IMG/VR virus record: IMGVR_UViG_3300020380_000001
Location: 62,001 to 126,000 of that record
DNA: 64,000 bases
Reading direction: 5' to 3' (one strand)
Within the stretch, counting starts at the first letter, position 1; each line of letters opens with the position of its first letter. Position numbers and translations under genes: made by a program. Positions 1 through 64,000 of this stretch are shown here, in pieces. The notes beneath the pieces were generated by a model. That model was given only the letters and a program-made list of their open reading frames with translations. It had not been told where the DNA came from and made no database searches.

Positions 1-2
1 CG

Positions 3-80
3 CCCGCACCTACGCAAGATGCGTCCAGTACCGTGGATGCGTTCTCTAAAGTTAGGAATAGTTTGCGTAGAAGTGATTAA
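3..80 (+). CDS. 3' end of a truncated upstream ORF (hypothetical)
   Basis: Open frame from the window edge to TAA at 78-80 (PAPTQDASSTVDAFSKVRNSLRRSD), followed by an RBS and the next gene. Confidence 0.35.
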   Translation, partial: PAPTQDASSTVDAFSKVRNSLRRSD

Positions 81-104
81 CTCTAGGATAAAACAGGCAG
101 GATA

Positions 105-398
105 ATGAAAGTATCTGATTTAGATAATTATGATTCGATACCAGAGAGTCGTAAATCGCTACAAGATATTCTTGGGCAGTTTGCAGACATTCCCGTAGAT
201 CATATGTCTGACGAGCACACTGAACGCGGTATCAAGGTGCTCGAAGCCGCACTGAATTTTTTCAATTCACTAGAAGCTAACTATGGCGAAGAAGTTGCAG
301 TAGTAGTGGAACGGAAATTCTGTAACGCAGTAAAAGCGAAGAATACTGACAAGTTTGAACGTCAGTTAAAGGAATCCATCAATGGCCAGAAAAAGTAA
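105..398 (+). CDS. hypothetical protein (97 aa)
   Basis: ORF track; CAGGA RBS upstream. Confidence 0.75.
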   Translation: MKVSDLDNYDSIPESRKSLQDILGQFADIPVDHMSDEHTERGIKVLEAALNFFNSLEANYGEEVAVVVERKFCNAVKAKNTDKFERQLKESINGQKK

Positions 399-546
399 AG
401 TTTGGCTTAACCCGAACGGCTCAGCCGACAAGGAAACGGTAGACCCGAAAGCGGAAGCTGTCTACAATAGTCTAAAAAGCACAGAGAAGACCGTTTTTGT
501 AAAGGCATTGCATGATGAAAAAAGAAAAAAACGCCTTGACCGGTAA
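382..546 (+). CDS. small ORF (54 aa, MARKSKVWLNPNGS...KRLDR), absent from the track; possibly the true N-terminus of the downstream ligase-like gene
   Basis: Translated by hand; AAGGA RBS upstream; overlaps the previous stop in typical coupled fashion. Confidence 0.5.
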   Translation: MARKSKVWLNPNGSADKETVDPKAEAVYNSLKSTEKTVFVKALHDEKRKKRLDR

Positions 547-2584
547 GCTTTTGCAGGTTTTAGAACCTCGTGATATATCTATATCGCGCAAAGCCGGCGA
601 GATTATAGAACAGGCGGTGACTACTAACCTGCAGATGATTAACCAAGTTGCTGCGTCAAGCAACGTGTCTGCCAAGGATGTAGTGGACCTTTGTGTGCAA
701 CTATCAGCACAACCGGAAACATCTGTTCTTTCAACTCTACGATATGTATCGTCGTCGTACTTTCTTAGCAATGAAGCGAACCGCGCTTTTAAGTACGTTA
801 TTATGACGGGTTTAGATTCAGATGTGATTCGCACACATGATGGTCAAACTGCAATTGGTGACCCCGATCTTAACCCGGATTTGGTCTTATCACAGCACGA
901 CGAATGTGCATTTATAACCATGCTTTCGTTAGCAAATTACCCGTACAAGCACGCAACCACGCCGCAAGTACAGGATTATTGGCAACTATTACTGGGCGAA
1001 ATACTTTCGCTTTACGGTGGTTCATTATTGCCAACCGCGTATATGGTACTATCCGAGGCAGTGGGTGTCGTGTCTACTATGTTTGATTCTGCGCCACGTA
1101 TATACCGCAGTATTATTCGTCAAAGTACACTAAGCCCTGAATACAAGCATTCACTGATTAACGAACACGCCGCGCCGGTTGATAAGAAGCGTGGCATCAC
1201 GCATTTAGAAGATTTAGACGATGCTCTGTTTCACCGAGCAATTAATGATTTGGAACTATGTGTTGTAACTGAGAAACTGGACGGAAGTAATATGCGATTT
1301 GGCGTAGAAAACGGCCAGATGTATACCGTGTTTGGGAATCTGGATAAGGTATATTCAGTTGACGAACATCCCGAAAACTTCAGTAGCAACTATCGGATAT
1401 TTGCTCACCGCGCATTGTTAACTCGTGAAAGCGAAGTGACATCGCTGGGCGACTTTGAAATAGAAGTAGAAGTGCTTTACGACGAGATACCCAACGTAAT
1501 TCGTTACGACGATACAGTGAATGACATCGTGTTATTAAGGCAGTTAAAGGGCGACCCGCACATACTGCCTAAAGTCGCTGAGATTTACGAGTCAAATGGT
1601 ATCACTAGTGTCGAGCATGATTGCTTAGTTAGTAGAGACGGCAATACTGCGCTAAAAGAAAAGCGAACATCTAAAGTTATGTTCAGTGAAGTTCCGCAAA
1701 TGTCACAGAAGTTCTTACAAGAGTCCTTGGCTAAAAGCGACTTAAGTACTGCAATTGAGCAATACAACGCAAATCTAGGTGAGACAGACGCAGAGACAGG
1801 TATGTCAGTAAGCGAAGTTGCAAACTTTAAACTGAACGGCAAACGTCCCGAAGATACTGACCAAGATACTTGGAATTCTTTAAAACAAAAAGTCAAAGAC
1901 TCAAGAAACCCGTGCCGTGACAAGATCAAAAAAGCCAAGCAAGAGGTGAAGAAACACCTCTTATCTGCGCTGGTTCATTCTAGTACAAGTAAGTTTTCTG
2001 ACAGAGAAGACAGCTGGATTGAAGGCATAGTTATAAAACACCCTGACGGTTTCATGTTTAAAATAGTTGACAAAGATACTTTCTTAGAGGCTAAAAACTT
2101 CATTTGGCAAAAGCGAGAAGAAATCAAGTCCACTGTCTTAAACAACAAAAACGATTCCCTAGTAGGCAAGACAATGTTAGAACTTGCCCATATACTAGGT
2201 GACACTCGTTACGCTACCATCTCGGCTAAACGAGTAATTCGTTCACAAGCAGAAACCCCTGATAAATTCCTTAAGCTTATTAAAGGTAGTCTTGACGTGG
2301 CTTACGTAAAAGAGAAGTTCACCGACACTCTTACTCGTGCGCTCCGCAGTCACCAAATTATGCTTGACGAGTACCTTAGTACATATAAAAGCTTGGCAAT
2401 CACTATACCCAACGGCGTTGATATTTCTTACGCAGACGACTGTATACACAGCCGTACATTGGCAGCATTCTGTGAAGCAAGGCGAAAGCTAGAAGCCCTA
2501 ATGCGCATTACGAAGGCAGCAAGCGAATCAGCCCAGCTGTATCGTGTAGTATTGGGCAACAGAATAGAAACTGCTTTTGGATAA
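512..2584 (+). CDS. RNA-ligase-like (ATP-grasp nucleotidyltransferase superfamily) protein, probably virion-associated
   Basis: Motif I TEKLDGSN, motif IV-like EGIVIK, motif V-like FKIVDK; ITHLEDL just before the catalytic domain. Confidence 0.7.
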   Translation: MMKKEKNALTGKLLQVLEPRDISISRKAGEIIEQAVTTNLQMINQVAASSNVSAKDVVDLCVQLSAQPETSVLSTLRYVSSSYFLSNEANRAFKYVIMTGLDSDVIRTHDGQTAIGDPDLNPDLVLSQHDECAFITMLSLANYPYKHATTPQVQDYWQLLLGEILSLYGGSLLPTAYMVLSEAVGVVSTMFDSAPRIYRSIIRQSTLSPEYKHSLINEHAAPVDKKRGITHLEDLDDALFHRAINDLELCVVTEKLDGSNMRFGVENGQMYTVFGNLDKVYSVDEHPENFSSNYRIFAHRALLTRESEVTSLGDFEIEVEVLYDEIPNVIRYDDTVNDIVLLRQLKGDPHILPKVAEIYESNGITSVEHDCLVSRDGNTALKEKRTSKVMFSEVPQMSQKFLQESLAKSDLSTAIEQYNANLGETDAETGMSVSEVANFKLNGKRPEDTDQDTWNSLKQKVKDSRNPCRDKIKKAKQEVKKHLLSALVHSSTSKFSDREDSWIEGIVIKHPDGFMFKIVDKDTFLEAKNFIWQKREEIKSTVLNNKNDSLVGKTMLELAHILGDTRYATISAKRVIRSQAETPDKFLKLIKGSLDVAYVKEKFTDTLTRALRSHQIMLDEYLSTYKSLAITIPNGVDISYADDCIHSRTLAAFCEARRKLEALMRITKAASESAQLYRVVLGNRIETAFG

Positions 2585-2628
2585 CTTCCTTAAATAAGGT
2601 ATAAGAAACCTTATTTTCGGAGTTATGC

Positions 2629-3117
2629 ATGCCATTAAGAAAAAGGAAATACAACCGAGCTAAACTGGCTGAGTTCAATCTAAACCTAGATATGGACTCA
2701 AAAGCCACCATTATGTACAATGACCCACAGAAACGCTTTCGTATCGTTAACAGTGACGCGAAACTTGTTGTTGAGGGCATGGGTGATTTTTCGACCCTTC
2801 GTCGCCGTACTGGTCACGACATCGAAACGTTAATCAGTCAAGCTGAACGTGACATAAAATCTGTATCTGAAAAGACCTACCGTCCCGGATCAGCTATCAT
2901 TACTGATAATAATCCTGACGCTGAGTACTTTGTAAAAGAGTACAACTTAGAATATCCACAAGCCCGTGCACTTGTAGACGCGCTAGAAAACGACGACTAT
3001 GATGATGAAGTACTAACTCTTATAAGATCGTTGCCTGGCAGCCGTGAGTTTGACCTCGACACGTTCATTACTATTTTGAAATCTGAATTGCAGTCGTTCA
3101 GCGGTAATACAGATTAA
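2629..3117 (+). CDS. hypothetical protein
   Basis: ORF track; TTAAATA late box at 2590 and GGAG RBS. Confidence 0.75.
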   Translation: MPLRKRKYNRAKLAEFNLNLDMDSKATIMYNDPQKRFRIVNSDAKLVVEGMGDFSTLRRRTGHDIETLISQAERDIKSVSEKTYRPGSAIITDNNPDAEYFVKEYNLEYPQARALVDALENDDYDDEVLTLIRSLPGSREFDLDTFITILKSELQSFSGNTD

Positions 3118-3126
3118 GGAATACAA

Positions 3127-4035
3127 GTGTTTTTAGAAGATATTTCGGGATTAAAACAGTCGTACAGCGCTATGCTTCTAACTGAGGGCGGCAACGCCTT
3201 CAGTAACGTCGGTGCCATTCATATAAGTGAAATAGAACCTACTATTAACGGACTAGCCCAAGTCCTTCAAATACCCGATCTAGGTTCACATGTGCTTGGG
3301 TCAGTTGGCAAAAAAGAGTACAGCGGTGATGTTGATATTGCACTTAAGCCTAAAAACCCGGAAGAACTAGGCAAGTTTATCGAAAGGCTAAAGAAAGTAC
3401 TAGGCCAAGAAAACGTGCGTCAAGTAGGTGGTTTAATAACAACCGCAGTTAAGATCCAGGGCTACAATCCTAAAAAGGACAAGAGACAGCCGCGCACAGG
3501 CTACGTGCAGGTGGATTTTATATTCGGTAACCCTGAATGGCTTAAGCTTTATTTTCACTCACCGTCTTCTAAGGATTCTAAACTGAAAGGCACCCACCGC
3601 AACTTAGCAATAGCCAGCATAGCCGCACACGTTGATCGCCAATCAAGTGACGAGCTAGATAGCCATGGTCGTCCGGTTAAGATTATCCGCTGGAAGTGGA
3701 GTCCCAAAGACGGGCTAGTGAAAGTGGAAAGAACCTCCCGTAAAAAGGCTAACGGTGGATGGGTTAAGAAGCAGGATGACAAGGTTATCAGTGAGCCTGT
3801 TACTGATGCCAAGGGAATAGCGGATGTTCTTTTCCAAGGGAAAGCAGATCCTAAAGTACTAGACAGTGCAGAGAGTCTTATCGCTGCTGTTAAAAAGTAC
3901 TACACCGCCGATGCGGCTGAATCGGTATTCAGGACTATGGCTAGGAACTTTGACACCAAACCCGATTTAGCGGGTGGCGACTTCGAATATCCGCCGGAAG
4001 TTGCGAAGTATATGGGGACAGGTAATGGCCGATAA
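3127..4035 (+). CDS. DNA polymerase-beta-superfamily nucleotidyltransferase
   Basis: Signature LGSVGKKEYSGDVDIA (hG[GS]x9-13DhD) plus a third acidic residue in VQVDFIF. Confidence 0.75.
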   Translation: MFLEDISGLKQSYSAMLLTEGGNAFSNVGAIHISEIEPTINGLAQVLQIPDLGSHVLGSVGKKEYSGDVDIALKPKNPEELGKFIERLKKVLGQENVRQVGGLITTAVKIQGYNPKKDKRQPRTGYVQVDFIFGNPEWLKLYFHSPSSKDSKLKGTHRNLAIASIAAHVDRQSSDELDSHGRPVKIIRWKWSPKDGLVKVERTSRKKANGGWVKKQDDKVISEPVTDAKGIADVLFQGKADPKVLDSAESLIAAVKKYYTADAAESVFRTMARNFDTKPDLAGGDFEYPPEVAKYMGTGNGR

Positions 4036-4732
4036 TTACACCAAACAGTGGCCTTTTAGTGAAACAAAGAGCGAGTCGTTAGTTTCTGAATTATCAGAAG
4101 CTCGCGGCTTCTTTTACACATTAACTGGGTTGAACAAGTATAGTTATAAGACGTTGTGTGAGATGTTGTATTTGACATTAGTGTCTATGGCTATGCTTGT
4201 ACAGGAACGCCAAACTCACAAGGATATAGCGCGATACGCTGACGAAGCACTTGTGTATAAAAACTTCAACAAAGCATACACTAGGTTGAATGATGTTGCT
4301 CTTATGTGTGCAACTGTGCTAGGCAACAATCCTAAGTACAAGTACAACAACGAAACAACAAATCATTCACAGCGACATTTGATTGACTATTTTAAAATGT
4401 TGCGCGGTGACATGCCTGTTACTAAATCAAAACTAAGCTTTTATCTGTTTTCATTTGAAAGCATGTTCTTAATAAGCGACAAGAAGATTAAACGCCTTAG
4501 ACGTAAAGTTATCCAGCTTGCAGAGATTACCCCTGTACAGCGAGTCTATGCTTACAAAGACGCCAAGATGCTAATGCGCAGGTATAATCCTCGTTTAGAG
4601 ATATTACCTTATTTCGATCCATTAATACCGGCTAAGATGCAGGACGCCGGAACTACTGTTGACACTCTTTCAACCGTAGCCTTAGCCGCCCTTACTGGGT
4701 ATCAAGTAGGCAGACAAAAGAGGCGGGACTAA
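4025..4732 (+). CDS. hypothetical protein, probable head-associated
   Basis: ORF track frame; start moved to ATG 4025 (CAGGT RBS, overlaps the previous stop). Confidence 0.7.
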   Translation: MADNYTKQWPFSETKSESLVSELSEARGFFYTLTGLNKYSYKTLCEMLYLTLVSMAMLVQERQTHKDIARYADEALVYKNFNKAYTRLNDVALMCATVLGNNPKYKYNNETTNHSQRHLIDYFKMLRGDMPVTKSKLSFYLFSFESMFLISDKKIKRLRRKVIQLAEITPVQRVYAYKDAKMLMRRYNPRLEILPYFDPLIPAKMQDAGTTVDTLSTVALAALTGYQVGRQKRRD

Positions 4733-4755
4733 CACTCGCCTCTTGTTCATTAAAA

Positions 4756-4762
4756 CTAAATA
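4756..4762 (+). promoter_or_regulatory. T4-like late promoter box CTAAATA
   Basis: Intergenic, 28 nt before the ATG; the same box recurs before many virion-type genes. Confidence 0.6.
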
Positions 4763-4789
4763 AGTTTATTAAACTATCTAGGTACCATA

Positions 4790-5776
4790 ATGAACAAATA
4801 CATTAAAATTAAATTTTTGTCAGAAGCGGCGATGGACACGTATATGTCGCACCCCATTCTTTCTGAGAATTCTAAATTTGAAGGCGACCGTGAACTTGCA
4901 CTGGACGCTGAGTATGCTGCTAAATTTACCAAGTTCCTTCAACATTCTGATCTATCAGAAAGTGTAGAGTACAGCATGCAAGAGCCCGCCCCTAAAAAGA
5001 AAACAAGCAAGAAGCAAGCTATTGTTAAAGAAGGCATAATCGACTTCAAGAAGAAGCTAGACTATATGTCCACTGGTCGTCTTGGCTTAGCTGACCCCAT
5101 GTCGTTTAACATGAACGATCCTGAAGTAGACGGTGTGGACGGCTGTACGTGCCTTAGTCAAGTCTTTGACGAGTTTAGTGTTCTTTGTAAAGATGTGAAA
5201 ATACAAAAGAACGTGAGCTTCTTAGAAGACCTAAGAGAGAATATGCCTACTATACGCCGCATACGTGAAATGTGCGAAATGATAGAAGCTTTTGAAGCTG
5301 ACATCGACGCAGCACCTATGTTCAAAGAACTGTTATCTGGCGCAGTTGTAGCAGGCGACAAAGCCCCTGAACACAACTTATCTCACGACTTGCCGTATAC
5401 TATATCTCCTGAGATAGATTCAGATATCGCCAAGACGTTTGAAAAGATTAAGCCTATCGGCGCAGCTCTTAGCAAAGTACTTCGTACTAGTCCGATCGAT
5501 GAATCTGTTGCGATGATGACGATGGGTGATTTCGAGAAGAAACTTGATAAGCCGTTTAGTGTTTCGCCTAAAAATGGCAGCGACACGGTAGCCGCATTCT
5601 TAAATAGTGTGGCAAGCAGGCTAGTTATGGTTAACAAGTCTCTGAAAGGCCAAAAGTCATTAAGTCCAGAAGCTGCCAGTCAAGTTAGATTGGATCTTGC
5701 TGAGTTAATGAACGACTTGACACTTGCTTATCAATTAACTGCGCGTTTACGTCAACTTGGTAAGCAAAAGAAATAA
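4790..5776 (+). CDS. hypothetical protein, probable internal head protein
   Basis: ORF track; CTAAATA late box at 4756; several L/IxE motifs. Confidence 0.7.
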   Translation: MNKYIKIKFLSEAAMDTYMSHPILSENSKFEGDRELALDAEYAAKFTKFLQHSDLSESVEYSMQEPAPKKKTSKKQAIVKEGIIDFKKKLDYMSTGRLGLADPMSFNMNDPEVDGVDGCTCLSQVFDEFSVLCKDVKIQKNVSFLEDLRENMPTIRRIREMCEMIEAFEADIDAAPMFKELLSGAVVAGDKAPEHNLSHDLPYTISPEIDSDIAKTFEKIKPIGAALSKVLRTSPIDESVAMMTMGDFEKKLDKPFSVSPKNGSDTVAAFLNSVASRLVMVNKSLKGQKSLSPEAASQVRLDLAELMNDLTLAYQLTARLRQLGKQKK

Positions 5777-5791
5777 TATTAGCCGTTGGTG

Positions 5792-5798
5792 CTAAATA
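5792..5798 (+). promoter_or_regulatory. T4-like late promoter box CTAAATA
   Basis: Intergenic, before 5849. Confidence 0.65.
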
Positions 5799-5848
5799 AA
5801 TATGTGAAAAGGGCACAAGCCCACAAAAGATTATGGAGATTTTTAATC

Positions 5849-6304
5849 ATGGCATTTGATGTATACACTAAAGGTTCAGTACAAGAAGGCATGTTCGTAG
5901 AACCAATGTACTTTGTTACACTAACATTCGATTCTGACATTTCAAGCTCAGCTTTCGGTGTTCGTGATTCTGTACTTGAAAAAGCACTACGCGTTCTTGG
6001 TACTCGTGCAGTTGTTACTGGCATTGGTCCTATGTACCTTGACGGTGCGGGCACTGCGTCTAAAGTAGACGTTATCCTAGGCACTGGCCAAGGCTTCTAC
6101 GTAGACGATCCAGCGACTAGTCTTGAAATTGAAGGCCTACAGGCTGAAGCAGTTGACGGTCTTGACAATGCAGGTAACCCGATCTCTGCTACATTTACAG
6201 CTACTTTCGCTGTATTCTCTGGCTTAGATGCGGCTACTGCTGCTGACTTAGTAGAAGGCCACGACGGCCAACACCGTCCAGCTACTGCGCGTCACTTCAA
6301 GTAA
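5849..6304 (+). CDS. probable abundant virion structural protein
   Basis: Own late box (5792), GGAG RBS and strong terminator; Ala/Gly/Thr/Val-rich; start moved to MAFDV. Confidence 0.6.
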   Translation: MAFDVYTKGSVQEGMFVEPMYFVTLTFDSDISSSAFGVRDSVLEKALRVLGTRAVVTGIGPMYLDGAGTASKVDVILGTGQGFYVDDPATSLEIEGLQAEAVDGLDNAGNPISATFTATFAVFSGLDAATAADLVEGHDGQHRPATARHFK

Positions 6305-6317
6305 TATTTTACTTATT

Positions 6318-6347
6318 AAAAAAAGCGGGCTTTGGTCCGCTTTTTTT
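6318..6347 (+). terminator. intrinsic terminator
   Basis: A7-GCGGGC-TTTG-GTCCGC-T7. Confidence 0.85.
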
Positions 6348-6375
6348 GTGCCCTGAGTTCGGTGAACATTTAATA

Positions 6376-6382
6376 CTAAATA
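6376..6382 (+). promoter_or_regulatory. T4-like late promoter box CTAAATA
   Basis: Between the terminator and ORF 6402. Confidence 0.65.
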
Positions 6383-6401
6383 AGTGAAACGGGAGCTCGC
6401 A

Positions 6402-6806
6402 ATGGCCACACATGATTATGCATCCCTTGATATACGTGAGAAAATAGTTTTTTATTGTAAATCAAATGGGAAACACGGCAGGGGCGGTGTTGAAGTTTCT
6501 AATAGCGGGGACTTTAAACAAGCGTCACAGAAGAACTTCTCGATTATATTACAAGCAATAGGCCTTAGATGTCAACCACATGTGATAGTAGAACCGTATA
6601 CTGTACTTGACCTCAACGATGTATGCGATTTAAGAGGCAGAGGAACTGCCTTTGTACTTGGCTTTGAACACGCTGATGCGTTTTCTAGAGGCGAAGACAA
6701 GCTGTGGTGGATACGGGAGAACCTCGATAACTTAATCCTTTACGATGGTGGTAGATTAAGGTTATCAGAAAAAGCAAATGCAGCGGTAGGGATTTATGCT
6801 ACTTGA
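6402..6806 (+). CDS. hypothetical protein
   Basis: Late box at 6376; GGGAG RBS before ATG 6402. Confidence 0.7.
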   Translation: MATHDYASLDIREKIVFYCKSNGKHGRGGVEVSNSGDFKQASQKNFSIILQAIGLRCQPHVIVEPYTVLDLNDVCDLRGRGTAFVLGFEHADAFSRGEDKLWWIRENLDNLILYDGGRLRLSEKANAAVGIYAT

Positions 6807-7275
6807 AGAACTAACAGGCGGCCGTGTTAACTTTATTGAAAGTAAATGGCTTGAACTAAAAACTCATTTTAACGATGGCAAACTCACGGAAAGTAATCGA
6901 CTTTGTGAAGCAATTTCGGTAGACGGCGAGGTAGTTGCTATGTATAATAGAGTCAATGGCAGTATCGTTTTCGAAGTAGAAGACTTGGACGCTTTGCCGT
7001 CTGGTGTCAAAACTTCTATAAACGAAGCAAGACGCGTCTGGAGCCGTGTAGGCGACACCGTGGTGCGTAAATTCAGATGCACGAGTGGCCTCCGTAAAGG
7101 TCGCATCGTGTCTGATCCTGCTACCTGCCATAAACCGATTGACATTAAAAAGCGCGTCACGATGAAGCGAAACCAAGCTACAAAAGGCCGCACAATGTCA
7201 CGCAAAGCTAAAAGAACAAAAAGAATAAATCCAGCAAGCAAACGAGTCGCAAGACTCAACGATCGGGAGAACTGA
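6796..7275 (+). CDS. basic head-morphogenesis protein, prohead-core (gp68-like) candidate
   Basis: Acidic N-terminus; very Lys/Arg-rich C-terminal half (KFRCTSGLRKGRIV...RKAKRTKRINPASKR), typical of a conserved protein of large T4-like phages. Confidence 0.45.
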   Translation: MLLEELTGGRVNFIESKWLELKTHFNDGKLTESNRLCEAISVDGEVVAMYNRVNGSIVFEVEDLDALPSGVKTSINEARRVWSRVGDTVVRKFRCTSGLRKGRIVSDPATCHKPIDIKKRVTMKRNQATKGRTMSRKAKRTKRINPASKRVARLNDREN

Positions 7276-7625
7276 TGAAAACATCTTGTGCATCATACGG
7301 CGAAACACCATACGGCTTCACAGTAACCAACGGTGGAGAGGTACACACTAACATCTTTTTGGAAGACACGGCGAAAGCCCTTGTTTCTGCTTACAATAGT
7401 GGGTACACCTTCCTGGTGCCGTCCTTAATTAACGACGATCGGTATTACGGCAAGTACACTACTGACGTCATGTTTTACGATAATTCGGCTAATTATGTAT
7501 TGGCTGAAGACTCTGCGCAAATGGCCGGCATGTACAAGAGACGCCTTTACCAAAACATTGCTCGCATCCGTGATGAAGTAAATAAGCTTAATGCTGAACA
7601 GTTTTTAGAGGCGGATGTATTATGA
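7275..7625 (+). CDS. hypothetical protein
   Basis: ORF track; coupled TGATG overlap. Confidence 0.7.
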   Translation: MKTSCASYGETPYGFTVTNGGEVHTNIFLEDTAKALVSAYNSGYTFLVPSLINDDRYYGKYTTDVMFYDNSANYVLAEDSAQMAGMYKRRLYQNIARIRDEVNKLNAEQFLEADVL

Positions 7626-8323
7626 AAGTAGATTCACTTTACCTGAGTGAAAAAGTAAACTTCGGCAAAAACGTGCCTAAGATTAGACCTGATTCTAATA
7701 TCAGTGATATCAAGGATGCCGTGAGTTACGCATTTAGAAAAATCCATGAGAACAGAAACGACTCAATTACCAAGATCGCAATGAACGGTCTTATTAAAGA
7801 AGCGGGTTCTGTTATATCGAAACAAATTAAGGACGGCCGAATTGGTATGAAAGAGTTAAACGAATTTAGACAGTGGATTGACACAGTCGCAAATAATGAA
7901 ACGCAACTTAACGAAAACGTTGATCAAGCGGAAGTTCTTGTTGCTGCTAAAGCACTAAGCGGCGATATCCAGAACATGTATGAGAAGGTGGCAAAAATGG
8001 TTGCTACTGACTTGATCCATATCACTGAAGAGATTAAGAACAAATTCGGCGAAGACCAAGCCAAAGCGTTTTATAATCTTGCTAAGTCTAATTTAGAAGG
8101 CCTAACCGACACGCTACAGGCTAGCTATGAGGAACTATCAGGGGCAGCTGATGACTTGTCTTCTGGTACGCCTATTAGCTCAGGCGGCGATATGATGGAT
8201 TACGACAGCCTTGAGGGCGACGATAGCGACGATGAAGGCGATGCTCCTGATTTAGATAGCGACGGTACCGATGCTCCTGATTTAGAGCTAGGCGGCGACC
8301 GTGGAATGAAGGACGACGCGTAA
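7622..8323 (+). CDS. helical protein with acidic low-complexity tail, scaffold/core-like
   Basis: ORF track; Asp/Gly-rich tail with a DAPDL duplication. Confidence 0.6.
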   Translation: MKVDSLYLSEKVNFGKNVPKIRPDSNISDIKDAVSYAFRKIHENRNDSITKIAMNGLIKEAGSVISKQIKDGRIGMKELNEFRQWIDTVANNETQLNENVDQAEVLVAAKALSGDIQNMYEKVAKMVATDLIHITEEIKNKFGEDQAKAFYNLAKSNLEGLTDTLQASYEELSGAADDLSSGTPISSGGDMMDYDSLEGDDSDDEGDAPDLDSDGTDAPDLELGGDRGMKDDA

Positions 8324-8643
8324 TGCGCATAGATGAAATTATCAACGAAAGCGACGATAATTTGCGAGCCGAGTTAGAGAATTTCATCTTACGCCAGCGA
8401 GCACAGGGTCAAGAAGAGATTGATACTTCTGTTGCCGTTCAGTATATGCATGACATGACGGGCGTACAAGTTACGCCTGAAATGATTGTTGATATGCTGT
8501 CTGGGTCTGACATAATAGGCACAGCGACGGTTGATACGATTTCGTTTGGATCCGAGCTTGCTATTGACGTAGGTGACGAAGAATCCGCTCGTGATGCGGT
8601 TCGCAAAAAAGCTTCACAATTTGCAAAAAAAGAAATGAGGTAG
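8323..8643 (+). CDS. hypothetical acidic protein
   Basis: ORF track; coupled TAATG overlap. Confidence 0.7.
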   Translation: MRIDEIINESDDNLRAELENFILRQRAQGQEEIDTSVAVQYMHDMTGVQVTPEMIVDMLSGSDIIGTATVDTISFGSELAIDVGDEESARDAVRKKASQFAKKEMR

Positions 8644-8646
8644 TGT

Positions 8647-9735
8647 ATGCGCCTGGGCTTCAGTGCTGACGAGCTTGACAATGTAAAGCCGTATAGTGCG
8701 ATGTTGATGGATGACTTGAATGTTGCTGAGAAGATGATTCTCGATGCGCATCATGCAGGAAACCGTTCGGTAGTAATTGACTCGGGCACGCACCTCACTG
8801 AAACGTCTGGTTTTATTGAATCAGTTAACATCTTAAATGGCGGCAAGAACCTGTCGCCTATCCCCGCTAAAGTACAAATCGAACACTCTGTCGGTTACGG
8901 CGCCAAGTTTAAAGTGAACGTTGATAGCTACGGTGCCATAACTAGTGTGGATGTAGTAGAGCCTGGATCAGGTTATTACCCTGTTTTAGCCAAGGCTTAC
9001 CCGCCGGTCCGTTTTACGGAGAACGAACATACGTCGGCTGAGTTTACTGTAGTCGCTAGCGATACTGGCGCAGTACTAAAGGTGGTGCCTACTAAAGCAG
9101 GAACCGGGTACACTGTTGGTTCTGATATTATTATAGATCACCCAAATGGTTTCGGCGCTTCGGCGCAAATATCCGAGGTTGATTCTCAGGGAGGCATCCT
9201 GAGTGTAAGTGTATCTGCACCCGGTACAGGCTATTCGCCACGCTTACCTAGTATTGTTGTTTCCCACCCAGCAGGCAAAGGATTTGTAGCAGGCGCCATA
9301 CAGACTGAAAATGGTCGCATAAAGTCGATAGCAGTAAAGAGTGGCGGGTCTGGTTACAGTCCTATCCAGTGCCGTGTGCGCATGTCTAGTCGTACAGGAT
9401 CCGGTGCAAAGCTTAAGCCCTTGTTTTCGGCTGCGGGTGAAATTATAGGTGTTACCTTGTTATCAGGTGGCAGCGAGTATTCAGTGCATGATACAATTAC
9501 CGTTACCCCGAGTGAGTTCCATACAAACCCTGTACCAGCTATTTTAGAGCCTGTTGTAAATGTTAGCACGCCAACATCTACACCTTACTGGCAAGCATAC
9601 AGGAGTCCTGTGAAGTCCCAAGAAAGAGACTTTGTTTACAGATTTATAAGTATTTTAGAGGCTGCAAAATTTACTGTTAATGTAGTAACCAATCCGAGAA
9701 CACTCAACACACTAAAAATAACAATAAGTTGGTGA
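8647..9735 (+). CDS. virion structural protein with about five ~38-aa beta repeats ending in GxGY
   Basis: VVEPGSGY, PTKAGTGY, VSAPGTGY, VKSGGSGY, LLSGGSEY; repeat type seen in T4-like baseplate and tail proteins. Confidence 0.6.
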   Translation: MRLGFSADELDNVKPYSAMLMDDLNVAEKMILDAHHAGNRSVVIDSGTHLTETSGFIESVNILNGGKNLSPIPAKVQIEHSVGYGAKFKVNVDSYGAITSVDVVEPGSGYYPVLAKAYPPVRFTENEHTSAEFTVVASDTGAVLKVVPTKAGTGYTVGSDIIIDHPNGFGASAQISEVDSQGGILSVSVSAPGTGYSPRLPSIVVSHPAGKGFVAGAIQTENGRIKSIAVKSGGSGYSPIQCRVRMSSRTGSGAKLKPLFSAAGEIIGVTLLSGGSEYSVHDTITVTPSEFHTNPVPAILEPVVNVSTPTSTPYWQAYRSPVKSQERDFVYRFISILEAAKFTVNVVTNPRTLNTLKITISW

Positions 9736-9738
9736 TAT

Positions 9739-10437
9739 ATGATAGAACGTCCTGTCCTTGAGAGCCGGTTCGATTACGGCTCCGTAGAACGGGTTCTTGT
9801 TGATAGAAAATGGCGCTATGGCCCTGAAGGCCTTGCGCTCCCCGCAATAACAAGAATCCTTAACGCAACCAAAACAGAAGAATCCAAACAAGCACTTGAA
9901 GATTGGAAAGCGCGAGTAGGCGAAGAAGAAGCCGAACGCATTTCAAAAGAGTCAACAGGAATCGGTGATGCAATGCACGCCAATTTAGAGAACTGGCTCC
10001 TTGATACCGGCAAGGATCAAGAAGGCGCTTATTTGGCTAAACTCCTCACTAAACTAATGCAACTTGAAATCAATAAACATTGCGACGAAGTATGGGGCGT
10101 AGAAGTACCTGTATACTTGCCTGGCATGTACGGCGGCATATTGGATATGTCTGGTGTGTGGCGCGGTAAGCGTTCCGTTATTGATTTTAAAAATAGCAGA
10201 AAGCCTAAGCGCAAAGAATGGATAGAAGATTATCGCTGTCAGTGCGGTGCTTACGGCATTGCACATAACGCATTATTCAATTCAGGTATCGAACAAGCAG
10301 TTGTTTTGGTTGCGTGTTGGGAGACAGGCACGGTACAAGAGTTTGTTTTTTCTGGCGACGAGTATCGAGAATGCGAATCTCTTTGGGTGTCGAAATTAGA
10401 TGAGTATTACTCGACTAATCCGCTTCCTTCCAGTTAA
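9739..10437 (+). CDS. PD-(D/E)XK exonuclease (Cas4/RecB-like phage exonuclease)
   Basis: GDAMH, EVPVY, GILDM, IDFKNS and YRCQCGAY motifs. Confidence 0.8.
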   Translation: MIERPVLESRFDYGSVERVLVDRKWRYGPEGLALPAITRILNATKTEESKQALEDWKARVGEEEAERISKESTGIGDAMHANLENWLLDTGKDQEGAYLAKLLTKLMQLEINKHCDEVWGVEVPVYLPGMYGGILDMSGVWRGKRSVIDFKNSRKPKRKEWIEDYRCQCGAYGIAHNALFNSGIEQAVVLVACWETGTVQEFVFSGDEYRECESLWVSKLDEYYSTNPLPSS

Positions 10438-10440
10438 ATA
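10434..10440 (+). promoter_or_regulatory. T4-like late promoter box TTAAATA
   Basis: Overlaps the stop of the exonuclease gene, before 10465. Confidence 0.5.
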
Positions 10441-10464
10441 ATACTACTATTTGAAGGAATAACG

Positions 10465-11418
10465 ATGAACCCAACTACTACTATTAAGGTGGCTAGGCAA
10501 ACGAACCTACGCGGCCGACAAGTTGATCTACCTCAACCACTTGCTCCAGGCGAATTCGGCCAGTGCGTTGATACTCAACGAATCTACATCGGTGGTGATC
10601 CTGCGTATACGCCACCGGGCATTAACTATCTTGGATCTACCGAGGCACTAACTGGACAGAACTACCTAGAAACGCGCTTTATCCCTGTTCGTTTAGTAGA
10701 GGGAACAACCAAAGCTGACTTGGAAAACGAGTTCGGTTCTATGGTATCTGACCCGGCTACTGACATTAGGTTTAACGTGGAAACTGCGCTTATTGTTCTC
10801 CCTGCAGGCACCACAGCTTCTGAGAAACTAGGCGCTGAAACCACGGTATCGGGCAGCTCATTGATAGAAGAAATTCTAGATACTGAAACGGTTGGATTCA
10901 CTGTAGAGACCGGCGGTCACGGCGAAGCTTCACTAATAGCAACGGCCATGAACGAGATGTCTAACAGGGCAATAGCCAATGTTCGTCTGAATATAGAGCT
11001 GAAGACATCGGTTGACACTGAAACCATTATTGTTACTAGTCCGGGTGAAAACATTTACGCGCCGTTGCGTTGGACATTGCCGCCAACTGGATCCTTTTTG
11101 GATTTTCCAGACGGCGGACTAATATTCGAAACTACCGAGAGTGACGTGTTCACGTGTGAGTATTCACTTGAAATGGCAGACGGTGGCGAAACGTATTTCA
11201 GTTCAGGTATAATTTCCGCCCACTTAAGTCCGTTAACCCAAACTGGACAAGTTTCAACGCAAGGACCGTCCGTAAGAGTACCCGATGGCTTATCTGGCTA
11301 TGTTACGTTTTCGGTGGACTTTCTTACGCCTGACAGGGCGGTGTGGCGCTATAAGAACACATTTAACGCAGACGCCAAGCTTTCAATGGTTATAAGGCGA
11401 TTTGCTTCAAGAGATTAA
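10465..11418 (+). CDS. virion structural protein with an Mtd-N/hyaluronidase-N-like leader
   Basis: N-terminal RGRQVDLPQPLAPGEFGQCVDTQRIYIG; late box at 10434. Confidence 0.5.
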   Translation: MNPTTTIKVARQTNLRGRQVDLPQPLAPGEFGQCVDTQRIYIGGDPAYTPPGINYLGSTEALTGQNYLETRFIPVRLVEGTTKADLENEFGSMVSDPATDIRFNVETALIVLPAGTTASEKLGAETTVSGSSLIEEILDTETVGFTVETGGHGEASLIATAMNEMSNRAIANVRLNIELKTSVDTETIIVTSPGENIYAPLRWTLPPTGSFLDFPDGGLIFETTESDVFTCEYSLEMADGGETYFSSGIISAHLSPLTQTGQVSTQGPSVRVPDGLSGYVTFSVDFLTPDRAVWRYKNTFNADAKLSMVIRRFASRD

Positions 11419-11430
11419 ACAGGGGTGCGT

Positions 11431-11889
11431 ATGACACATACAGATTGGACTCAACTTGACTTTGAAGATTTTATGGCACTGTGGCGCAAAATGCGTGTTG
11501 ACCTGCCTGTACTAAGCGCTGAAGAATTAGGTTCTCATTTGCGTGAAAAGTTTGCAAGGTTTCCTATCGAGACGGGCAAAACACTAGATCCCTATTCCCC
11601 GTCTAACTGGCCTAGTCCGTGGGAGCAGATTACTGATAGTCTGTTCTGTTCCTGTGGCTTAGGCGTATTTCTTTACTACACAATAAGTCTTTCAGAATCG
11701 TACGCCGACGACGATTTCGGGATTTATTACGTAGAAAAAGAAGGCTATGACAGGATAGTCATCGTAAATAACACACATGGTTGGTTTATAGATACACTGA
11801 CTTATGATGGCGGTACGGTGTCTGACTTGCAAGTAGGAAAAATACTTGCCTCTTACAGTAGTCAAGACCTACCGAGATACAATAACTAG
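11431..11889 (+). CDS. hypothetical protein
   Basis: ORF track; AGGGG RBS before ATG 11431. Confidence 0.7.
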   Translation: MTHTDWTQLDFEDFMALWRKMRVDLPVLSAEELGSHLREKFARFPIETGKTLDPYSPSNWPSPWEQITDSLFCSCGLGVFLYYTISLSESYADDDFGIYYVEKEGYDRIVIVNNTHGWFIDTLTYDGGTVSDLQVGKILASYSSQDLPRYNN

Positions 11890-11899
11890 CGAGACGAAA

Positions 11900-14239
11900 A
11901 TGACAGAAGAGATCCGCATTAAGAAGCGTGACGGTTCACTCGAGCCCTTCAATATCGAGAAAATCCACAAAGTAGTACAATGGGCATGTAACGGCTTAAC
12001 CGGTGTTTCGCCATCACAAATAGAACTTAAATCAAAGCTTTACTTCTACGACGGGATGGAATCGCAAGCGATTCATAAAACGTTAACTAAAACCGCAGCT
12101 GATTTGATCACTCCGGAAGACAGTAACTATCAATACGTTGCGAGTAAGTTGGTGAACTTTAACTTGCGTAAAGAAGTATACGGGCAACCCGAGCCGTGGC
12201 ACTTGCGTAAAATTGTTGAGCGCAATATCACGCTGGGATGGTACACTGAAGAACTTAAAGAGTGGTACAGTGACGAAGAGTTAAATTATCTTAATAAAAT
12301 CATTAAACATGACCGCGACTATGATATTAGTTACGCTGGTATGGGGCAGTGGTTAGGTAAGTATTTGGCACAAGATCGTGTGAAAGAAGAGCACTTTGAA
12401 ACCCCGCAGGTGGCTTATGTGTTGATCGCTGCTACGTTGTTCCATGATTACCCCGCAGACACTCGTATGAAGTTTGTTAAGGACTACTACGATGCATTGA
12501 GTAAATTTAAGATTAGTGTACCGACACCGGTTCTAGCGGGCGCCAGAACACGCGAAAAGCAGTTCAGTTCTTGTGTACTTATTGAGTCAGCGGATAGCTT
12601 GGATTCAATTAACGCAACATCGTCTGCCATTGTAAACTACGTTTCACAGAAAGCGGGCATTGGTATTAACATCGGTCGCATTCGTCCGGTTGGTACTAAA
12701 GTACGAGGCGGCGATGTCGAGCATACTGGCGTTATCCCGTTCCTTAAGTATTTCCAGGCAGCACTTAAGTCTTGTTCGCAAGGCGGGGTACGCGGCGGCT
12801 CTGCTACTGTGTATTATCCATACTTCCATGGCGAAGTAGAAAACCTTCTTGTTGCTAAAAACAACAAAGGGACTGAAGAAAGCCGCGTGCGTCATGTAGA
12901 CTACGGTATTCAGTTTAACAAGCTAATATATGAGCGTGCACTAACCGGTCAAGATGTTACCTTGTTTAACTCAAGTGAAGTGCCGCAGTTATGGGACACG
13001 TTTTACTCGGGCGATAACGATGCATTTGCCAAGCTTTACTGTGAGTTAGAAAAGTCACCTAAAGTTACGTACAAGCGCAAAGTCAACGCGTATGAGTTAA
13101 TGTCGCAGTTTCTAGATGAAAGACAAAACACTGGTCGAATTTACTTGCAGAATATCGATCACTGTAATACTCACAGCTCGTTTGACCAAACCAAACACCC
13201 TGTGACTATGTCTAACTTGTGTGCTGAGATTACGTTGCCTACTAAGCCTTTTGAGTCACTACATGATGAATCAGGCCGTATTGCGCTTTGTACGTTATCG
13301 GCGATTAACTGGGGTGTAATTAATAAGCCCGAAGACTTTGAGAAACCGTGTGACTTAGCTGTTCGCAGCCTTGACGCGCTGTTATCATACCAAAACTATC
13401 CGGCTATCCAGGCTGAGCTTTCTACTAGAGAGTTTAGAACTTTGGGTATAGGTATCAACAACTTAGCATACTTCCTTGCTAAGAACGGTACCGGGTATAC
13501 ACAAGAGTCGGCGCTAGAGTTAGTTGACGAGTATATGGAAGCAATGAGTTTCTACATCATTAAAGCTTCTGTTCAGTTAGCTAAAGAGAAAGGCGCGTGT
13601 GAATTATCGCATGAGACCAAGTACGGACAGGGTTTATTCCCGTGGGAAACTGCGCATAAAAACGTTAATGACTTGGTGCCGTTGAACTTACGCATGGACT
13701 GGGAATCGCTGCGCACTGATATGAAGAAGTACGGTGTTCGTAATGCTGCGATGATGGCATGTATGCCGAGTGAGTCTTCTAGCCAGCTTATTAACGCTAC
13801 TAACGGTGTTGAGCCACCGCGTGGTTTTGTTAGCGAAAAGTCAAGCAAACACGGTGTGTTTAAGCAAGTAGTGCCTGAGTACAACAAGTACAAAAACAAG
13901 TACGAACTGTTATGGGATCAAGAGTCGCCGCGTGGTTACTTGTCTATTATGGCTGTGTTACAGCGCTACATGGATCAGACCATATCCGCTAACACAAGTT
14001 ATAACCCGTTACACTTCAAAACTCTTGATGCTAATGGCGGCGAGATGAAGAGTAAGATTCCACTTACTACGTTGATTGAAGACTTGTACTTCACTTACTC
14101 TCACGGCGTTAAAACGTTGTATTATGCGAACACGTATGATGCAAACGAAGGTGACGGCACTGAGAAGAAAGACGACGTTGAAGAGCCGTTACCGGTTGAG
14201 ATTATCGACGACGATGACTGTGAAGGGTGTGTACTGTAA
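11900..14239 (+). CDS. nrdA: ribonucleotide reductase class Ia alpha subunit
   Basis: N-terminal ATP cone (IKKRDG), FSSCVLI, SNLCAEITLP, LCTLSA, MPSESSS, C-terminal CxxC (CEGC). Confidence 0.97.
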   Translation: MTEEIRIKKRDGSLEPFNIEKIHKVVQWACNGLTGVSPSQIELKSKLYFYDGMESQAIHKTLTKTAADLITPEDSNYQYVASKLVNFNLRKEVYGQPEPWHLRKIVERNITLGWYTEELKEWYSDEELNYLNKIIKHDRDYDISYAGMGQWLGKYLAQDRVKEEHFETPQVAYVLIAATLFHDYPADTRMKFVKDYYDALSKFKISVPTPVLAGARTREKQFSSCVLIESADSLDSINATSSAIVNYVSQKAGIGINIGRIRPVGTKVRGGDVEHTGVIPFLKYFQAALKSCSQGGVRGGSATVYYPYFHGEVENLLVAKNNKGTEESRVRHVDYGIQFNKLIYERALTGQDVTLFNSSEVPQLWDTFYSGDNDAFAKLYCELEKSPKVTYKRKVNAYELMSQFLDERQNTGRIYLQNIDHCNTHSSFDQTKHPVTMSNLCAEITLPTKPFESLHDESGRIALCTLSAINWGVINKPEDFEKPCDLAVRSLDALLSYQNYPAIQAELSTREFRTLGIGINNLAYFLAKNGTGYTQESALELVDEYMEAMSFYIIKASVQLAKEKGACELSHETKYGQGLFPWETAHKNVNDLVPLNLRMDWESLRTDMKKYGVRNAAMMACMPSESSSQLINATNGVEPPRGFVSEKSSKHGVFKQVVPEYNKYKNKYELLWDQESPRGYLSIMAVLQRYMDQTISANTSYNPLHFKTLDANGGEMKSKIPLTTLIEDLYFTYSHGVKTLYYANTYDANEGDGTEKKDDVEEPLPVEIIDDDDCEGCVL

Positions 14240-15129
14240 TGAATATTGAAGCACTATCCAATATGACAGCCAAAGAGTTGGGCAGTGCGGCCAATAAAAA
14301 CATGCAGGAGGAGTTGCTTATGGCAACTCCGTTTTTACCGGAGAGTGCGACTTGGACTCAAAGGAAATGGCATGTAATAAACGAAAGCTATGAAGCGGTG
14401 CTATGTGACGATTGTGACAAGCACGCTAAGTGGTCTGGCCGTGGCTATTCAAAGTACTGCGGCGGTGATGTGTGTAACACACCTAGCGAGCCTATTAGTG
14501 ACATTATTGATAAGGAAGTTAGTGAAAAGATCACCTTGCCTTATTTCGAACAAATTGTCGCATATATGCGTCGTTTAATAGGTGATGAAAACATAGTTAT
14601 AGACGAAAACAAAGTCGGCTATAAGCAAGGCAACTACCGCGGTATATCCGCTAAACCTGCGCTTGGGTACTTACATGTGAGTGAGTACGACTGGGTTAAG
14701 AAGAATTCGCTGTCTATGAGCTTCATAAACAGAGAATACGGGGCTCATAAGGGCCATGTGCATCCTAACTCCATTAAAGTAGTTAACGTGCCTGTCGGTT
14801 TATACAGAAGCTTTTTCAACAAGTATAGTTTTGACGATTCTACTGTTGGTAAGACCTGTATAGGGCTCTATAGTGGCACTGAGCTTATAGCCGCTGTGCT
14901 TTTTGACTACGAAAATGAAGCGCAAGGGAAGTGGCGGATTATAAATAAAGCAATAAAAGTAGACAGACACGTAGATGCCGCAATAACTCGCATCACTGAA
15001 TACTTTAAGGCGACTTTTTTCCCTAAAGAAATTAGTTTAATCCTGAACCCTTACAAAGACAATGTGCAAGCCTGGGAGAACCGCGGGTTTATGCAACATG
15101 AAGATCGATACATTTGGAAGAGTAAATGA
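14239..15129 (+). mobile_element. Hef-like freestanding homing endonuclease remnant between nrdA and nrdB
   Basis: CxxC...C...C zinc module, YLHVSEYDWVKK segment and GNAT-like C-terminal half resemble Hef-family proteins; sits in the nrdA-nrdB interval, a known homing-endonuclease hotspot; nuclease core looks eroded. Confidence 0.5.
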
Positions 15130-16250
15130 AGTCAGTATATAACCTCGACAACGTAAAATCCAACGTGCAGTGCAACACGTTCTTGGATGCAGACAATGAC
15201 GGCGTGACAGTTGCGCGGTACGATAAAATTAGATACAGTACAGTTCAGCGTATGACTGAACAACAAGTGGGCTACTTTTGGCAGCCGGAAGAAGTTGACT
15301 TGAGTAAAGACGTTCGTGACTTTAAAAAGCTCACACCAGCTGAGCAACGTATCTTCACGTATAACTTGCGCAGACAAATCTTGTTAGATTCAATTCAAGG
15401 ACGCTCGCCTAACTTAGTGTTCTTACCGGTTGTTACCTTGCCTGAAGCAGAAACGTTTATCGAGACGTGGAGTTTCTTTGAGTCTATCCATAACAGATCA
15501 TACTCGCACATTATCCGTAACGTGTATTCCGATCCAGGCGAAGTATTTGACGGCATTAACAACATCCAACCAATTGTTGACTGTGCTAAGTCAATTGCCA
15601 AGTACTATGACGTGCTTGATTATAACAATTGTTATGTGCGCGTACATGGCTATGATGATAACCTTAGTCTTTATGAGCACAAGAAGTCACTATGGATGGC
15701 ACTAAATGCAGTAAACGCACTTGAAGGCATTCGTTTTTATGTGTCGTTTGCGTGCTCTTGGGCATTCGCTGAACAGAAGAAAATGGAAGGTAACGCCAAA
15801 GTTATTAAGTTTATTTGCCGTGACGAAAATATCCACTTAATGTTCACCCAGAACGCTATTAAGACACTGCCTAAAGAAGATCCGGACTTTGCAAAAATAC
15901 GTGAAGAAACCCGCGACGAGTGCAATGCGTTGTTTGTGGAAGCCATCGAGCAAGAAAAAGAATGGGCTAAATTCCTGTTTGAAGAAGGCTCAATGATAGG
16001 CTTAACTGAAGGCCTTTTATGTAACTATGTTGAGTGGATTGGCCATAACCGTATGCGTGCTATTCAACTAAACAGTCCGTATTCTCCAGGCCAAGCTAAC
16101 CCGCTACCGTGGACTACGAGCTGGATTGCCGGCAAGACACGCCAGGCAGCACCGCAAGAAACAGAACTTGAATCTTACGTTATTGGTGAGATTGACAAAC
16201 GTGTGCCTGAAAACTTTATGAAAGATTTGGCATCCAAAATAAAACTATAA
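15126..16250 (+). CDS. nrdB: ribonucleotide reductase class Ia beta subunit
   Basis: QILLDSIQ, ESIHNRSY, EGIRFYVSF, RDENIH di-iron ligands. Confidence 0.97.
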   Translation: MKSVYNLDNVKSNVQCNTFLDADNDGVTVARYDKIRYSTVQRMTEQQVGYFWQPEEVDLSKDVRDFKKLTPAEQRIFTYNLRRQILLDSIQGRSPNLVFLPVVTLPEAETFIETWSFFESIHNRSYSHIIRNVYSDPGEVFDGINNIQPIVDCAKSIAKYYDVLDYNNCYVRVHGYDDNLSLYEHKKSLWMALNAVNALEGIRFYVSFACSWAFAEQKKMEGNAKVIKFICRDENIHLMFTQNAIKTLPKEDPDFAKIREETRDECNALFVEAIEQEKEWAKFLFEEGSMIGLTEGLLCNYVEWIGHNRMRAIQLNSPYSPGQANPLPWTTSWIAGKTRQAAPQETELESYVIGEIDKRVPENFMKDLASKIKL

Positions 16251-16263
16251 AAAGGAAACACAC

Positions 16264-16569
16264 ATGCTCATACAGCCTACATACTCATTGAACGAGACAC
16301 CTGGAAAAATATTCATGTTCCAAATGTCAAATGGCGCTGAAGTCATTGGCAAAGTAAAGTCTGTGGACGACAGTAGTCTTATAATAGAAAAACCCATCCG
16401 ACTTGCGATACAGGGACAAGGACAAATTATGCCGTTTAGCTACGCAATCGGCAACCCGGAGGCAGACACCGTTGTATTCATGCGCCATGCATTGACGTCG
16501 TACTATTCACCTTCCAAAGACATGGAAGAAATGTACATTCAGAATACAACTGGTATTGAACTCGCCTAA
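16264..16569 (+). CDS. small Sm/SH3-like beta-barrel hypothetical protein
   Basis: MSNGAEVIGKV...IEKPIRL pattern; AAGGA RBS. Confidence 0.6.
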   Translation: MLIQPTYSLNETPGKIFMFQMSNGAEVIGKVKSVDDSSLIIEKPIRLAIQGQGQIMPFSYAIGNPEADTVVFMRHALTSYYSPSKDMEEMYIQNTTGIELA

Positions 16570-16633
16570 TAGCCGCAAAAGGTGAAAATATCGTAAATAC
16601 TCCTAGTAATACACAATATTTAGGGAGTTTTAC

Positions 16634-16801
16634 ATGGCGAAGAATGCCTTTGAAATCCGTACAGACATTTTGGAATTAGCTACTAAGATTGTTCTTGCCG
16701 GATCTAAAGAATCAGAAAAATGCGAAGTAGAAGAAGTACTTAAAGTAGCAAACGAGTTGAACAAATTCGTAAGTGAAAAAAGTGATTCATCCTCGCGATA
16801 A
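16634..16801 (+). CDS. small conserved-looking phage protein (55 aa, MAKNAFEIRTDILELA...), absent from the track
   Basis: Translated by hand; GGGAG RBS, GTAAATA late box at 16593, terminator after the stop. Confidence 0.75.
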   Translation: MAKNAFEIRTDILELATKIVLAGSKESEKCEVEEVLKVANELNKFVSEKSDSSSR

Positions 16802-16814
16802 AGTACCGCAGTAG

Positions 16815-16841
16815 AAAGCGCTCATATAAAGGGCGCTTTTT
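16815..16841 (+). terminator. intrinsic terminator
   Basis: AAAGCGCTC-loop-GGGCGCTTTTT. Confidence 0.75.
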
Positions 16842-16873
16842 CATTTCAAACAAACCGCACAAAATTAAATATC

Positions 16874-16902
16874 TAGACTTTTGCGTAATACTAATATAGA
16901 AT
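16874..16902 (+). promoter_or_regulatory. sigma70-type promoter TAGACT-17-TAGAAT
   Basis: A-rich UP element; drives the paralog array. Confidence 0.6.
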
Positions 16903-16933
16903 TGATGTAATATTTCTATAAAAGTAAAACGCC

Positions 16934-17917
16934 ATGATTAAATTGTCAGAACCGATATTTGTGGCTGACCCTATTATTGATTTAATAGGCGAGGCTGCCC
17001 CGTTGTATACCGTTATAAACTACGAATCAGTTAGTAAAAAATTCCTGACAAAAGGAATGTGGTGGGTGCTTGATACAAGCCTCCAGGACAAACTTTCCCA
17101 AGGCACTGATATCTACCGACAATGGATCGCTTATGTATTAGAAGATATTATCACCGAAGCGACCAGTGTTAGGTACGATATAGTATGTGATGCAGAAGAA
17201 ATAACAGCTATACCGGGCGGCGAGGTTTTCCGTAGCTCTTTCCATTGGCGCAAGGGAGGACCAAACAATAGTGGGTCACGTCCAGAAGCCTTAGCAATCG
17301 GTAAGGTTGCCATACAAGTAGACGATAATAATCACCTGCACAAAACAGATGGGCCTGCGGTCCATGCTAAATTTTTCCATTGTCTGGAAGGAGAGTCTAA
17401 CGTTTTTGACTACGAGTACAGTATGTACATGTTGCACGGCATGCCGCACCGTTTAGACGGGCCTGCGATTGAGGTCAAGATATTTGATCCTCTAACACAG
17501 GAATATATTCTTCATATTGAAGTATGTGCAGTTGCCGGAAAACTACACAACGTAGGTGATGTACCTGCGATTCATATGAATAAAGGTGATTACACACTTA
17601 AGCTGTTCTTTGAAAACGGTACGTTAGTGTCGGGATCCAGAAGTGACGAATACGGTAATGTGACTATAGATACTACCCGGCACGGGTTTGTTGTATCCGA
17701 AGCAAACGTTGACTCTGCTGCCGTAGACGGCGTAGTCCACTTTGATAAGACAGGCGATCTGCATAATCCGGTAGGCCCTGCTGTTATAACTCCTAGAAGC
17801 GCCAGTTATTACCTACATGGCAAAGAAACAACATTTGAAGCAATGTGTTCGTTAGGGCTGGTTACTAAAACTGAAGAAATAATGATTGCGCTATCACACG
17901 GTGAGGTGGTTTCATGA
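16934..17917 (+). CDS. LH(R/N)xxGPA-repeat protein, paralog 1
   Basis: LHKTDGPAV, PHRLDGPAI, LHNVGDVPAI, LHNPVGPAV. Confidence 0.75.
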   Translation: MIKLSEPIFVADPIIDLIGEAAPLYTVINYESVSKKFLTKGMWWVLDTSLQDKLSQGTDIYRQWIAYVLEDIITEATSVRYDIVCDAEEITAIPGGEVFRSSFHWRKGGPNNSGSRPEALAIGKVAIQVDDNNHLHKTDGPAVHAKFFHCLEGESNVFDYEYSMYMLHGMPHRLDGPAIEVKIFDPLTQEYILHIEVCAVAGKLHNVGDVPAIHMNKGDYTLKLFFENGTLVSGSRSDEYGNVTIDTTRHGFVVSEANVDSAAVDGVVHFDKTGDLHNPVGPAVITPRSASYYLHGKETTFEAMCSLGLVTKTEEIMIALSHGEVVS

Positions 17918-18981
17918 GATACGACGAACACGCGCTTGTGACATATACGCCCGCGTTTTACCGGACCGGGATGCCTAACAATATAGATCATCATTTGTTA
18001 GAGATGGGATTGAAAAACGACGGCGCTATCTATATGGAAAGCATTTCGGATCTTATACGTAAGACGAATGATTCTGGTATCGGGAGAAGGATAAAGACAC
18101 TTGCTCTGCACTACCGTGGAGGCCCTGACAACCGCGAGTACTTGAACGATGTGGAGGACTTGGCGCTGACTATTATTGAAGCGCTAAGTGTGCACCCACT
18201 ATTTCTTGGTATGTTTATGCTTAAAGACTCAGATCTTGACGCTGATTGGCTTCAACGTTTCGAGGTCAATAAGGTAGGCGAAGACTTAAACCAAGTCGTT
18301 ATTTATTCTGACTTCAGAGGTTACAAATCCCACTACACTGAGTTCTATTGTACTGATAGAGCTGAGATAGTTACGCCGGAAGACGACAAACCTGCGCTAG
18401 TTATACGCGCTGCTAAAGGTCTGTCGATAGGCACTAATACTCGCTTGTCGATATACCTGAATCGTTTTGGTAAATTACACCGTGATGGTGATCGCCCCGC
18501 GCTAGTATTAAATGATCGTGACGGATACCGAAACTTTATTATATGCGCACGGGATGGCGAGTTACATCGCAACCATGATGAACCTGCGCTTTACGGAACG
18601 TCGAGAGACTTTACCTTGTCAGTTCACGCACGTGACGGCCACATACATAACGAACAGGGTCCTGCCATTGATTATAATGTTAAGAGAGAAGAATCATACA
18701 CCTCTTATATTGTGAACGGCAAGCCTAGAACATCTACCCCGTCGGCTGCGCATGTTTACCTGACAACAAACCTGCTTACTCATTATTACTTAGATGATAA
18801 TTTTGAGATACACAACGAGTACGGTCCTGCTATTAAAAGTAGCAACGCGGGCAAGTCTGTTATGCGGGTGTACGCAAGGCATGGACACAAAATGTCTGGT
18901 AAAGAAGAGTGGCTAATGCGCTCAAAAATGACAGAGGCCGAAAAGGGGCTATACGTGCTAGGAGAAGACCTCGATGATTAA
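17914..18981 (+). CDS. LH(R/N)xxGPA-repeat protein, paralog 2
   Basis: LHRDGDRPAL, LHRNHDEPAL, IHNEQGPAI, IHNEYGPAI; ATGA overlap. Confidence 0.75.
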   Translation: MRYDEHALVTYTPAFYRTGMPNNIDHHLLEMGLKNDGAIYMESISDLIRKTNDSGIGRRIKTLALHYRGGPDNREYLNDVEDLALTIIEALSVHPLFLGMFMLKDSDLDADWLQRFEVNKVGEDLNQVVIYSDFRGYKSHYTEFYCTDRAEIVTPEDDKPALVIRAAKGLSIGTNTRLSIYLNRFGKLHRDGDRPALVLNDRDGYRNFIICARDGELHRNHDEPALYGTSRDFTLSVHARDGHIHNEQGPAIDYNVKREESYTSYIVNGKPRTSTPSAAHVYLTTNLLTHYYLDDNFEIHNEYGPAIKSSNAGKSVMRVYARHGHKMSGKEEWLMRSKMTEAEKGLYVLGEDLDD

Positions 18982-19969
18982 ATTGCCCGACATGCGAAAT
19001 TTAGTGGTTGGCCGCTCCGGCGTGAACCAAGTAGCAGTTGTCCTGACACGTCTTACAGACGCACATACACAAGAACATCGTTACGGGTCGAAGATATTGG
19101 GGTTCGTCAGTGCACTGGCACGCGGCGAAGACCTCGAATCAAGCAGAGTCATAACCGGGTGTTGGCAGGTTTACGAGTCCAAAATAAAGCCGTATTTTGC
19201 TAGTACTATATTCATGAATAGTATTGATATGGACAAATATCAGCCAACTAAGCATTATACAAAAGACGGGGTCGCGTATTGTAAGTTTGAAGACTTGAGC
19301 GAGACCTCAACGACAGCCGTTTATGAGTTGACTGTCACTGCCGAACATGCGACCTCGCACGACTTAATCCGTGTTGACGTAAAAGGCGACATTAAAAACA
19401 AATATGGCGCGAAACACGGCTTTACGCATGCTACTTTTTACATCGATACAACGACTGGGCTCTTAAGTGACTTTGGCGAAACCCCGGCACTGGCTATGCA
19501 TGTGATGCGTAACGTGAATTTAAACATGTATACTAACTGTATCGCGGTCTACGCAAAAAACGGTGTCATAAACGACAACGGTGACCGCCCGGCTTTTACA
19601 ACAAAAGTATATTTTGATAAAGATAGCAAAAAGATAATAGATATTTCGGTGAGCATCGAAGATAGGCAGCTTAGTAAAAAAGGCTTTGAGTCTACGTTTG
19701 TGAGTAGTGGTGATGTTATTGAGACTGCCAGGTGCTCGTATGTAGATGACAAGTTCGGATGGAAAGTGACACTAGATAGTGACCCTAATTACTGGTTACT
19801 GATTGATCACAATATGGATGTGGGGTCTAAATACTATCCGGGGCTCGTAACTGAACAAGACACCCATTATATAATAAAGAATCAGGTGGTAACGCCGTCT
19901 GAGTTCGTAAAACAATGTAACTTAAGTGATGAGGAAAAAGCTATGATAATTTTGGGTGAGACCCAATGA
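18974..19969 (+). CDS. LH(R/N)xxGPA-repeat protein, paralog 3 (degenerate repeats)
   Basis: LSDFGETPAL, INDNGDRPAF; shares the C-terminal LSDEEKAMIILG motif. Confidence 0.7.
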   Translation: MIKLPDMRNLVVGRSGVNQVAVVLTRLTDAHTQEHRYGSKILGFVSALARGEDLESSRVITGCWQVYESKIKPYFASTIFMNSIDMDKYQPTKHYTKDGVAYCKFEDLSETSTTAVYELTVTAEHATSHDLIRVDVKGDIKNKYGAKHGFTHATFYIDTTTGLLSDFGETPALAMHVMRNVNLNMYTNCIAVYAKNGVINDNGDRPAFTTKVYFDKDSKKIIDISVSIEDRQLSKKGFESTFVSSGDVIETARCSYVDDKFGWKVTLDSDPNYWLLIDHNMDVGSKYYPGLVTEQDTHYIIKNQVVTPSEFVKQCNLSDEEKAMIILGETQ

Positions 19970-21057
19970 AGGGTATCTTAGCGTCAGTATTTGAAATACC
20001 CGCATCTATCCGTGACACCTCTACGGTACCGGATGTGCTGCCCGTGTTAAAGACCGTACTCGACATTTCTGGTAAAAACAACGCATCGCATGCAGTGCAT
20101 ATATCTGCTTTCGATGAAGTGGCCGAAACACTTGTACCCGATGGCACTTATAGCGTAAATGAGGTTGTTTTTGCAGCAAAGGAAAACGCACTAAGACTTT
20201 TCGTATCGACAACCAATAGACTATATTCCAATGCGGCAGACAGAAAACGTCCTGCCGTCGAAGACCTCGAGGTAGAAATAGACCATAAAAACGAATCAGT
20301 GGAGATATCCATCAAGTGTTTTCACATTAAAGTCAATATCTTTTTGTCGTTTTATGAAAGGGCAGATGGGCTAATGCTACACTCTGATTCAGGCCCTGCA
20401 TTCGTAATATCCACAAAATCCACTGAACATCCATATGAGAACACCGATATAAAAATATACGCAGAATATGGATTATTACACAGAACTGGTGATCTGCCTG
20501 CTCTTACGAGTAGCTATTGTGTTGGTATATTAGGGAATCGGTTCCATCAGAAATGCTACGCCGAGAATGGTCTAGTAGGAAGAAACAATACCGCGCCTGC
20601 TTTGATCGTTGAGAAGTACAGGATAAGAGAAGGATTTGAAGACGAGTTATCTTCCAAAACCCGTTTATACGCAAAGAACGGCAAACTTGCACTAAGTTCG
20701 CAAGACTATTACATGGTTCACGAATCGTTTAGGCTGGATAAACCAGCGCTATTAGAGATGACGGTTGATGAAACTGGACACCCAGTTTTACACACGTACT
20801 GGCCAAAAAACGGTAAGCTAGTGAGATCCAACTCGCGCTATTTAGATGACAGCCTATCATATTTACACCGCGTCGACGGTCCGGCGGCAGTGTTTGCCTA
20901 TACCGGAGGAAGAACCGGTTTTGAGTATTGGTATCGCGGCGTGGCATGCTCTATAGACCAATATTTGCGTATGAACAATGAACTTACAGACAGTGAAAAA
21001 GCAATAATCAGGCTTGGACACGAAAAGACAAACTGCGTGAGATACGTAGATAAATAA
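19966..21057 (+). CDS. LH(R/N)xxGPA-repeat protein, paralog 4
   Basis: LHSDSGPAF, LHRTGDLPAL, LHRVDGPAA; C-terminal LTDSEKAIIRLG. Confidence 0.75.
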   Translation: MKGILASVFEIPASIRDTSTVPDVLPVLKTVLDISGKNNASHAVHISAFDEVAETLVPDGTYSVNEVVFAAKENALRLFVSTTNRLYSNAADRKRPAVEDLEVEIDHKNESVEISIKCFHIKVNIFLSFYERADGLMLHSDSGPAFVISTKSTEHPYENTDIKIYAEYGLLHRTGDLPALTSSYCVGILGNRFHQKCYAENGLVGRNNTAPALIVEKYRIREGFEDELSSKTRLYAKNGKLALSSQDYYMVHESFRLDKPALLEMTVDETGHPVLHTYWPKNGKLVRSNSRYLDDSLSYLHRVDGPAAVFAYTGGRTGFEYWYRGVACSIDQYLRMNNELTDSEKAIIRLGHEKTNCVRYVDK

Positions 21058-21088
21058 ACAAAAACAACTATAAAAGGACAAGACAAAC

Positions 21089-21469
21089 ATGATTACATAT
21101 AGTATATTTTTCGATAAGAGATTCAGCGAAGCGTTCACTCGACTAGTTGAGTTACCGATGAAACCGGCATTGTCGCAGAAGTTCAGTAAAATGGCTGAAA
21201 CTATTAGCAGTGCTGAGCAAAGCTTTGGTGAAGAATACGGTGCTATAGTCAAGGAGTGCGTAAAACTTGACGACACAGGAAATCCAGTAACTACCGACAA
21301 CGGCGGTGTAGTCATAGCCGAAGACAAAACAGAGTATTATAAGAACTCTATTGCTGAATTAAAACAAAAACCAATCCAGGGCGTTGTTCCTGTCTATATT
21401 TCTGACTTGGGCGATGACATTAAAATATCCCCCAAAGACCTTGGAATATTACGGGAAGTCCTAGTATAA
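21089..21469 (+). CDS. hypothetical protein
   Basis: ORF track; AAGGA RBS. Confidence 0.7.
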   Translation: MITYSIFFDKRFSEAFTRLVELPMKPALSQKFSKMAETISSAEQSFGEEYGAIVKECVKLDDTGNPVTTDNGGVVIAEDKTEYYKNSIAELKQKPIQGVVPVYISDLGDDIKISPKDLGILREVLV

Positions 21470-21478
21470 GGAAAACTC

Positions 21479-21997
21479 ATGTATCACAGCGGCAGCATAC
21501 CGATGTTGGACACAGCGGCAAACAATGTCCGGCAGTTAACATACGATTGTTTGAATATAGTTCAAGGAGGCTATGCACGCACCGGAATTTACCCTGGTGA
21601 CTTCAAAGACCTGCCGCCGCCTGCCCTTAGCGTTGAAGAAGTAGAATCATCGATTGTGCTATCCACAAGGGCTTTTGGCGAACTAGAATTTTTTTGTGGT
21701 GTCACTGTTGACCTTTTACGGGAGATGGATTCGGCCATCTCCCAGTACGGTGCGAGTATCACCAATGTCGAAATTGGTGTAGCCGATTTATCTAAAAAGG
21801 TCGAAGAATTAGAGGATCGTATGCGGAGGCTATTCGAAGCACTTGAAAATGCAGCGCCGGATACTACGGTTGCTGAGCTAAAGAGTATGATTTACTATAG
21901 CTACCAGCTCGACGAGATAGACGTCCAAATAAAGAACAACGGCGGCGTTGACGCTTTTGTGCATTTAGATAACATGGCTAAAAAATCTTATGGATAA
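21479..21997 (+). CDS. hypothetical protein with a coiled coil
   Basis: ORF track; AAGGA RBS. Confidence 0.7.
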   Translation: MYHSGSIPMLDTAANNVRQLTYDCLNIVQGGYARTGIYPGDFKDLPPPALSVEEVESSIVLSTRAFGELEFFCGVTVDLLREMDSAISQYGASITNVEIGVADLSKKVEELEDRMRRLFEALENAAPDTTVAELKSMIYYSYQLDEIDVQIKNNGGVDAFVHLDNMAKKSYG

Positions 21998-22241
21998 CGA
22001 CGATAATACCTACGACGGGTCTTTGGTTGCTAACCTTATCGACACGTCAACTCTTAGTATCGAAGGCCGTTCTTTATGGGATAATGCACTGGCGACACCG
22101 GCCGAAGTAATTACGTCTGAATCAGATGAGATCAAAGCACTGAAATTGTTACTTGAGGCCATAGATATGCTACCCGACGACAACGAACTAAAACAAACTT
22201 TCAACTCACTTCGTGCATCAATTAAGCTACAAGGCGAATAA
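21990..22241 (+). CDS. hypothetical acidic protein
   Basis: ORF track. Confidence 0.65.
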   Translation: MDNDDNTYDGSLVANLIDTSTLSIEGRSLWDNALATPAEVITSESDEIKALKLLLEAIDMLPDDNELKQTFNSLRASIKLQGE

Positions 22242-22247
22242 TAATAA

Positions 22248-22529
22248 ATGAATATTAACGATGTATTAGGCCAAGCACTAACTGTGCCTGGATTTTTCGG
22301 TACGCTGGGTAGCGCATGTGTTATCCTTGCATATTACTTAAATGTTATGGAAAAGGCAGGTACGTTTTCGTATCGTTATACGCTCTTAAACTTGTGCGGC
22401 GCCCTCATGCTGACATTCAGTTTAGTTTACCATCCCAACCTACCTTCACTCGTTATTGAAATGTTTTGGATTTATATCAGCGTAACTGGACTCTATAAGA
22501 CGTGGCGAAAGAAGAAGATTACGGCATAG
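22248..22529 (+). CDS. small 3-TM membrane protein (CBU_0592/SemiSWEET-like)
   Basis: Hydrophobic helices GTLGSACVILAY, YTLLNLCGA and LVIEMFWIYIS. Confidence 0.5.
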   Translation: MNINDVLGQALTVPGFFGTLGSACVILAYYLNVMEKAGTFSYRYTLLNLCGALMLTFSLVYHPNLPSLVIEMFWIYISVTGLYKTWRKKKITA

Positions 22530-22714
22530 CGCGATGTGGAGGGTGTGGTGAGTTTTTCACCACACCTAGTAGCCGGAAAACCTTAGCATCAGCCGCCACC
22601 CCGTTGAACGCTATTGACTACGCTATACTGGATCACGCTGGTATTGACGTGGAGAAACTGCCTGTTCCTACTATTTGCTGTTCACCGTGCTACAAAGAAA
22701 TATTTTATCGATAA
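22502..22714 (+). CDS. small zinc-ribbon protein
   Basis: CGGC...CSPC. Confidence 0.5.
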   Translation: MAKEEDYGIARCGGCGEFFTTPSSRKTLASAATPLNAIDYAILDHAGIDVEKLPVPTICCSPCYKEIFYR

Positions 22715-22727
22715 ATAAAAATTCTGT

Positions 22728-22756
22728 TTGATTAATTCTTTAAAGTTTGTTAGTAT
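22728..22756 (+). promoter_or_regulatory. sigma70-type promoter TTGATT-17-TAGTAT
   Basis: Upstream of rIIA. Confidence 0.5.
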
Positions 22757-22790
22757 TGAATTATATTTTAACCAAGCTTTAAGGTATGTA

Positions 22791-25598
22791 ATGAAAGTCA
22801 CAACTAAAGGGAAAGAAACACGGACTTCGAGCGGAGTTGCCTCGACAGGTTTCACTATAAAATCTAACGCGCACGCTTTTAAGATATTATCAAGCAACAT
22901 GTATTCAAACCCACGACACGCTATTATCCGTGAGTTGTCTACTAACGCACTTGACGCACACGCGATGAATGGCAACACCGACAAGCCGTTTGATGTGACC
23001 CTCCCGACTCAGTTTAATCCGGTATTCGTGTTACGGGATTACGGCCCGGGATTGGATATGGACAATGCAACTAATCTCTATACCACATATTTCGACAGCA
23101 CTAAAAACGACAACAACGAAGCCGTAGGCGGCCTTGGTCTTGGATCCAAATCACCGCTTGGTTATACAGACATTTTTAATGTTGTGTCTTACCACGAAGG
23201 CAAGGCGCACCATTTTGCCGTAATTATTAATGAAGAAGGCCTCCCGTCTATCAACCATTTGGGCAGCTCGGACACTGACGAACCGTCAGGTCTTGAAGTT
23301 TCTGTTCCGATGAAAAACAACGAATCTTCTGAACGTTGCCATTGGCTAGCAGAAGCCATTGACATTTATATGTGGTTCCCTGAAGGTTCTGTTAATATTG
23401 TTAACCCGTCAGCGTACGATGACCGTCTTATTGATGAAGATATAGCTAGTATCGTCCAGGCAGGCAAAGCAGCGCTAGAAGAAGCCGCTGACTACGATAT
23501 AGTGTCGTATTCTACTAACATATACTTCAATGAAGGTAACGGTAGGCTGAATTATCACACCTCCAAAGTACGGATACGTAGCTCAGGCCTTTACGCTCAA
23601 ATGGGACCTATAATTTACCCAGTAAGTATGGACCGTTTGGTGCTTCCGAACAACATGACTTTAAACGCGCCTGACTCCGCAGTAGTAATGAAGTTTGGTA
23701 TAGGTGAACTTACGATTGCACCTTCCCGTGAAGAACTCCACTATGACGACGAAACAGTCTCTGCCTTAAGTAAACGTGTATGGCAAGCAGTTAACAACAC
23801 AATCACAAGTATCACAGATGCAGTTGAAGAAATACAAACCATTGAACAAGTAATTGAAATGGCTAAGTCTGGACTGGAACTTGATGTACCCGGCGGTACA
23901 TATGCAGCTCGTATGGCAAGTATGGATTTTCGTTCGCTATTAAGTGATCGTGTTCAGAAAATCGTTGACGCTCAGTATAATCCTATACTATCTGTATCGA
24001 CACTTTCTTTGGAGTCTGCGCGAGTAGCGCATAAGAAGAACAGGTACAGTATTAACCTTAGCATGTCAATACCTGACTTGTTTGTGACACATGGTACTAT
24101 ACCTGCAGAAGATGTAGCTGAGGTCAAACAAGCGCTTTGTCGTGCACGTATGATGAAAGCCGATAAGACATTTGACGTTGTCTATACAGAAGTAGTACAC
24201 CGACACATACTGGACAAAGTTTACGAAAATTATTTGGAATCTGACCAAGCCGACGAAGTAGTTGAAGCGGTTGCTGAACTGCTAGGTCTTGACCCTAGCG
24301 ATGAATACTTTGACGAGACAGATCTGCCGTTGGGTAGTCTACGCCCGCGACATTTAAAGGGTTTGGTGGATGACGGTTTCGAAAACTTCAGTACTGCTTA
24401 TGCTTTTGAATATGATTTCGGCAAGTCGTGGACTCGTACTTGGACAAGTAGCAAATTTTTCAAAGGCAGTGTGGAGATTTTGGTTGAAGACAAGCCCGGT
24501 CATGTGAATGCTTGGCGCCAATACGTTAAGGAAGAACGCGCTTACTACTGCAACATGAGTATCCTTGCAAACGAAAAAGACGCTAAGCTAATCAAAGCGT
24601 TCCTTGATGCGGTTGGCTTAGAAGTATCACATTACGGCAACGTAAGTGAGTTTAAGCCTGTAGCTTATATTAAGGAAATCAACAAGCGCGATACGTCTGC
24701 TATGAATATTGGTGTCCGCCGAGTGCGCAAGGACGGCTCGCTAATTGATTCATATTTAGAAAACTGGGATATTGTTAGCGTACATTCCGATAATACGTTG
24801 TACGTGAGTATAGAGGCAGGCACACTGGGATCACCGTATTCTCTTGAGACAATGGAAGCGTGTAGCAAGTATTCTGATCAAGTCAAAGAGCTAGTTAACA
24901 AGGCATATACGCTGCCGTCAGGTGACCCGGTTTCTAATATATTGTTTTATACAGCAAGCCAAAGGAACGTGAAGGCCATTGCCAACCTTGAAAATTGTTT
25001 GTCTATTCCGGTAAAAGACTTCCGTGATAAAATATCTGAAATGGCAGTATTGGATCACAAAGACTACATCGATTCTATTAAAGGTGTATCGTCTGGCGAA
25101 TTAGCTGGTAATATGCCGAGCTTTATAATGGAAACTATAGAGTTCATAACGGATTTTTGTCCTGAACTTAGATTTAAGATAGATGACGATTTCACTAGTA
25201 AATACGTCAACAAGGTCTTAACAATTACGTCAGCCACTACGAGCAACACTTACAAGTTCTTAGAGGCAGTAATTGGTAAACAAGACTTCCATGCTATTAT
25301 TGAAGACGAGTCTTCAAAAGAAAGTAAAATGTTGCGGGACGCCAAGTTCTGTGGTAAAATCGCTAACGTTTTCGCGACACCGGTACTGTATTCATTCGTG
25401 CGCGGCTTGAGACTTGCGAATAATAACGCTTATTCGTCTACGGGCATTTATGACTGTAGTGCGTGCGAACTAAAGCAATATAATGGCCAGGAGCGCACGG
25501 TAAACATACCGGAAGTTTCTATCAAAGAAGCGCTAAGACAAGCACGGAATATAATACGAGATCAGGTAATAACTGATACTAACACAGGAGAGGAATAA
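22791..25598 (+). CDS. rIIA: rIIA-like protein (lysis-inhibition/Rex-exclusion protector)
   Basis: GHKL-type N-domain (IIRELSTNALDA, DYGPGL, GGLGLGSKS, SREELHYD); directly upstream of rIIB; start moved to ATG 22791. Confidence 0.9.
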   Translation: MKVTTKGKETRTSSGVASTGFTIKSNAHAFKILSSNMYSNPRHAIIRELSTNALDAHAMNGNTDKPFDVTLPTQFNPVFVLRDYGPGLDMDNATNLYTTYFDSTKNDNNEAVGGLGLGSKSPLGYTDIFNVVSYHEGKAHHFAVIINEEGLPSINHLGSSDTDEPSGLEVSVPMKNNESSERCHWLAEAIDIYMWFPEGSVNIVNPSAYDDRLIDEDIASIVQAGKAALEEAADYDIVSYSTNIYFNEGNGRLNYHTSKVRIRSSGLYAQMGPIIYPVSMDRLVLPNNMTLNAPDSAVVMKFGIGELTIAPSREELHYDDETVSALSKRVWQAVNNTITSITDAVEEIQTIEQVIEMAKSGLELDVPGGTYAARMASMDFRSLLSDRVQKIVDAQYNPILSVSTLSLESARVAHKKNRYSINLSMSIPDLFVTHGTIPAEDVAEVKQALCRARMMKADKTFDVVYTEVVHRHILDKVYENYLESDQADEVVEAVAELLGLDPSDEYFDETDLPLGSLRPRHLKGLVDDGFENFSTAYAFEYDFGKSWTRTWTSSKFFKGSVEILVEDKPGHVNAWRQYVKEERAYYCNMSILANEKDAKLIKAFLDAVGLEVSHYGNVSEFKPVAYIKEINKRDTSAMNIGVRRVRKDGSLIDSYLENWDIVSVHSDNTLYVSIEAGTLGSPYSLETMEACSKYSDQVKELVNKAYTLPSGDPVSNILFYTASQRNVKAIANLENCLSIPVKDFRDKISEMAVLDHKDYIDSIKGVSSGELAGNMPSFIMETIEFITDFCPELRFKIDDDFTSKYVNKVLTITSATTSNTYKFLEAVIGKQDFHAIIEDESSKESKMLRDAKFCGKIANVFATPVLYSFVRGLRLANNNAYSSTGIYDCSACELKQYNGQERTVNIPEVSIKEALRQARNIIRDQVITDTNTGEE

Positions 25599-26938
25599 TG
25601 ATATCGTATATCATACGTGAAGATAGTGTTGTCGTTTTCGTAGACGGCAAACAACACATCGTTTCACAGAGTAATCACCCGCGATTTGCTGGTATTGTAG
25701 ATGCCATTGATCGTGAAGATCACGAGTATATTCGAGAGAATATAAACGTTAAGGACGCAATAACTCGTGAAATCACCGGCGCTTGTGAAGGTCGTGTAGA
25801 AGTAACCGACTCACAAGTATTGTTTAACGGGGCAGTTGTTACCAACTCAATCGGTAAGCGTATCCTTAAATGTATCGAACAAAAGCTACCGTTCAGACCT
25901 CTGATGCGCTTCCTGGACAATATCATGGAAAACCCGTCTCGTACGGCAGTTGAAGAACTGTTCTTGTTTTTAGAACATAACGACTTGCCAATTACAGACG
26001 ACGGTCACTTGCTTGCGTACAAAAGCGTAACGGAAAACTTCAAGGACCGTCACACCGGTACTATTGACAATTCGCCCGGACAAGTAGTGGAAATGCCGCG
26101 TGAAGAAGTTGATAGCGAACGTGAAAGAACATGTTCATCCGGTTTGCACTTTTGCGCGTTGCACTACTTGAGCACGGCATACGGCTATGGTGGCCAAGTT
26201 GTTATCCTTAAAATTAACCCACGTGACGTGGTAAGTATTCCGTCGGATTACAATAACTCTAAGGGCCGCTGCTGTCGTTACGAAGTGTTATGCAAACAAA
26301 ACAAGCCTGGCGACGATATTCTAGCTCAAGGCCCAGCAGTAGTTGAGACCGAAGCGGTTAAAGATATCGTGAACAAGACTTCTACTGAAGTATATAACAC
26401 TGACGGTAGCGAGTTTGTTCCTGAAGAACGCGGATCAACTGTACACTTTGAAAAACCGGTTGAAGAAGTACCGGAAGAAGTAGTTGAAGAAAAGCCGGCT
26501 GAAACTGTTACCGGGTATAGTGTTCCTGGCGAATTACAGGTACCGACTGTTACTGATGAAACCCATCCGTTTGTTGGTAAAAACTTAGCGCTATTCAGTG
26601 TATCTGGTACGTTCTATAACGGTCGTCGTTACGTTGAAGCTAAGCTTCCTATCTACGTTGCATTAGAAGATGGCATGAGTTTAGACGATGCTGCTGAAAC
26701 TCTAATAGAGTGTGAAGAAGCTGTTCGCTACCGTGTCTCTAACTTCCGTGTAGGCGCTAAGCAGACATTACTAGTTAGACGCGGTGATGGTCCTGATTCT
26801 CTTAATGTTGAGATTCAAAGCACCGGAAAGGTTAAGCTTAATAAACACGTTTCGTTTAATGGCGTATGTGTTGAAAGTACCGAAAACGGTAAAACTTTGA
26901 TTGGTCTTAACGTCGGAAGCCCTGGCCGCTTACAATAA
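25598..26938 (+). CDS. rIIB: rIIB-like protein with a C-terminal extension
   Basis: LPITDDGHLLAYK, CSSGLHFC, DVVSIPSDYNNSKGRCCRY. Confidence 0.92.
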   Translation: MISYIIREDSVVVFVDGKQHIVSQSNHPRFAGIVDAIDREDHEYIRENINVKDAITREITGACEGRVEVTDSQVLFNGAVVTNSIGKRILKCIEQKLPFRPLMRFLDNIMENPSRTAVEELFLFLEHNDLPITDDGHLLAYKSVTENFKDRHTGTIDNSPGQVVEMPREEVDSERERTCSSGLHFCALHYLSTAYGYGGQVVILKINPRDVVSIPSDYNNSKGRCCRYEVLCKQNKPGDDILAQGPAVVETEAVKDIVNKTSTEVYNTDGSEFVPEERGSTVHFEKPVEEVPEEVVEEKPAETVTGYSVPGELQVPTVTDETHPFVGKNLALFSVSGTFYNGRRYVEAKLPIYVALEDGMSLDDAAETLIECEEAVRYRVSNFRVGAKQTLLVRRGDGPDSLNVEIQSTGKVKLNKHVSFNGVCVESTENGKTLIGLNVGSPGRLQ

Positions 26939-26950
26939 AACACGCAAAAG

Positions 26951-26969
26951 AAGGGGGCTAGTCCCCCTT
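26951..26969. terminator. GC hairpin after rIIB
   Basis: AAGGGGG-CTAGT-CCCCCTT; weak U tract on +. Confidence 0.45.
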
Positions 26970-26997
26970 AGTTCATAGATAAAAAGAATAATAAATT

Positions 26998-27879
26998 ATG
27001 GATACTTTTGACACACAGTATTACGAGCTTCTTCTCCATTTGGTGAATGTAGCTGAAGAAAAACCTTCATCCCGTCCGGGCATGAAAACAAAGTCGACAT
27101 TCGGGCATTCCATGTCAGTTGACTTGAGTGAATCCTTCCCATTGACCACATTGCGCAAGACTCCACTTAGATGGATATTTGAAGAAACAATGATGTTCGT
27201 GCGCGGTGAATCACAAACGAAAGTCCTAGAAGAAACCGGTATTACTATTTGGAAAGGTAATTCAAGCCGCGAATTCTTAGATAACAAAGGTCATACTGAT
27301 TGGCCGGAAGGTGAAATCGGGCCTGGTTCCTATGGTGCCCTGTGGCGTGCGTTCCCCGGTAAGGACGGCAAGACTGTCGATCAACTTAAACAGCTTGTAG
27401 ACGGGCTAAAGAATAACCCATACGACCGCAGACACTTAATTAGTGCATGGCATCCGCAGTACTCGGTGGATTTTGCTGCGCTACCCGCTTGCCACATATT
27501 ACAGCAATATGATGTAACGCCTAGCGGCAAGCTAAACAGCAACTTTTACATGAGATCCAACGATGTGTTATTCGGGCTACCGTTTAATATGGCGCAGTAC
27601 GCGTTCATGAATATCTGTATTGCTAAACTCGTTGGACTTGAACCCGGCAAACTCACTTACATGTGTGGTGATTCGCACATTTACGAAAACCAGTATGCTG
27701 CGTCTGAATACCTACTGTTACAGACAGAGCAAATGGATATTCCGCCACCGCCGAAACTAGAAATTACAAAAGAGCTAAACACATTAGATGACTTTGTAAA
27801 TCTCAAGTACACAGACTTGCAGCTAACAGGCTATAACCCTAATCCGGATATACCGGACAAACCAAAGATGGCTGTTTAA
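26998..27879 (+). CDS. thyA: thymidylate synthase
   Basis: LTTLRK, PYDRRHLISAW, ALPACH, RSNDVLFGLPFN, DSHIYENQ. Confidence 0.95.
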   Translation: MDTFDTQYYELLLHLVNVAEEKPSSRPGMKTKSTFGHSMSVDLSESFPLTTLRKTPLRWIFEETMMFVRGESQTKVLEETGITIWKGNSSREFLDNKGHTDWPEGEIGPGSYGALWRAFPGKDGKTVDQLKQLVDGLKNNPYDRRHLISAWHPQYSVDFAALPACHILQQYDVTPSGKLNSNFYMRSNDVLFGLPFNMAQYAFMNICIAKLVGLEPGKLTYMCGDSHIYENQYAASEYLLLQTEQMDIPPPPKLEITKELNTLDDFVNLKYTDLQLTGYNPNPDIPDKPKMAV

Positions 27880-27902
27880 TAGAACACACTCGAAATTTTT
27901 GA

Positions 27903-27909
27903 CTAAATA
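27903..27909 (+). promoter_or_regulatory. T4-like late promoter box CTAAATA upstream of folE
   Basis: Intergenic thyA-folE. Confidence 0.55.
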
Positions 27910-27988
27910 GTATTGTGACAAGGACAAGACGATCGTTGTTTGCGTCACACTACAATTCACTAGTCATTAGATATGTAAGGAAAATCAA

Positions 27989-28678
27989 ATGTCATTTAAT
28001 AAAACTAAAACAGACCCAGTTCTGGGCGCTAAAATCCAAGAACACTTACTTGCGAAAGGTGTAGCAACTCCGGTTGTAGACGAGTTTCTAACAGTAGAAG
28101 CCAAAGAAAAAATATCTGTACTTGAAAAACACTTCTTTGAAATTTGGAAGAACTTAGGTATGGATATGACAGACGACAGTCTGTGTGAAACCCCTAAGCG
28201 TATGGCTAAAATGTACGTGTTGGAAACAATGTGGGGCCTACTGCCTGAAAACTTTCCTAAGTGCACCGCCGTTGACAATAAAATGTCGTATGACGAAATG
28301 GTTCTTGAGTGCAACATTAACGTTCAGTCTAACTGTGAGCACCACGGTGTAGTGATTGACGGTCTTGGCTATGTTGCATATATGCCGAAAGACAAAGTAC
28401 TGGGCTTAAGCAAGATCAACCGTATTGTTGAATACTTTGCTAAACGACCACAAATCCAGGAGCGCTTAACTGAACAGGTTTACTACGCGCTACAATACAT
28501 CTTGGGCACTGACGACATCGCCGTTGTTATTGACGCGACTCACTATTGTGTTAAATCGCGCGGTGTTGAAGATACTGGATCTAGCACTATGACTAGCAAG
28601 TTAGGTGGCCAGTTCAAAGAAAACCAAGCACTGCGCCAAGAGTTTATGTCTCTTGTAAACGCGAAGCGCATCAAGTAA
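27989..28678 (+). CDS. folE: GTP cyclohydrolase I
   Basis: ETPKRMAKMY, SNCEHH, GLSKINRIV, RPQIQERLT, HYCVKSRGV. Confidence 0.95.
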   Translation: MSFNKTKTDPVLGAKIQEHLLAKGVATPVVDEFLTVEAKEKISVLEKHFFEIWKNLGMDMTDDSLCETPKRMAKMYVLETMWGLLPENFPKCTAVDNKMSYDEMVLECNINVQSNCEHHGVVIDGLGYVAYMPKDKVLGLSKINRIVEYFAKRPQIQERLTEQVYYALQYILGTDDIAVVIDATHYCVKSRGVEDTGSSTMTSKLGGQFKENQALRQEFMSLVNAKRIK

Positions 28679-28688
28679 GGGAGGCATT

Positions 28689-29696
28689 ATGGCCGAAAGT
28701 ACAATGTTCTTGTCGAATATAAGCGTTGTGGACCATGCTTATATTGACGACATGGGTATGATTATAGGCGGATCCTATAACCCTAGCTTTTTAGTAACCG
28801 GGAAAGTAACAGACGACGAAAGTGTAGTTATTGATTTTAGTACCGGTAAAAAAGCACTGAAGAAAATAATCGATCACGACGTCTACGGATTCGATCACAA
28901 GCTGTGGTTGATAGAAGGTTTTAGTAACGTGTCTACTGTTACTATTGTGTCGTCTGCTAAGCGCGAATACCTGAATAAGCAGTTTCTGGCGATCAGTGAT
29001 CCCCGTCTTAAGCAGTACATGGAAGAAAGCGAAAAGACTATGTCTATGAGAAGTGATGTTGTTAGAATTACTTCTAGAGCGTTTGAAATCGATGTGCCGC
29101 GCGACGCGATTAAATGGGTGCAGAACCTTAAGCCGAGTAAAGACCTGCAAGAAATAGTAACCGAAGCACTTGTTGCCTTGCTTGAAGAAAAGCTACAGGC
29201 CGAAGCCGATTACGAAGTTTCGCTTGAGTGCAAACTAGAGGTCACTGAGCATGTGTATAATCAACATGTGCCTACCGCACCGTTTAGATATACTCACGGC
29301 TTAAAGTTCTCTACGTCTTGGGGATGCCAAAATATTGCCCATGGGCACTTGAGTTATATGCAACTTATTTTCGACGATATGACGAAGACTATTCGTCCTG
29401 AATACGTAAATGCAGTTGCCAAAGAGTTCGAAAATGTAGTGTTTGTGTTTAAAGAAAATGTCATTGCACACGACGATAAACACATCACTATTCAATACAG
29501 AACTAATCGCGGCCATTTCCGTGCAAAGTATAACTTGAAACGTTTTGATATTCGCTTGCTTGATACTGAAACTACGGTTGAGTATCTCGTAGATCACATC
29601 TCCAAGTGTGATGCTGTGCAGTCACTTCTTAAAGAAGGACTTAAAGAGCTATACGTTAGTGAAGGACTATCCAAAGGCGCTATGAAGCGTTTCTGA
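28689..29696 (+). CDS. queD: two-domain QueD-like 6-carboxytetrahydropterin synthase
   Basis: Tandem T-fold; N-domain VIDF...IIDHD..GFDHKL; C-domain YTHGLK...CQNIAHGH and ETTVE; immediately after folE. Confidence 0.7.
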   Translation: MAESTMFLSNISVVDHAYIDDMGMIIGGSYNPSFLVTGKVTDDESVVIDFSTGKKALKKIIDHDVYGFDHKLWLIEGFSNVSTVTIVSSAKREYLNKQFLAISDPRLKQYMEESEKTMSMRSDVVRITSRAFEIDVPRDAIKWVQNLKPSKDLQEIVTEALVALLEEKLQAEADYEVSLECKLEVTEHVYNQHVPTAPFRYTHGLKFSTSWGCQNIAHGHLSYMQLIFDDMTKTIRPEYVNAVAKEFENVVFVFKENVIAHDDKHITIQYRTNRGHFRAKYNLKRFDIRLLDTETTVEYLVDHISKCDAVQSLLKEGLKELYVSEGLSKGAMKRF

Positions 29697-29713
29697 TAAT
29701 CCAACACTGTAAT

Positions 29714-29738
29714 AAAAAGGGGCTTCGGCCCCTTTTTT
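29714..29738 (+). terminator. intrinsic terminator with a UUCG tetraloop
   Basis: AAAAAGGGGC-TTCG-GCCCCTTTTTT. Confidence 0.9.
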
Positions 29739-29739
29739 C

Positions 29740-29746
29740 TTAAATA
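29740..29746 (+). promoter_or_regulatory. T4-like late promoter box TTAAATA
   Basis: Immediately after the UUCG terminator, before 29772. Confidence 0.55.
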
Positions 29747-29771
29747 TGCTTATACGAAATAGGAAATCTTT

Positions 29772-30812
29772 ATGCCAAATCATTATGGAATTAGCGTAGT
29801 GGGTGCTGAACCCGGACAGCCACCAACATCCGGTGGTCCTACACTAGAAGCATTTATGTTCGATACATTCGAAGACGCTGTGCCGTTTATAGCTAGTTAT
29901 GAGCCGCCTACGAATTTCGAAGTGTTTCAGACATGGAACCGTTTCTCTAATAACCTTTTCTTTGAACCCGGCGACCCGTTGACCAATGGCGCAGGCGCGT
30001 TTATTTACAACTCATCAGCAGACCGCATACAGTGCACGGCTAATACTACCCAATTTGTTGGATTCTCAAGCCCAACCAAAACCCGTAACGTGACAATTGA
30101 AGTCACAGTTGGCTCTACCGCACAAGATGATGATGCGCTGGCTGTTATTGTTGCCCATGAGCCTTACACTAACGCCGAGGGAAATCCAGCTAGTAGGTTC
30201 TTAGCCGTCATGCGACACACTGGCGGGTTGGTACTAGGTCAAGGCGCAGGTCAATATTATCTGGTGTGTTTGTCTTATAATGATCCTGATTTTACCGGGG
30301 GCGGTTACTTACCTCTCGGCAGTCCGGTAAACTGGAACAACGGCCGTAATTCAAACAACGGTGGCTGGGCATCAAGCGGTAAAAGTAGGATTCGCATAGA
30401 ACGCGAGGGGCCGGTGATACGCACTTGGGCAACACCGTTTTTAAACCAAACATTAGCTGCGATGTCGGAGATAGATCCTAGTGAATACAATCCTAACAGC
30501 ATTATCAACATTAACACCAGCAATTATCCTGAGCTTGCGTGGGTAGGCGCTAATGAGTTGGCTTTTGGCTATGGATGCCAGTCCCAGGACGATGCATACT
30601 TCGCAAATATAGAAATAGAAGGCGGCCTGCTAAACGATACTATTTTTGTGGCGTCTACTAACAGTGTTTACAAATACAACTACGACACAGGTGAATGGGA
30701 TATTGTGGAAGGCGAAACTGTGCAGAGTCGCTTAGGTAACCGCATCGATATAGTTAACCCGAACACTGGTAAAAAGTACGTCGTTGACATAAACGGTAAC
30801 TTAATAACTTAA
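29772..30812 (+). CDS. probable late virion protein with a lectin/jelly-roll-like domain
   Basis: Late box at 29740; Gly/Asn/Thr- and aromatic-rich beta composition. Confidence 0.5.
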   Translation: MPNHYGISVVGAEPGQPPTSGGPTLEAFMFDTFEDAVPFIASYEPPTNFEVFQTWNRFSNNLFFEPGDPLTNGAGAFIYNSSADRIQCTANTTQFVGFSSPTKTRNVTIEVTVGSTAQDDDALAVIVAHEPYTNAEGNPASRFLAVMRHTGGLVLGQGAGQYYLVCLSYNDPDFTGGGYLPLGSPVNWNNGRNSNNGGWASSGKSRIRIEREGPVIRTWATPFLNQTLAAMSEIDPSEYNPNSIININTSNYPELAWVGANELAFGYGCQSQDDAYFANIEIEGGLLNDTIFVASTNSVYKYNYDTGEWDIVEGETVQSRLGNRIDIVNPNTGKKYVVDINGNLIT

Positions 30813-30880
30813 CTTTTATACTAAAGTTTAATAGACTTATCAGTAACTTAAAAAAGTGTTAAAAAATATACTTATTGGTC

Positions 30881-30909
30881 TTGATTTATACTTTCCGGCT
30901 TACTACGCT
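30881..30909 (+). promoter_or_regulatory. sigma70-type promoter TTGATT-17-TACGCT
   Basis: In the AT-rich gap upstream of the 31047-dpdL-GT run. Confidence 0.45.
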
Positions 30910-31046
30910 TAGAAATAACAAGGGTGCTGTAATTTTTGCAGATTAATTACATTTTTATGCACCTAGGTGTTTGGATTCGTGCACGGCTATGTTATAATTA
31001 TTTATACTAAAAAGCAGTAATATAACTGTAGTCGCAAGAGACTTTC

Positions 31047-31406
31047 TTGCGAGACTTAGATAAAAACTATAACAGAGCCATGCATAATAATAACAATAAT
31101 ACGGGCTTGTCGTGTGAATCCTGGTACGAAGAACATCGCCGTACAATTAACGGGCTGTATAGCTTGGATTCAGGTACGGCCTTTTCACAGGAGTTATACG
31201 GTGCATTATTTAAAACGTGCGATTTTTTGCCGGTAACCCTTGTAACGGACTATCACGAAAACGGATTTAAGAAAAACGACTTGTTAATTCGCCGCTGCGA
31301 GTTTACGGGCTGCTTTTTCACAACCACGGTTTTGAGTGATTGTCATATGAATACTGATTTTGACGTCGACTTTGTTATACGACTAAATTGTAGTAACAAA
31401 GTGTAA
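31047..31406 (+). CDS. hypothetical protein (start uncertain, possibly ATG 31080)
   Basis: ORF track; downstream of a sigma70-like promoter. Confidence 0.5.
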   Translation: MRDLDKNYNRAMHNNNNNTGLSCESWYEEHRRTINGLYSLDSGTAFSQELYGALFKTCDFLPVTLVTDYHENGFKKNDLLIRRCEFTGCFFTTTVLSDCHMNTDFDVDFVIRLNCSNKV

Positions 31407-31420
31407 AAGGACATAAGTAT

Positions 31421-31810
31421 ATGACACCCATCAAACAAAGACTTATCTACGTCACGTTTCAAAAAGAAGGCATACACTGCTACCCAGCTGCTGCTACTGA
31501 TCCAGAGTTAGCAACAGGCGACTGGAAAGACGTTAGTTTTCTTGCTCATCCACATCGACACATCTTCCATTTTAAAGTCACTATTAGTGTGACTCATAAT
31601 GATCGTGATATCGAGTTTATCCAGTTTAAGCGTTGGTTAGAACGCTTATATAACGGTACGCTTGAGTTAGATCACAAAAGTTGCGAAATGCTAGCCGAAG
31701 AATTAGGTGAAATCATACTCAAGGAATACGGGTACGACGGTGTTTACCTAAAAGTAGACGTTAGCGAAGACGACGAAAATGGCGCTGTGCTGGTGTGGGG
31801 TGATAAATGA
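31421..31810 (+). CDS. dpdL: QueD-paralog T-fold protein, DpdL-like (predicted 7-carboxy-7-deazaguanine decarboxylase)
   Basis: EGIHCYP and LAHPHRHIF fit the LxxxHRHxF signature I recall for DpdL; RDIEFIQFKR, SCEMLA and EDDENGA; folE/queD nearby. Confidence 0.65.
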   Translation: MTPIKQRLIYVTFQKEGIHCYPAAATDPELATGDWKDVSFLAHPHRHIFHFKVTISVTHNDRDIEFIQFKRWLERLYNGTLELDHKSCEMLAEELGEIILKEYGYDGVYLKVDVSEDDENGAVLVWGDK

Positions 31811-32883
31811 ATACGATTTTTATTGTCCCTATTGAGCCTTTAGAAACGCGATACACCGGTGAGTGGTATGAGCATTTACCTACTACCCTTACTCGGCAAA
31901 TTACTGACAACGAAGCAGAATACCAAGTTCGGGTTATTGACGGTGATGTTGTGTCACCTAGACCAAGCCCAGGCGCATTCTTAGACTTCGCAGCAACCAA
32001 CATTTACAAGTCATCTCAACTAATTAGTATAGCAGAGCTATTCCGCGATGGTGAAGTTAAGCCAGGCGACAAGTTCCTGTTTACTGATTTTTGGAATACG
32101 TGCGCTCTACAACTGCGTTATATGAGCGATCTTAACAATATTCCGGTTGAGATACACGGGTTAGCACACGCCGGTAATTATGACCCTAATGACTTCCTAG
32201 GGCGCATAAAAGACGGTGACTGGGCTAAAGCTACAGAGCAAGCATTTTATCACGCATACACGAATATCTGGTTTGCAACACACACGCACTTGGATTTATT
32301 CAGTGACAACGTGATGGGCAGCGGTTTTGAAGATTCAGCTGACAAGCTACGCATAACCGGCTGGCCAATGGAATATATGCACACGATGAATAAGCCGTAT
32401 ATTAAAACGGAAAAGAAAGACATTGTGTTATTCCCGCACCGCTTAGCACCAGAAAAGCAACCCGAAATATTCGACATGCTCGCTAAGCGCATGCCTGAGT
32501 ATGAATTTATCAAGTGCCAAGACAAAGAACTTACCAAGCGCGAGTATCACACACTGCTCGCCGAGAGTAAGGTTGTCTTCAGCGCAAACTTACAAGAAAC
32601 GTTAGGGATTAGTGGACCTGAAGGAATGTGCTTTGGTGCAATTCCGTTGGTACCATTGAGACTTAGCTATCTTGAAATGTTCGATCCGGAGTTTACTTAT
32701 CCTTCGGAATGGACTACAAGCCTTGAAGCTGCCGAAGAACATGCAGACGACTTAGTTGCGTTAATACGCCACGCGGTGCAGAACTACGGGAATCTTCAAA
32801 CTAAACTTCAACATAATAAGAATAAGATACTACGCAATTTCTTTTCAGCAGACGCGTTATACGCAGAGCTGTTAGATCTCTAA
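31807..32883 (+). CDS. GT-B fold glycosyltransferase
   Basis: C-terminal LFPHRLAPEKQPE and SANLQETLGISGPEGMCFGAIPLVP (GT4-like ExxGxxxxE region); ATGA overlap with the dpdL-like gene. Confidence 0.8.
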   Translation: MNTIFIVPIEPLETRYTGEWYEHLPTTLTRQITDNEAEYQVRVIDGDVVSPRPSPGAFLDFAATNIYKSSQLISIAELFRDGEVKPGDKFLFTDFWNTCALQLRYMSDLNNIPVEIHGLAHAGNYDPNDFLGRIKDGDWAKATEQAFYHAYTNIWFATHTHLDLFSDNVMGSGFEDSADKLRITGWPMEYMHTMNKPYIKTEKKDIVLFPHRLAPEKQPEIFDMLAKRMPEYEFIKCQDKELTKREYHTLLAESKVVFSANLQETLGISGPEGMCFGAIPLVPLRLSYLEMFDPEFTYPSEWTTSLEAAEEHADDLVALIRHAVQNYGNLQTKLQHNKNKILRNFFSADALYAELLDL

Positions 32884-32908
32884 GGCGCTAGGTATAAGGG
32901 GACGAGAT

Positions 32909-33373
32909 ATGTCGGACAACAAAAAAATCACATTATCGGTATTGGTAGAAGACGACAACGGCACTACTAATGCCAATACAGTGATCACAGAAACAGAAGA
33001 TATGGGGTACGAAGACATCCACGCCGAACGTGTAGGCCATTTTATGGACTTCATTATTCAGGTTGCTAGTGTGTCAAATACTGACCCTGAGTACATGGCA
33101 GCTATGTTTTCTACTGCTATGATGAGTGTGGCCGAGTCATCAAACGCTAACATTAGACTAGTGTGTGGTGAAGGAAAATATGTGGATGTTGTTATGGATG
33201 AAAGCGATCCAGAGTATGTAATGATTTACGCAGAAGATGCGGTTCCTGCAGACGGCGTTGCTGAAGGCATGGTGCCAATCGGTATTCAAGGCGAGTACGA
33301 CGAAGAAGACGAAGGTGTCGACTTAGACGCTGCTGGCCGCGCCAGTATCACCCCTCCTCACAAGTTACATTGA
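32909..33373 (+). CDS. hypothetical acidic protein
   Basis: ORF track. Confidence 0.65.
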   Translation: MSDNKKITLSVLVEDDNGTTNANTVITETEDMGYEDIHAERVGHFMDFIIQVASVSNTDPEYMAAMFSTAMMSVAESSNANIRLVCGEGKYVDVVMDESDPEYVMIYAEDAVPADGVAEGMVPIGIQGEYDEEDEGVDLDAAGRASITPPHKLH

Positions 33374-33386
33374 TATAAATAGTCAT

Positions 33387-33413
33387 AAAGAAGGAGTTTC
33401 ATACTTCTTCTTT
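33387..33413 (+). terminator. probable terminator hairpin
   Basis: AAAGAAGGAGT-TTCAT-ACTTCTTCTTT. Confidence 0.5.
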
Positions 33414-33442
33414 ACTTGACTAATTTATGGATTTACTGTAAT

Positions 33443-33877
33443 ATGAATACTAGAAATAAAAACTATGTTGACCTTTTTGAAGGAGTCGATAAGAACGAGA
33501 ATTGGCGCGCACTAAACCAACTTATTGTTGAGGTTGTGGGCGAAGATTTGACTGAGGGTCAAATCATCCGTGACTACTTAAGTGAGTCACTGGGTGTAGA
33601 GACCAGACTGTCGTGGGTCGTTGAGACCAACCTTAATGCCAAAAAGGCATGTTCACGTTTTTTATCCGAACTTAAAGAAAGGTGCAAAGTAGAGGGTATG
33701 GAGTTGTCTGCTCATAGCAGTGTTCCTAAAGAAGTCAACTACGTGATGAGTTATCCTAAAGAAGACGGTGGCCCATTCTGTACGTTGACATATTTTAGTG
33801 ACAAAAACCCTATCCCGGTTTGTGGATTTCAATTTAACATAATAGGCAACTTTGCCGAGCCCAATAATATGGAGTAA
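33443..33877 (+). CDS. hypothetical protein
   Basis: ORF track frame; first ATG at 33443. Confidence 0.65.
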   Translation: MNTRNKNYVDLFEGVDKNENWRALNQLIVEVVGEDLTEGQIIRDYLSESLGVETRLSWVVETNLNAKKACSRFLSELKERCKVEGMELSAHSSVPKEVNYVMSYPKEDGGPFCTLTYFSDKNPIPVCGFQFNIIGNFAEPNNME

Positions 33878-33880
33878 ACA

Positions 33881-34399
33881 ATGACGTCAGCTGCTGAGTT
33901 CGAACAAAATCTTCAAATAGGACAACAGTTCGAAACAGAAGTTGCGGAAAAGGTTATACGCTCCGTATTAGCGCCAGACGGGTACATAATACCCACCCAT
34001 AATTGGCAAGTAGATCAAGGAAACAATAGAGGGCCACGCATACTTCTGCCTAGCGGCGGTAAAGTAACGTTGCCTGATTTCTTTGTGATCGACCCAGTTA
34101 ACGGCACCAAAACGTTAATTGAAGCCAAGTACAAAAAGAAAGCCGCATATGTAAACGGGCACGATGGATATTGCGTAGAGCAATACAAATGTTGGGATTA
34201 TCAACGCGCTGCCCGTTTAATGGACGCGACCTTGCTGTTTTTAATCGGTGACGGTACCACACAAGAAGTACTGTTATACGATCCTTCTGAAACCGACACC
34301 TATACTACCCATACTTTTAATAATAAGTTTACCAAATTCAAGCCAGTTGATAACTGGGTGTTTTTAAAACACAAAGGAACCAAGGTGGATATCAAATGA
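33881..34399 (+). CDS. PD-(D/E)XK restriction-endonuclease-like nuclease
   Basis: GQQFE (motif I), LPDF (motif II), IEAKYK (motif III). Confidence 0.7.
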   Translation: MTSAAEFEQNLQIGQQFETEVAEKVIRSVLAPDGYIIPTHNWQVDQGNNRGPRILLPSGGKVTLPDFFVIDPVNGTKTLIEAKYKKKAAYVNGHDGYCVEQYKCWDYQRAARLMDATLLFLIGDGTTQEVLLYDPSETDTYTTHTFNNKFTKFKPVDNWVFLKHKGTKVDIK

Positions 34400-34959
34400 A
34401 ATACGATGGATGTGACACATGCGCTTCGCCTGACGTAACACAGAAAGTCAAACTAACAACTGCCCGCCGTCGCCTTGATGATGCGCTAATGTACTGTATA
34501 GAAAATGCCACCCAAGAGGTAGCAAACGTGCGGTTCGTAGAAATCGGTACTTCTGTTAGTATTGGTAAGTTTTTCAGAAAGCCATGGTCACTTGGCATAT
34601 GTAAGCGCCGCATATATTTAGACACTTCTGTGATGAGACAGGTTATTGCCAACCTTGAACGTGTTGTCCGTTTCCACGGCGGCGCCCGCGCACTCGCTGA
34701 CTTGTACACTAAGGCAGTAGAAAAAGAAGATCCAGAAGTAACGCGTCGGCTAATGCTGTACTTCCTTTACTTAGGTTCTCTCGAGGTGCCAGTAAGCAGA
34801 AAAACTGCTAATCCAAGCCGCTTTGTCAAGTTAGACGTGATGGTCTATAGTCATTTAGCTGGCGTAGACATGTCATCTAATACCGCAGCGCTTGCAGTAA
34901 TCAGTGGTGACTATGAACCTTTAGTTGAACGCACAAAGTACAAACTGGGCATAGCATGA
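34396..34959 (+). CDS. hypothetical protein
   Basis: ORF track; ATGA overlap. Confidence 0.65.
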   Translation: MKYDGCDTCASPDVTQKVKLTTARRRLDDALMYCIENATQEVANVRFVEIGTSVSIGKFFRKPWSLGICKRRIYLDTSVMRQVIANLERVVRFHGGARALADLYTKAVEKEDPEVTRRLMLYFLYLGSLEVPVSRKTANPSRFVKLDVMVYSHLAGVDMSSNTAALAVISGDYEPLVERTKYKLGIA

Positions 34960-35516
34960 TTACCGTAGAACCTCAACGAGGGCTTGAGCTATTATCCGGG
35001 ATAAAATACTTGATTCATCAGCATCCTGATATGGATATTGTGCAAGCCTCCATACCGCCGGAAAAATGGGTAAGAAACGGCCCACATCACGCGACCGTTT
35101 CGGTGGAGTGTTTGTTGTTCAAGCGAGGCTCTCATTATTCAATTATACCGATACCTACATTAGGTGCATTATTGCATTCGTCAGCCGCTAAGCTTCGTTG
35201 GTATATTCCGACTGCGCCGTTACATGAAAATGTGAAATCATGGCAGCCCATGTTCTTCGACGTTCTTTGTAGTGTCAATGCAGTAGCCAACGGGAAGTAC
35301 TACTTCGCCAAAGATGGCGGGTTCCTTAAAGTCAAATTAGACTCTCTTATACATCGCTTAACATACAAGCGAACCGCCACTTATGTGCCGAGTGAACAAG
35401 TGTGTATGAATTCACTAGCAAATGACTGGACTCCGCTTTTGATGAAAAGAATGGAAAAATCAAAGGCATTTTCTACTTGGGTTAATATTTCTTTGGATCT
35501 GTGCACGTCGTGGTAG
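34956..35516 (+). CDS. hypothetical protein
   Basis: ORF track; ATGA overlap. Confidence 0.65.
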   Translation: MITVEPQRGLELLSGIKYLIHQHPDMDIVQASIPPEKWVRNGPHHATVSVECLLFKRGSHYSIIPIPTLGALLHSSAAKLRWYIPTAPLHENVKSWQPMFFDVLCSVNAVANGKYYFAKDGGFLKVKLDSLIHRLTYKRTATYVPSEQVCMNSLANDWTPLLMKRMEKSKAFSTWVNISLDLCTSW

Positions 35517-36121
35517 TGGAAATTCCTGACTACATTAGTATGACATGTGACTCGCCGGCTGAACCGTTTTATATGACTGCCAGGCGAGCATTGCGTAGAT
35601 TCGTAATATCATACGCTAACCGTATAGATGGTGATATATACGAGGTAATAAAACCAATACCCGTAGTTGACGGAACGAGGTATATGACATCGTATATTAA
35701 ACCCGTTCATGTTCGTGCCATGAGTTACTTGTTTGCTAAACAACCACTCGAGGACGGCATATATGAAGTAAGCGTGTTGGGTCTAATGAGCCTGTATAAC
35801 GCGGTTGATGCTTCGAATATATCAATGACCCAGTCCCCTAGGCCAGCGATCATTCCGTCTGATCTCGAGGATACAGCGAATATCATATACTCGGAATTTT
35901 TGTCAGACATGTATAATGATCAGAAAGAGGCGTGTTATCGTTACGAGGATATGGGGATTAATCTCAAGGATTCAGTAAAAACTGCGTGTGATAAAAACCG
36001 AATTCGATTGATATGCAATCATAGCGAATCGTTTAGGACCAGACTCAATGAAATGGGATATGTTCGAATCCAGCCCGGCTCTGGAAAAGATAAAAGAAAA
36101 CCGGAAAAAGATGTTAGCTGA
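35501..36121 (+). CDS. hypothetical protein
   Basis: ORF track. Confidence 0.6.
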   Translation: MHVVVVEIPDYISMTCDSPAEPFYMTARRALRRFVISYANRIDGDIYEVIKPIPVVDGTRYMTSYIKPVHVRAMSYLFAKQPLEDGIYEVSVLGLMSLYNAVDASNISMTQSPRPAIIPSDLEDTANIIYSEFLSDMYNDQKEACYRYEDMGINLKDSVKTACDKNRIRLICNHSESFRTRLNEMGYVRIQPGSGKDKRKPEKDVS

Positions 36122-36602
36122 TATACTAAGATCAAAAGCCGAATGCGAGGTCGGCCATGTAAATGCGCCTTCTGTCCAGCCGTATATTAAAGATATGCGC
36201 GAGCATGCTTGTGTGTATCTTTTTGAAAGTACCTCGATGACCAACCGCTTTCTTAATATGTTTAGAAAAAATAAACGTTGCGAGTATGTAGTTGTTTTTG
36301 TTAGTGTATACAACATAACAGGCTTCGTTCGATCGTTTTTGCAAGAATACACTCATAAGAAACCATTGAGTGAATACGATGCCGAAAAGCTTGTATTGGC
36401 ACTAGTGTTGTTCAGTGCGCAATATGAAATCATGCGATATCTGCCTAGCATGCCTGACTTGAACTCACCTAGATTGACACTCAAGAACGTCCTGCGTGAA
36501 TATGAAAAGGTAGGTGACACGGTTAAGATAGATGCAGCTGAGTTGGCACTAGCAAGGCTCGAGGGCTATACTTACTATCAGCGACTATGGGATAACGTAT
36601 AA
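36048..36602 (+). CDS. hypothetical protein
   Basis: ORF track. Confidence 0.6.
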   Translation: MKWDMFESSPALEKIKENRKKMLADILRSKAECEVGHVNAPSVQPYIKDMREHACVYLFESTSMTNRFLNMFRKNKRCEYVVVFVSVYNITGFVRSFLQEYTHKKPLSEYDAEKLVLALVLFSAQYEIMRYLPSMPDLNSPRLTLKNVLREYEKVGDTVKIDAAELALARLEGYTYYQRLWDNV

Positions 36603-37159
36603 TGGCAGAACTAGACAACACCTGGCAAGGAGGGTACTTGGACCACTTCACACGCGCTGAAGCGTATACCAAGCGAGTCGTACGCGATATTGGTGGAGAT
36701 ACCGTATTTCTTGACAATAAAACGTTCATGATAATTACGCCTGAATATATCTTCGTACAAAAGGCACATTATCCGTGGTACGCTATGCCGTGGCAAAAAC
36801 CAAAAGTTTATGCAAGTATATGGGATTGTCCTGACACTATCGGCTTGTCGTTTGCTTCAGTGTCATCTAAGCTGACAATGGCTATGCACATGTCAATGCC
36901 ATCCACTGATTCATCGAATAGCTTCAATGAGTGGTTTAAGTACGCACGTACTGATACTAAAGAGTTGAACGACAACATACGGTTTTTCGACAAATTTTTT
37001 AAACTGGCATCGCCTCATTTTAAACGAATGTCTGAATTCGTCCCGCTTACTGAGGAAGAGCAGAGTATTAATATGCTCTATGCCAGGCAAAATGTTCGTC
37101 CGCCGTGTGTTAGTGAGCTTAGACCAAAGAAGCGCCGCTGGTATTGGCCTTTTGATTAA
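36602..37159 (+). CDS. hypothetical protein, paralog A of a tandem pair
   Basis: Aligns by eye with 37172-37732. Confidence 0.7.
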   Translation: MAELDNTWQGGYLDHFTRAEAYTKRVVRDIGGDTVFLDNKTFMIITPEYIFVQKAHYPWYAMPWQKPKVYASIWDCPDTIGLSFASVSSKLTMAMHMSMPSTDSSNSFNEWFKYARTDTKELNDNIRFFDKFFKLASPHFKRMSEFVPLTEEEQSINMLYARQNVRPPCVSELRPKKRRWYWPFD

Positions 37160-37171
37160 TAGGACATTATA

Positions 37172-37732
37172 ATGAATCTTGCAAATCCGATAGATTTGAC
37201 TAACGTACATATGCATGGTGATGTGATGTACGGTGCTGAGATGGATACCCAGTGGGCACTCGCTGATGCAATGAACCAACCAATATTTCTTAATGAAGTG
37301 ACGTTTGTGTTCTTTCACGAGGCTGGCATATTCGTGCAATACCGACACGATAGATGGTTTACTAACTCGTTTAATAAAGCGAAAGTGTATGCGGCCAGCT
37401 ATAATGTAGACGACCCGCAGAACCCTCGGCCTGTGAATTTACCCAAAGCAACGTCATACGAGATATCGGATATGACTAGGCAGTTAGACATCCGAAGAAT
37501 GTTCCTGCGCAGGTCTGAGTTTGCCAAAAGGTGGCGCAAGCACTTTTTCGACAGCCCGACAGAGCTTGACAAAGAAGTTAACTTTTTCAACCGAATATTT
37601 TTGTCTTTGTTGCCTAGATGTGAGCTAACGTCTGACCTTCGGCCCCTTACTGAGACAGAGCAAGCACAAAATGTCTTTTACGCCAAACAGAACTGCGTGC
37701 CTAGTATAGTGAGTGGTTATGATCGAACATGA
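37172..37732 (+). CDS. hypothetical protein, paralog B of a tandem pair
   Basis: Aligns by eye with 36602-37159. Confidence 0.7.
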   Translation: MNLANPIDLTNVHMHGDVMYGAEMDTQWALADAMNQPIFLNEVTFVFFHEAGIFVQYRHDRWFTNSFNKAKVYAASYNVDDPQNPRPVNLPKATSYEISDMTRQLDIRRMFLRRSEFAKRWRKHFFDSPTELDKEVNFFNRIFLSLLPRCELTSDLRPLTETEQAQNVFYAKQNCVPSIVSGYDRT

Positions 37733-38348
37733 TGAGATTTACCTTTCTAACGGGTATTTGGAAGAAGATCCGGATAACAAGTATAAGTTCTTAGTGCCGT
37801 CACCGTATTATACGAGTGGTAGAGAAAAGAACTTTGCCTTACTAGGATCCAAAGACAGAGAACTTATTAACCCGAGTAATGGTGACGAGTTTCTTTCTGA
37901 GTATAAGATCCTAAGCGTTGCTGAGTTCGAGGATGAAGAAGGCAACAATGGCTATGTGCCGTATACTGTGATGCTGTACTCAATTAAGGACACTATCGCA
38001 GAAAAGTCTGTATCGAATATGCTTGGTCCGGGTTATTCCCCTGACTTGTTTACAGAGTTTACCAGGTTAAGCTACCGCAACCTTTATCCGGTTTACGCAT
38101 GGGCACTTTTTAATGATCAGGTTCCTGAAGCCAAACGAATAATTGAAATGGTGGAAAGAAAGGAAATTAACGACGATTTTTTTGACTTTATTAGCCAAAC
38201 GGTATTGACTTTTAACAATAATAAGTTATTATCGTATGAAGAACTACAAACCGCGGCATCAGTACTACGGACGTTTGGCACTTCGCCAGATGTACTAGAG
38301 ATGCCGAACCAAGTTATACAAAGGGCAAGTGATGTCTTCACGGAGTAA
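37713..38348 (+). CDS. hypothetical protein
   Basis: ORF track. Confidence 0.65.
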   Translation: MVMIEHDEIYLSNGYLEEDPDNKYKFLVPSPYYTSGREKNFALLGSKDRELINPSNGDEFLSEYKILSVAEFEDEEGNNGYVPYTVMLYSIKDTIAEKSVSNMLGPGYSPDLFTEFTRLSYRNLYPVYAWALFNDQVPEAKRIIEMVERKEINDDFFDFISQTVLTFNNNKLLSYEELQTAASVLRTFGTSPDVLEMPNQVIQRASDVFTE

Positions 38349-39066
38349 TATCAAGCTGATGCGACTAGAACAGGCAAGAACTGGCATGCGTAAGATCCAG
38401 TCCGACGCGAAGGAGTTGTTAGACGGACTCGAGCCTTTCAAAGATTACTACGAGTTTTTTGATTACTGGCAATCAGTGCTTCCGACTGTGCGCACCCTTG
38501 CGTTACGTCACGCCGCTTATTACCTTTATACAATTGGTCGCCCGCATTGTGCGCTCAACTGCGTAGACGATATGATATCCGATCACTATAGAGTAAAAAT
38601 ATCCACACTGAACCGGGTGTCATCAAATACAATCGCTATAACCACCTCATCAACCCTAACTGAAATTAGCCTTAAAGTCAAAATATCCGATAAACACGAT
38701 AACAGTGATCTCTTTAACGTGTTAGGCATGCGTGGCTATGTACCTGTATTGGAAGCAATGTTCAGTGGGCTAGGTAGTATTGCACGCTACGGACACAATG
38801 GGGTGGTGGTTGTGTTAAATATAAACAAAGATAACCCGATCACTAGTCACGTAGTAGCCATGTCGGATGACTTTTTTGCTAACAACCTACTACATGTAGC
38901 GATGGAAAAATTACAAGGGGTATCTGACACCCGTCAATTACGTGAACGGATCGGAATCCCAGCAAGTACTTCCCGACGTCTATACCCGTGGGGAGAAGAA
39001 TTCAGTTCGAGCATAACTCGCACGGACGAATACGTCGAAGAGACGCCAACGTATAAGTTGGTTTAA
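38329..39066 (+). CDS. hypothetical protein
   Basis: ORF track. Confidence 0.65.
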   Translation: MMSSRSNIKLMRLEQARTGMRKIQSDAKELLDGLEPFKDYYEFFDYWQSVLPTVRTLALRHAAYYLYTIGRPHCALNCVDDMISDHYRVKISTLNRVSSNTIAITTSSTLTEISLKVKISDKHDNSDLFNVLGMRGYVPVLEAMFSGLGSIARYGHNGVVVVLNINKDNPITSHVVAMSDDFFANNLLHVAMEKLQGVSDTRQLRERIGIPASTSRRLYPWGEEFSSSITRTDEYVEETPTYKLV

Positions 39067-39081
39067 TTAAAACAAAAACCT

Positions 39082-40213
39082 ATCCGTGGAGGATATAATG
39101 TCAAGTAAAAAACACAAGTTAGCTGTCGTTATTGGCCGCTTTCAACTGTTCACCCAATCTCATATGTCAATGATCGAAGAAGCTTTAGATGTAGCGGATA
39201 ACGTCATCGTATTAGTTGGGTCCATCAACCGATCTCAAAGTTTGTCTAACCCGTTTAATTACGAAGAACGCAGAGAAATGATCCGTAAGTCATTACGTGG
39301 TGATTCACTCTACCGTGTCGAAATTAAAGGTGTGAATGACTACATGTACGTAGAGTATGACTGGGAGTCTGAAGTTCAACGCGTTGTCCACGAGCATGCT
39401 CAACGATTACGCATTACGTCGAACAAAGACATTGTCCTTGTGGGTCATATCAAAGATAATACAAGTTACTACCTGCGCTCGTTCCCTACTTGGGATATGC
39501 ATGATGTCAGTCTTCTTAACAACGGCGAAAATGCTACCGAGCATCGCAACCGTTACTTTAAAGAAGGCACGGTAAGTGATTCACTGCCAAGCGGTACAGT
39601 CGGCTTTTTAGAAGAGTACAAAGATGGCGAAGGGTTTGAATGGATGCAAGGTCACATCGCTGGCATTGAAGAATTTCAAGCACCGTATAAGGACTTGCCT
39701 TATGGTATGACATTCCAGACAGGCGACGCGCTAGTAATCAACCGCGGACACATTTTAATGGTAGAACGCGGTCAACATCCGGGCTATGGTCAATGGGCTT
39801 TGCCAGGAGGCTTTAAGCACCCAGGTGAATGGGCACGGGATTGCATTTTGCGTGAGTTGGAAGAAGAGACTCTAATAAAAGTAGGTCCTAAGGCGCTGAA
39901 AGGCGCGTATAAAGGCAAGCGGTTTTTTGAAGGCCCTGGACGCGACGATCGTGGTGACTTGAGTACCCATGTTGGTTTGTTCATCCTAGACGAAGACAAG
40001 CTGCCAAAAGTGAAAGGCGCTGACGATGCCAAAAAAGCTCGCTGGATACCTTTCGCGCAATATCGAAGAATGAGCAAAGTCTTGTTCGCTGACCACTATT
40101 TCATTATCGATCAGATGTTGAAGAGCGGTTACGGCACAGGCTTTACTTTATAGGCGCAGAGCCGGGGCATGGTGCCCTTATTTTAAGAAAACAACAACGA
40201 TCCGTGGAGGATA
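39082..40213 (+). repeat. identical 14-nt ATCCGTGGAGGATA over the RBS of both NAD genes (39082-39095, 40200-40213)
   Basis: Read directly; both copies end 2 nt before the ATG. Confidence 0.8.
39098..40153 (+). CDS. nadM: bifunctional NMN adenylyltransferase / ADP-ribose Nudix hydrolase (NadM-Nudix, NatV-like)
   Basis: IGRFQLFTQSH, GSIN...NPFNYEER, Nudix box ALPGGFKHPGEWARDCILRELEEET, GADDA, FADH. Confidence 0.92.
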   Translation: MSSKKHKLAVVIGRFQLFTQSHMSMIEEALDVADNVIVLVGSINRSQSLSNPFNYEERREMIRKSLRGDSLYRVEIKGVNDYMYVEYDWESEVQRVVHEHAQRLRITSNKDIVLVGHIKDNTSYYLRSFPTWDMHDVSLLNNGENATEHRNRYFKEGTVSDSLPSGTVGFLEEYKDGEGFEWMQGHIAGIEEFQAPYKDLPYGMTFQTGDALVINRGHILMVERGQHPGYGQWALPGGFKHPGEWARDCILRELEEETLIKVGPKALKGAYKGKRFFEGPGRDDRGDLSTHVGLFILDEDKLPKVKGADDAKKARWIPFAQYRRMSKVLFADHYFIIDQMLKSGYGTGFTL

Positions 40214-40215
40214 CT

Positions 40216-41646
40216 ATGAAACAAATACCATTAATTTTTAAAACTGATTCGTATAAAACTGGTCACTTTGAACAGATGAACCGTGATGCAGATCGAATTT
40301 ACATTTATGGCGAAAGTCGTTATGGATTCGATAACCTAGTATGGTACGGCCTGCAAGGTATCATAAAACTGCACCTCACGGAAACGATTACTGTCGAATC
40401 TGTGGAACAGATGCGCCGCTTTACTGAAGCGCACGGCACGTCATTTAACTATGACGGCTGGATGGACATCGCAGTTAACTTTGAAGGAAAGCTACCGTTT
40501 ACCATTCGTGCATTGCCCGAGGGTATGGTAGTACCTAGTAGAACGCCTGTATTTGTACTTTACAATGAAGGCGGAAAGCGCACTTCGTGGCTTATACCTT
40601 ATTTTGAAGCATTGCTTCAGCGAGTATGGTATCCTACGGTAGTTGCGTCTAAGGATCTTGAGAAGTATGCAATGTTACGCAAATGGGCCGAAAAGTCGGT
40701 TGATGATGTTGATGCCTACTTGGCGTTTGCATTACACGACTTTGGCGCACGCGGTGCAAGCTCTAGCGAAACGGCAGCAATCGGTGGATCGGCTCACCTT
40801 ATGGGGATGTTCCGTGGAACTGACACATTAGAAGGTGCTTGGTTTGCCAAAGAAGCATATGGTCTAAACGACGATGTCGCCGGCTACTCGGTTAACGCTA
40901 TAGAACACAATGTAGTTCTGTCGCATGGCGTTGAGAATGAGTATAATCTGTTTAAAGATTTAATTGACATGTATTTGCCTGCCGGAAAAATCATCAGTAT
41001 CGTGAGTGACACTCGTGATATAGATGCTGCGGTTGATTGGTATATTGCCAATCAAGACTACATTGCTGACCAAGCTGCCAAAGGCGGCGAAGGCGCCCGC
41101 GTTGTAGGCCGCCCTGACTCGGGCGACGCGATTGAGGTTCCGGTAAGAGTGGTTAAAAAGCTCATTAAAGGCATGAGCAAGTACGTCACTAAGAACGACA
41201 AGGGTTACCTTGTGTTGCCTAGCTGGATGCGTGTTATCCAAGGTGATGGTGTTGAGCTTGAGCAAATGGACGCGATCCATACTTTGCTTACTGACGCTGG
41301 CATCTCTGCTGAAAACATTATATTCGGGCAAGGTGGTTCTATGTTGCAAGCGCACGGTCGTGATGACGCGGGCTTTGCGATGAAAATGTCTGCGATGGAA
41401 ATTGATGGCAAAATGGTTAAAACAGCCAAGAAGCCAAAAACGGATACTCGCAAGCACAGCCGTGAAGGTTACTTTAAGGTTGCGCGAGACGAAAACGGTG
41501 ACATTGTTACACTAGCTACTGATGATCCAGAGAACTCTGGCTTACTAGAAGTTGTGTATTCAAATGGTGAATTGATTAGAGATATGACATTCGACCAAGT
41601 ACGTGCCAACTACGAAATCTACGTTAATAAGAAATGGAACTGTTAA
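40216..41646 (+). CDS. nadV: nicotinamide phosphoribosyltransferase (NAMPT)
   Basis: KTDSYK, LHDFGARG, GTDT, AIEHN, SIVSDT, RPDSGD, VIQGDG, FGQGGSMLQ. Confidence 0.93.
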   Translation: MKQIPLIFKTDSYKTGHFEQMNRDADRIYIYGESRYGFDNLVWYGLQGIIKLHLTETITVESVEQMRRFTEAHGTSFNYDGWMDIAVNFEGKLPFTIRALPEGMVVPSRTPVFVLYNEGGKRTSWLIPYFEALLQRVWYPTVVASKDLEKYAMLRKWAEKSVDDVDAYLAFALHDFGARGASSSETAAIGGSAHLMGMFRGTDTLEGAWFAKEAYGLNDDVAGYSVNAIEHNVVLSHGVENEYNLFKDLIDMYLPAGKIISIVSDTRDIDAAVDWYIANQDYIADQAAKGGEGARVVGRPDSGDAIEVPVRVVKKLIKGMSKYVTKNDKGYLVLPSWMRVIQGDGVELEQMDAIHTLLTDAGISAENIIFGQGGSMLQAHGRDDAGFAMKMSAMEIDGKMVKTAKKPKTDTRKHSREGYFKVARDENGDIVTLATDDPENSGLLEVVYSNGELIRDMTFDQVRANYEIYVNKKWNC

Positions 41647-41661
41647 TTAGTTCAAAACTGT

Positions 41662-41695
41662 AAAAAGGCTGGCCATTGTGCTGGCCTTTTTCTTT
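41662..41695 (+). terminator. intrinsic terminator after nadV
   Basis: AAAGGCTGGC-CATTGT-GCTGGCCTTT followed by a T-rich tract. Confidence 0.75.
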
Positions 41696-41702
41696 TAATG
41701 TC

Positions 41703-41730
41703 TTGCTTTGGATTATCATTGTGTTAGAAT
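41703..41730 (+). promoter_or_regulatory. sigma70-type promoter TTGCTT-16-(TGn)TAGAAT
   Basis: After the nadV terminator, before the membrane-gene cluster. Confidence 0.5.
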
Positions 41731-41760
41731 GTTCTTGAACAATTTAAAACAAGGTAAAAG

Positions 41761-42030
41761 ATGATGCGCAATTTAAAGCCGTATACGTGGAAAATCATTT
41801 TCGAAAGTGTCGCTGTAGTGGCAGGATGGATAATACTAGGTCTTTTGAACGCTCTTGCTGCTGACGTGTTCTACTTCAACGAGGGTGTGGCTCAAGACTT
41901 ACGTGTATCACTCGGTGTGGTAATCGGTGTAATGATACTAGTGGGCTCGTTTATCGGGTGCATTGTACTTGCGACTACTTTCCCGCGCTGGCGTTATTAT
42001 AAAGAAGTGTTTGAAAAGGGTGAATCATGA
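41761..42030 (+). CDS. small 2-TM membrane protein
   Basis: Two hydrophobic helices. Confidence 0.7.
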   Translation: MMRNLKPYTWKIIFESVAVVAGWIILGLLNALAADVFYFNEGVAQDLRVSLGVVIGVMILVGSFIGCIVLATTFPRWRYYKEVFEKGES

Positions 42031-42248
42031 AACAAGAAATGAATTATGCTTTGTTAAAACGAGTAGCGTGTGCGTGTGCGCTTCTGTTGTGTGTCATTTT
42101 TGGTTGTGCACTACAAATGGTAATCAACGGCACTGAGCCAGTGTTTGGCGGCGTAGTCCTAGTATTTGTAATGTTGGTGTTGCCACTGACTGTGCTAATG
42201 CTGCGAATTGCTTTCCGTAAGCAGGAAACCTTGAAGAAAGGCGCATGA
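42027..42248 (+). CDS. small 2-TM membrane protein
   Basis: Two hydrophobic helices; ATGA overlap. Confidence 0.7.
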   Translation: MKQEMNYALLKRVACACALLLCVIFGCALQMVINGTEPVFGGVVLVFVMLVLPLTVLMLRIAFRKQETLKKGA

Positions 42249-42299
42249 TCTAGCGCCACAGACTTCTAATAACAATAAGAATAATAATAGGAGTAACTT

Positions 42300-42590
42300 A
42301 TGCAAAATCACGAAGAGGCTGTGTCTACGAAGCACACAGACTTTGTTAAATTATGTCTACGGGTCGCTTGGTTCGTAGTTTGTAGTATCACGCTGTACGC
42401 ATCATCTATGTCATTATTGTCGGTGGTGATGGAAGTTGTCAGCGCCCAGAGCTTAGACGCAGTGTTCGTTCGAACGGTCGTCGGTATGCTTGTATCGGTA
42501 GTCTTTATTTTTACAGTTTATGTGTTGTTCCAGGCCATAATCGGTAATAGAATGCGAGAGAAGACCGATGCAACAGAAAACTCTAATTGA
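42300..42590 (+). CDS. small 2-TM membrane protein
   Basis: Two hydrophobic helices; AGGAG RBS. Confidence 0.7.
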   Translation: MQNHEEAVSTKHTDFVKLCLRVAWFVVCSITLYASSMSLLSVVMEVVSAQSLDAVFVRTVVGMLVSVVFIFTVYVLFQAIIGNRMREKTDATENSN

Positions 42591-42807
42591 TGTAGTTATT
42601 ACCCTAATTGGGTATATTTCGTTTATTGTTGCTGAATACTTTTTAACATTGGTAGTGGTTGACGCACTGGCTACGGTGCCTGACCCTAGCTTAATAATAG
42701 TATTCTTACTGGTGCCGTTTGTGTGGTCAACATATGTTTGTTCGCAATATGCGATTGATGTGGTGTTAACTTACTATAACTCAAGGAAAAGGAATAAGAA
42801 CCGATGA
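42568..42807 (+). CDS. small 2-TM membrane protein
   Basis: Two hydrophobic helices. Confidence 0.65.
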   Translation: MQQKTLIDVVITLIGYISFIVAEYFLTLVVVDALATVPDPSLIIVFLLVPFVWSTYVCSQYAIDVVLTYYNSRKRNKNR

Positions 42808-43058
42808 GTGGGATCACAAGCAACAAAACAGCCATGCTGATAATTCGTCCGGTGTCATTTATATTGGCGCTAGTTGGTATACTTTTATTAGTGATAGGCT
42901 TTTTTGCTACACTAGAGGGTATATCTGCCTACGCTGATTTACACGGCGTGCATCGCATGAATATTTTACCAGCAATCATGCTTGGCGCACTGGCGTTGAC
43001 CATGTCGCTTGCTTTAATGTTGTCTGGATGGACAAGGATTTATTCAAACAGAAAATAA
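42804..43058 (+). CDS. small 2-TM membrane protein
   Basis: Two hydrophobic helices; ATGA overlap. Confidence 0.7.
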   Translation: MSGITSNKTAMLIIRPVSFILALVGILLLVIGFFATLEGISAYADLHGVHRMNILPAIMLGALALTMSLALMLSGWTRIYSNRK

Positions 43059-43073
43059 AGTTGAAAATAAATC

Positions 43074-43102
43074 TTGTTTGCTCTTTGAGTGTTTGCTATA
43101 TT
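43074..43102 (+). promoter_or_regulatory. sigma70-type promoter TTGTTT-17-(TGn)TATATT
   Basis: A-rich UP element, intergenic. Confidence 0.6.
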
Positions 43103-43135
43103 AGTGACACTTAGAGAGCAAAGCGAGATTTAAAA

Positions 43136-43384
43136 ATGGCAGAATTAACTAGAACAGATTTCCAAAAAGCTAAAGAAATTTGCAAAGCGCATGGCGTAAA
43201 AGGCTTCCGTAAACTTGCGCTGAAACGTCCATTGTATATTGCAGGCAAGCAATGTATTAAAATCGAAAACGCTCAAAAACTCCTCATTGATTTACACAGT
43301 GCCGGGTACGGTATCCGTGACTACCAAACTTGTTTTGAGCTTGCCCAAAAAGGCATGCTTGATTGCGTAACTATCTCTTTATAA
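43136..43384 (+). CDS. early hypothetical protein
   Basis: ORF track; directly after a sigma70 promoter. Confidence 0.7.
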   Translation: MAELTRTDFQKAKEICKAHGVKGFRKLALKRPLYIAGKQCIKIENAQKLLIDLHSAGYGIRDYQTCFELAQKGMLDCVTISL

Positions 43385-43385
43385 G

Positions 43386-43652
43386 GTGAATGACATGGCT
43401 TCGGTAGCAATCGATCCTAACACACTTGTCGGTAATGATATTTCTCACAACCGCAGCACGTGGCGTGTCACTAACTATTCACCGTACGATGCTGAAAAGC
43501 TGCCAAACTTGGTGCGAGTTTGCGAAGAAAACGACAAATTCCCAGGCGTGTTTACCTGCGCGAAGGTCCTAAAAAGCGGCGAAACTTCAAAGAAAGTCGC
43601 TAATTTATTTTTGTGCTTTACAGATGGAAAGTCATTTGTTAAAATGATTTAA
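43386..43652 (+). CDS. hypothetical protein
   Basis: ORF track. Confidence 0.65.
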   Translation: MNDMASVAIDPNTLVGNDISHNRSTWRVTNYSPYDAEKLPNLVRVCEENDKFPGVFTCAKVLKSGETSKKVANLFLCFTDGKSFVKMI

Positions 43653-43676
43653 AATAAAAAGACCTTTAGGACATTT

Positions 43677-44186
43677 ATGACAGCTTCTGTTGAATGGAAA
43701 GAACAGCACCCGGGCGTACATCAAGCCTCATGGCAACAGTTACAGGACTTGATGCCCGATGTAGCGCTGCTAGTGGCTAAAACGTTCGTTGACGATCCTG
43801 CTTACTTTACCTGGGACGTGAAAGTCCACATGCTAATGCCCGGGCAGTACCCATGTATACCTAACTGGCATTATGATAATGTTCCGCGAGTAAACAACGT
43901 GCAAGACTGGGACAGGGTTAAACTCGACAAGCCTATGTATTTGTACCTTAGCGGTCATCCACTCACAGAGTTTAGGAAAGGTGATTCAATCTGGACAGTG
44001 CCTGCTGGTGAATGGTATCGTTTTACGCAAGAAGACGAGCACCGCGGAACAGTGTCGGAAACATTCACCTGGCGTGGGTTCATACGCGCAACACATAAAG
44101 ACATCCTACCTGCCAACAAAGCAGGCTCCAATCCACTTAGGCGTCACACTCAAGTATACCTTGACGCTGCAAACTTCAAATGGTGA
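43677..44186 (+). CDS. 2-oxoglutarate/Fe(II) dioxygenase-like (DSBH) protein
   Basis: HxD in PNWHYDNVP, distal His in DEHRG, Arg in WRGFIR. Confidence 0.55.
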   Translation: MTASVEWKEQHPGVHQASWQQLQDLMPDVALLVAKTFVDDPAYFTWDVKVHMLMPGQYPCIPNWHYDNVPRVNNVQDWDRVKLDKPMYLYLSGHPLTEFRKGDSIWTVPAGEWYRFTQEDEHRGTVSETFTWRGFIRATHKDILPANKAGSNPLRRHTQVYLDAANFKW

Positions 44187-44192
44187 AACACT

Positions 44193-44345
44193 ATGGTTAC
44201 ATTAACAGAAGTTAAGCAAAAAGCAAAAGAGAAAGGCATCGAAGCTGAATACGTGTACAACAAAGCGCGTAGCTGTATCGAGGTTATCATGCCTGACGGT
44301 TTCAAGTACAAGTCACTGTCAGACTTTAAAAAGGCACTGCTATGA
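44193..44345 (+). CDS. small hypothetical protein (50 aa, MVTLTEVKQKAKEKG...), absent from the track
   Basis: Translated by hand; fills the gap and has an ATGA overlap with the next gene. Confidence 0.65.
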   Translation: MVTLTEVKQKAKEKGIEAEYVYNKARSCIEVIMPDGFKYKSLSDFKKALL

Positions 44346-44929
44346 TGCTTTGGGGCAAGCCTGCAGGCGTTATGTTGCGTCTGAATACTGAGGCTGACTT
44401 AATCAAACTGATTAACAAAATGGGCGTTCATGACGAACACACATTAAACATTGCCGGTATCCATCTCAAGTACAGGCAAATGACCCCTGAAGAACTTGCC
44501 GAAGAAAAGCTCACGTATGATCCGGAAATGCCGGAGAACACCGAAGTATTCATGGCCGAATACGGCCGCGGTGACTTTAACATCATTCCTATGTTTGACA
44601 AAAATCAGTTCATGACTTTTGACGAGCAATTAGCAAAGCGCGAGCGCGGGTACGTGTTCAACCTAACACCGGGCACATACGACCTCGACAAGGACATATA
44701 CCCTAGTTTCCCCGTTGTGCTTTATGCTGTGTTAGACAATAGCTACGGACGTGGTGGCAGCTTGACTATTGAAATTTGGAACGTGTCACCGATTGACAGT
44801 ATAACAACTGTTGACGACTTGCAGCGTATCGAAGACGAGCACGGTGAAAAGTGGGTCAACAATTTAGACACAGCCATTGAGATGCAGAAGCGTCTTGAGG
44901 CAGCAAGGCAAAAAGAACAAAAACAATGA
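44342..44929 (+). CDS. hypothetical protein
   Basis: ORF track. Confidence 0.7.
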   Translation: MMLWGKPAGVMLRLNTEADLIKLINKMGVHDEHTLNIAGIHLKYRQMTPEELAEEKLTYDPEMPENTEVFMAEYGRGDFNIIPMFDKNQFMTFDEQLAKRERGYVFNLTPGTYDLDKDIYPSFPVVLYAVLDNSYGRGGSLTIEIWNVSPIDSITTVDDLQRIEDEHGEKWVNNLDTAIEMQKRLEAARQKEQKQ

Positions 44930-45237
44930 CAGTATATTCTGATGAAGACATGAAGCGCATCGTGGATGAAAACATTCGCTTGCGCGGTGAGTTAGCAAGC
45001 TGTGAACGTTTGGCAGCTGGCGGCGTTTATTACACGTTGGAAGAATTGCAACACTCGCGCGATCATTGGGTGGTAACCGAAATTGCAAACTATGAAGGCG
45101 GGAATATCCGCCCAATTACTGCCCGTGCACTGAGTGCATTCGCTCAAAAAGAAAAGAAGGCGTTAGTGCTCTCTTTACTTAAGGATGGTACAATAACTTC
45201 CGTTCAAGCTGCTGATATTATTAAGGGGTTAGAATGA
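44926..45237 (+). CDS. hypothetical protein
   Basis: ORF track; ATGA overlap. Confidence 0.65.
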   Translation: MTVYSDEDMKRIVDENIRLRGELASCERLAAGGVYYTLEELQHSRDHWVVTEIANYEGGNIRPITARALSAFAQKEKKALVLSLLKDGTITSVQAADIIKGLE

Positions 45238-45527
45238 CAGTTTCAATACAAGACAGGTTAGAATACTACCGTGAGCTCCAAGCAAACAACGACCCGAGTT
45301 TATTGCCTACAGCTGAAGGATACACCCGTGCATTTGATGGTACCGTTGTTCCTGAACGTGGCGAACCTGCACCGTGCGGTAATGAAACGTATTTCGACCA
45401 TGATTCAGGCTATGCGTACCGTTGCTCTGCTTGTATGGCGGTTGTTGGGTCTACGGGTATGCCTCGTGAGTGTTACAACCTCATGAAGACTATGGAAATA
45501 TTACAGTCAGGAAAGAAAGATGTATAA
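45234..45527 (+). CDS. hypothetical protein with zinc-binding cysteines
   Basis: PCG...YRCSAC...ECY. Confidence 0.65.
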   Translation: MTVSIQDRLEYYRELQANNDPSLLPTAEGYTRAFDGTVVPERGEPAPCGNETYFDHDSGYAYRCSACMAVVGSTGMPRECYNLMKTMEILQSGKKDV

Positions 45528-45783
45528 TATGATTATGCCGATGTTTGTGCGTTATGGATTGCCTGTTATTTACTCTATTATTAGCACGCTGATAGCTGCA
45601 TTCGTAGTTGCTGGCCTGTTATGGGGCTTGGCCTCCGAGGAGTCTAAAGTTCAATTTTTCACAAAGTACAATGACGGAGATGTTTCGTTCTTGTTCTTGT
45701 TGGCATGTGTGTGCTTTGTCGGTGTGTTCGCCGAATTACTTGGATATTTTGGAAAACTATTAGTAAAGGTTATAAAGAAATGA
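45520..45783 (+). CDS. small 2-TM membrane protein
   Basis: Two hydrophobic helices. Confidence 0.65.
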   Translation: MYNMIMPMFVRYGLPVIYSIISTLIAAFVVAGLLWGLASEESKVQFFTKYNDGDVSFLFLLACVCFVGVFAELLGYFGKLLVKVIKK

Positions 45784-46235
45784 TTGATGAAAATGAACTA
45801 ATTGCAAAGTTATTGCGACATATATTGAACGACACGTCTGGTACTACCATTTATGATATGCGTATGATACTAGAAGACGGTGAAGACCCGGAAGGGTATG
45901 AGGCTATTGTTTTTCAGCCCGATGCGAGTTTAGTTCCGGTAGATGAAATGTGTCACGATACATTTATTGTTATTTCCTTTACTGAGCAGTTAAACTCTAA
46001 CGAAAAGGTCACCACGGTTACTGTATTGGGTGAAACAGACGATAAGCCTGTGCGACATGCTAGTGACGTATTGCTTGGTTACCCTGAACAACTTTTCACA
46101 ACAGACAGCACAAACGGCGGTTTTACCGAAGTGGGCGAGTTGTTTGATCAAATAATGATTCGATTACATACCCGTGAAGCTTCGGAACAAGATGCACGTC
46201 GAACTGGTACATTGAAATTATTTTCAAACTTATAG
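45780..46235 (+). CDS. hypothetical protein
   Basis: ORF track frame; start moved to ATG 45780 (ATGA overlap). Confidence 0.65.
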   Translation: MIDENELIAKLLRHILNDTSGTTIYDMRMILEDGEDPEGYEAIVFQPDASLVPVDEMCHDTFIVISFTEQLNSNEKVTTVTVLGETDDKPVRHASDVLLGYPEQLFTTDSTNGGFTEVGELFDQIMIRLHTREASEQDARRTGTLKLFSNL

Positions 46236-46244
46236 CCAAAAGTC

Positions 46245-46273
46245 TTTACAAAAGATAAAAGGTTGTGTATCTT
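46245..46273 (+). promoter_or_regulatory. sigma70-type promoter TTTACA-17-TATCTT
   Basis: Intergenic, before 46309. Confidence 0.5.
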
Positions 46274-46308
46274 ATAATTGAAACGTTAACTTAATAAGGT
46301 ACACAACT

Positions 46309-46683
46309 ATGGCAACTTCAAAAGAAATTATCCACTCTATCCTTGATTCAATTACTGCGCCTGGTCCACTAGAGCGCGTATCAAGTGACCTTAATAAACT
46401 AGTGCTAAAGGTGCCTAGTTCATTGAACCCTGGCACACATGCAACATTTGAACTTATCCGTACTAATGTTGAGTTTAACGTAGTCATTAATGTGCGTTCA
46501 ACTGTGTTCAATAACGGCGAAGAAGTTCGTAATTGGGTTGTTCATAACGACGTTGACTCGGTTGATAAAAACATCATTGACAAATGGTACGCCGCTGAAA
46601 TGGCAGCTACTGTCAACGAGATGAATCGTCCGAACGACGGCATCACTGAACTCAAGCGCTTTTATCAATCAAAGCAGGCATAA
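46309..46683 (+). CDS. early hypothetical protein
   Basis: After a sigma70-like promoter; AAGGT RBS. Confidence 0.7.
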   Translation: MATSKEIIHSILDSITAPGPLERVSSDLNKLVLKVPSSLNPGTHATFELIRTNVEFNVVINVRSTVFNNGEEVRNWVVHNDVDSVDKNIIDKWYAAEMAATVNEMNRPNDGITELKRFYQSKQA

Positions 46684-46684
46684 T

Positions 46685-47047
46685 ATGAAAAGAAAATTTA
46701 CTGAACTAACGTTCGTTGAGCTAGCGGCAATTGCCGCTAGCGTCAGTGTCGCTACTGGTAAAAATGTACTGACGACTGGCGCTGACGCAACATGCGAAAA
46801 ATACGGCTTACTATCCGTATATGAAGCGCGTGCTATTAACCTAATACTTTGCGCACCCGACTCGCTGGAAGTTATGAACAAGCTCGTCGCACATATGGGC
46901 GACAAAGCTAGCACGCTCACACTCGGATCACCTGACGTGTTGTGTGACATATTTTCGTGCCCGGACGTTGAGCTCGACTACCTTGGTAGGTTCCTGTCAA
47001 ATGTTGCCAACCGTGTTAGGTCTCTCGAGGAGCAATACCGTGACTGA
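46685..47047 (+). CDS. hypothetical protein
   Basis: ORF track. Confidence 0.65.
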   Translation: MKRKFTELTFVELAAIAASVSVATGKNVLTTGADATCEKYGLLSVYEARAINLILCAPDSLEVMNKLVAHMGDKASTLTLGSPDVLCDIFSCPDVELDYLGRFLSNVANRVRSLEEQYRD

Positions 47048-47453
47048 TATAAAAACGATTCAGGACATAGCACAGCTAAGCGTACATGACTATTATATCG
47101 TTGTGGAGCGCGAACCGACACCGACTATTCACGTTATTGCCCTGCCGGATGATATAAAGGGCGGCCAGTATTGGCAGTTACGTTCGTTGCAATCATCGCA
47201 TAAACGCGCACTAACACATTGGTCCAACCGATATTACAACGCTAGGGATTTTGGCAGTGTTCACTTGCGCTTTTCAAACTCGTGTGAGTTTATGAACATC
47301 CAATATGCCGTTGAACATGACCATAAAATGTATTCTTTGCATAAAATAGTTGTACATGAGTCAGTTTGGCAGTATTATAAGAATATAGGGTTTGACTACA
47401 AAAACAAAGCAGTTAAGCACTTGGAAGAAGTTTTTATAATTTTTGACAAATAA
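47040..47453 (+). CDS. hypothetical protein
   Basis: ORF track frame; GTG 47040 with GAGGAG RBS. Confidence 0.6.
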   Translation: MTDIKTIQDIAQLSVHDYYIVVEREPTPTIHVIALPDDIKGGQYWQLRSLQSSHKRALTHWSNRYYNARDFGSVHLRFSNSCEFMNIQYAVEHDHKMYSLHKIVVHESVWQYYKNIGFDYKNKAVKHLEEVFIIFDK

Positions 47454-47463
47454 GGTAAGTAAT

Positions 47464-47919
47464 ATGAAAAAATTTGTTGTTGATAACATGAAAATTGCAC
47501 GCGCAATGCACTTTATTAAAACTGTTAAACAAGCTTATGCCGACAACGGCGTAACTGACCAAAACGCAGTACTTGAAGTTTACGGTCGTGCTGTGCATAT
47601 GGTGTTCAGTGATGTAGCGGTTGACGTTTTTGAAGCATTGATGGTTGATCCAGCTACGCATAATGATCCGAATAATTTGAACGCTGAGTCAAACGCACTT
47701 GCTCAGTTTTATCACCAACTAGGCGCTCACGCTCCGTTTTGTGTGTTCTTTGAACCGTTTGAAAGCTTTGTAACAGAGCGTTGCGGTATGAACGCTGCGA
47801 CGTTTATTGACACAGTTCGTATTGACTTAACTGAAGCGAAGCTTGACCCTGTAAGCTTAGAGGCACAAGCTGCTGAAGAAGCAGAAACTGACGAGGCTGA
47901 AACTAGTGTAGTCCACTAG
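47464..47919 (+). CDS. hypothetical protein
   Basis: ORF track frame; AAGGT RBS before ATG 47464. Confidence 0.7.
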   Translation: MKKFVVDNMKIARAMHFIKTVKQAYADNGVTDQNAVLEVYGRAVHMVFSDVAVDVFEALMVDPATHNDPNNLNAESNALAQFYHQLGAHAPFCVFFEPFESFVTERCGMNAATFIDTVRIDLTEAKLDPVSLEAQAAEEAETDEAETSVVH

Positions 47920-47972
47920 TTTTAAAGCTAGTCAAAAAGGTAGTGAGATTGAAAAATTTCCTACCTTTTTTC

Positions 47973-48000
47973 TTGACCTGAATTTAAACTTATGTATAAT
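47973..48000 (+). promoter_or_regulatory. sigma70-type promoter TTGACC-16-TATAAT
   Basis: Intergenic, near consensus. Confidence 0.6.
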
Positions 48001-48034
48001 TAATGAGTAACGTTTAACGACATAGGCAATTATC

Positions 48035-48151
48035 ATGACAGCGAAACAACGAAAAATAGCGGCAGATATATACGTACCCGCGGTCGTTACCAGCCTGATT
48101 TTGGTAGTAGTGACGTCCGTGTTGTTGAACATTGGTTTTATACTTTTCTAG
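48035..48151 (+). CDS. 38-aa single-TM peptide (MTAKQRKIAADIYVPAVVTSLILVVVTSVLLNIGFILF), absent from the track
   Basis: Translated by hand; first ORF after the sigma70 promoter at 47973; basic N-terminus plus hydrophobic helix. Confidence 0.5.
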   Translation: MTAKQRKIAADIYVPAVVTSLILVVVTSVLLNIGFILF

Positions 48152-48166
48152 AAAAGGTGACCGACT

Positions 48167-48499
48167 ATGCGAAAACTATTAGCCGCTGCCTGTATATTTG
48201 CAGCAACCGCACAAGCCGAGGTTATAGAAGTGCCTGCCGACTTTAAGGACGGTACGCCTATCACTACTCATACGTTCATGCAGCGCGACCCGGCAATCAT
48301 AGATAAGTTCCTCCGAGTCCACGGTTACCTATGTGTCTATGAATTCGACGGTGGCGTGCCTATGTGTTTCGGTAAGCAAGCACTCGAACTCAAAGACGGC
48401 AAATACCAGTTCAAAGACGATGCGCCAGTTTTCAATTTTCCGGAAACTAAAATGACGCCCGGACTGAAAGCAATGTACACAAGTAAAGTGTGGTCGTAA
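48167..48499 (+). CDS. exported protein with a Sec signal peptide
   Basis: MRKLLAAACIFAATAQA-EV (AxA cleavage site). Confidence 0.65.
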   Translation: MRKLLAAACIFAATAQAEVIEVPADFKDGTPITTHTFMQRDPAIIDKFLRVHGYLCVYEFDGGVPMCFGKQALELKDGKYQFKDDAPVFNFPETKMTPGLKAMYTSKVWS

Positions 48500-48566
48500 G
48501 TTTTAAAAGTTGTAATTTTGTGTGATCTGTGTATACTAATCTTTAATAAACCAGCACGAGATAATT

Positions 48567-49166
48567 ATGAGTGTCAAACCACAAAACTGTGCCGCCTATT
48601 TCGAAATAGGCCGTTCGTATAAAATGGACGGTATGAATTACGTTTGGATGCGTAACCTCATGTTTCGCTGTACCGGACATACCGAAACTGGTTCTGCGCT
48701 GCTCAGTGTGCTATACGTTAATCCAGAAAATCATTCCGACGGATCTGCTCTTATTACTATCTTGATTCAGACAGAAAACCAAATGAAAATGTTTTCAAGA
48801 GTGACGCATAGTGAGTATGAGTATAAAACGGTCTATGGCATGAACCTTACTGAGCTCCACTCCAATTTACGAAGCCTGCTGGGCTATCCTGTCACTGAGG
48901 TTCTTGAAGTCATGCCTAAGTCAGCACCGCTTGCTAATTTAAAAACAGGCAGCATGTTATCGGCAGTATACAGGCATCGTCCCGTCATTATAACATTTGA
49001 TGTTTCTAAACATGGTCACATAACGCCATATTACAAGGTTAAAGGCTCACTATTCCGACGCAAAATATTCGGTAACATTGCGCCTATACCAAAGGTACCG
49101 CCTTCCACCATGGGCGAAGTTATGTTTTATATCAACAATACTTTCTCAAAAGTAGTAATAGCATAA
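48567..49166 (+). CDS. hypothetical protein
   Basis: ORF track; promoter upstream. Confidence 0.65.
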   Translation: MSVKPQNCAAYFEIGRSYKMDGMNYVWMRNLMFRCTGHTETGSALLSVLYVNPENHSDGSALITILIQTENQMKMFSRVTHSEYEYKTVYGMNLTELHSNLRSLLGYPVTEVLEVMPKSAPLANLKTGSMLSAVYRHRPVIITFDVSKHGHITPYYKVKGSLFRRKIFGNIAPIPKVPPSTMGEVMFYINNTFSKVVIA

Positions 49167-49174
49167 GGACACAT

Positions 49175-49657
49175 ATGGAATTTTATTGCAATACCCCCAC
49201 ATGTAACGCCGGACTTCTTAGTTCAGACCCAATGCAAGCGCTACTTGGCAACATAGTATGCCATGAATGCGGCAACCCAGCCGAAATAAGTGAGCACGAA
49301 AAAGAAACTGCTGCCCTTGCGTTAATTAACATGGGCACCGGTTCGTATAAGCTTGGGCTAGGATCACCGGTAGTATACGTTGTGGACGACGAGTTCGGTA
49401 ACCCTGCTATGTCGGAAGGCACTTTTATTTGTACCCACGACAACACGTTTGTATTCGCTACGGCGTATGGCGAAATGGATAAGGTTGACTCATCCCGCTT
49501 AGTGTCTATTACGTTAACTGAAGAAGATTACAACAAGTGCCTAAACGAAATCACTACTGTGTTGTCTAGTTATTTGACAGGAACTCCCATTGATTCAATT
49601 ACAGAACTAGCACGCGGGATGATACAGGATAAGATTGAGTTCAGGAGAACGATGTGA
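49175..49657 (+). CDS. hypothetical protein with an N-terminal zinc ribbon
   Basis: CNTPTC...CHEC. Confidence 0.65.
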   Translation: MEFYCNTPTCNAGLLSSDPMQALLGNIVCHECGNPAEISEHEKETAALALINMGTGSYKLGLGSPVVYVVDDEFGNPAMSEGTFICTHDNTFVFATAYGEMDKVDSSRLVSITLTEEDYNKCLNEITTVLSSYLTGTPIDSITELARGMIQDKIEFRRTM

Positions 49658-49989
49658 TAGAGTACGTCGGGTACTTGTTTTTGTATTTTGCAGGCGTTTT
49701 CGCTGCTGCTGGCGTCGCATCTCATCACTTGTACTACAACGTTATGACATTTGAAGAATGCGTCAACATCAGCCCCTGGCGCTATCCGATTGGATTACAG
49801 CCTCTCATTATTCCTTGCGTTGTAGTATGGCCTGTCGGGATGCTAGTGTATCTGGCGCTTAAAGTTGAAAACAGGTCAATGGCGACTATATTTGATACTG
49901 GTGATTCTCATCCTTATGCCGTATTGGGTGTTATGACTATCATGGTATTAGGGATCATGGCCTCTATAATAGTTGCCTTCTTCGAGTAA
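49654..49989 (+). CDS. 3-TM membrane protein
   Basis: Hydrophobic helices. Confidence 0.65.
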   Translation: MIEYVGYLFLYFAGVFAAAGVASHHLYYNVMTFEECVNISPWRYPIGLQPLIIPCVVVWPVGMLVYLALKVENRSMATIFDTGDSHPYAVLGVMTIMVLGIMASIIVAFFE

Positions 49990-49992
49990 AGA

Positions 49993-50271
49993 ATGATGGA
50001 ACCAATAAAACTCACAAAAGAGATTACAGTCGACGCGTTCGAATTGCTAGACAAATTGGATGCCATATGTAACACTACTAATAACGACGAACTGGTTTCC
50101 GAATTGAGACAATTCGCAGCAACCCTTGCAGTCGACGTATCGCGCAAATGTGACGACGTGGTACGGCTATCAGGTAGATCAACTACTTTTTATGACAAAA
50201 AGGCTAGTGAGATGAAATCGCTATCCGAGAAATTATTATTGGGGCCAAACAATGTTTTTCCGAAATTATAG
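49993..50271 (+). CDS. hypothetical protein
   Basis: ORF track. Confidence 0.6.
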   Translation: MMEPIKLTKEITVDAFELLDKLDAICNTTNNDELVSELRQFAATLAVDVSRKCDDVVRLSGRSTTFYDKKASEMKSLSEKLLLGPNNVFPKL

Positions 50272-50872
50272 AAAGGCGCAACTTGAATTTGCTAGAAGTA
50301 TTTCGCCGGATACACCGCATGTGCCTTGGCACTTAACCTCACGGACAAGATGGCTGAAGTCCAAGCTCAACTGCACAGTGTATTTTGAGACTCGGACGTT
50401 CTACTTAAAAGACATCAAGCGCCGGCATTTTTGGCTTTCGTATATGATGGACTATATTACATTTGTCCTTGCTTGGGGCGACGAGGACGAAATTGGATTC
50501 GCCGCTCACTTTAAAATGCTGTTGGTGATAATGGGTGGCATAGTAGTCCCGTTTACTGGCATTATGTACGCTCGTGAGATGAAACGCGAACTTGCTAAAT
50601 GGAAAGTAAAGGATGGCGAAGACACTTTCTTCGCAACGCGTTCGCTTGAGCTATACTGGTTCCCATCAAACTCACTTGATATTCCGCCTACCTACGAGTT
50701 TAATGTTAAAGAGAAGTATAAGATGGGCACTGTGGGCTGCCAGCACTGCTCTGGTTTGTGTAACAGGGATTTATCCGGTACAACAAAGATGATGTGCCGA
50801 AACGATAACTGTCATTACGACGAGCTATCTCCTAAGAACTATTATAGCACATATAAAGGGGTAAACACATGA
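50252..50872 (+). CDS. hypothetical protein with a TM segment and C-terminal Cys cluster
   Basis: LLVIMGGIVVPFTGIM; CQHCSGLC...CRNDNC. Confidence 0.6.
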   Translation: MFFRNYRKAQLEFARSISPDTPHVPWHLTSRTRWLKSKLNCTVYFETRTFYLKDIKRRHFWLSYMMDYITFVLAWGDEDEIGFAAHFKMLLVIMGGIVVPFTGIMYAREMKRELAKWKVKDGEDTFFATRSLELYWFPSNSLDIPPTYEFNVKEKYKMGTVGCQHCSGLCNRDLSGTTKMMCRNDNCHYDELSPKNYYSTYKGVNT

Positions 50873-51750
50873 TCGCAGCGTATCGGTATTTTAATACTGA
50901 GTTAGGCATGTGGCAGTATGTCGACTGTCGCCAAGCAAGTTCAGTAAAGGACTACGAAGTCAAAGCCGTATTCGGTAATGTTGACGCTTATGGTCTGCCG
51001 ATTATCGAAGGTAATCGCTATGCGTTAATGATCCCTGAAATAGGCACGAATGCAGCATACGGTGATGTATATGAATGTATTGTGCATGATGAGCACGTGG
51101 ATGACATACCGGCACTAGTACCAGTCGATGGCGACTTTTCCGATACGATTGTCGTGCACGTAGACGAACTAACGAAAAACTTTGCGTTAGTGCTTGAAAG
51201 TGACACTAAAACCGTGCCTCTGCGGGTAGTATCAGACATGGCGTCTGCATTAATAACCGCTTGCGTTGACTTAATTAAAGACGACCACTATGACGCTGCT
51301 GAATACATGATGAGTGAGTTTCTTGCAGCCGAACCCCAGCGCCGCAAGTATATAGAAGCACAGTTATCAGACGGTTCTGCAAGTGCGCGTTCTTTTATTG
51401 ACGAGATCAGCTCACTACGTTACGCACTACACCAAGCAAAGCTTGCTATCAAAAACAGCAAGTGTCGTGAAGAGTATCTCAAAGATGAACTTATGCGTGC
51501 GTCACGTACTATTATAGAGTTAGAACACACACGCATGCGAATGTTCAACGACGAAGAAGTATGGATATATGATCCTAAAGGTGAAAACATAATTAGTTCG
51601 TTAGTGTGTCCGCTAACTATGCATACGTCAACGTTACAGGACATTACTAACGTGGCAGTTGACCGTGCATTAGCGGCAAAAACGCCCGAAGAAATAGAGA
51701 AGTTACGCAACGAAATTGAAACAGGAGCGTTTTATGACAACCATTCTTGA
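50869..51750 (+). CDS. hypothetical protein, YopX-like N-terminus plus coiled coil
   Basis: N-terminal YRYFNTELGMW...VDAYGLPIIEGN resembles the YopX D.NG..I.EGD motif. Confidence 0.5.
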   Translation: MIAAYRYFNTELGMWQYVDCRQASSVKDYEVKAVFGNVDAYGLPIIEGNRYALMIPEIGTNAAYGDVYECIVHDEHVDDIPALVPVDGDFSDTIVVHVDELTKNFALVLESDTKTVPLRVVSDMASALITACVDLIKDDHYDAAEYMMSEFLAAEPQRRKYIEAQLSDGSASARSFIDEISSLRYALHQAKLAIKNSKCREEYLKDELMRASRTIIELEHTRMRMFNDEEVWIYDPKGENIISSLVCPLTMHTSTLQDITNVAVDRALAAKTPEEIEKLRNEIETGAFYDNHS

Positions 51751-52027
51751 TATGGGAAAGTTAACAAATAGTGTTGAGGTGGCTAATGATGATCACGGCC
51801 CACACAAACATTTAAAAGTGATGATTGGCCTGAATCCGTTAGATTATTCTACCACATCGTTTACTAAGGTGCGCAGAATTAAAGTGCCTGAAGAAAACAT
51901 ACATCAAGTCGCCGACGTACTAGAAGACCTTTTAAACTGTGCCATGAACACTGGCGCAAATGCTGTTCAAGAACAGGTAAGACTTGCAGAGCTCGAACGT
52001 AAGAACGCGCTGGAACGGGGTTGGTAA
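51734..52027 (+). CDS. hypothetical protein
   Basis: ORF track frame; AGGAG RBS before ATG 51734. Confidence 0.65.
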   Translation: MTTILDMGKLTNSVEVANDDHGPHKHLKVMIGLNPLDYSTTSFTKVRRIKVPEENIHQVADVLEDLLNCAMNTGANAVQEQVRLAELERKNALERGW

Positions 52028-52028
52028 T

Positions 52029-52346
52029 ATGTTTCACCGCTATGAGTACGAATACGTACTTGATTTCTTAGCGACACTGAAGCTTGAAGGCCATGATGTA
52101 GAAGTACTGAGTTCAGCGTACCTTACCAATATGATATGGATAAGTTTTTCACTACAGTACTCTGATTCAGGCACACTTATCTTTAGTCTTAAAAAGAACA
52201 GATTCGGTTTCGGGTTGTCTGTATCTGACTTTGACAAATCGTCGCTAGTGGCAGTCTCGTCCCCACCACCAGCTATTACTGATGATATTTCAGGTGTTAA
52301 GGAATTGCTTGAGGAAGTAAGAAAACGGTTACCCGACCCGCGTTAG
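52029..52346 (+). CDS. hypothetical protein
   Basis: ORF track frame; ATG 52029. Confidence 0.6.
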   Translation: MFHRYEYEYVLDFLATLKLEGHDVEVLSSAYLTNMIWISFSLQYSDSGTLIFSLKKNRFGFGLSVSDFDKSSLVAVSSPPPAITDDISGVKELLEEVRKRLPDPR

Positions 52347-52561
52347 GCCGGAACCTCTGTTTTGAAAAGGTCGTCTTCACAGTAAGACGACTCTTTCGTC
52401 TTCGTGTTCAGATAAATGCGCCAAAGCCCGTTTAATACCATACCAGATATGACGTCACTATTAGGGTAGAGTTTGTCTACTTGTATTGTGTATGAATTGA
52501 ATTCAAGTATATATGGTAAACGACAGTGCGGTGTGCCCGCAAATAGGCAAAGTTGTTTCAT
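52343..52561 (-). CDS. hypothetical protein
   Basis: ORF track; AAGGA RBS on the minus strand; fills the gap. Confidence 0.55.
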   Translation of the reverse strand: MKQLCLFAGTPHCRLPYILEFNSYTIQVDKLYPNSDVISGMVLNGLWRIYLNTKTKESSYCEDDLFKTEVPA

Positions 52562-52679
52562 AGTTTGTCCTTTTTTATTTCTTTTAGTCTACTATTAGTG
52601 CAACCCTAAGTAAACCTTTTCTTGAAAGTGAAACTTTCTCAGACAGTAAATATGATAAAACAACATAACGGGGCAGAAT

Positions 52680-52997
52680 ATGATTCATAATGTTCGAGTG
52701 TATACCTCGCGCGAGCTGGCTGCTGAAGAAATAGACGAGTTGATAGACGCTGTGGATTACGTTGTAGACGTAGTGCCGCGTGAGTTCTACGACAGTGAAC
52801 ACAATATGCAAGTGAGCTACCTTAACGTATACGATCAAGAAGAAGGTGACTGGGTATATGAGATGTCAGTAGCGCGTATGCTACAAGACACAGACGCACA
52901 AGAAATCATCGAAATACTAAGTGAGTTCCTGGATGCAGACTTTGACTTAGACGCATCCTTTGAAGAAGATGAATGCGAGGCGTGCCGTGCCGATTAA
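52680..52997 (+). CDS. hypothetical acidic protein
   Basis: ORF track. Confidence 0.65.
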   Translation: MIHNVRVYTSRELAAEEIDELIDAVDYVVDVVPREFYDSEHNMQVSYLNVYDQEEGDWVYEMSVARMLQDTDAQEIIEILSEFLDADFDLDASFEEDECEACRAD

Positions 52998-54174
52998 ATT
53001 TAGTGGTCCTGTGAAACCGCGAAAACTAAAATCACCTGATCCGATTAATATGCCTGTAGTGCGTGACAACAAAGCGCAACGAGTACGAAGCGATGTTGTG
53101 TACTACAAAGCAAATGGTGAATTGCCGCGAGTTGAGCCAAACTGGACTGCTATGTCCGAATACTACCAGATTCCTGGCCACACAGCAAACGGCGGGGTAG
53201 ACTCAGTTGACGTAAACGGCGACATAATGGCTGTAATGTCTTCGGCAACTAACACAGTTTATATCTTTAAGAAAGACGTAAACGGCGACTACCAACAAAC
53301 TGATTCAACCTCGCAATCTGGCGGCGATTATTCAGACATTCACCTTATGCCTGTTGAAGGCAAGGTTGTATACTCTGCGCCTTTGTCAAATAGTAACGAG
53401 GGGCGATTAGTTGCTATGGACTTGGACTTTACAACAGGCATCCTGGACCAGGCATCTAGAACAGTTTATCCATTAAGTACCGGGAGAGACAACTCGTACG
53501 ACGGTCGTGGTATAATTAGTATCGGAAATACCTTATTCAGTGGCGCACCGGGGTATTACTTGAGCAGTGCCAGCGCACGTGGTGGCCTGTTATCGTTCCG
53601 TGACCCTGCGTCCGGCGCATTAAAGCCCCTTGACGTGTCTTACTTAGGCGGCTTAAATGAATCAAATAATCATGTTTTCGGTAACCGTATATATAACGAA
53701 GATGGTTTGTTCGCTAACACACTAGCAACTGATGGTAACCGCCTACTAGTACTTGCGCCTGGTGCTGCGTCACTCAACACAGCCGATAACGGTTATATAT
53801 CTGTATTCGACTATGACGACACGAATCAGTCACTAACAGAGATACAGAAGATAGATAACCCGGCGCTGCCGCAGTATGCAGGAACCCAAGCTTCAATAAG
53901 AGCCATAGCCGCACTGAATGGTAAAATGCTTGCGCTACTCAATGTGGGCGGTCCGGACAACGACTACGACCCCTTACGGACGTCTTTGGTTGAATATATA
54001 TGGGACGGTAGTGCGTATAATCAATCAGGATGGTCGGATGTAGTGTTATCCCCTGATTGGACGGCTAACAGTACAGACAGCGCAATAGCCCATATGACTA
54101 TGCTAAGTGATACTGAACTATTAATACCCGGTACTAATATCTCGGGTGGCAAAATTTATAAGGTAACAAGATAA
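52987..54174 (+). CDS. modular virion-surface protein 1: shared N-terminal module plus beta-propeller-like domain
   Basis: GTG start giving MPIKFSGPVKPRKLKSPDPINMP; FG-GAP-like blades (FSGAPGY, LLVLAPG). Confidence 0.65.
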   Translation: MPIKFSGPVKPRKLKSPDPINMPVVRDNKAQRVRSDVVYYKANGELPRVEPNWTAMSEYYQIPGHTANGGVDSVDVNGDIMAVMSSATNTVYIFKKDVNGDYQQTDSTSQSGGDYSDIHLMPVEGKVVYSAPLSNSNEGRLVAMDLDFTTGILDQASRTVYPLSTGRDNSYDGRGIISIGNTLFSGAPGYYLSSASARGGLLSFRDPASGALKPLDVSYLGGLNESNNHVFGNRIYNEDGLFANTLATDGNRLLVLAPGAASLNTADNGYISVFDYDDTNQSLTEIQKIDNPALPQYAGTQASIRAIAALNGKMLALLNVGGPDNDYDPLRTSLVEYIWDGSAYNQSGWSDVVLSPDWTANSTDSAIAHMTMLSDTELLIPGTNISGGKIYKVTR

Positions 54175-54985
54175 TGCCAATTAAATTTACCGGCCCCGTA
54201 AAGCCGAAAAAACTAAAATCACCCGATCCGATTAATATGCCTATAGTAAGGAATGACAAAGTGCCAAAGATTAAATCTGAAGTATTGTACTATAAAGACA
54301 ACGGTGAGATGCCACCAACCGGCGAACGCGTTCCTGAAAGTAGACTATCACGTATTGACTGGAAAGTAGCTGGAGACAAACTCTCTGTGCTTGACTACCA
54401 AACAGGTATTGAGTACTTGCGATTAAGTGAATCAGTCGGTCGATCAATTGATAATGTCAGTGCTAACTTTGGTCCTGGTGGCGACTTCGAAGGCTGGCGC
54501 CTAGCTACTGAAGCAGAGATCAATTCTTTTATGGATTACGTAGTTGCATCAGGCGGTTCAGGTCCTGGTTTTACCACTGACGGACAGAGCGCAAACGTTA
54601 GCACATCTCTACAAGAGTGGCAGGACTTTGTTCGTATAATGGGCTACACCTACACAGTATCAGACAGACTGCACTCGTTTGCTATATTCTACGACGGATC
54701 CGAAATACTTAACTCGGGTGTGTTAGGATACCTAAGCGGCGATGCGCGTTTTAGACGTAGTCACAACGATGGCGGCATTGACAATAATACTTCAAGTTCA
54801 TTGGTATCTGCAGGTGTGTGGATAGTAAATGACGGCGGCGTTAGTATTGAGTCCATTGAATATCCTGAACTCAATAAAAACAACCCTAACTCGCCGTATA
54901 ATCAAGGAGGCTAATTGTGCCAATTAAATTTACTGGTCCGGTAAAGCCAAAAAAACTAAAATCGCCTGATCCGATTAATATGCCT
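53038..54985 (+). repeat. three identical 18-nt copies of GATCCGATTAATATGCCT (53038, 54225, 54968) inside ~120-nt near-repeats at the gene starts
   Basis: Read directly from the sequence. Confidence 0.85.
54174..54914 (+). CDS. modular virion-surface protein 2: shared N-terminal module plus Lcl/DUF1566-like domain
   Basis: MPIKFTGPVKPKKLKSPDPINMP; DYQTGIEY...FEGWRLATEAE; C-terminal NNPNSPYN. Confidence 0.65.
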   Translation: MPIKFTGPVKPKKLKSPDPINMPIVRNDKVPKIKSEVLYYKDNGEMPPTGERVPESRLSRIDWKVAGDKLSVLDYQTGIEYLRLSESVGRSIDNVSANFGPGGDFEGWRLATEAEINSFMDYVVASGGSGPGFTTDGQSANVSTSLQEWQDFVRIMGYTYTVSDRLHSFAIFYDGSEILNSGVLGYLSGDARFRRSHNDGGIDNNTSSSLVSAGVWIVNDGGVSIESIEYPELNKNNPNSPYNQGG

Positions 54986-55636
54986 GTAGTGCGTGATAAT
55001 AAGGCGCCGCGTGTTAAGCAAGACGTCGAGTACTTCAAAGTACACGGCACGATGCCTACTGTGGCACCGCCATTAGGACCACCGGAAGGACAAACAATAG
55101 GTGCCGCTGATATAGCACAAGCAGGCGATAATAAAGCTTTTATTGATTTCCGTACTGGGCTGGAATGGGTTCGACTATCGAGAACAAATGCGTTTACTGA
55201 TGCGACTATCCAAGCTGAGCTACAGGCAGGCGGTCAATTCGAAGGGTTTCGTATTGCTAACGAGGCTGAAACGGATTCGTTACTTCGCACGATTACGCCT
55301 AATTATTTTAACCCCGTTCATGTCTATTCAGTAGATACGCACTACATTGTGCCGGAACAATGGAACAATTGGAATTCCATAATGGGCATAACAGGTAACA
55401 AATACGGAAGGAACTGGTCGTACGGTATATACGACACCGGATCTGGCTACAAGCACGGCGGAACTGACTATTTTGCTGAATCTAATAGGCTGCCTAATAG
55501 GCTGATGAAGTTCAATAAAGATGATGCCCTTGACTTTGATTTTATGGGCATATTCTTAGTGTCAGACGGAGGGAACACCTTGTTGAGTCAAGAGTTCCCT
55601 CATTACATGGCTAACAACCCTAACTCGCCGTATAAT
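54879..55636 (+). repeat. identical 24-nt direct repeat AACAACCCTAACTCGCCGTATAAT (54879-54902 and 55613-55636) at the 3' ends of two genes
   Basis: Read directly from the sequence. Confidence 0.85.
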
Positions 55637-55645
55637 GCGGGTTAA
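54917..55645 (+). CDS. modular virion-surface protein 3: shared N-terminal module plus Lcl/DUF1566-like domain
   Basis: MPIKFTGPVKPKKLKSPDPINMP; DFRTGLEW...FEGFRIANEAE; C-terminal NNPNSPYN. Confidence 0.65.
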   Translation: MPIKFTGPVKPKKLKSPDPINMPVVRDNKAPRVKQDVEYFKVHGTMPTVAPPLGPPEGQTIGAADIAQAGDNKAFIDFRTGLEWVRLSRTNAFTDATIQAELQAGGQFEGFRIANEAETDSLLRTITPNYFNPVHVYSVDTHYIVPEQWNNWNSIMGITGNKYGRNWSYGIYDTGSGYKHGGTDYFAESNRLPNRLMKFNKDDALDFDFMGIFLVSDGGNTLLSQEFPHYMANNPNSPYNAG

Positions 55646-55863
55646 ATAGACTTAACTAGGGCAGCAATACCACGCCATGATTTGTATTGCTGCTCTACTT
55701 CTAAAAGAGTATCAAACTCTTTGTAACCAGGCCTACCAAAGTTATATGCACGAGCCGCAGCATTGTCGGTAACCATAAGCCAACGATCACCTAACTTTTC
55801 AAGTGTCATTTTGTTACCGCGCGACTCTGTGTAAAATTTGTTTTTGCTAAGCATCTGAATCAT
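55642..55863 (-). CDS. early hypothetical protein
   Basis: ORF track; consensus sigma70 promoter upstream. Confidence 0.7.
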   Translation of the reverse strand: MIQMLSKNKFYTESRGNKMTLEKLGDRWLMVTDNAAARAYNFGRPGYKEFDTLLEVEQQYKSWRGIAALVKSI

Positions 55864-55894
55864 AACTATACCTTACTTGTTTAAGTTCAAATAG

Positions 55895-55923
55895 AGTATA
55901 GCAATGAAACAAATTATTGTCAA
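55895..55923 (-). promoter_or_regulatory. sigma70-type promoter TTGACA-17-(TGn)TATACT
   Basis: Near-perfect consensus upstream of 55642-55863(-). Confidence 0.7.
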
Positions 55924-56405
55924 TTAAAATGTGTGATTAATGACTCCATCACTTCTTTTGCTCTATCAAGTGCGCGTTCACGTGTCATTGAAGTTACCGT
56001 ATTGTCAAACTTCCTTAGCGGGTTGCTCGACTCTATGGATGTTTCGATTCGTTTTTCGATAACTTTTTCAACATTAGCCATCCCGCGACATATTGCCAAG
56101 TTAACCTCTGATTCAGCTTGTGAGCGAATGTTTTCCAATACACGATTTGACAGTGTGACTTTGGGATTAATTGAATACGTGTTTTCCACTTTGGCAATTT
56201 CTTCCTGGATCACTTCTTTCGCTTTTTCGTCGATAACAGCACGCAAGCCAGACAGCGCTTCGTTTACCGCTTCTTTCATTGCTTTGTCATATAAGCGCTT
56301 AGTCATTTCAGCGATAACTGCGTTCTGTAATTGTACGCGAACCTCTGAACCCTCAGGGAATAGTGACTCTACGGCGTTAGTATCAAGTTTAAGTTGAATG
56401 CTCAT
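55920..56405 (-). CDS. coiled-coil hypothetical protein
   Basis: ORF track frame; start at MSIQLK with AAGGA RBS. Confidence 0.65.
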   Translation of the reverse strand: MSIQLKLDTNAVESLFPEGSEVRVQLQNAVIAEMTKRLYDKAMKEAVNEALSGLRAVIDEKAKEVIQEEIAKVENTYSINPKVTLSNRVLENIRSQAESEVNLAICRGMANVEKVIEKRIETSIESSNPLRKFDNTVTSMTRERALDRAKEVMESLITHFN

Positions 56406-56407
56406 AA

Positions 56408-57112
56408 TTAGTAATCCTTGTGTTCGTCCCAAAGTTCAGGCAGGTCACCGCCCTCTCGCCACACGTCCTCCATCGTAATATTACGATAAGAAGCATGCTG
56501 TCGTGCTCTACGTCTGCGTGCAGGCGTTGCTTTGTTGTTGAATTTGTCTTTACAGTTGCCTGGCCCTTTATTAGAACAAAAGCGCTTGTTAGGGTGCGCA
56601 TCAGGCATTGGCTTTTTACAGCACGCACATTTAGGACCAGTGTACTGTTCCATACCATAACACACTAACCCAGTGCGCTTTTCATTACAGCGCGTCGACA
56701 TGCGTTGGTGTTCATGTAGTTGGGCTTTGTGTACCATTTTATGGCATGTGGTGCAACCAACTTTAGTTTGCTTCATTTGTCTGCGCAGGTCCAATTCAAG
56801 CTCGATCTCAGCGCTGACAAGCTCTAGCTCTTCGACTTTGGCAAGGTACTTGGTGTACTTTGGTCCTAGTGCGTCAGCTAAACCTTTCTCAGTACCCATG
56901 CAATCGTCATCGTGCGCTTGCCCTTCGGATACACAACAATGACAGAAAGTACAGTAAGAGTACATACGACCGGCATATTCAGATTCGTATGAGTCGTTGT
57001 GTTCGTGCATTTCGATAAGCTTTAATTCAGCTTTTGAGAACCCGCTGTGCGACGATTTGGTATCGCGCTCAAGTTGCTCTTTGCGTCGTTGCATATCAGC
57101 TAATGTAGTCAT
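56408..57112 (-). CDS. Cys/His-rich multi-zinc-finger hypothetical protein
   Basis: CTFCHCC, CTTC..H..H, CACC...FCS...C. Confidence 0.65.
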   Translation of the reverse strand: MTTLADMQRRKEQLERDTKSSHSGFSKAELKLIEMHEHNDSYESEYAGRMYSYCTFCHCCVSEGQAHDDDCMGTEKGLADALGPKYTKYLAKVEELELVSAEIELELDLRRQMKQTKVGCTTCHKMVHKAQLHEHQRMSTRCNEKRTGLVCYGMEQYTGPKCACCKKPMPDAHPNKRFCSNKGPGNCKDKFNNKATPARRRRARQHASYRNITMEDVWREGGDLPELWDEHKDY

Positions 57113-57132
57113 GGGATACCTCGCTAGGTAGA

Positions 57133-57348
57133 TTATGCGATTGAACGTTCAAGTTCAGATTCGTAACGAGCACACGCCAACGTGTAAGCTTGTTTACGGA
57201 ACTTGGCGTTCGCAATTTCTTCAAAACCGCTGATTTCGGCTTGCTCTTTTACCATGTAAAGCGGGCTGCCGTTTTTTAACATATCAACGATGTGGATAGC
57301 GCGTTTAAGGTTTTGCGTTTTAGCTTCTGTGAATTTTATAGTTTTCAT
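57133..57348 (-). CDS. early hypothetical protein
   Basis: ORF track; promoter upstream. Confidence 0.65.
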   Translation of the reverse strand: MKTIKFTEAKTQNLKRAIHIVDMLKNGSPLYMVKEQAEISGFEEIANAKFRKQAYTLACARYESELERSIA

Positions 57349-57401
57349 CTTCTAAACCTGTTTGAGTATCAACTAGGCGTTATTGCCTAACTTCTGTGTG
57401 T

Positions 57402-57429
57402 AGTATAATACCAAGGTAGGAGATGTAAA
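57402..57429 (-). promoter_or_regulatory. sigma70-type promoter TTTACA-16-TATACT
   Basis: Upstream of 57133-57348(-). Confidence 0.55.
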
Positions 57430-57433
57430 GGAT

Positions 57434-57697
57434 TTATTTGAACTTTTTATTTATTGAAAAGGCGTGTTGATAACTATCGACAAATTGTATAGATTTGGCT
57501 TCTGATACGTCGACAATTCCCATGTCTGTTAGCTGGAAAAGTCGCTCCACATCTTCGTGGTCAATCATCTCGGCGTATAATACATCAGTATCGAATTCCT
57601 TAAACAGGTTAATACTATGTACTAATAGCTTAACTGTCGGTAATTCTTTACCGCAAAATAGCAACTCTATTTTTATTAGCTCTGTATTAAAACACAT
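57434..57697 (-). CDS. hypothetical protein
   Basis: ORF track; TATAAATA late box upstream. Confidence 0.55.
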   Translation of the reverse strand: MCFNTELIKIELLFCGKELPTVKLLVHSINLFKEFDTDVLYAEMIDHEDVERLFQLTDMGIVDVSEAKSIQFVDSYQHAFSINKKFK

Positions 57698-57738
57698 ATT
57701 ACCGCCCTCTGTAGTATGCCTTAAGTCTATACACGTAC

Positions 57739-57746
57739 TATTTATA
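57739..57746 (-). promoter_or_regulatory. T4 late promoter consensus TATAAATA
   Basis: Exact T4 gp55 consensus upstream of ORF 57434-57697(-). Confidence 0.5.
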
Positions 57747-57793
57747 TGTCAATAAATTTAAAACTGGTTTTTTAAAAAAGTAGAAAATAAGTC

Positions 57794-57821
57794 TTGACAT
57801 TCAATCTTAATGCCGTAATAT
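57794..57821 (+). promoter_or_regulatory. sigma70-type promoter TTGACA-16-TAATAT
   Basis: A/T-rich UP element; upstream of 57861. Confidence 0.6.
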
Positions 57822-57860
57822 CGCTGTGAAAGTTGAACACCTAACAAACAAAAGGAGAGT

Positions 57861-58652
57861 ATGATGTCAACACTTTCAAAAGCTATCCCGGCAACTGATG
57901 CAGCGTTCTTGGATCGTTGGAAGTCTAATCCGGTTACTGTCACTGTTACCTTAACGAAGGGCTGGGGCGGGGTTAGAGATTCAAAATCAACGCTTGATAT
58001 CGTTGTTCCTGAATCCGTACAGAAATACTTTAACGAAACTGTTATTGTAAAATGGCAGCGCTGTGGGCGCTTACTTATCCTACGTGACTGTGGCGGGCTA
58101 TGGTTGCGCCGTGCTGAAAACGTAGGTGATCAGTGTTTCGGTGTTAGTTTGTCGTATTACTTATACGGTTTCAAACACTTGCGACGCTCTGCTGCCTATA
58201 AGGCGTTCAGTGTAGATTATACGCTACCGTCGTTTTCGACTAAGCGCATGATTGAAATGACTGAGTCAAGAATCAAATGGCAGCCTGACATTGCGCATGA
58301 CCGAATCCAACGCTTTCCTGAACAGCAAATTGAAAGCGAGGAGGATCCGCTCTCGTGCATAGGTAAAGGAATATTCTTCCACGAAATGGAAAGCAAGAAG
58401 CACGGCTGGGTTTCATCACCGTACAGCGAAGAAACGACACCGGTTACTAAAGTACCAACAACGCACAACATGCCGAAGCGCGATAATGACGTCATGATTG
58501 CAGTGTACACCGACGAAGCGGATGAGCCTGAAGAACGACTTGGCGATCTCGAAAATGCGATGGTTGACATGGTTGAATCCAACGACACTGTAACAATACG
58601 CGGCATTGAGTTCAGTATTACTGACGCACGTAAACTACTAGGCATCGCGTAA
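57861..58652 (+). CDS. early hypothetical protein
   Basis: TTGACA promoter; AAGGAG RBS. Confidence 0.7.
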   Translation: MMSTLSKAIPATDAAFLDRWKSNPVTVTVTLTKGWGGVRDSKSTLDIVVPESVQKYFNETVIVKWQRCGRLLILRDCGGLWLRRAENVGDQCFGVSLSYYLYGFKHLRRSAAYKAFSVDYTLPSFSTKRMIEMTESRIKWQPDIAHDRIQRFPEQQIESEEDPLSCIGKGIFFHEMESKKHGWVSSPYSEETTPVTKVPTTHNMPKRDNDVMIAVYTDEADEPEERLGDLENAMVDMVESNDTVTIRGIEFSITDARKLLGIA

Positions 58653-59023
58653 TGGATGCCGCTAACACTAAGAAAAATAGCGCTCAGGGCCTTGTGGTCC
58701 TTGGCGCTTACACAGCGGCAATATGGTCAATTGGCCAGTCGCTATTGGGTGCCGTTGTGCATGATGGTGACTGGGTAAACATAGCTCTTTATGCTGCGAT
58801 GATGGCCGTAGCCGCTTTTTCTGTAGATAAGCGCATGCTATTTGATCACTTAGTTGTTAGCGCTGTGGGACTCGTGTATATGGTCGCTATTAGCTTCACA
58901 AGCTTTGACATTTTCGTTGAATACAGTTTCCTGTATAGTGTGTTGTATGTTTTCTGGCTGGTAACCGGACTATTACACTTTGGGCTACTTGTGCAGAACC
59001 ATAATATTTCTACTAATGAATAG
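58652..59023 (+). CDS. 4-TM membrane protein
   Basis: Hydrophobic helices; TAATG overlap. Confidence 0.7.
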   Translation: MDAANTKKNSAQGLVVLGAYTAAIWSIGQSLLGAVVHDGDWVNIALYAAMMAVAAFSVDKRMLFDHLVVSAVGLVYMVAISFTSFDIFVEYSFLYSVLYVFWLVTGLLHFGLLVQNHNISTNE

Positions 59024-59042
59024 GGGCTATACTGCCCCTATT
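59019..59042. terminator. bidirectional hairpin at a convergent gene junction
   Basis: AATAGGGGC-TATACT-GCCCCTATT spanning both stop codons. Confidence 0.65.
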
Positions 59043-59683
59043 ACCATAAAACGTCTATAAATCCCTAAGTCGAGATTGCCTAAATACTCGATCTCTGTTA
59101 AGCTGCTTTTTTCGGATAACTCGTCTCTGCTGTTTACGCAATTTATATGCCCGTCAATGTCATGTGCGTCGTTATTCTGTAGAATAACCGTAGTTCCCTT
59201 TTCCAACATACTCACCCAAGCTGGTATGTCAGCTATATGCTCGGATGAAGTATTAATAACTATATCGTAGCCAGAATAGTCGAAGTCGTACATATCACCT
59301 GTTACGGCGTCTAAGTTATCGACTTGGTAATTCATAGCGTCAGCGAACGTCTTGCAGCGTGGATCAATATCCAGCATTGTTACGAACGCATGTGGCATCA
59401 CTTCTTTAATCATAGCACCCAACAATCCAAACCATGAGCCCACGATTAGTATAGTGGGCTGCTGGTAAAAAGGCGCTACACGATCAAGAACCCAGAGCTT
59501 ACTAACTATCTGGCCGCGACTAAACATATCGCGCACTTCGTCAGGCCTAGGCTGTAGTTCCGGATCAGTGCCGTATTGTGCACCGGTAAAGCGTATCATT
59601 AACCCGGGGTTAATAGCCTTTTGCCATGTATGTACTAGATAATCAATCGACGGTGTGCGTGTGTTGGGCTTAATGAATCTCAT
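59027..59683 (-). CDS. class I SAM-dependent methyltransferase
   Basis: Motif I variant ILIVGSWFG, LDIDP, GDMY, IVINTSSEH. Confidence 0.8.
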   Translation of the reverse strand: MRFIKPNTRTPSIDYLVHTWQKAINPGLMIRFTGAQYGTDPELQPRPDEVRDMFSRGQIVSKLWVLDRVAPFYQQPTILIVGSWFGLLGAMIKEVMPHAFVTMLDIDPRCKTFADAMNYQVDNLDAVTGDMYDFDYSGYDIVINTSSEHIADIPAWVSMLEKGTTVILQNNDAHDIDGHINCVNSRDELSEKSSLTEIEYLGNLDLGIYRRFMVIGAV

Positions 59684-60666
59684 GATAAATCCTTAATAAG
59701 GCGGTGTGTCGCTTCCTCCGTTGCAGTGTGTGCCAAATTTGGAATATAAGGCGCAGTTGCCACGTAAAAGCTGCTACTCTGTGCGTCTAGTAAATGGAAG
59801 TTGAGTGAGACCTCTGCTCGAATAAGTTCGCCTAACTCTTCGCACCATTCCCGCGCAAGGTTTTCAGAAAATTCCAATGAACAGAATTCACTTTTAGGCA
59901 TAGCGATCCTTGGCACAACTTCCTTTTCCCATAACTCGTGGTTAAGGTAAGTAAAGTCACGTACTTGGATAAAGTCCCAGTCAGTTGCTATCGTCTTATA
60001 GAAACCAAGTCGTGCGCCCAGTATAGCGAATATACCGTTATCTACGTGTTGCCCAACTGACATCCATACACATAAGCGTCTTATGTTTCCGTGCCATACT
60101 TGGGATAAGAATTTAGAAGGGTGAACCTTTTCACCACGGTCCAGTGCGAGTTTGCATCCCTCACGGAACCCTGCTCTAAATGCCATACGCGGGCTTGCGT
60201 TTTGGTATGTACGGCAATAAGCGTTAGTCATTTGCACGTAACGGTCTTCCCAACAAAAATCAACCTTAGCTCTTGGGTCGGTCGCATTTTCGTGGGTTTT
60301 CATATCCTTTACGTACTGTGTTGGCCAGCATTTAAGACCACCGTTGCCGTACTGTAAACCGTTTATTTCGTTTACTGCTGCCCACGACAGCACCTTGTCT
60401 TTAAAACGCGCAGATTCGAAGTCATAAACCATATCAAAGAATTTTTCATCGACACGGTTATCGGCGTCTACTGTGATAAATCGTTCAGCGTCACCTACTG
60501 TTTCGGCTGCTGCCTTGTGCGCATTGTCAGAACCCTCAACCCCATGCACGCGGGTAGCCCATGGCACAAGGTTGAGTAAATGATGGAAGTTTTCGTCTGC
60601 GTTTTCTTCGTCGTATGACATGAATACGACTGGAAACTCACTCAGTCGTGTCTTTGATGAATTCAT
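59680..60666 (-). CDS. GT-A-like glycosyltransferase
   Basis: VVFMSYDE N-strand; DxD motif in ITVDADN; AFRAGFREG. Confidence 0.7.
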   Translation of the reverse strand: MNSSKTRLSEFPVVFMSYDEENADENFHHLLNLVPWATRVHGVEGSDNAHKAAAETVGDAERFITVDADNRVDEKFFDMVYDFESARFKDKVLSWAAVNEINGLQYGNGGLKCWPTQYVKDMKTHENATDPRAKVDFCWEDRYVQMTNAYCRTYQNASPRMAFRAGFREGCKLALDRGEKVHPSKFLSQVWHGNIRRLCVWMSVGQHVDNGIFAILGARLGFYKTIATDWDFIQVRDFTYLNHELWEKEVVPRIAMPKSEFCSLEFSENLAREWCEELGELIRAEVSLNFHLLDAQSSSFYVATAPYIPNLAHTATEEATHRLIKDLS

Positions 60667-61147
60667 ATGTTAGTGTTCCTCGGTCGCCTAAAAGCACTGG
60701 TTCACAGTACTCATTCATATAAGGCATATCTGTTTCGTGGTATTTACTAACAAGAATATCTCGGTTAATAGAAATTGTGCCAATTACGTATACAGGGTAA
60801 CGTCTGTCCCTGAAGTAAATGGTAGTGCCTATGTCTACTGCGCCAGCGACAGTAACTGATACGGTTGTGCCCTTCACAGACACTCGCAGGTCTTCGTTAC
60901 CGTTATTTGTAGGAAAAGACAACCAAGGTGTAGTTGGCCTTGATTGGCGCTTGACAACGGGTTCTATGGTAGGTTCAGCACGGCTAAGATCAACATAGAA
61001 ATTTCTAAGGTCAACCTCGCCGCTATGTACTTTAGACATGTACTCTTCATCTACCACGATATACGGCAAGTCGAGTGCTTCGACAGTACCCGGGCTAGTG
61101 CCTCTGATCTTACCAGTTGTTGATTCGTAATAAATGTTGTAGTGCAT
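60638..61147 (-). CDS. hypothetical protein
   Basis: ORF track; part of the minus-strand operon. Confidence 0.65.
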   Translation of the reverse strand: MHYNIYYESTTGKIRGTSPGTVEALDLPYIVVDEEYMSKVHSGEVDLRNFYVDLSRAEPTIEPVVKRQSRPTTPWLSFPTNNGNEDLRVSVKGTTVSVTVAGAVDIGTTIYFRDRRYPVYVIGTISINRDILVSKYHETDMPYMNEYCEPVLLGDRGTLTYEFIKDTTE

Positions 61148-61962
61148 TACTTAAACCACTTTTCTGCTTCTGTGATGTCAAAAATAGGATTCCTGCCGTA
61201 ATGTAACGGCGCATTAAACGAAAAGTCGTTGATTGTGTAATCGTCTTCATTCAAACAGATGCGGTTACACTGATTCAAGTCCTTTGCGTCGATATAATCC
61301 ATAGGTCCGTTGTGACTTACTAAGGGATGATTGTCAAGCCCGCTTGCACGCAATGCAAGTGATAGAGATGTGGCGATATGCAACTCGTCAGGACGAGATT
61401 GTACCTTTAATTCAGCACGGTATGCGTCTTCGTGATCATGCATGTATTGTCTAAACAAGTCAAAGAACTCGAACACTTCTTTATTCTTGGTAAAGTACAT
61501 CATATCCTTGCATACGGGTACAAGACCGTTATCGCGCATAGGCACAAACTCAGGCGCTATTTGTTGTGGCTCGTTTAACTTAATTGGTGTAGACAATATG
61601 CAATTGTCTAGTGCTGCCCAGTCAGAATCCAAATCAGTAGTTGGTGTGACTAGCACATCAGCTGACAAGAAAATGGTTTTATCGTACGGGGTGGCATGCA
61701 CTGCTTTCGGATAGTTAAGGATCCTAGGCAAGCTTCTAACACTGCTGTCATCGCCCCACGGTGCCGCAATTACTTGATCAAAAGCATCGCGGTATTCTTC
61801 TTTAATGGTACCATCACCTGTGATAACAGATACTGAGCGGTACTTGTTGCTCGTAACTGATATGCTTTTTGCTAAAAGCCAAGCACGGTACTCATAATCT
61901 ACGATCACGTTGCCGTTCTCGTCCTCAAGATTTTGAGCGATAACCAAAAAACCCCTGTTCAT
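61147..61962 (-). CDS. GT8-like glycosyltransferase (DxD degenerate to SAD)
   Basis: LLAKSI, TPYDKTIFLSADVL, LHYG. Confidence 0.6.
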   Translation of the reverse strand: MNRGFLVIAQNLEDENGNVIVDYEYRAWLLAKSISVTSNKYRSVSVITGDGTIKEEYRDAFDQVIAAPWGDDSSVRSLPRILNYPKAVHATPYDKTIFLSADVLVTPTTDLDSDWAALDNCILSTPIKLNEPQQIAPEFVPMRDNGLVPVCKDMMYFTKNKEVFEFFDLFRQYMHDHEDAYRAELKVQSRPDELHIATSLSLALRASGLDNHPLVSHNGPMDYIDAKDLNQCNRICLNEDDYTINDFSFNAPLHYGRNPIFDITEAEKWFK

Positions 61963-61973
61963 CTTTTAATCCT

Positions 61974-62660
61974 TCATAATATTTTACTGTGTGGATCTTC
62001 AATTACAAAGTCTGACAGTATTTTGTTGATGATAACGTCGTCATCATCTTCCGTTACTAACGCAAAGTCTGAACCAATGCTACTAATAGTAGCGCCTGGC
62101 TCAATAACTGAAACATCACCTGCGTTAATAAAGCTAGGCGACATCTTGAACTCGTCCCATAGAACACTAACTGCGCCACTAAAGTCGGAAACCGTCTTTG
62201 GTATTTTAAAGGCACGCCTAATGTACTCGTAATTATTGCATATAGAGAAAAACGTTAGCGCTATTGACGTGTCAATATCGAGTGGCGTTTCTCCCTCGCG
62301 GTACTTGAGAATGATACATTCACCGTGTACTCGTCTTAAGTAGGTAGCCGGTACAGTGTCTTTACCGTTTACGTCGTCTACCCATACTGCGCCTGATACG
62401 TCGGTGTCCCGTACGAACCTAGCAGTGTCTTCTACCACTCTAGATTGCGGTATAAAATTAGTTGTAGCGACTACGCACGTTTTCTGAGCGCCGTGCTCGA
62501 CTACACTTTCTGTTATTTTGCGTGTGTCGGTCGCCCTTACCGTAACTATGTTGTCAGCTAGCTCTGGCATATGTTTTTGCCATTGTGCTTCAACTAAAGC
62601 AGACCTTACATTGTCGCCTTTGGGCGACATGTCTAGTAACACTAAAACAACATTATTCAT
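61974..62660 (-). CDS. hypothetical protein, possibly a degenerate GT-A fold
   Basis: Operon context; hydrophobic N-strand; no intact DxD. Confidence 0.45.
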   Translation of the reverse strand: MNNVVLVLLDMSPKGDNVRSALVEAQWQKHMPELADNIVTVRATDTRKITESVVEHGAQKTCVVATTNFIPQSRVVEDTARFVRDTDVSGAVWVDDVNGKDTVPATYLRRVHGECIILKYREGETPLDIDTSIALTFFSICNNYEYIRRAFKIPKTVSDFSGAVSVLWDEFKMSPSFINAGDVSVIEPGATISSIGSDFALVTEDDDDVIINKILSDFVIEDPHSKIL

Positions 62661-63001
62661 TTTTTATAAATATCCTCAACTGATTTGGACGATATTACGC
62701 GGTTATAAGCCACGGTATATGCGTTAACAGCCTCACGCTCCTTAGCTATCAAACGCTTGAAGAAGTCTTCGGAATTATGTATCTCAACTGGACGCTGATG
62801 ATCATCTAAAATAGTGTATGTTTTGTTGCCCAAGTCGTGCATGGCCTTCGCATAACAAATCAACTCCCTGGTAGCTGCGAAGCATCCGCTCCCGTAATAC
62901 AACACACGATCGCGTTCTACTACTTTTTGTAGCTGACGAATTTGCTGATTGGCTGACTTCCGTAAATTGGCCTGTTTGAGTAATGTACCTAGCTTATCCA
63001 T
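62657..63001 (-). CDS. hypothetical protein
   Basis: ORF track; AAGGT RBS. Confidence 0.65.
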   Translation of the reverse strand: MDKLGTLLKQANLRKSANQQIRQLQKVVERDRVLYYGSGCFAATRELICYAKAMHDLGNKTYTILDDHQRPVEIHNSEDFFKRLIAKEREAVNAYTVAYNRVISSKSVEDIYKK

Positions 63002-63077
63002 ACCTTTAACCTCGTCTATATACTAAAGTATACTTTTATTTATTGTTCGCTAAATCACCTGCTTAAAACTTTTTGTG

Positions 63078-63084
63078 CTAAATA
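63078..63084 (+). promoter_or_regulatory. T4-like late promoter box CTAAATA
   Basis: Intergenic, before 63116. Confidence 0.6.
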
Positions 63085-63115
63085 CCAATAAACCAAAATC
63101 GTGAGGTAATACAAA

Positions 63116-63682
63116 ATGGGTAGACCAGTTAAATCTACATACTTCGGAAAACCTACCGGCAAACAGGCACAGATTGCATATACCGTGTCTAATTCTGGTA
63201 AGATACAGCCAATCATTAAAGAAGCTGGCGAAGGCTATAATAGCAAATTTAAGCTAGAATTAAAAGCTAAAGATGAAGAAGGCGAAGACGTATTGGCAGA
63301 ACTTTCTGTTTCTGTTAAAGACGGCGCAGTGTCTGAAGTATCTGTAGCGCAAACAGGTGAGTTTCCTGCCAACAAGAAACACACTGCACTAGACGGTATC
63401 CCTGCACCTGTTTCTGGTGGCGGTGTTATTGTTGGCAAGGGCGTTATTGACGAAAAGATCGGCGTTGAGGATGTGTTCATCATCAAACAACGTGGCCAGC
63501 GCAAATATGCAATTGGCGCAGTAGCAGACGAAACCCGCACCGGAGTTGGTAGCCTTGTAGAAAAAGCTGAGTCACTTGGCGACTTTGAAGTATCTGCAGG
63601 TGACGCAAAAGTGCATACAATCCAACAGTATCAAGTAAAGACTTTCGGTGGTGAAATCAAACCAATTTCCGATATACTTTAA
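63116..63682 (+). CDS. probable late structural protein (MGRPVKSTYFG N-terminus)
   Basis: CTAAATA late box at 63078; GAGGT RBS. Confidence 0.55.
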   Translation: MGRPVKSTYFGKPTGKQAQIAYTVSNSGKIQPIIKEAGEGYNSKFKLELKAKDEEGEDVLAELSVSVKDGAVSEVSVAQTGEFPANKKHTALDGIPAPVSGGGVIVGKGVIDEKIGVEDVFIIKQRGQRKYAIGAVADETRTGVGSLVEKAESLGDFEVSAGDAKVHTIQQYQVKTFGGEIKPISDIL

Positions 63683-63693
63683 TTGACAAAGTT

Positions 63694-63745
63694 TGCAAGA
63701 TCTGTTATCGTATTGGTAATCATAATAACGATAATGGATCTTGCA
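63694..63745 (+). promoter_or_regulatory. long imperfect inverted repeat overlapping a TTGACA-17-TATCGT promoter and ending on the A of the next start codon
   Basis: TGCAAGATCTGTTATCGT pairs with ACGATAATGGATCTTGCA (18 bp, two G-U). Confidence 0.6.
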
Positions 63746-64000
63746 TGGAAACCTTTATAGATGTTGTACTCCAAGCCTTAGTGGCACTCGCTGCTATTGG
63801 CGTCTCAGACGGCGCACGTAGGAAGATGTATGCCTGCGCACGTGACATAGAAACAGACGACCCCAAATTTAACGATGCGTATCGTGAGTTTCTAGACTAT
63901 AACAAAGGCATTGTGTCGCGTGACACACTTATCATATTCGTCGCTGCAATAGTCGCTATCCAATTTATTGGCATGGTGCCTACCTCTTGTGTTATTGTTG
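63745..64000 (+). CDS. membrane protein, truncated by the window end (METFIDVVLQALVALAAIG...)
   Basis: Translated by hand; open to the window end; two hydrophobic stretches. Confidence 0.55.
   Translation, partial: METFIDVVLQALVALAAIGVSDGARRKMYACARDIETDDPKFNDAYREFLDYNKGIVSRDTLIIFVAAIVAIQFIGMVPTSCVIV

What the first reader, a model, noticed from the sequence alone, without database searches (positions are those of the whole stretch)
16934..21057. Tandem array of four diverged paralogs with LH(R/N)xxGPA repeats and a shared C-terminal tag
Seen: four 327-363 aa ORFs with overlapping stop and start codons behind one sigma70-type promoter. The N-terminal halves look unrelated. The C-terminal halves carry 2-4 LH(R/N)x2-3(G/D)xPA repeats. 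All end in a common helix: LVTKTEEIMIALSHG, MTEAEKGLYVLG, LSDEEKAMIILG, LTDSEKAIIRLG. Inference: an early-expressed, diversified family. The repeat scaffold and tail may dock to one partner while the variable N-domains target different host proteins, as expected for anti-defence or host-takeover effectors.
Basis: partly seen in the sequence, partly recalled or inferred. Interest (0 to 1): 0.6.

Follow-up and report, generated by a model that had tools for sequence, protein, structure and literature searches.

The report
Four diverged MORN-like repeat genes
A marine jumbo phage carries four back-to-back, fast-evolving genes for proteins that share a very degenerate MORN-like beta-hairpin repeat domain and a short helical end but have unrelated front parts; they are probably protein-binding accessory factors made before the late genes, and their targets are unknown.

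Summary
Four ORFs (327, 355, 331 and 363 aa) sit at the stated coordinates, with stop and start codons overlapping by 4, 8 and 4 nt. They lie in a 306.5 kb T4-like marine jumbo phage, between nrdB and rIIA. Each protein has three parts:
- an orphan N-terminal stretch of about 100 aa;
- 3-6 degenerate xGxLHRx(G)DxPA repeats;
- a C-terminal two-helix end carrying L(T/S)xxEKxxxxLG.

That motif occurs nowhere else in the genome. A sister phage keeps the same four genes (75-90% aa identity, dN/dS about 0.2).

No curated family model hits them. A profile search links the repeat half to more than 700 protein clusters carrying WYxNGxLHRDGDxPA repeats. Those found in virus collections come from phages and giant viruses. 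Some of these relatives hit Pfam MORN_2 or DUF6745. An AlphaFold model shows a single-layer beta-sheet that resembles OspA and MORN proteins.

The "tag" is not special to this array. Its first part ends repeat blocks across the whole family, and its second helix recurs in a subset, including another phage's tandem array.

No late-promoter motif lies upstream, so non-late expression is likely. The sigma70-like promoter is weak (9 of 12). An effector or anti-defence role is plausible but untested. This is a divergent variant of a known viral repeat family, of moderate interest.

The parts
16815..16841 (+). Terminator-like hairpin after the 55-aa ORF; marks the likely start of a new transcription unit
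   Evidence: 11-bp stem, -14.2 kcal/mol, z -3.7, followed by a U-rich run. Identical in L005 and L006.
16874..16902 (+). Candidate sigma70-like promoter TAGACT-17-TAGAAT
   Evidence: 9 of 12 match, 31 nt before the ATG. Statistically weak: the 9/12 class is seen 35 times against 26 expected. Only matches of 10/12 or better are enriched in this genome.
16934..17917 (+). Gene 1, 327 aa (P0001)
   Evidence: ORF. Ortholog 89.9% aa identical, dN/dS 0.20.
17336..17782 (+). Gene 1 repeat region (residues about 135-283; LHKTDGPA, PHRLDGPA, LHNVGDVPA, LHNPVGPA)
   Evidence: Motif scan.
17804..17902 (+). Gene 1 C-terminal end module (YYLHG...FEAM...VTKTEEIMIALSHG)
17914..18981 (+). Gene 2, 355 aa (P0002)
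   Evidence: ORF. Ortholog 82.6% identical, dN/dS 0.17. AF2 model m08299f1b449d.
18373..18831 (+). Gene 2 repeat region (residues about 154-306; DDKPA, LHRDGDRPA, LHRNHDEPA, IHNEQGPA, IHNEYGPA). Modelled beta-strands already start at residue 113.
18868..18963 (+). Gene 2 C-terminal end module (helices 330-336 and 341-348; MTEAEKGLYVLG)
   Evidence: pLDDT 80-85. Motif.
18974..19969 (+). Gene 3, 331 aa (P0003), the most degenerate copy
   Evidence: ORF. Ortholog 75.3% identical, dN/dS 0.18.
19463..19843 (+). Gene 3 repeat region (LSDFGETPA, INDNGDRPA, VGSKYYPG)
   Evidence: Aligns with the repeats of P0093.
19862..19957 (+). Gene 3 C-terminal end module (LSDEEKAMIILG)
19966..21057 (+). Gene 4, 363 aa (P0004); three alleles seen in near-identical phages
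   Evidence: ORF. dN/dS 0.18-0.23. L005 and L006 differ only in this gene.
20377..20886 (+). Gene 4 repeat region (LHSDSGPA, LHRTGDLPA, VGRNNTAPA, RLDKPA, LHRVDGPA)
20923..21018 (+). Gene 4 C-terminal end module (LTDSEKAIIRLG), followed by 12 extra residues

Best explanation
The four genes are an old tandem duplication of one gene for a viral MORN_2-like beta-hairpin repeat protein, now diverged almost beyond sequence recognition.

Each product is a soluble, mildly acidic cytoplasmic protein with three parts:
- an orphan N-terminal region of about 100 aa, probably helical;
- an elongated single-layer beta-sheet built from 3-6 degenerate xGxLHRxGDxPA hairpins;
- a two-helix C-terminal end that closes the repeat block.

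The genes are probably co-transcribed before the late genes and are translationally coupled. By analogy with MORN and MORN_2 proteins, I infer that the sheet and its end form a protein-binding scaffold. I also infer that each paralog binds a different partner in the infected cell, most likely host proteins, acting as an adaptor or inhibitor.

Shown: gene structure, paralogy, purifying selection with fast divergence, family link, fold class, and absence of the late motif.

Inferred: binding function, target diversity and timing.

Confidence is about 0.85 for the structural and evolutionary classification and about 0.4 for the binder or effector function; the figure given is for the statement as a whole.
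For: Gene structure and coupling.

Orthologous array with the same gene lengths, dN/dS about 0.2, and dN 5-100 times that of neighbours.

Local allele replacement of gene 4.

Family link: the profile search finds 730 clusters at E<=1e-3. Only 5 have E<=1e-30 (orthologs and fragments of them); together with one weaker fragment (P0043) these are the only full-length-type matches, and all others match only profile positions of about 125-350. Eight relatives hit MORN_2 (best 4.5e-8) and eight hit DUF6745.

Fold: the AF2 model has pLDDT 75-90 over residues 110-260 and 62-85 over 300-350. Structural matches are OspA at Z 8.6, and axonemal MORN proteins, TbMORN1, MORN4 and junctophilin-2 at Z 5.9-6.8. 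BFVD gives 17 hits at E<=1e-3, including giant-virus MORN repeat proteins and uncultured phages. The Atlas neighbours are viral clusters and a YwqK/MORN_2 cluster.

Precedent: MORN repeats are protein-protein interaction and dimerisation modules (PMC7725318).

Relatives in other viral contigs: they sit in phage-like runs of small same-strand ORFs, once next to a Lar restriction-alleviation gene, and in tandem arrays.

Timing: no CTAAATA late motif lies upstream, while about 30 other genes have it.
Against: - No partner, no expression data and no phenotype are available.
- None of the four proteins hits MORN, MORN_2 or any anti-defence or defence model directly.
- The MORN-type structural Z-scores (about 6) are below the level the tool calls clear.
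- The N-terminal third of the model is unreliable (pLDDT under 50).
- The promoter call is weak.
- Translational coupling would also suit subunits of one complex.
Confidence: 0.55

Rival explanations
1. The four proteins are subunits of one hetero-oligomeric assembly. They would join through their shared repeat and tail halves, as MORN1 proteins dimerise through their C-termini, and would be made in fixed ratios by translational coupling.
For: Overlapping stop and start codons, with SD sequences inside the preceding tails. C-terminal antiparallel dimerisation of MORN1 proteins (PMC7725318). Conserved gene order and lengths in the sister phage.
Against: There is no positive evidence. Short relatives also occur as single genes. 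Gene 4 can be swapped alone between phages, which is easier for an independent module than for an obligate subunit.
Confidence: 0.15
2. They are immunity or antitoxin-like inhibitors in the manner of YwqK-family MORN_2 proteins. Each would neutralise a different host toxin or abortive-infection effector by direct binding. This is a specific form of the anti-defence idea.
For: Atlas structural neighbour: the YwqK-family antitoxin/MORN_2 cluster, TM 0.45. MORN_2 hits in relatives. Position near rIIA/rIIB. Fast divergence and allele exchange. One relative sits next to Lar.
Against: No direct MORN_2 or NCBIfam YwqK hit for any of the four. No toxin gene lies nearby. TM 0.45 is weak. The orphan N-domains have no counterpart in YwqK.
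Confidence: 0.15
3. They are virion-associated or ejected proteins, such as decoration, internal or injected proteins.
For: Some fold hits are to phage tail-spike beta structures, at Z 4.8-5.8. Repeat proteins often decorate virions.
Against: No late-type CTAAATA motif is present, whereas large structural-size genes have it. The neighbours are nucleotide-metabolism and rII genes. There are no PHROG structural hits.
Confidence: 0.08
4. They are decaying or non-functional ORFs, and the motifs are chance or composition effects.
For: Extreme divergence between the paralogs. No family hits.
Against: dN/dS 0.17-0.23 in both halves of all four genes. Lengths are conserved in the sister phage and there are no frame disruptions. 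Motif counts are far above shuffles.
Confidence: 0.02

Closest known systems
Viral WYxNGxLHR(D/E)GDxPA repeat proteins (unnamed; partly covered by Pfam MORN_2 PF07661 and DUF6745 PF20530), in uncultured phages, Agrobacterium phage Atu_ph07, Celeribacter phage P12053L and giant viruses
   Same: Same repeat signature (H-R/N-x-G/D-x-P-A), the same block terminator (Y/W-x-x-G...EEF/W) and, in a subset, the same LS/TxEEKxxxxL helix. They are often in tandem arrays.
   Different: Here the repeats are few, irregularly spaced and degenerate. Each protein carries a lineage-specific N-terminal region with no relatives. No curated model recognises the four proteins.
MORN-repeat multigene families of giant viruses (for example tandem duplications in pandoraviruses, PMC5995976)
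   Same: Tandemly duplicated, rapidly diverging repeat proteins in the variable part of a large viral genome. Function unknown; presumed protein-protein interaction.
   Different: Those match the MORN models and number tens of copies. This is a four-gene array in a tailed phage, with orphan N-domains.
Eukaryotic MORN proteins (TbMORN1 6t4r, MORN4 6jle, junctophilin-2 7rxe, radial-spoke MORN proteins)
   Same: Fold class: beta-hairpin repeats forming an elongated single-layer antiparallel sheet (Z 5.9-6.8). Used for partner binding and C-terminal dimerisation (PMC7725318).
   Different: No sequence-level match to Pfam MORN. Different repeat consensus. No evidence here for dimerisation or membrane junction roles.
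YwqK-family antitoxin / MORN_2 proteins of bacteria
   Same: Repeat variant closest in sequence to the relatives of this family. Structural neighbour in the ESM Atlas.
   Different: No direct hit, no adjacent toxin, and extra N-terminal regions.
OspA single-layer beta-sheet
   Same: Best structural match, Z 8.5-8.6 over 126-127 residues.
   Different: Fold geometry only. There is no sequence or functional relation, and OspA is a lipoprotein.

Membership tests
MORN repeat (Pfam PF02493) | Sequence match to the 23-aa YxGxWxxGxxHGxG repeat model | tested here: not met
   No MORN hit at E<=1 for any of the four proteins.
MORN repeat (Pfam PF02493) | Beta-hairpin repeats forming an elongated single-layer antiparallel beta-sheet | tested here: inconclusive
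   The AF2 model shows hairpins over residues 113-319. Matches to TbMORN1, MORN4, junctophilin-2 and radial-spoke MORN proteins have Z 5.9-6.8, below the tool's clear-match level. Foldseek pdb gave no E<1e-3.
MORN_2 / YwqK family (Pfam PF07661) | Sequence match to the MORN_2 model | tested here: inconclusive
   No direct hit. There is a transitive link: 8 of the 44 aligned sequences (all outside relatives) hit MORN_2, best 4.5e-8. The Atlas YwqK cluster has TM 0.45.
MORN_2 / YwqK family (Pfam PF07661) | Pairing with an adjacent toxin gene | tested here: not met
   The neighbours are nrdB, small orphan ORFs and rIIA/rIIB; no toxin family was found.
Viral LHRxGDxPA repeat family (unnamed; partly DUF6745) | Several H-(R/N)-x-(G/D)-x-P-A hairpin units, significant in a profile search | tested here: met
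   730 clusters at E<=1e-3. All hits other than orthologs and their fragments map to the repeat region, in several stretches each. Motif counts. BFVD gave 17 hits at E<=1e-3.
Viral LHRxGDxPA repeat family (unnamed; partly DUF6745) | Repeat block closed by Y/W-x-x-G-x-x-x-(S/T)-x-x-E-(F/W/Y) and a helix | tested here: met
   Present in all four proteins and in many relatives. The second helix L(S/T)xxE(K)xxxxL is present only in a subset: P0086, P0093, P0129, P0152 and the L010 array.
Known defence or anti-defence protein families | Match to a curated model | tested here: not met
   PADLOC, PHROGs, Pfam and NCBIfam gave no hit. No dedicated anti-defence library was available.

The most novel reading that the evidence does not exclude
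The array is a modular effector battery. A conserved MORN_2-like sheet with its LTxxEK helix would anchor every paralog to one common hub, a host or phage machine. The four orphan N-domains would each disable a different host protein, for example a defence effector. Single-gene allele swapping, as seen for gene 4, would be the trace of an arms race. If so, the wider and largely uncharacterised viral LHRDGDxPA repeat family would be a general scaffold for phage and giant-virus host-interaction factors.
Probability: 0.2. Interest if true: 0.65.

Novelty: new variant of a known kind. Interest (0 to 1): 0.38.

Why it matters
Hundreds of phage and giant-virus protein clusters share this LHRDGDxPA repeat, often in tandem arrays. 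As far as the libraries and papers searched here show, none has a known function. This array gives a compact, conserved test case with four diverged copies, orphan N-domains, a sister-phage ortholog set and an allele-swapping member. It could be used to find what the scaffold binds. On present evidence it is a divergent member of a recognised type of viral repeat family, not a new mechanism.

Tried and rejected
- **Single-sequence AF2 of P0002:** useless, pLDDT 32.
- **Complex prediction on the C-halves of P0002 and P0004:** no verdict, score 0.00. This is not evidence either way.
- **tblastn of all four proteins against 50,697 phage records:** no match. megablast of the locus: none.
- **PDB sequence searches with the profile and with P0007:** nothing meaningful.
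- **Foldseek against PDB:** no E<1e-3.
- **Word-based protein searches:** only orthologs plus two repeat proteins. An N-domain-only search of P0004 found only fragments of its own orthologs.
- **Atlas feature searches:** scores under 0.85, so leads only.
- **Weak NTF2-like matches for residues about 74-168 of the model (Z 4.6-5.2):** not used.
- **N-domain homology P0001/P0003 (z 4.0, out of register) and P0003/P0093 (z 3.2):** judged unproven.
- **Alignment of 84 full-length hits:** failed.
- **Literature searches for the motif strings and for DUF6745:** nothing found.
Full report
**Setting.** The window is bases 62001-126000 of a 306.5 kb virus record with direct terminal repeats, rated complete. 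It is a T4-like jumbo phage known only from marine metagenomes. Near-identical or 80-90% identical contigs of about 312 kb come from TARA and ENA assemblies. One source labels a homolog as a Sphingobium MAG, which is most likely a binning error. Around the finding lie these genes:
- nrdA (11846-14239);
- an ORF with a homing/HNH-endonuclease-like part (14227-15129);
- nrdB (15126-16250);
- two small ORFs;
- the four-gene array;
- four small ORFs;
- rIIA (22728-25598), rIIB (25598-26938) and thymidylate synthase (26998-27879).

**The observation.** Stop and start codons overlap by 4, 8 and 4 nt. A Shine-Dalgarno-like run sits within the last codons of each upstream gene, so translational coupling is likely.

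Pairwise BLASTP detects only weak similarity, restricted to the C halves (E 2e-6 to 1e-3). Gene 1 against gene 3 reaches only E 0.19-0.36, so gene 3 is linked through genes 2 and 4. Gene 3 is the most eroded. In the whole genome these motifs are concentrated in the four genes. The tail pattern [LM][TS]xxE[KE]xxxxL[GS] occurs in genes 2-4 only, against 0.12 expected by chance; gene 1 has a looser version. A profile of the four finds no fifth copy in the genome.

The N-terminal parts show no detectable similarity by hhalign (probability under 1%). By shuffle tests only P0001 vs P0003 is borderline (z 4.0), and that alignment is out of register.

**They are real genes.** The sister phage contigs L005 and L006 carry the same four genes in the same order and with identical lengths. 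Amino-acid identity is 90, 83, 75 and 88%. dN/dS is 0.17-0.20 in all four genes, in N and C halves alike. Neighbouring genes give 0.00-0.13. dN is 0.05-0.14, against 0.001-0.03 for neighbours, so the array is the fastest-evolving stretch of the locus. L005 and L006 are essentially identical over 13 kb except in gene 4, where nucleotide identity drops to 82-92%. This points to replacement of that one gene by another allele. The alleles still show dN/dS of about 0.2 and keep the repeat and tail motifs.

**What the shared half is.** Pfam, NCBIfam, PHROGs and PADLOC give nothing for the four proteins. All-length HMMER profile search of 1.84 billion cluster representatives found 730 clusters at E<=1e-3. 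Only five had E<=1e-30, all orthologs or fragments of them. One further weak hit (P0043) is also an ortholog fragment. Every other hit matches only profile positions of about 125-350, usually in several stretches. These relatives carry a crisp repeat, W-Y-x-N-G-x-L-H-R-D/E-G-D-x-P-A. Among the aligned relatives, 8 hit Pfam MORN_2 (best 4.5e-8) and 8 hit DUF6745.

With an alignment of these relatives, AlphaFold2 models P0002 with pLDDT 75-90 over residues 110-260 and 62-85 over 300-350. The model shows a run of beta-hairpins (113-319) followed by two short helices (330-336 and 341-348). The first 110 residues are helical but unreliable.

Structure searches give the following:
- OspA single-layer sheets at Z 8.5-8.6.
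- A consistent series of MORN-type proteins at Z 5.9-6.8: axonemal and radial-spoke MORN proteins, TbMORN1, MORN4 and junctophilin-2. The CPAP G-box also appears.
- In BFVD, 17 matches at E<=1e-3. These include giant-virus proteins, some annotated as MORN repeat proteins, as well as uncultured phages and Agrobacterium phage Atu_ph07.
- In the ESM Atlas, viral clusters, a YwqK/MORN_2 cluster and a DUF6745 cluster.

I therefore file the shared half as a very degenerate member of a MORN_2-like hairpin repeat family that the virus libraries show in phages and giant viruses. Membership of Pfam MORN or MORN_2 proper was not met by direct test.

**The tail.** Its first part, a strand and helix of the form Y/W-x-x-G-x-x-x-(S/T)-x-x-E-(F/W/Y), ends repeat blocks throughout the family. 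In long proteins it occurs several times. The second helix, L(S/T)xxE(K)xxxxL(G), is rarer but recurs at the C-terminus of unrelated phage proteins P0086, P0093, P0129 and P0152. A strict pattern finds it in 10 of 157 proteins, against 0.28 in shuffles; 7 of those 10 are this lineage's own proteins.

Contig L010 holds at least four overlapping tandem genes of 95-134 aa that consist of repeats plus this tail only. A 715 kb viral contig (L015) holds eight tandem paralogs of 341-397 aa with the same repeat but a different C-terminal domain.

But it is a family feature, most simply read as the end-cap of the repeat module. The terminal G-E codons also serve as the ribosome-binding site of the next gene.

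**Timing.** An 11-bp hairpin (-14.2 kcal/mol, z -3.7) with a U-rich run follows the preceding ORF. After it comes TAGACT-17-TAGAAT, 31 nt before the first ATG. In this genome, sigma70-like sites of 10/12 or better are enriched in intergenic regions (23 observed, about 5 expected). The 9/12 class, to which this site belongs, is not enriched.

The motif (A/G)CTAAATA is 13.8-fold enriched upstream of genes. It sits 27-60 nt before about 30 starts, including very large genes. From my own knowledge it resembles T4-type late promoters. It is absent upstream of the array and of its neighbours from nrdA to thymidylate synthase. Non-late expression is therefore likely but not shown. The intergenic identity with L005 is not informative, because the flanking ORF also has dS of 0. 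No terminator follows gene 4, so the transcription unit probably continues downstream. Read-level expression evidence could not be obtained.

**Function.** MORN repeats are protein-protein interaction and dimerisation modules rather than membrane binders (PMC7725318). NCBI annotates YwqK-type MORN_2 proteins as antitoxins. Giant viruses expand MORN proteins by tandem duplication in their variable genome halves (PMC5995976).

The four proteins are soluble and mildly acidic, with no convincing membrane segment. Relatives sit in phage-like runs of small same-strand ORFs, once beside a Lar restriction-alleviation gene.

Together with fast divergence and allele exchange, this favours intracellular binder or adaptor proteins that act on different partners. 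A hetero-oligomer of the four is a live alternative, and the one complex prediction gave no verdict. The N-terminal regions remain orphans.

**Verdict.** The array is a strongly diverged, lineage-specific variant of a known kind: tandemly duplicated MORN-like repeat proteins of large viruses. Confidence in that classification is about 0.85. Confidence in the binder or effector function is about 0.4.

Noticed in passing
window 39086-41646: Adjacent genes for a bifunctional NMN adenylyltransferase/Nudix protein (phrog_395, 4e-65) and nicotinamide phosphoribosyltransferase (phrog_448, 8e-122). This is a phage NAD+ salvage pair. From my own knowledge, pairs of this kind are reported to counter NAD-depleting defence.
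   Followed up: no
window 14227-15129: A 300-aa ORF wedged between nrdA and nrdB, overlapping both. Its C-part is homing/HNH-endonuclease-like (phrog_3339, 1e-6). The sister phage has a 296-aa version.
   Followed up: partly
whole genome (G000); in the window upstream of 4790, 6384 and 27989: The motif (A/G)CTAAATA lies 27-60 nt upstream of about 30 genes and is 13.8-fold enriched in upstream regions. It is probably the late promoter of this T4-like phage.
   Followed up: partly
L005 and L006, positions 8000-9250 (orthologs of window 19966-21057): Two contigs of about 312 kb are about 100% identical over 13 kb except in gene 4 of the array (82-92% nt identity). This is a single-gene allele replacement.
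   Followed up: yes
window 17890-17917, 18950-18981, 19945-19969: The Shine-Dalgarno sequences of genes 2-4 are encoded by the G-E codons that end the preceding tail motif. Genes 1 and 3 start with the same 12 nt, ATGATTAAATTG (MIKL).
   Followed up: partly
L010 6001-7398: An unrelated 14 kb phage-like contig carries at least 4 overlapping tandem genes (134, 112, 134 and >=95 aa), each made only of LHRDNDxPA repeats plus the ...HEWLxLTxLSEEQKxYLVL tail.
   Followed up: yes
L015 2657-12557: A 715 kb viral contig that also encodes HSP70 carries eight tandem paralogs of 341-397 aa. They have canonical HRDGDKPA repeats and a different conserved C-terminal domain.
   Followed up: partly
window 52960-55645 and 33881-39066: Other paralog sets. 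Three tandem genes at 52960-55645 have two more copies at genome 216092-218385. In a run of nine ORFs of about 185 aa, at least 36602-37159 and 37172-37732 are paralogs. None has a PHROG hit.
   Followed up: no
window 8647-9735 and 29772-30812: ORFs with weak matches to baseplate-wedge, virion structural or tail-fibre PHROGs lie inside the otherwise metabolic or early-looking arm.
   Followed up: no
L011 1865-2215: A short repeat+tail relative (P0129) lies directly upstream of a Lar restriction-alleviation homolog.
   Followed up: no

Follow-up and report, generated by a model that had tools for sequence, protein, structure and literature searches.

What does a phage do with a gene for a DpdL-type enzyme of the 7-deazaguanine DNA-modification pathway when that gene overlaps one for a sugar-transferring enzyme? 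The question is raised by a marine giant phage, of which we analyzed a stretch of 64,000 nucleotides (positions 62,001–126,000 of IMG/VR record IMGVR_UViG_3300020380_000001; hereafter the window). A first-pass annotation, made from the sequence alone, had described a QueD paralog with the motif LAHPHRHIF whose stop overlaps the start of a GT-B glycosyltransferase (GT) about 1.7 kb from folE and queD, and had suggested that the pair produces a glycosylated deazaguanine in DNA or, alternatively, a free pterin glycoside. The observation itself is confirmed (Table 1). Its interpretation is supported in part, since the identities of the genes and their linkage hold up while the chemistry is inferred.

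Identity of the two proteins and their neighbours

Table 1. Features of the window discussed in the text
Position	Strand	Length	Feature
26998–27879			Thymidylate synthase homolog (ThyA), 4 kb upstream
27989–28678	+		GTP cyclohydrolase I (FolE), first step of the deazaguanine pathway
28689–29696	+	335 aa	Long QueD/PTPS-like T-fold protein, probable CPH4 synthase
31047–31406	+	119 aa	ORF of unknown function just upstream of DpdL; membership of the unit uncertain
31421–31810	+	129 aa	DpdL-family protein (ATG start), proposed 7-carboxy-7-deazaguanine decarboxylase
31807–32883	+	358 aa	Glycosyltransferase, predicted GT-B fold, GT4-like (retaining-type)
31807–31810	+	4 nt	ATGA overlap coupling DpdL and GT (GT start ATG 31807–31809; DpdL stop TGA 31808–31810)

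Neither member of the pair hits Pfam or NCBIfam directly, and the labels given by the first-pass annotation had therefore to be established by other means. The smaller protein is a member of the DpdL family. Its L41-A-H-P-H45-R46-H47-I-F49 matches the LxxxHRHxF signature which, in DpdL, stands in place of the QueD motif CxxxHGH (PMC10516641). It is 54.7% identical to the homolog of Acidovorax phage ACP17 [tblastn 8e-32, blastp 6e-40] and 34.7% identical to that of Cellulophaga phage phiST [CGPG_00067; 4e-9 and 7e-15], the two phages whose dpdL genes have been tested. The family invariants are G17, H19, L41, H45, H47, F49, H59, R62, E65, S87, C88, E89, E116 and D117, of which L41, H45, H47 and F49 are invariant in 20 homologs. 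It also hits PHROG 17812. A profile-profile comparison with phage QueD aligned HRH with HG[HY] at a probability of 62.5% [E 7.3e-5], and there is no PF01242 hit; the published HHpred value of 99.89% refers to the phiST protein.

The larger protein is a glycosyltransferase by predicted fold and by motifs. The AF2 model (pLDDT 90.5, pTM 0.89) gave 196 Foldseek matches in the PDB at E<=0.001, led by the GT4 enzymes glycogen synthase, BshA, MshA and sucrose-phosphate synthase, with E values down to 1.8e-11, and in BFVD the ACP17 homolog gave TM 0.87–0.91. An EX7E motif (E264-x7-E272), R212 and K217 are invariant across 30 homologs; that these are catalytic or donor-binding residues is inferred from GT4 enzymes in general. 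It belongs to a divergent lineage, since the window protein has no hit to PF00534, the PAC2 homolog scores 19.9 bits against a cut-off of 26.4, and only some homologs carry PF00534 (a few, as precomputed hits) or PF13524. The N-terminal (acceptor) domain matches no characterised family.

FolE has direct family hits [PF01227, 7e-56; NF006824, 287.7 bits, above its cut-off]. The long QueD has no direct Pfam hit and only weak hits to TIGR03367, but many of its homologs carry PF01242, and it is 31–34% identical to the genes annotated queD/PTPS in Vibrio phages nt-1, VH7D and 6E35.1a. The ORF preceding DpdL has no family hit; in the 97%-identical relatives (IMG/VR loci L005, L168 and L169) it is 125 aa long and overlaps the DpdL start by 4 nt, while in the window it stops 15 nt earlier.

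A near-identity DNA search with 26.9–33.4 kb found nothing among GenBank phages. Single-sequence and profile searches against PDB sequences found nothing for the GT, DpdL, the long QueD, or the families X540 and c3 introduced below, nor did Pfam, NCBIfam and PHROGs for the GT, X540, c3 and a 77-aa inter-gene ORF. A promoter and terminator scan gave fewer sites than shuffled sequence. GC content is flat across the region, so there is no sign of recent acquisition, and the window has no tRNA genes.

Conservation of the pair and its partners

The pairing is far beyond chance. The same 4-nt overlap occurs in L005, L168 and L169 and in Sinorhizobium phage Phosso. Among 78 DpdL-centred IMG/VR loci the GT lies downstream on the same strand in 68; eight of the ten exceptions are cut within 730 bp of DpdL, leaving 68 of 70 informative loci. 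Conversely, DpdL lies beside the GT in 72 of 80 GT-centred loci, or 72 of the 77 that are informative. The two genes are likewise adjacent in the cultured PA5oct-like phages, ACP17, Phosso and BUCT-ZZ01, while Magnetospirillum assemblies carry an overlapping GT-DpdL-X540-QueD operon. The first-pass annotation had named a lack of conserved adjacency as grounds for rejecting its reading, and this objection fails decisively. The module is very common: the GT search found 3954 homologs, and the IMG/VR scans returned at least about 600 loci for each gene. It also occurs in bacterial genomes, Magnetospirillum and Methylobacterium among them.

The partners within 10 kb of the GT were counted in 84 loci. 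X540, a family of 500–580-aa proteins, occurs in 74, FolE in 63–64, QueE in about 52 and a phosphoribosyltransferase in 34–56, with DNA polymerase and a clamp-like protein usually alongside. X540 is by predicted structure (pLDDT 82.8) a TGT/DpdA-fold transglycosylase. Its top seven PDB matches are all of the TGT family (TGT, DpdA or QTRT2), including the DNA preQ0 insertase DpdA [7ui4], and D136 of the GDSGGFQ motif and a second Asp, D332, are invariant. Sequence-profile comparisons were weak, with only 14–17% probability against E. coli Tgt and phiST DpdA3. X540 has no Pfam hit and is annotated "hypothetical" in every GenBank phage record matched.

Enzymes of sugar-nucleotide metabolism also belong to the module. 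GalE [336.8 bits] directly follows the GT in IMG/VR locus L006, and a 257-aa NAD epimerase/dehydratase is found in 30 loci. In the phage studied here, an NDP-sugar dehydrogenase lies about 355 bp past the window end, and Gfo/Idh/MocA and ADH-type oxidoreductases directly precede the DNA polymerase.

The window holds FolE and the long QueD but neither a DpdA-type enzyme nor QueE. No product identical to a 690-aa ORF of the window is on record. Contig CEPB01127043.1, however, carries proteins identical to two other window ORFs, and walking along it showed that an X540 homolog [2.2e-139, 35 of 36 invariants] and QueE [1.6e-91] follow the DNA polymerase, 49.5 kb from the GT. About 36 kb to the left of the window holds replication, recombination and structural genes but no TGT or QueE. 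No QueC was seen in the roughly 125 kb inspected, which leaves out about 100 kb of the genome.

DpdL also works without the GT in other phages: phiST, in whose DNA dDG has been shown, RHph_I1_18, Ahp1 and Bakedbeans. GT-less DpdLs are scattered across the DpdL tree, which did not separate them from GT-linked proteins and which contains long branches, and we draw from it no conclusion on gains versus losses. In addition, a subclade has c3 (a conserved 171-aa protein of unknown function), GT and X540 with no detectable DpdL, so the GT may not need the product of DpdL.

The likely acceptor of the sugar

We suggest, as somewhat more likely than not, that the DpdL-GT pair is the conserved core of a widespread, uncharacterised variant of the phage 7-deazaguanine DNA-modification system. 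FolE, the long QueD and QueE would make 7-carboxy-7-deazaguanine (CDG) from GTP; DpdL would convert it, by the published proposal to 7-deazaguanine; X540 would swap the base into DNA in place of guanine; and the GT4-like enzyme would transfer a sugar from an NDP-sugar onto the deazaguanine, either before or after insertion. The result would be a sugar-bearing guanine analogue that shields the DNA from restriction. What the analysis establishes are the gene identities, the folds (from models), the motifs, the conserved linkage and the presence of the full gene set in this phage lineage; every chemical step, including decarboxylation by DpdL and glycosyl transfer, the sugar, the acceptor atom and the timing are inferred.

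There are no chemical data for any phage with this module. PA5oct DNA behaves as G-modified, and the authors of that study infer a modified G of unknown structure (PMC12191111); the restriction data predict GA/GG motifs for the modified G. The decarboxylase activity of DpdL is a literature proposal, and expressing the phiST or ACP17 dpdL and dpdA genes together gave no dDG (PMC10516641). Plain 7-deazaguanine offers no obvious O or N acceptor at C7, so that the acceptor would have to be N2, a ring carbon, or a different DpdL product. The GT is acidic (pI about 5), which gives no positive sign of DNA binding, although X540 is equally acidic. The DpdLs without a GT, the subclade without DpdL and the 49.5 kb that separate DpdL-GT from X540-QueE in this phage also count against the proposed route. 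A precedent is provided by HuiG, a glycosyltransferase which acts on a 7-deazapurine base.

It is possible, but unlikely, that the GT glycosylates a soluble molecule that never enters DNA, either a free deazapurine base or nucleotide (a huimycin- or tubercidin-like metabolite) or a pterin made from FolE/PTPS products. The window alone, with FolE, a PTPS/QueD-like protein, a putative T-fold protein and a GT, matches the cyanobacterial recipe; the acidity of the GT and the phosphoribosyltransferase common in the module would also fit, as tubercidin synthesis combines CDG, a phosphoribosyltransferase and a decarboxylase. The cyanobacterial UDP-glucose:tetrahydrobiopterin glucosyltransferase (BGluT) is among the fold matches [5zes/5zer, E 1.2e-8], but at rank 32–33, below BshA, MshA and many other GT4 enzymes, and thus represents generic GT4 similarity. 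Against this reading, QueE and X540 are standard partners of the pair, are present in this phage lineage and have no role in pterin glycoside synthesis, the module sits among replication genes, PA5oct DNA behaves as G-modified, and no sepiapterin-reductase-like gene was noticed next to the pair.

The nearby ThyA, together with a dNMP kinase elsewhere in the genome, might suggest a glycosylated pyrimidine, with the GT beside DpdL only because DNA-modification genes cluster. Phage ThyA homologs can make 5-hydroxymethyl or 5-hydroxy pyrimidines which GTs then decorate (PMC13326640). The window ThyA, however, retains L143, C146, D169 and N177 (E. coli numbering), the residues of a dUMP-to-dTMP synthase, rather than the N177D, L143D/E or D169N of the hydroxylated-pyrimidine enzymes, and scores 200.8 bits on TIGR03284, above the 108.35 cut-off. 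ThyA occurs in only 2 of the 84 GT loci, no T4 alpha- or beta-glucosyltransferase relative appears among the top 50 PDB or BFVD matches of the GT, and the linkage to DpdL (68 of 70) and the overlapping operons are far tighter than loose clustering would give. We consider a hydroxylated-pyrimidine acceptor very unlikely.

Equally improbable is that the GT acts on something other than a nucleobase, for example a protein of the modification machinery or a host envelope component, or is a non-catalytic partner of DpdL or X540. GT4-fold enzymes do mostly act on sugars, lipids, small thiols or proteins, and there is no direct evidence for a nucleobase acceptor. The invariant EX7E motif and Arg/Lys pair nevertheless argue for catalysis, the near-obligate linkage with translational coupling persists across very divergent phages and bacterial cassettes, sugar-nucleotide enzymes co-occur, and envelope or protein glycosylation gives no reason for linkage to a putative T-fold enzyme and a transglycosylase.

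Relation to other modification systems

The phiST system (FolE-QueD-QueE-DpdL-DpdA3; Hutinet et al. 2023, PMC10516641) uses the same DpdL family and signature, the same upstream pathway to CDG without QueC, and a TGT-superfamily enzyme to put the base into DNA. It has no glycosyltransferase, its 259-aa DpdA3 is only marginally similar to X540, it carries a MazG-like enzyme, and its product is plain dDG/dCDG, while the GT-linked module adds X540, c3, a phosphoribosyltransferase and sugar-nucleotide enzymes. The bacterial Dpd and phage DpdA1/DpdA2 preQ0/ADG systems share post-replicative base exchange by a TGT-fold enzyme fed by the queuosine precursor pathway; here there is no QueC (on the sequence inspected), so no preQ0, and DpdL and a GT replace DpdB/DpdC. 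Bacterial copies of the GT-DpdL-X540 cassette sit in island-like contexts with a nuclease-domain protein and a recombinase.

In T4 (glucosyl-5hmC), RB69 and DLP3 (arabinosyl-5hoC) and RL38JI (hexosyl-5hoC) a phage GT likewise decorates a non-canonical base using NDP-sugars, with phage sugar-nucleotide enzymes nearby, but the base is a pyrimidine whose hydroxyl is made by a ThyA homolog, whereas here ThyA is canonical and the partners of the GT are purine/deazapurine enzymes. HuiG transfers GlcNAc onto a 7-deazapurine base, and tubercidin synthesis uses CDG, a PF00156 phosphoribosyltransferase and a decarboxylase, parts to which the GT, phosphoribosyltransferase and DpdL of the phage module are analogous. 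Those actinomycete clusters lack nucleic-acid insertion enzymes and make secreted metabolites, and their decarboxylase is UbiD-type, not T-fold. Galactosyl- and mannosyl-queuosine in eukaryotic tRNA are sugar-bearing 7-deazaguanine derivatives, no others being known to be established in a nucleic acid, and one of the responsible enzymes is reported to be GT4-like; the target is RNA, and the sugar sits on the cyclopentenediol side chain, which the present pathway would not make because it has no QueC, QueF or QueA (for QueC, on the roughly 125 kb inspected). The cyanobacterial tetrahydrobiopterin glucoside pathway (FolE, PTPS, reductase, BGluT) has a GT4-fold GT of about 355 aa, but includes neither the QueE nor the transglycosylase of the phage module.

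7-Deazaguanine DNA modifications are a major phage counter-defence. Eight derivatives are known, none of which carries a sugar, and the literature searched contained no report of a glycosylated deazaguanine in DNA; glycosylated DNA bases other than pyrimidines are not known. If confirmed, the module would add a new chemical class, and its enzymes, a bulky-substrate DNA transglycosylase and a base-specific GT, would be useful tools for DNA labelling. It would also explain the undefined modified G of PA5oct-like therapeutic phages and their sensitivity to END nucleases (PMC12191111), and may explain why DpdL plus DpdA from ACP17 gave no dDG on their own, since the ACP17 dpdL lies directly beside this GT, which was not co-expressed. 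More tentatively, these phages would replace part of their guanine with a glycosylated 7-deazaguanine, made by a dedicated TGT-like insertase, DpdL and a GT4-like transferase, which would be the first known sugar-bearing purine analogue in any DNA. In this view the system is abundant in marine and soil jumbo phages (more than 600 IMG/VR contigs) and present in the therapy candidate PA5oct, and would have been captured by bacteria as a self-marking cassette next to nuclease-like genes, which would make it a Dpd-like restriction-modification analogue.

Sequence identity of DpdL and of the predicted glycosyltransferase

The first-pass annotation described a 129-residue T-fold protein carrying the motif LAHPHRHIF, translationally coupled through an ATGA overlap to a GT-B glycosyltransferase and located near folE and queD. 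That observation is correct in its coordinates and in its features: the TGA stop of the first ORF overlaps the ATG of the second as ATGA, and the genes for FolE and a T-fold-like protein end 1.7 kb upstream. In relatives with 97% identity the ORF upstream of dpdL reads on to overlap the DpdL start by 4 nt, giving three coupled genes, while in the window a stop codon ends it 15 nt earlier.

Coordinates of the features discussed
Source	Position	Strand	Feature
Window	2629-3114		ORF with an identical protein on contig CEPB01127043.1
Window	22728-26938		rIIA-like (956 aa) and rIIB-like (446 aa) genes
Window	26998-27879		ThyA homolog
Window	27989-28678		FolE
Window	28689-29696		T-fold-like ORF (335 aa), long QueD type
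Window	29772-30812		ORF (346 aa) with PHROG hits to tail-fibre and virion structural proteins
Window	31404-31424		Junction of the upstream ORF with DpdL
Window	31421-31810	+	DpdL (129 aa)
Window	31679-31687		Ser-Cys-Glu triplet, DpdL residues 87-89
Window	31807-32883	+	GT-B, GT4-like glycosyltransferase, predicted (358 aa)
Window	34396-38348		Run of same-strand ORFs of about 185-210 aa with no family hits
Window	36602-37159 and 37172-37732		Paralogs within that run
Window	39086-40153		Bifunctional cytidylyltransferase-like + NUDIX protein (355 aa)
Window	40204-41646		NAMPT/NAPRTase-family protein (480 aa)
Window	63116-63679		ORF with an identical protein on contig CEPB01127043.1
L205 and L210 (same phage lineage, just right of the window)	L205 11240-14404; L210 15547-17470		Nucleotide-sugar dehydrogenase (420 aa) followed by 352-aa and 271-aa unknowns; Gfo/Idh/MocA and zinc-ADH-type oxidoreductases
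L190 (Magnetospirillum aberrantis)	8330-17494		Bacterial cassette and its surroundings; also in loci L191-L196, L183 and L185-L188
L009 (surveyed locus)	8557-9075		c3 family protein (171 aa)
L004 (phage ACP17)	7236-7721		c3 family protein, gp122
L041 (surveyed locus)	7140-7610		Cupin (156 aa)
L166 (Vibrio phage Bakedbeans)	7212-8363		gp176 (383 aa), with DpdL as its C-terminal part

For the smaller protein neither Pfam nor NCBIfam gave any hit, PHROGs gave only an unnamed family, and a profile comparison with phage QueD gave a probability of 62.5% (E 7e-5). A tblastn search of GenBank phages found 29 records, including Acidovorax phage ACP17 (54.7% identity) and Cellulophaga phage phiST (34.7%, matching CGPG_00067). 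These are the two phages whose dpdL genes were tested by Hutinet et al. 2023, who defined the signature as the CxxxHGH of QueD changed to LxxxHRHxF and proposed decarboxylation of 7-carboxy-7-deazaguanine (CDG) to 7-deazaguanine (DG). By sequence and by signature the window protein is therefore a DpdL, although the enzymatic activity remains a proposal for every member; expression of the phiST or ACP17 dpdL and dpdA genes together in E. coli gave no dDG, and the authors suggested that other enzymes may be needed. In an alignment of 20 homologs L41, H45, H47 and F49 are invariant, as are H19, H59, E65, E116 and the triplet S87-C88-E89. Since the published description stresses the loss of the catalytic cysteine of QueD, this other invariant cysteine may matter for the chemistry.

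The larger protein has no Pfam hit, but an AlphaFold2 model built on 30 homologs is confident (pLDDT 90.5). Its best PDB matches are retaining GT4 enzymes, namely glycogen synthase, BshA, MshA and sucrose-phosphate synthase (E down to 1.8e-11), and among viral models the ACP17 homolog matches with TM 0.87-0.91. E264-x7-E272 (the EX7E motif), R212 and K217 are invariant. The T4 alpha- and beta-glucosyltransferases are not among the matches, and the cyanobacterial pterin glucosyltransferase appears only at rank 32-33, behind many other GT4 enzymes. That the protein acts on something other than a nucleobase, or plays a non-catalytic role, is very unlikely in view of the conserved catalytic motifs and the translational coupling to DpdL.

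Conservation and gene neighborhood of the pair

The glycosyltransferase (GT) family is large, a protein search finding 3954 homologs and an IMG/VR scan at least 600. In 80 GT-centred IMG/VR loci DpdL lies within 10 kb in 72, and three of the eight exceptions are cut at the GT. In 78 DpdL-centred IMG/VR loci the GT follows on the same strand in 68; eight of the ten exceptions end within 730 bp of DpdL, so that 68 of 70 informative loci have it. Among cultured phages the pair is adjacent in the PA5oct-like Pseudomonas jumbo phages (GT first), ACP17 (GT first), Phosso (the same order and the same 4-nt overlap as in the window) and Synechococcus phage BUCT-ZZ01, while it lies within 1.5-3 kb in Xanthomonas phages X1 and BUDD and in Burkholderia phage BCSR5. 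Non-conserved adjacency, which had been set beforehand as grounds for rejecting the proposal, is thus ruled out.

The link is not obligatory for DpdL. The GT is lacking in phiST, RHph_I1_18 (the closest GenBank DpdL at 64%), Ahp1 and Bakedbeans, and GT-less DpdLs are scattered on the DpdL tree. In Bakedbeans the N-terminal 260 residues of the DpdL-containing protein have no family hit. In Aeromonas phage Ahp1 DpdL is followed by a 290-aa unknown, a dNMP kinase and a dCTP-deaminase/dUTPase-like protein, which hints at a nucleotide-level route in GT-less phages. Conversely, a small subclade (loci L016, L018, L048, L049 and L069) has a c3-like protein, the GT and a short (about 400-aa) X540, with QueD-QueE-FolE-phosphoribosyltransferase upstream but no detectable DpdL. 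The GT may therefore not depend on the product of DpdL.

The typical gene order around the pair is DNA polymerase, a clamp-like protein, X540, a 171-aa unknown (c3), DpdL, a 77-aa ORF, GT, phosphoribosyltransferase, FolE, QueE and 5'-3' exonuclease. X540 denotes a protein of 500-580 aa without Pfam, NCBIfam or PHROG hits, which is "hypothetical" in every GenBank record matched. Its consensus carries GDSGGFQ and FDCASP, and its model (pLDDT 82.8) has TGT-family structures as all of its top seven PDB matches: bacterial TGT (5.8e-9), the DNA preQ0 insertase DpdA 7ui4 (1.1e-5), then QTRT2 and human TGT. X540 lies within 10 kb of the GT in 74 of 84 loci and occurs in 72 of 79 DpdL-centred loci. The c3 family, often in two copies, lies between X540 and DpdL in 68 loci and has no hit in Pfam, PHROGs or PDB sequences; a distant member precedes the GT in the subclade lacking DpdL.

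Sugar-nucleotide enzymes recur in the module. A full GalE sits directly after the GT in locus L006 (336.8 bits), and a 257-aa NAD epimerase/dehydratase occurs in 30 loci. A HIT protein (27 loci) and a cupin matching the PHROG annotated "cysteine dioxygenase" (28 loci, just after the GT) also recur. An oxygenase at that position could create a hydroxyl acceptor on the base, but the cupin is absent from the window.

The window phage and the bacterial copies

The window is atypical. HMM searches of its 64 kb found no X540, QueE, c3 or phosphoribosyltransferase, and among its 31 ORFs of 200 aa or more there is no TGT, radical-SAM or QueC domain. Phosso provides a precedent, since its X540 lies 172 kb from its DpdL-GT pair, next to primase and DnaB. 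We walked along NCBI contig CEPB01127043.1 (224,574 bp, marine metagenome), which carries proteins identical to two window ORFs. In about 36 kb to the left of the window only replication, recombination and structural genes were present. To the right there follow, in order, the nucleotide-sugar dehydrogenase, about 355 bp past the window end; lysis genes; the Gfo/Idh/MocA and zinc-ADH-type oxidoreductases, directly before the polymerase; DNA polymerase B; a 256-aa protein; an X540 homolog (579 aa, HMM E 2.2e-139, 35 of 36 family invariants, both Asp kept); and QueE (301 aa, E 1.6e-91). X540 starts 49.5 kb after the GT stop, which is 18.4 kb beyond the window. c3 was found neither in the window nor in the parts of this contig that were read. 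Based upon the assumption that window and contig are collinear, which rests on the two identical proteins and the shared gene order, this lineage encodes FolE, QueD, QueE, DpdL, a TGT-fold enzyme and the GT. The QueD is of the long type of nt-1-like Vibrio phages. The dehydrogenase and the oxidoreductases together could tailor the sugar donor for the GT.

The rIIA-like and rIIB-like genes lie directly upstream of thyA, and the window also holds ribonucleotide reductase large and small subunits, an RNA-ligase-domain protein and a tail-sheath-domain protein. The phage looks like a T4-related marine jumbo phage of about 225 kb, seen in many Tara Oceans assemblies. The ORF with structural PHROG hits is oddly placed for such a gene, between the QueD-like gene and DpdL. 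Further downstream, at least two ORFs of the run lacking family hits are paralogs (30% identity, E 2e-18). The cytidylyltransferase-NUDIX protein and the NAMPT/NAPRTase-family protein which follows it look like the phage NAD+ reconstitution pair (NARP2-type counter-defence) mentioned for Vibrio phages (PMC12028318); in one related contig the second gene is split in two.

A scan of GTDB representative genomes gave 34 loci, with X540 beside the GT in 26 and DpdL present in 23. Five Magnetospirillum-type assemblies have an overlapping GT-DpdL-X540-QueD operon. In M. aberrantis a protein with a CoiA-like nuclease domain sits directly upstream of this operon, and a HEPN protein and a small (190-aa) tyrosine recombinase are nearby. 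The recombinase (56-99% identical across genera) is conserved next to the cassette in ten or more assemblies from several genera, and a 288-aa protein, related to part of 840-895-aa proteins with no Pfam hit, also lies near the cassette. The arrangement resembles a self-modification cassette in a defence island and may be a restriction-modification-like island.

The inferred pathway and its acceptor

Nucleases that sense modified G target PA5oct; the authors of that study inferred a modified G, without a determined structure, and noted QueE and PTPS genes (PMC12191111). Full-text literature searches found no report of a glycosylated deazaguanine in DNA. Precedents exist for the parts, since HuiG glycosylates a 7-deazapurine base, and tubercidin synthesis uses CDG with a phosphoribosyltransferase and a decarboxylase. 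ThyA homologs which make 5-hydroxy- or 5-hydroxymethyl-pyrimidines for later glycosylation carry N177D, L143D/E or D169N. The ThyA homolog next to FolE keeps N177, L143, D169 and C146 (E. coli numbering) and passes the thymidylate synthase equivalog TIGR03284; it is an ordinary dTMP synthase, not a hydroxymethyl- or hydroxy-pyrimidine synthase. This, and the tightness of the link to DpdL, make a glycosylated pyrimidine very unlikely. A soluble pterin or deazapurine glycoside is likewise unlikely, being disfavoured by QueE, X540 and the replication-gene context.

While the gene identities, the folds of the GT and X540, the motifs and linkage, and the completeness of the gene set, are established by the analysis, every chemical step is inferred. 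GTP would be converted to CDG via FolE, QueD and QueE, DpdL would act on CDG, X540 would exchange the product for guanine in DNA, and the GT would add a sugar from an NDP-sugar that the neighbouring sugar-nucleotide enzymes supply or tailor. The phosphoribosyltransferase could salvage the released guanine and so pull the exchange forward or, alternatively, could make a deazapurine nucleotide. The weak point is the acceptor, because DG has no hydroxyl or amine at C7. The candidates are the 2-amino group, as in huimycin; a ring carbon; a hydroxyl installed by the cupin, which only some loci have; or a DpdL product other than DG. Loci with the GT but no DpdL hint that the GT may accept a CDG-type base. 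The sugar might be added before or after insertion; the large size of X540 would fit a bulky substrate, but that is speculation.

The first-pass interpretation, that the coupled pair makes a glycosylated deazaguanine in DNA or that the T-fold protein has a different activity feeding the GT, is thus supported in part, its product being inferred. The finding itself is real, and it is broader than the window sequence alone could reveal. The module is best placed among the 7-deazaguanine DNA-modification systems, from whose known forms it is set apart by a GT4-like transferase coupled to DpdL and a previously unannotated TGT-fold putative insertase.

What the first reader, a model, noticed from the sequence alone, without database searches (positions are those of the whole stretch)
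52987..55645. Three-gene cassette with a constant ~45-aa N-terminal module and swappable C-terminal domains
Seen: all three begin (M/V)PIKF(S/T)GPVKP(R/K)KLKSPDPINMP(V/I)VR...V.Y(Y/F)K..G..P and then diverge into a beta-propeller-like domain (gene 1) or Lcl/C-lectin-like domains (genes 2 and 3). At DNA level there is an identical 18-mer in all three 5' ends and an identical 24-mer at the 3' ends of genes 2 and 3, flanking divergent middles. Inference: a common anchor docks interchangeable adhesins on one virion site (Hoc-like display or tail appendage), and the conserved flanks act as recombination handles for domain shuffling.
Basis: partly seen in the sequence, partly recalled or inferred. 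Interest (0 to 1): 0.7.

Follow-up and report, generated by a model that had tools for sequence, protein, structure and literature searches.

The report
Shared docking peptide on swappable phage adhesins
A 306-kb marine T4-like jumbo phage carries a family of small lectin-like and propeller proteins that all start with the same 47-residue peptide, which most likely plugs interchangeable host-binding heads into one site on the virion; this is a new version of a known phage trick.

Summary
The three adjacent genes are g1 52987-54174, g2 54174-54914 and g3 54917-55645. They share a basic, proline-rich N-terminal module of about 47 aa. g1 continues into a beta-propeller; g2 and g3 continue into C-type-lectin-like (Lcl_C/DUF1566-like) domains.

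The genome is a 306.5-kb T4-like marine jumbo phage. It holds two more copies directly downstream of tail-fibre-like genes, one of which is homologous to a mass-spectrometry-confirmed PA5oct virion protein.

In 1.84 billion representative proteins the module occurs in only 13 clusters. All belong to this phage clade, and the module is always at residues 1-49.

Close relatives carry 5-10 such genes in different orders and numbers. They also show mosaic genes and N-modules exchanged between loci.

The module is conserved at the protein level (dN/dS about 0.1, synonymous sites near saturation). It changes in concert within each lineage.

Best reading (about 0.5): it is a docking peptide that attaches interchangeable adhesin heads to a common virion site, probably on the tail-fibre apparatus. 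Recombination at the module boundaries reshuffles the repertoire. Virion association and the docking partner remain inferred.

This is a new variant of the known "conserved peptide / branched receptor-binding protein" principle.

The parts
52987..54174 (+). g1: N-module plus beta-propeller protein (395 aa, GTG start)
   Evidence: ORF; alignment; model pLDDT 76, pTM 0.79, all-beta over residues 55-394; propeller matches in PDB and in viral models; a relative has ATG at 52987
52987..53127 (+). N-module of g1 (codons 1-47), basic and proline-rich, predicted disordered
   Evidence: 10 K+R, 7 P; pLDDT under 50 and no secondary structure
54174..54914 (+). g2: N-module plus C-type-lectin-like (Lcl_C/DUF1566-like) domain (246 aa); its ATG overlaps the g1 stop
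54174..54314 (+). N-module of g2
54917..55645 (+). g3: N-module plus a second, divergent C-type-lectin-like domain (242 aa, GTG start after a strong AAGGAGG)
54917..55057 (+). N-module of g3
53038..53055 (+). exact 18-mer shared by g1, g2 and g3 (also at 54225-54242 and 54968-54985); encodes DPINMP
   Evidence: 3 matches, 0 expected; not exact in g4 and g5
54879..54902 (+). exact 24-mer at the 3' end of g2 (encodes NNPNSPYN); second copy at 55613-55636 in g3
   Evidence: both copies carry the same synonymous variants within each genome
55613..55636 (+). second copy of the 24-mer, at the 3' end of g3
55635..55648 (+). indel junction: the closest complete relative has two more N-module genes (384 aa and 255 aa) inserted here
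52680..52997 (+). upstream co-oriented ORF of 105 aa, very acidic (31 D/E, 5 K/R), overlapping the g1 start; probably the same transcription unit; role unknown
   Evidence: an RNA-library contig of a relative spans 52679-53036

Best explanation
g1-g3 and two further paralogues elsewhere in the genome are small modular adhesins of the virion surface. Each has a 47-residue basic, proline-rich N-terminal peptide that is disordered on its own. This peptide acts as a docking tag for one common site on the virion, most likely on the tail-fibre apparatus encoded by the 518/695/804/664-aa operon that directly precedes the second array. A short linker follows, then a globular head of a carbohydrate-binding type: a six-bladed-type propeller or a C-type-lectin-like domain here, and also a ConA-like jelly roll and others in relatives. 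Because every head uses the same tag, heads can be added, lost or exchanged without redesigning the attachment. Recombination at or next to the repeated tag-coding DNA (and, for g2 and g3, a conserved 3' motif) changes the number, order and combination of heads between closely related phages.

Shown: the architecture, the folds, the clade restriction, protein-level purifying selection, concerted change of the tag within lineages, and cassette gain, loss and mosaicism.

Inferred: virion incorporation, the docking site, and glycan binding.
For: - Copies. The genome has five copies with E 2e-19 to 2e-27.
- Clade restriction. A profile search of 1.84e9 representative proteins finds the module in only 13 clusters. 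All score E <= 4e-18, the module is always at residues 1-49, and nothing weaker turns up.
- Heads. They have ligand-binding folds: propeller, C-type-lectin/Lcl_C-like and a ConA-like jelly roll in the relative protein P0010.
- Tag structure. The tag is predicted disordered (pLDDT under 50) and carries 10 K+R and 7-8 P in 47 residues.
- Genomic context of the second array. Array 2 (g4, g5) and the 6-7-gene arrays of relatives start right after a conserved run of 696-, 803/804- and 664-aa genes. The 804-aa protein has tail-fibre PHROG repeats and matches PDB 'tail collar fibers'. The 664-aa protein is 36% identical over its full length to PA5oct EST35_0303, a virion protein found by ESI-MS/MS, and that region of PA5oct also encodes an MS-detected kelch-like protein and a putative adhesin.
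- Selection on the peptide. Between paralogues dN is 0.04-0.2 while dS runs from 0.5 to saturation.
- Concerted evolution. Tags on different heads within one lineage are 75-81% identical. Tags of this phage and of a third lineage average 64%, even though the orthologous heads are 58-88% identical. All six lineage-C proteins found share the FSGSARP...MPSVRENI signature, and at least three of them (P0027, P0029, P0002) lie on one 5.3-kb contig whose other two genes have the lengths of P0028 and P0030.
- Exchange. document it.
- Known precedent. Secondary receptor-binding proteins dock through short conserved N-terminal peptides (PMC6872550, PMC13352976, PMC10253068).
Against: - There is no proteomic or structural evidence that any of these proteins is in the virion. 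The phage is known only from metagenomes.
- The window cassette itself sits among small genes of unknown function, not in a structural module.
- The gene after array 2 has a weak 'head decoration' PHROG match, so adjacency does not cleanly separate tail from head.
- No T4 gp9/gp10-type branching domain was detected in the genome by Pfam.
- The heads lack the trimeric beta-helix or fibre shaft typical of known branched receptor-binding proteins.
- The g2 model is of low confidence, and no Pfam family is matched by sequence.
Confidence: 0.5

Rival explanations
1. Capsid decoration (a Hoc-like display): the N-module binds the gp23-like capsid lattice and shows the lectin-like heads on the head surface rather than on the tail.
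For: The phage has a T4-type gp23 major capsid protein. The heads are small globular adhesin-type domains without fibre shafts. The 949-aa gene just downstream of array 2 has a 'head decoration' PHROG match at E 4e-14.
Against: There are no Ig-like domains. The anchor is N-terminal and disordered, unlike Hoc, whose capsid-binding part is C-terminal (from established knowledge, not tested here). Array 2 and all the relatives' arrays directly continue the tail-fibre-like operon. Having 5-10 different decorations compete for one capsid site has no precedent.
Confidence: 0.15
2. Not surface adhesins. In this reading the shared N-terminus is a targeting or packaging signal, for example a capsid-targeting sequence like that of the T4 internal proteins, or a tag for a host or phage intracellular partner. 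The proteins would then act inside the capsid or the cell.
For: The T4 internal-protein locus is a known case of a constant short N-terminal signal followed by variable bodies in a hyperplastic locus (established knowledge). The window cassette lies among early-looking small genes rather than structural genes. RNA-library contigs show only that a relative's locus is present in a metatranscriptome.
Against: The module has no conserved (L/I)-x-E-type cleavage motif at a fixed position; the acidic residue alternates between D and E, and P3 is K or R. At 47 residues it is much longer than a capsid-targeting sequence. Propeller, C-type-lectin-like and ConA-like heads are typical extracellular binding folds. 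Array 2 is embedded in the fibre operon.
Confidence: 0.17
3. The conserved 5' ends are kept mainly as DNA or RNA elements (recombination handles, or a translation-initiation or regulatory signal), and the peptide itself has no binding role.
For: Exact 18-mers and 24-mers exist. Recombination breakpoints and assembly-graph breaks fall at the module. The 3' 24-mer shows the same synonymous variants in both copies within each genome.
Against: Synonymous sites between paralogous modules are near saturation while amino-acid change is low (dN/dS about 0.05-0.15). g4 and g5 differ from the 18-mer at synonymous positions. DNA identity between paralogous modules is only 73-82%, which is poor substrate for homologous recombination. 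Lineage-wide concerted amino-acid substitutions point to a protein partner.
Confidence: 0.04

Closest known systems
Secondary receptor-binding proteins with a conserved N-terminal docking peptide in branched or adaptor-based systems (Klebsiella phages KP32/K11/KP34; K1-5/K1E/SP6 gp46/gp47 on adaptor gp37; G7C gp63.1; RaK2/phiK64-1) - PMC6872550, PMC13352976, PMC10253068
   Same: A short N-terminal sequence is conserved among otherwise unrelated receptor-binding proteins of one phage group. It is different in each group. The C-terminal specificity parts are exchanged horizontally. The genes sit consecutively next to fibre genes. The host belongs to the PA5oct/RaK2-related jumbo phage world (abstract listed).
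   Different: The heads here are small monomer-sized lectin-like or propeller domains, not trimeric beta-helix depolymerases or spikes. The tag is 47 aa, strongly basic and proline-rich, whereas the Klebsiella peptides are 7 aa to tens of aa and not positively charged (PMC6872550). There are up to 10 tagged genes per genome in two separate loci. No T4gp10-like branching domain was found. No homology to any known anchor was found.
Bdellovibrio bacteriovorus fibre proteins with variable C-terminal tip domains (PDB 8oks, Bd2740 C-terminal domain)
   Same: This is the best structural match of the g2 head (Z 6.1). From my recollection of the literature, not tested here, that family also combines a constant N-terminal part with many alternative adhesive tips.
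   Different: Those are long trimeric fibres of a predatory bacterium. There is no sequence similarity, and Z is modest on a low-confidence model.
Legionella Lcl C-terminal domain / DUF1566 (Pfam PF07603) and other C-type-lectin-like binding domains (invasin/intimin, DGR variable proteins Mtd and TvpA)
   Same: The fold of the g2, g3 and g5 heads matches, and language-model neighbours carry PF07603. The motif pattern is similar: TGLxW..., G(W/F)R(L/I)A..E..., GVFLV.
   Different: No member reaches any Pfam score. The genome has no reverse transcriptase, so this is not a diversity-generating retroelement target.
T4 internal proteins IPI-IPIII with a shared capsid-targeting sequence in a hyperplastic locus (established knowledge)
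   Same: A constant short N-terminal signal, variable bodies, and a gene set that differs between relatives of a T4-like phage.
   Different: The module is about 4 times longer and has no conserved protease-site pattern. The bodies have extracellular binding folds, and one array is part of a fibre operon.
T4 Hoc
   Same: A non-essential-looking surface display of binding domains on a T4-type virion would be functionally analogous.
   Different: Hoc is built of Ig-like domains with a C-terminal capsid-binding part (established knowledge). None of that is seen here.

Membership tests
Branched/adaptor receptor-binding-protein systems with a conserved docking peptide | Short N-terminal sequence conserved among receptor-binding proteins whose remaining parts are unrelated | tested here: met
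   about 47 aa conserved across 13 clusters with at least 5 unrelated head types
Branched/adaptor receptor-binding-protein systems with a conserved docking peptide | Primary receptor-binding protein or adaptor carrying a T4 gp10-like branching domain as the docking site | tested here: not met
   The Pfam T4_gp9_10_N model finds nothing in the 306.5-kb genome. This is a sequence test only; a structural homologue could have been missed.
Branched/adaptor receptor-binding-protein systems with a conserved docking peptide | Genes located in the tail-fibre or structural module | tested here: inconclusive
   Array 2 and the relatives' arrays directly follow fibre-like genes and a homologue of a PA5oct virion protein. 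The window cassette does not.
Branched/adaptor receptor-binding-protein systems with a conserved docking peptide | Physical attachment of the peptide to the partner; presence in virions | not testable with these tools
   The complex prediction of the 664-aa protein with the tag gave 'no answer'. No proteome exists for this uncultured phage.
Branched/adaptor receptor-binding-protein systems with a conserved docking peptide | Trimeric beta-helix depolymerase or spike body | tested here: not met
   The heads are a propeller and C-type-lectin-like domains.
Pfam Lcl_C / DUF1566 (PF07603) | Sequence match above the family's gathering score | tested here: not met
   No hit for g2, g3 and g5 or any of 16 aligned members, even at E <= 10.
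Pfam Lcl_C / DUF1566 (PF07603) | C-type-lectin-like fold | tested here: met
   The VIA-align top 50 are almost all C-type-lectin-like folds, including 8q4e Lcl. AFDB DUF1566/Lcl_C clusters score E 5e-6 to 8e-3. Caveat: the model has pLDDT 52.
Beta-propeller (Kelch/WD40-like) | Toroidal all-beta fold of 4-stranded blades | tested here: met
   No Kelch or WD40 sequence repeat was detected by Pfam, and there is no profile similarity to the PA5oct kelch-like virion protein.
T4 internal proteins (capsid-targeting sequence) | N-terminal signal of about 10 aa ending in a conserved (L/I)-x-E prohead-protease site | tested here: not met
   Inspection of alignment A3: no such conserved motif, and the module is 47 aa long.
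T4 Hoc-like decoration | Tandem Ig-like domains plus a C-terminal capsid-binding domain | tested here: not met
   No Ig-like domain in the Pfam or fold results; the conserved part is N-terminal.
Diversity-generating retroelement target (C-lectin-fold variable protein) | Reverse transcriptase and a template/variable repeat pair | tested here: not met
   No RVT_1 in the genome. The only repeats at the locus are the N-modules and short motifs.

The most novel reading that the evidence does not exclude
The 47-residue tag is a universal plug that lets up to ten different lectin-like heads compete for the same docking sites. Each virion of one genotype would then carry a mixed, possibly stochastic, assortment of adhesins. 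This would be combinatorial host or particle binding (bet-hedging) in an abundant marine jumbo phage, with the tag and its socket co-evolving as a lineage-specific lock and key.
Probability: 0.2. Interest if true: 0.8.

Novelty: new variant of a known kind. Interest (0 to 1): 0.55.

Why it matters
If the tag really docks heads onto the virion, it defines a new, compact and clade-specific plug-and-socket pair for receptor-binding modules in uncultured marine jumbo phages, which recur in ocean metagenomes from 2014 to 2025.

It would explain how such phages vary their adhesin repertoire (5 to 10 heads among genomes that are about 90% identical) without touching the tail machinery.

It would also give a sequence signature, the N-module profile, for finding all receptor-binding candidates in this clade even though none matches Pfam or PHROGs.

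Finally, the concerted lineage-specific changes of the tag offer a natural co-evolution data set for identifying its socket.

Tried and rejected
- Pfam and PHROGs on g1-g5 and on eight relatives' proteins gave no significant family.
- Sequence search of the PDB with g1 and g2 gave nothing.
- megablast and tblastn against 50,697 phage records with the locus and with g2 gave no match.
- Word-index searches with the C-domains alone found only orthologues.
- Complex prediction. I resent it with this genome's own two sequences only. The verdict for the 664-aa protein plus g2 residues 1-55 was 'no answer', which is no evidence either way.
- A profile comparison of the g1 family with the PA5oct kelch-like virion protein showed no similarity.
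- The T4 late-promoter motif TATAAATA is not enriched in the genome and is absent upstream of g1. The sigma-70 and terminator scan was unremarkable.
- Laying contigs of eight public runs on the locus showed no joints or chimeric forms. Contigs merely break at the N-modules, and partial matches are the paralogues g4 and g5. Contigs drop rare variants, so this says little.
- PHROG scans of further neighbours (the 2136-, 479- and 501-aa proteins and members of the tandem family) gave nothing.
- The T4 gp9/10 N-domain and reverse transcriptase are absent.
- A paralogue of the acidic 105-aa upstream ORF near array 2 was sought and not found.
Full report
**What is there**

The window is bases 62,001-126,000 of a 306.5-kb viral record with direct terminal repeats. 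The phage has a T4-type gp23 major capsid protein. It also encodes rIIA/rIIB, ribonucleotide reductase and NAD-salvage genes.

At the flagged coordinates three co-oriented, tightly packed ORFs are present:
- g1, 52987-54174
- g2, 54174-54914
- g3, 54917-55645

Their first 47 residues share 29 invariant positions, and the rest diverges. There is a 139-nt repeat family at 73-74% identity and an exact 24-mer at the 3' ends of g2 and g3. An exact 18-mer occurs in all three 5' ends, with none expected by chance.

**The family is larger than the finding**

The same module heads two more genes about 100 kb away on the other strand: g4 (390 aa, a paralogue of g1) and g5 (373 aa, two lectin-like domains in tandem). 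The g1-g2 and g4-g5 junctions are alike, so a propeller-plus-lectin pair was duplicated.

A profile of the module was searched, without a word index, against 1.84 billion representative proteins. It found only 13 clusters, all at E <= 4e-18, with the module always at residues 1-49 and no weaker matches. The module is therefore an invention of one marine phage clade. That clade is seen in Tara and other ocean assemblies with contigs of 212-315 kb, and the locus is held by marine metagenome runs dated 2014-2025.

**Folds**

- The g1 family models well (pLDDT 76, pTM 0.79). Residues 55-394 form an all-beta propeller, and residues 1-49 have no structure with pLDDT under 50. Foldseek gives Kelch, WD40 and 6-blade propellers. 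Among viral models it gives the kelch-type protein of a PA5oct-like phage, an Atu_ph07 'hemagglutinin' and several virion proteins.
- The g2 model is poor (pLDDT 52), so I treat the fold call as moderately supported. Still, nearly all of the 50 best PDB matches are C-type-lectin-like folds. They include a Bdellovibrio fibre tip domain (Z 6.1), TvpA, PvdO, animal CTLDs, invasin/intimin, Legionella Lcl (Z 4.0) and Mtd. AlphaFold-DB clusters named DUF1566 / Lcl C-terminal score E 5e-6 to 8e-3, and the best match (E 9e-7) is unnamed. Language-model neighbours also carry PF07603.
- By sequence, no Pfam or PHROG family is met.
- A relative's 263-aa member has a ConA-like jelly-roll head.
- All head types are classic ligand-binding or carbohydrate-binding folds.
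- There is no reverse transcriptase in the genome, so the lectin-like heads are not targets of a diversity-generating retroelement.

**Context**

The window cassette lies among small genes of unknown function. It is preceded by an overlapping, very acidic 105-aa ORF.

Array 2 is the tail end of an operon of large proteins of about 518, 695, 804 and 664 aa:
- The 804-aa protein carries tail-fibre repeat families and matches 'tail collar fibers' in the PDB.
- The 518-aa protein ends in a weak depolymerase-type beta-sandwich.
- The 664-aa protein is 36% identical over its full length to PA5oct EST35_0303, annotated as a structural protein by ESI-MS/MS. That PA5oct region also holds an MS-detected kelch-like protein and a putative adhesin.

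In relatives, the conserved 696-, 803- and 664-aa genes seen in the fetched loci are followed by 6-7 or more consecutive N-module genes. This is the main reason to place the family on the virion, near the fibres. It is contextual evidence only. The gene downstream of array 2 has a 'head decoration' PHROG match, so a capsid location is not excluded.

**How the module evolves**

1. Between paralogues in this genome, dN is 0.04-0.2 while dS is 0.5 to saturated. The peptide, not the DNA, is under selection.
2. I compared this phage with its closest complete relative (about 90% identical, colinear across 18 kb). The immediate flanks have dS 0.13-0.22, the heads 0.34-0.73, and the modules 0.5-1.5. 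The most conserved peptide is thus encoded by the least conserved DNA between 'orthologues'. This is expected if modules are replaced from other copies.
3. Direct cases of exchange:
   - The relative's g2 module is 92% identical to the module of an unrelated 195-aa gene at the other locus, but only 81% identical to its orthologue here.
   - In two Tara contigs the gene after the 388-aa propeller gene begins with an identical 80-nt module. It then continues either as a 390-aa propeller or, after a switch inside the module, as a 195-aa lectin-like protein. The arrays read 388-195-528 versus 388-390-193-528.
4. Copy number is 5 here and about 10 in the relative, including a clean two-gene indel right after the g3 stop. 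A third lineage has a g4-type propeller directly followed by a g2-type lectin gene.
5. At the protein level the modules change in concert. All five here start MPIKF. Most copies in the next lineage start MPIRF. All six in a third lineage carry FSGSARP...MPSVRENI on unrelated heads. Within-lineage identity is 75-81% versus 64% between lineages, although the orthologous heads are 58-88% identical.
6. The 3' 24-mer of g2 and g3 behaves the same way. Both copies share one pair of synonymous variants here and the other pair in the relative.

**Interpretation**

A disordered, basic, proline-rich peptide is kept by strong purifying selection. It sits at the extreme N-terminus of many unrelated binding domains. 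It changes in step across all paralogues of a lineage, and it is encoded at the end of a fibre operon. The best explanation is a docking tag that fits one socket on the virion.

This is the logic of the 'conserved peptide' secondary receptor-binding proteins of Klebsiella, K1-5/SP6, G7C and RaK2-type phages (PMC6872550, PMC13352976, PMC10253068). PA5oct, whose virion protein is homologous to the gene preceding array 2, belongs to that RaK2-related jumbo group (abstract listed). Consecutive fibre-region genes of PA5oct also share N-termini with each other.

The differences are substantial:
- The heads are small, non-fibrous lectin-like or propeller domains.
- The tag is a new 47-aa sequence.
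- A genome holds up to ten tagged genes in two loci.
- No gp10-like branching domain was detectable.

I therefore file it as working like that system, without claiming membership of any known anchor family.

**What remains open**

- Virion association, the socket and the ligands are inferred.
- The single complex prediction allowed gave no answer.
- Contig-level read data showed no chimeric joints, but contigs hide rare variants.
- RNA-library contigs of a relative cover parts of the locus. This is weak evidence of transcription only.
- The recombination-handle idea is half right. Breakpoints cluster at the module, but paralogous modules share only short exact stretches, and their conservation comes from selection on the peptide.

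**Verdict**

This is a new variant of a known kind, of moderate to good interest.

Noticed in passing
G000:C1 about 226,980-239,890 (locus L017 1982-14892, minus strand), outside the window: A tandem array of about 16 similar-sized ORFs (218-315 aa). Many end in a shared C-terminal motif of the type (L/M)RLQYG, RLNYG or LNGY. The array lies directly upstream of the fibre-like operon that ends in g4 and g5. Two members gave no PHROG match. It is a second large paralogue family in this genome.
   Followed up: partly
window 52680-52997 (+): A very acidic 105-aa ORF (31 D/E, 5 K/R) overlaps the g1 start by 11 nt. It is 95% identical in the relative and has no paralogue in the genome. It could be a partner or chaperone of the basic tag, but this is pure speculation.
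   Followed up: partly
locus L015 (PA5oct MK797984.1 203120-212043): Consecutive PA5oct fibre-region genes share N-termini pairwise: 0301/0302 start MSNLND(Y/F)FG, and 0304/0305 share an (F/L)GKKGG motif. They lie on either side of the homologue of the 664-aa protein. Shared N-termini among neighbouring fibre genes seem to be a theme in this jumbo-phage group.
   Followed up: no
locus L006 709-2411 (G000:C1 208,708-210,410, minus strand): An RCC1-repeat propeller protein (426 aa, Pfam E 4e-64) is followed by a stand-alone response-regulator receiver domain protein (140 aa, E 1e-12). This is an unusual signalling-type pair for a phage.
   Followed up: no
window 8647-9735 and 29772-30812 (+): Two proteins (362 aa and 346 aa) have repeat-type matches to PHROG virion, baseplate-wedge and tail-fibre families. 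These are probably Ig-like surface domains scattered among metabolic genes.
   Followed up: no
window 52600-55900 in run X16: One public run is labelled with an organism rather than as a metagenome. It holds a 94-99% identical variant of the locus at about 184x word depth on contigs of 63-69 kb. It might reveal the host or a culture carrying this phage.
   Followed up: no
locus L018 4714-11124 (G000:C1 200,713-207,123, minus strand): A 2136-aa ORF with no PHROG match. In size and position it recalls the giant MS-detected structural protein EST35_0300 of PA5oct.
   Followed up: no
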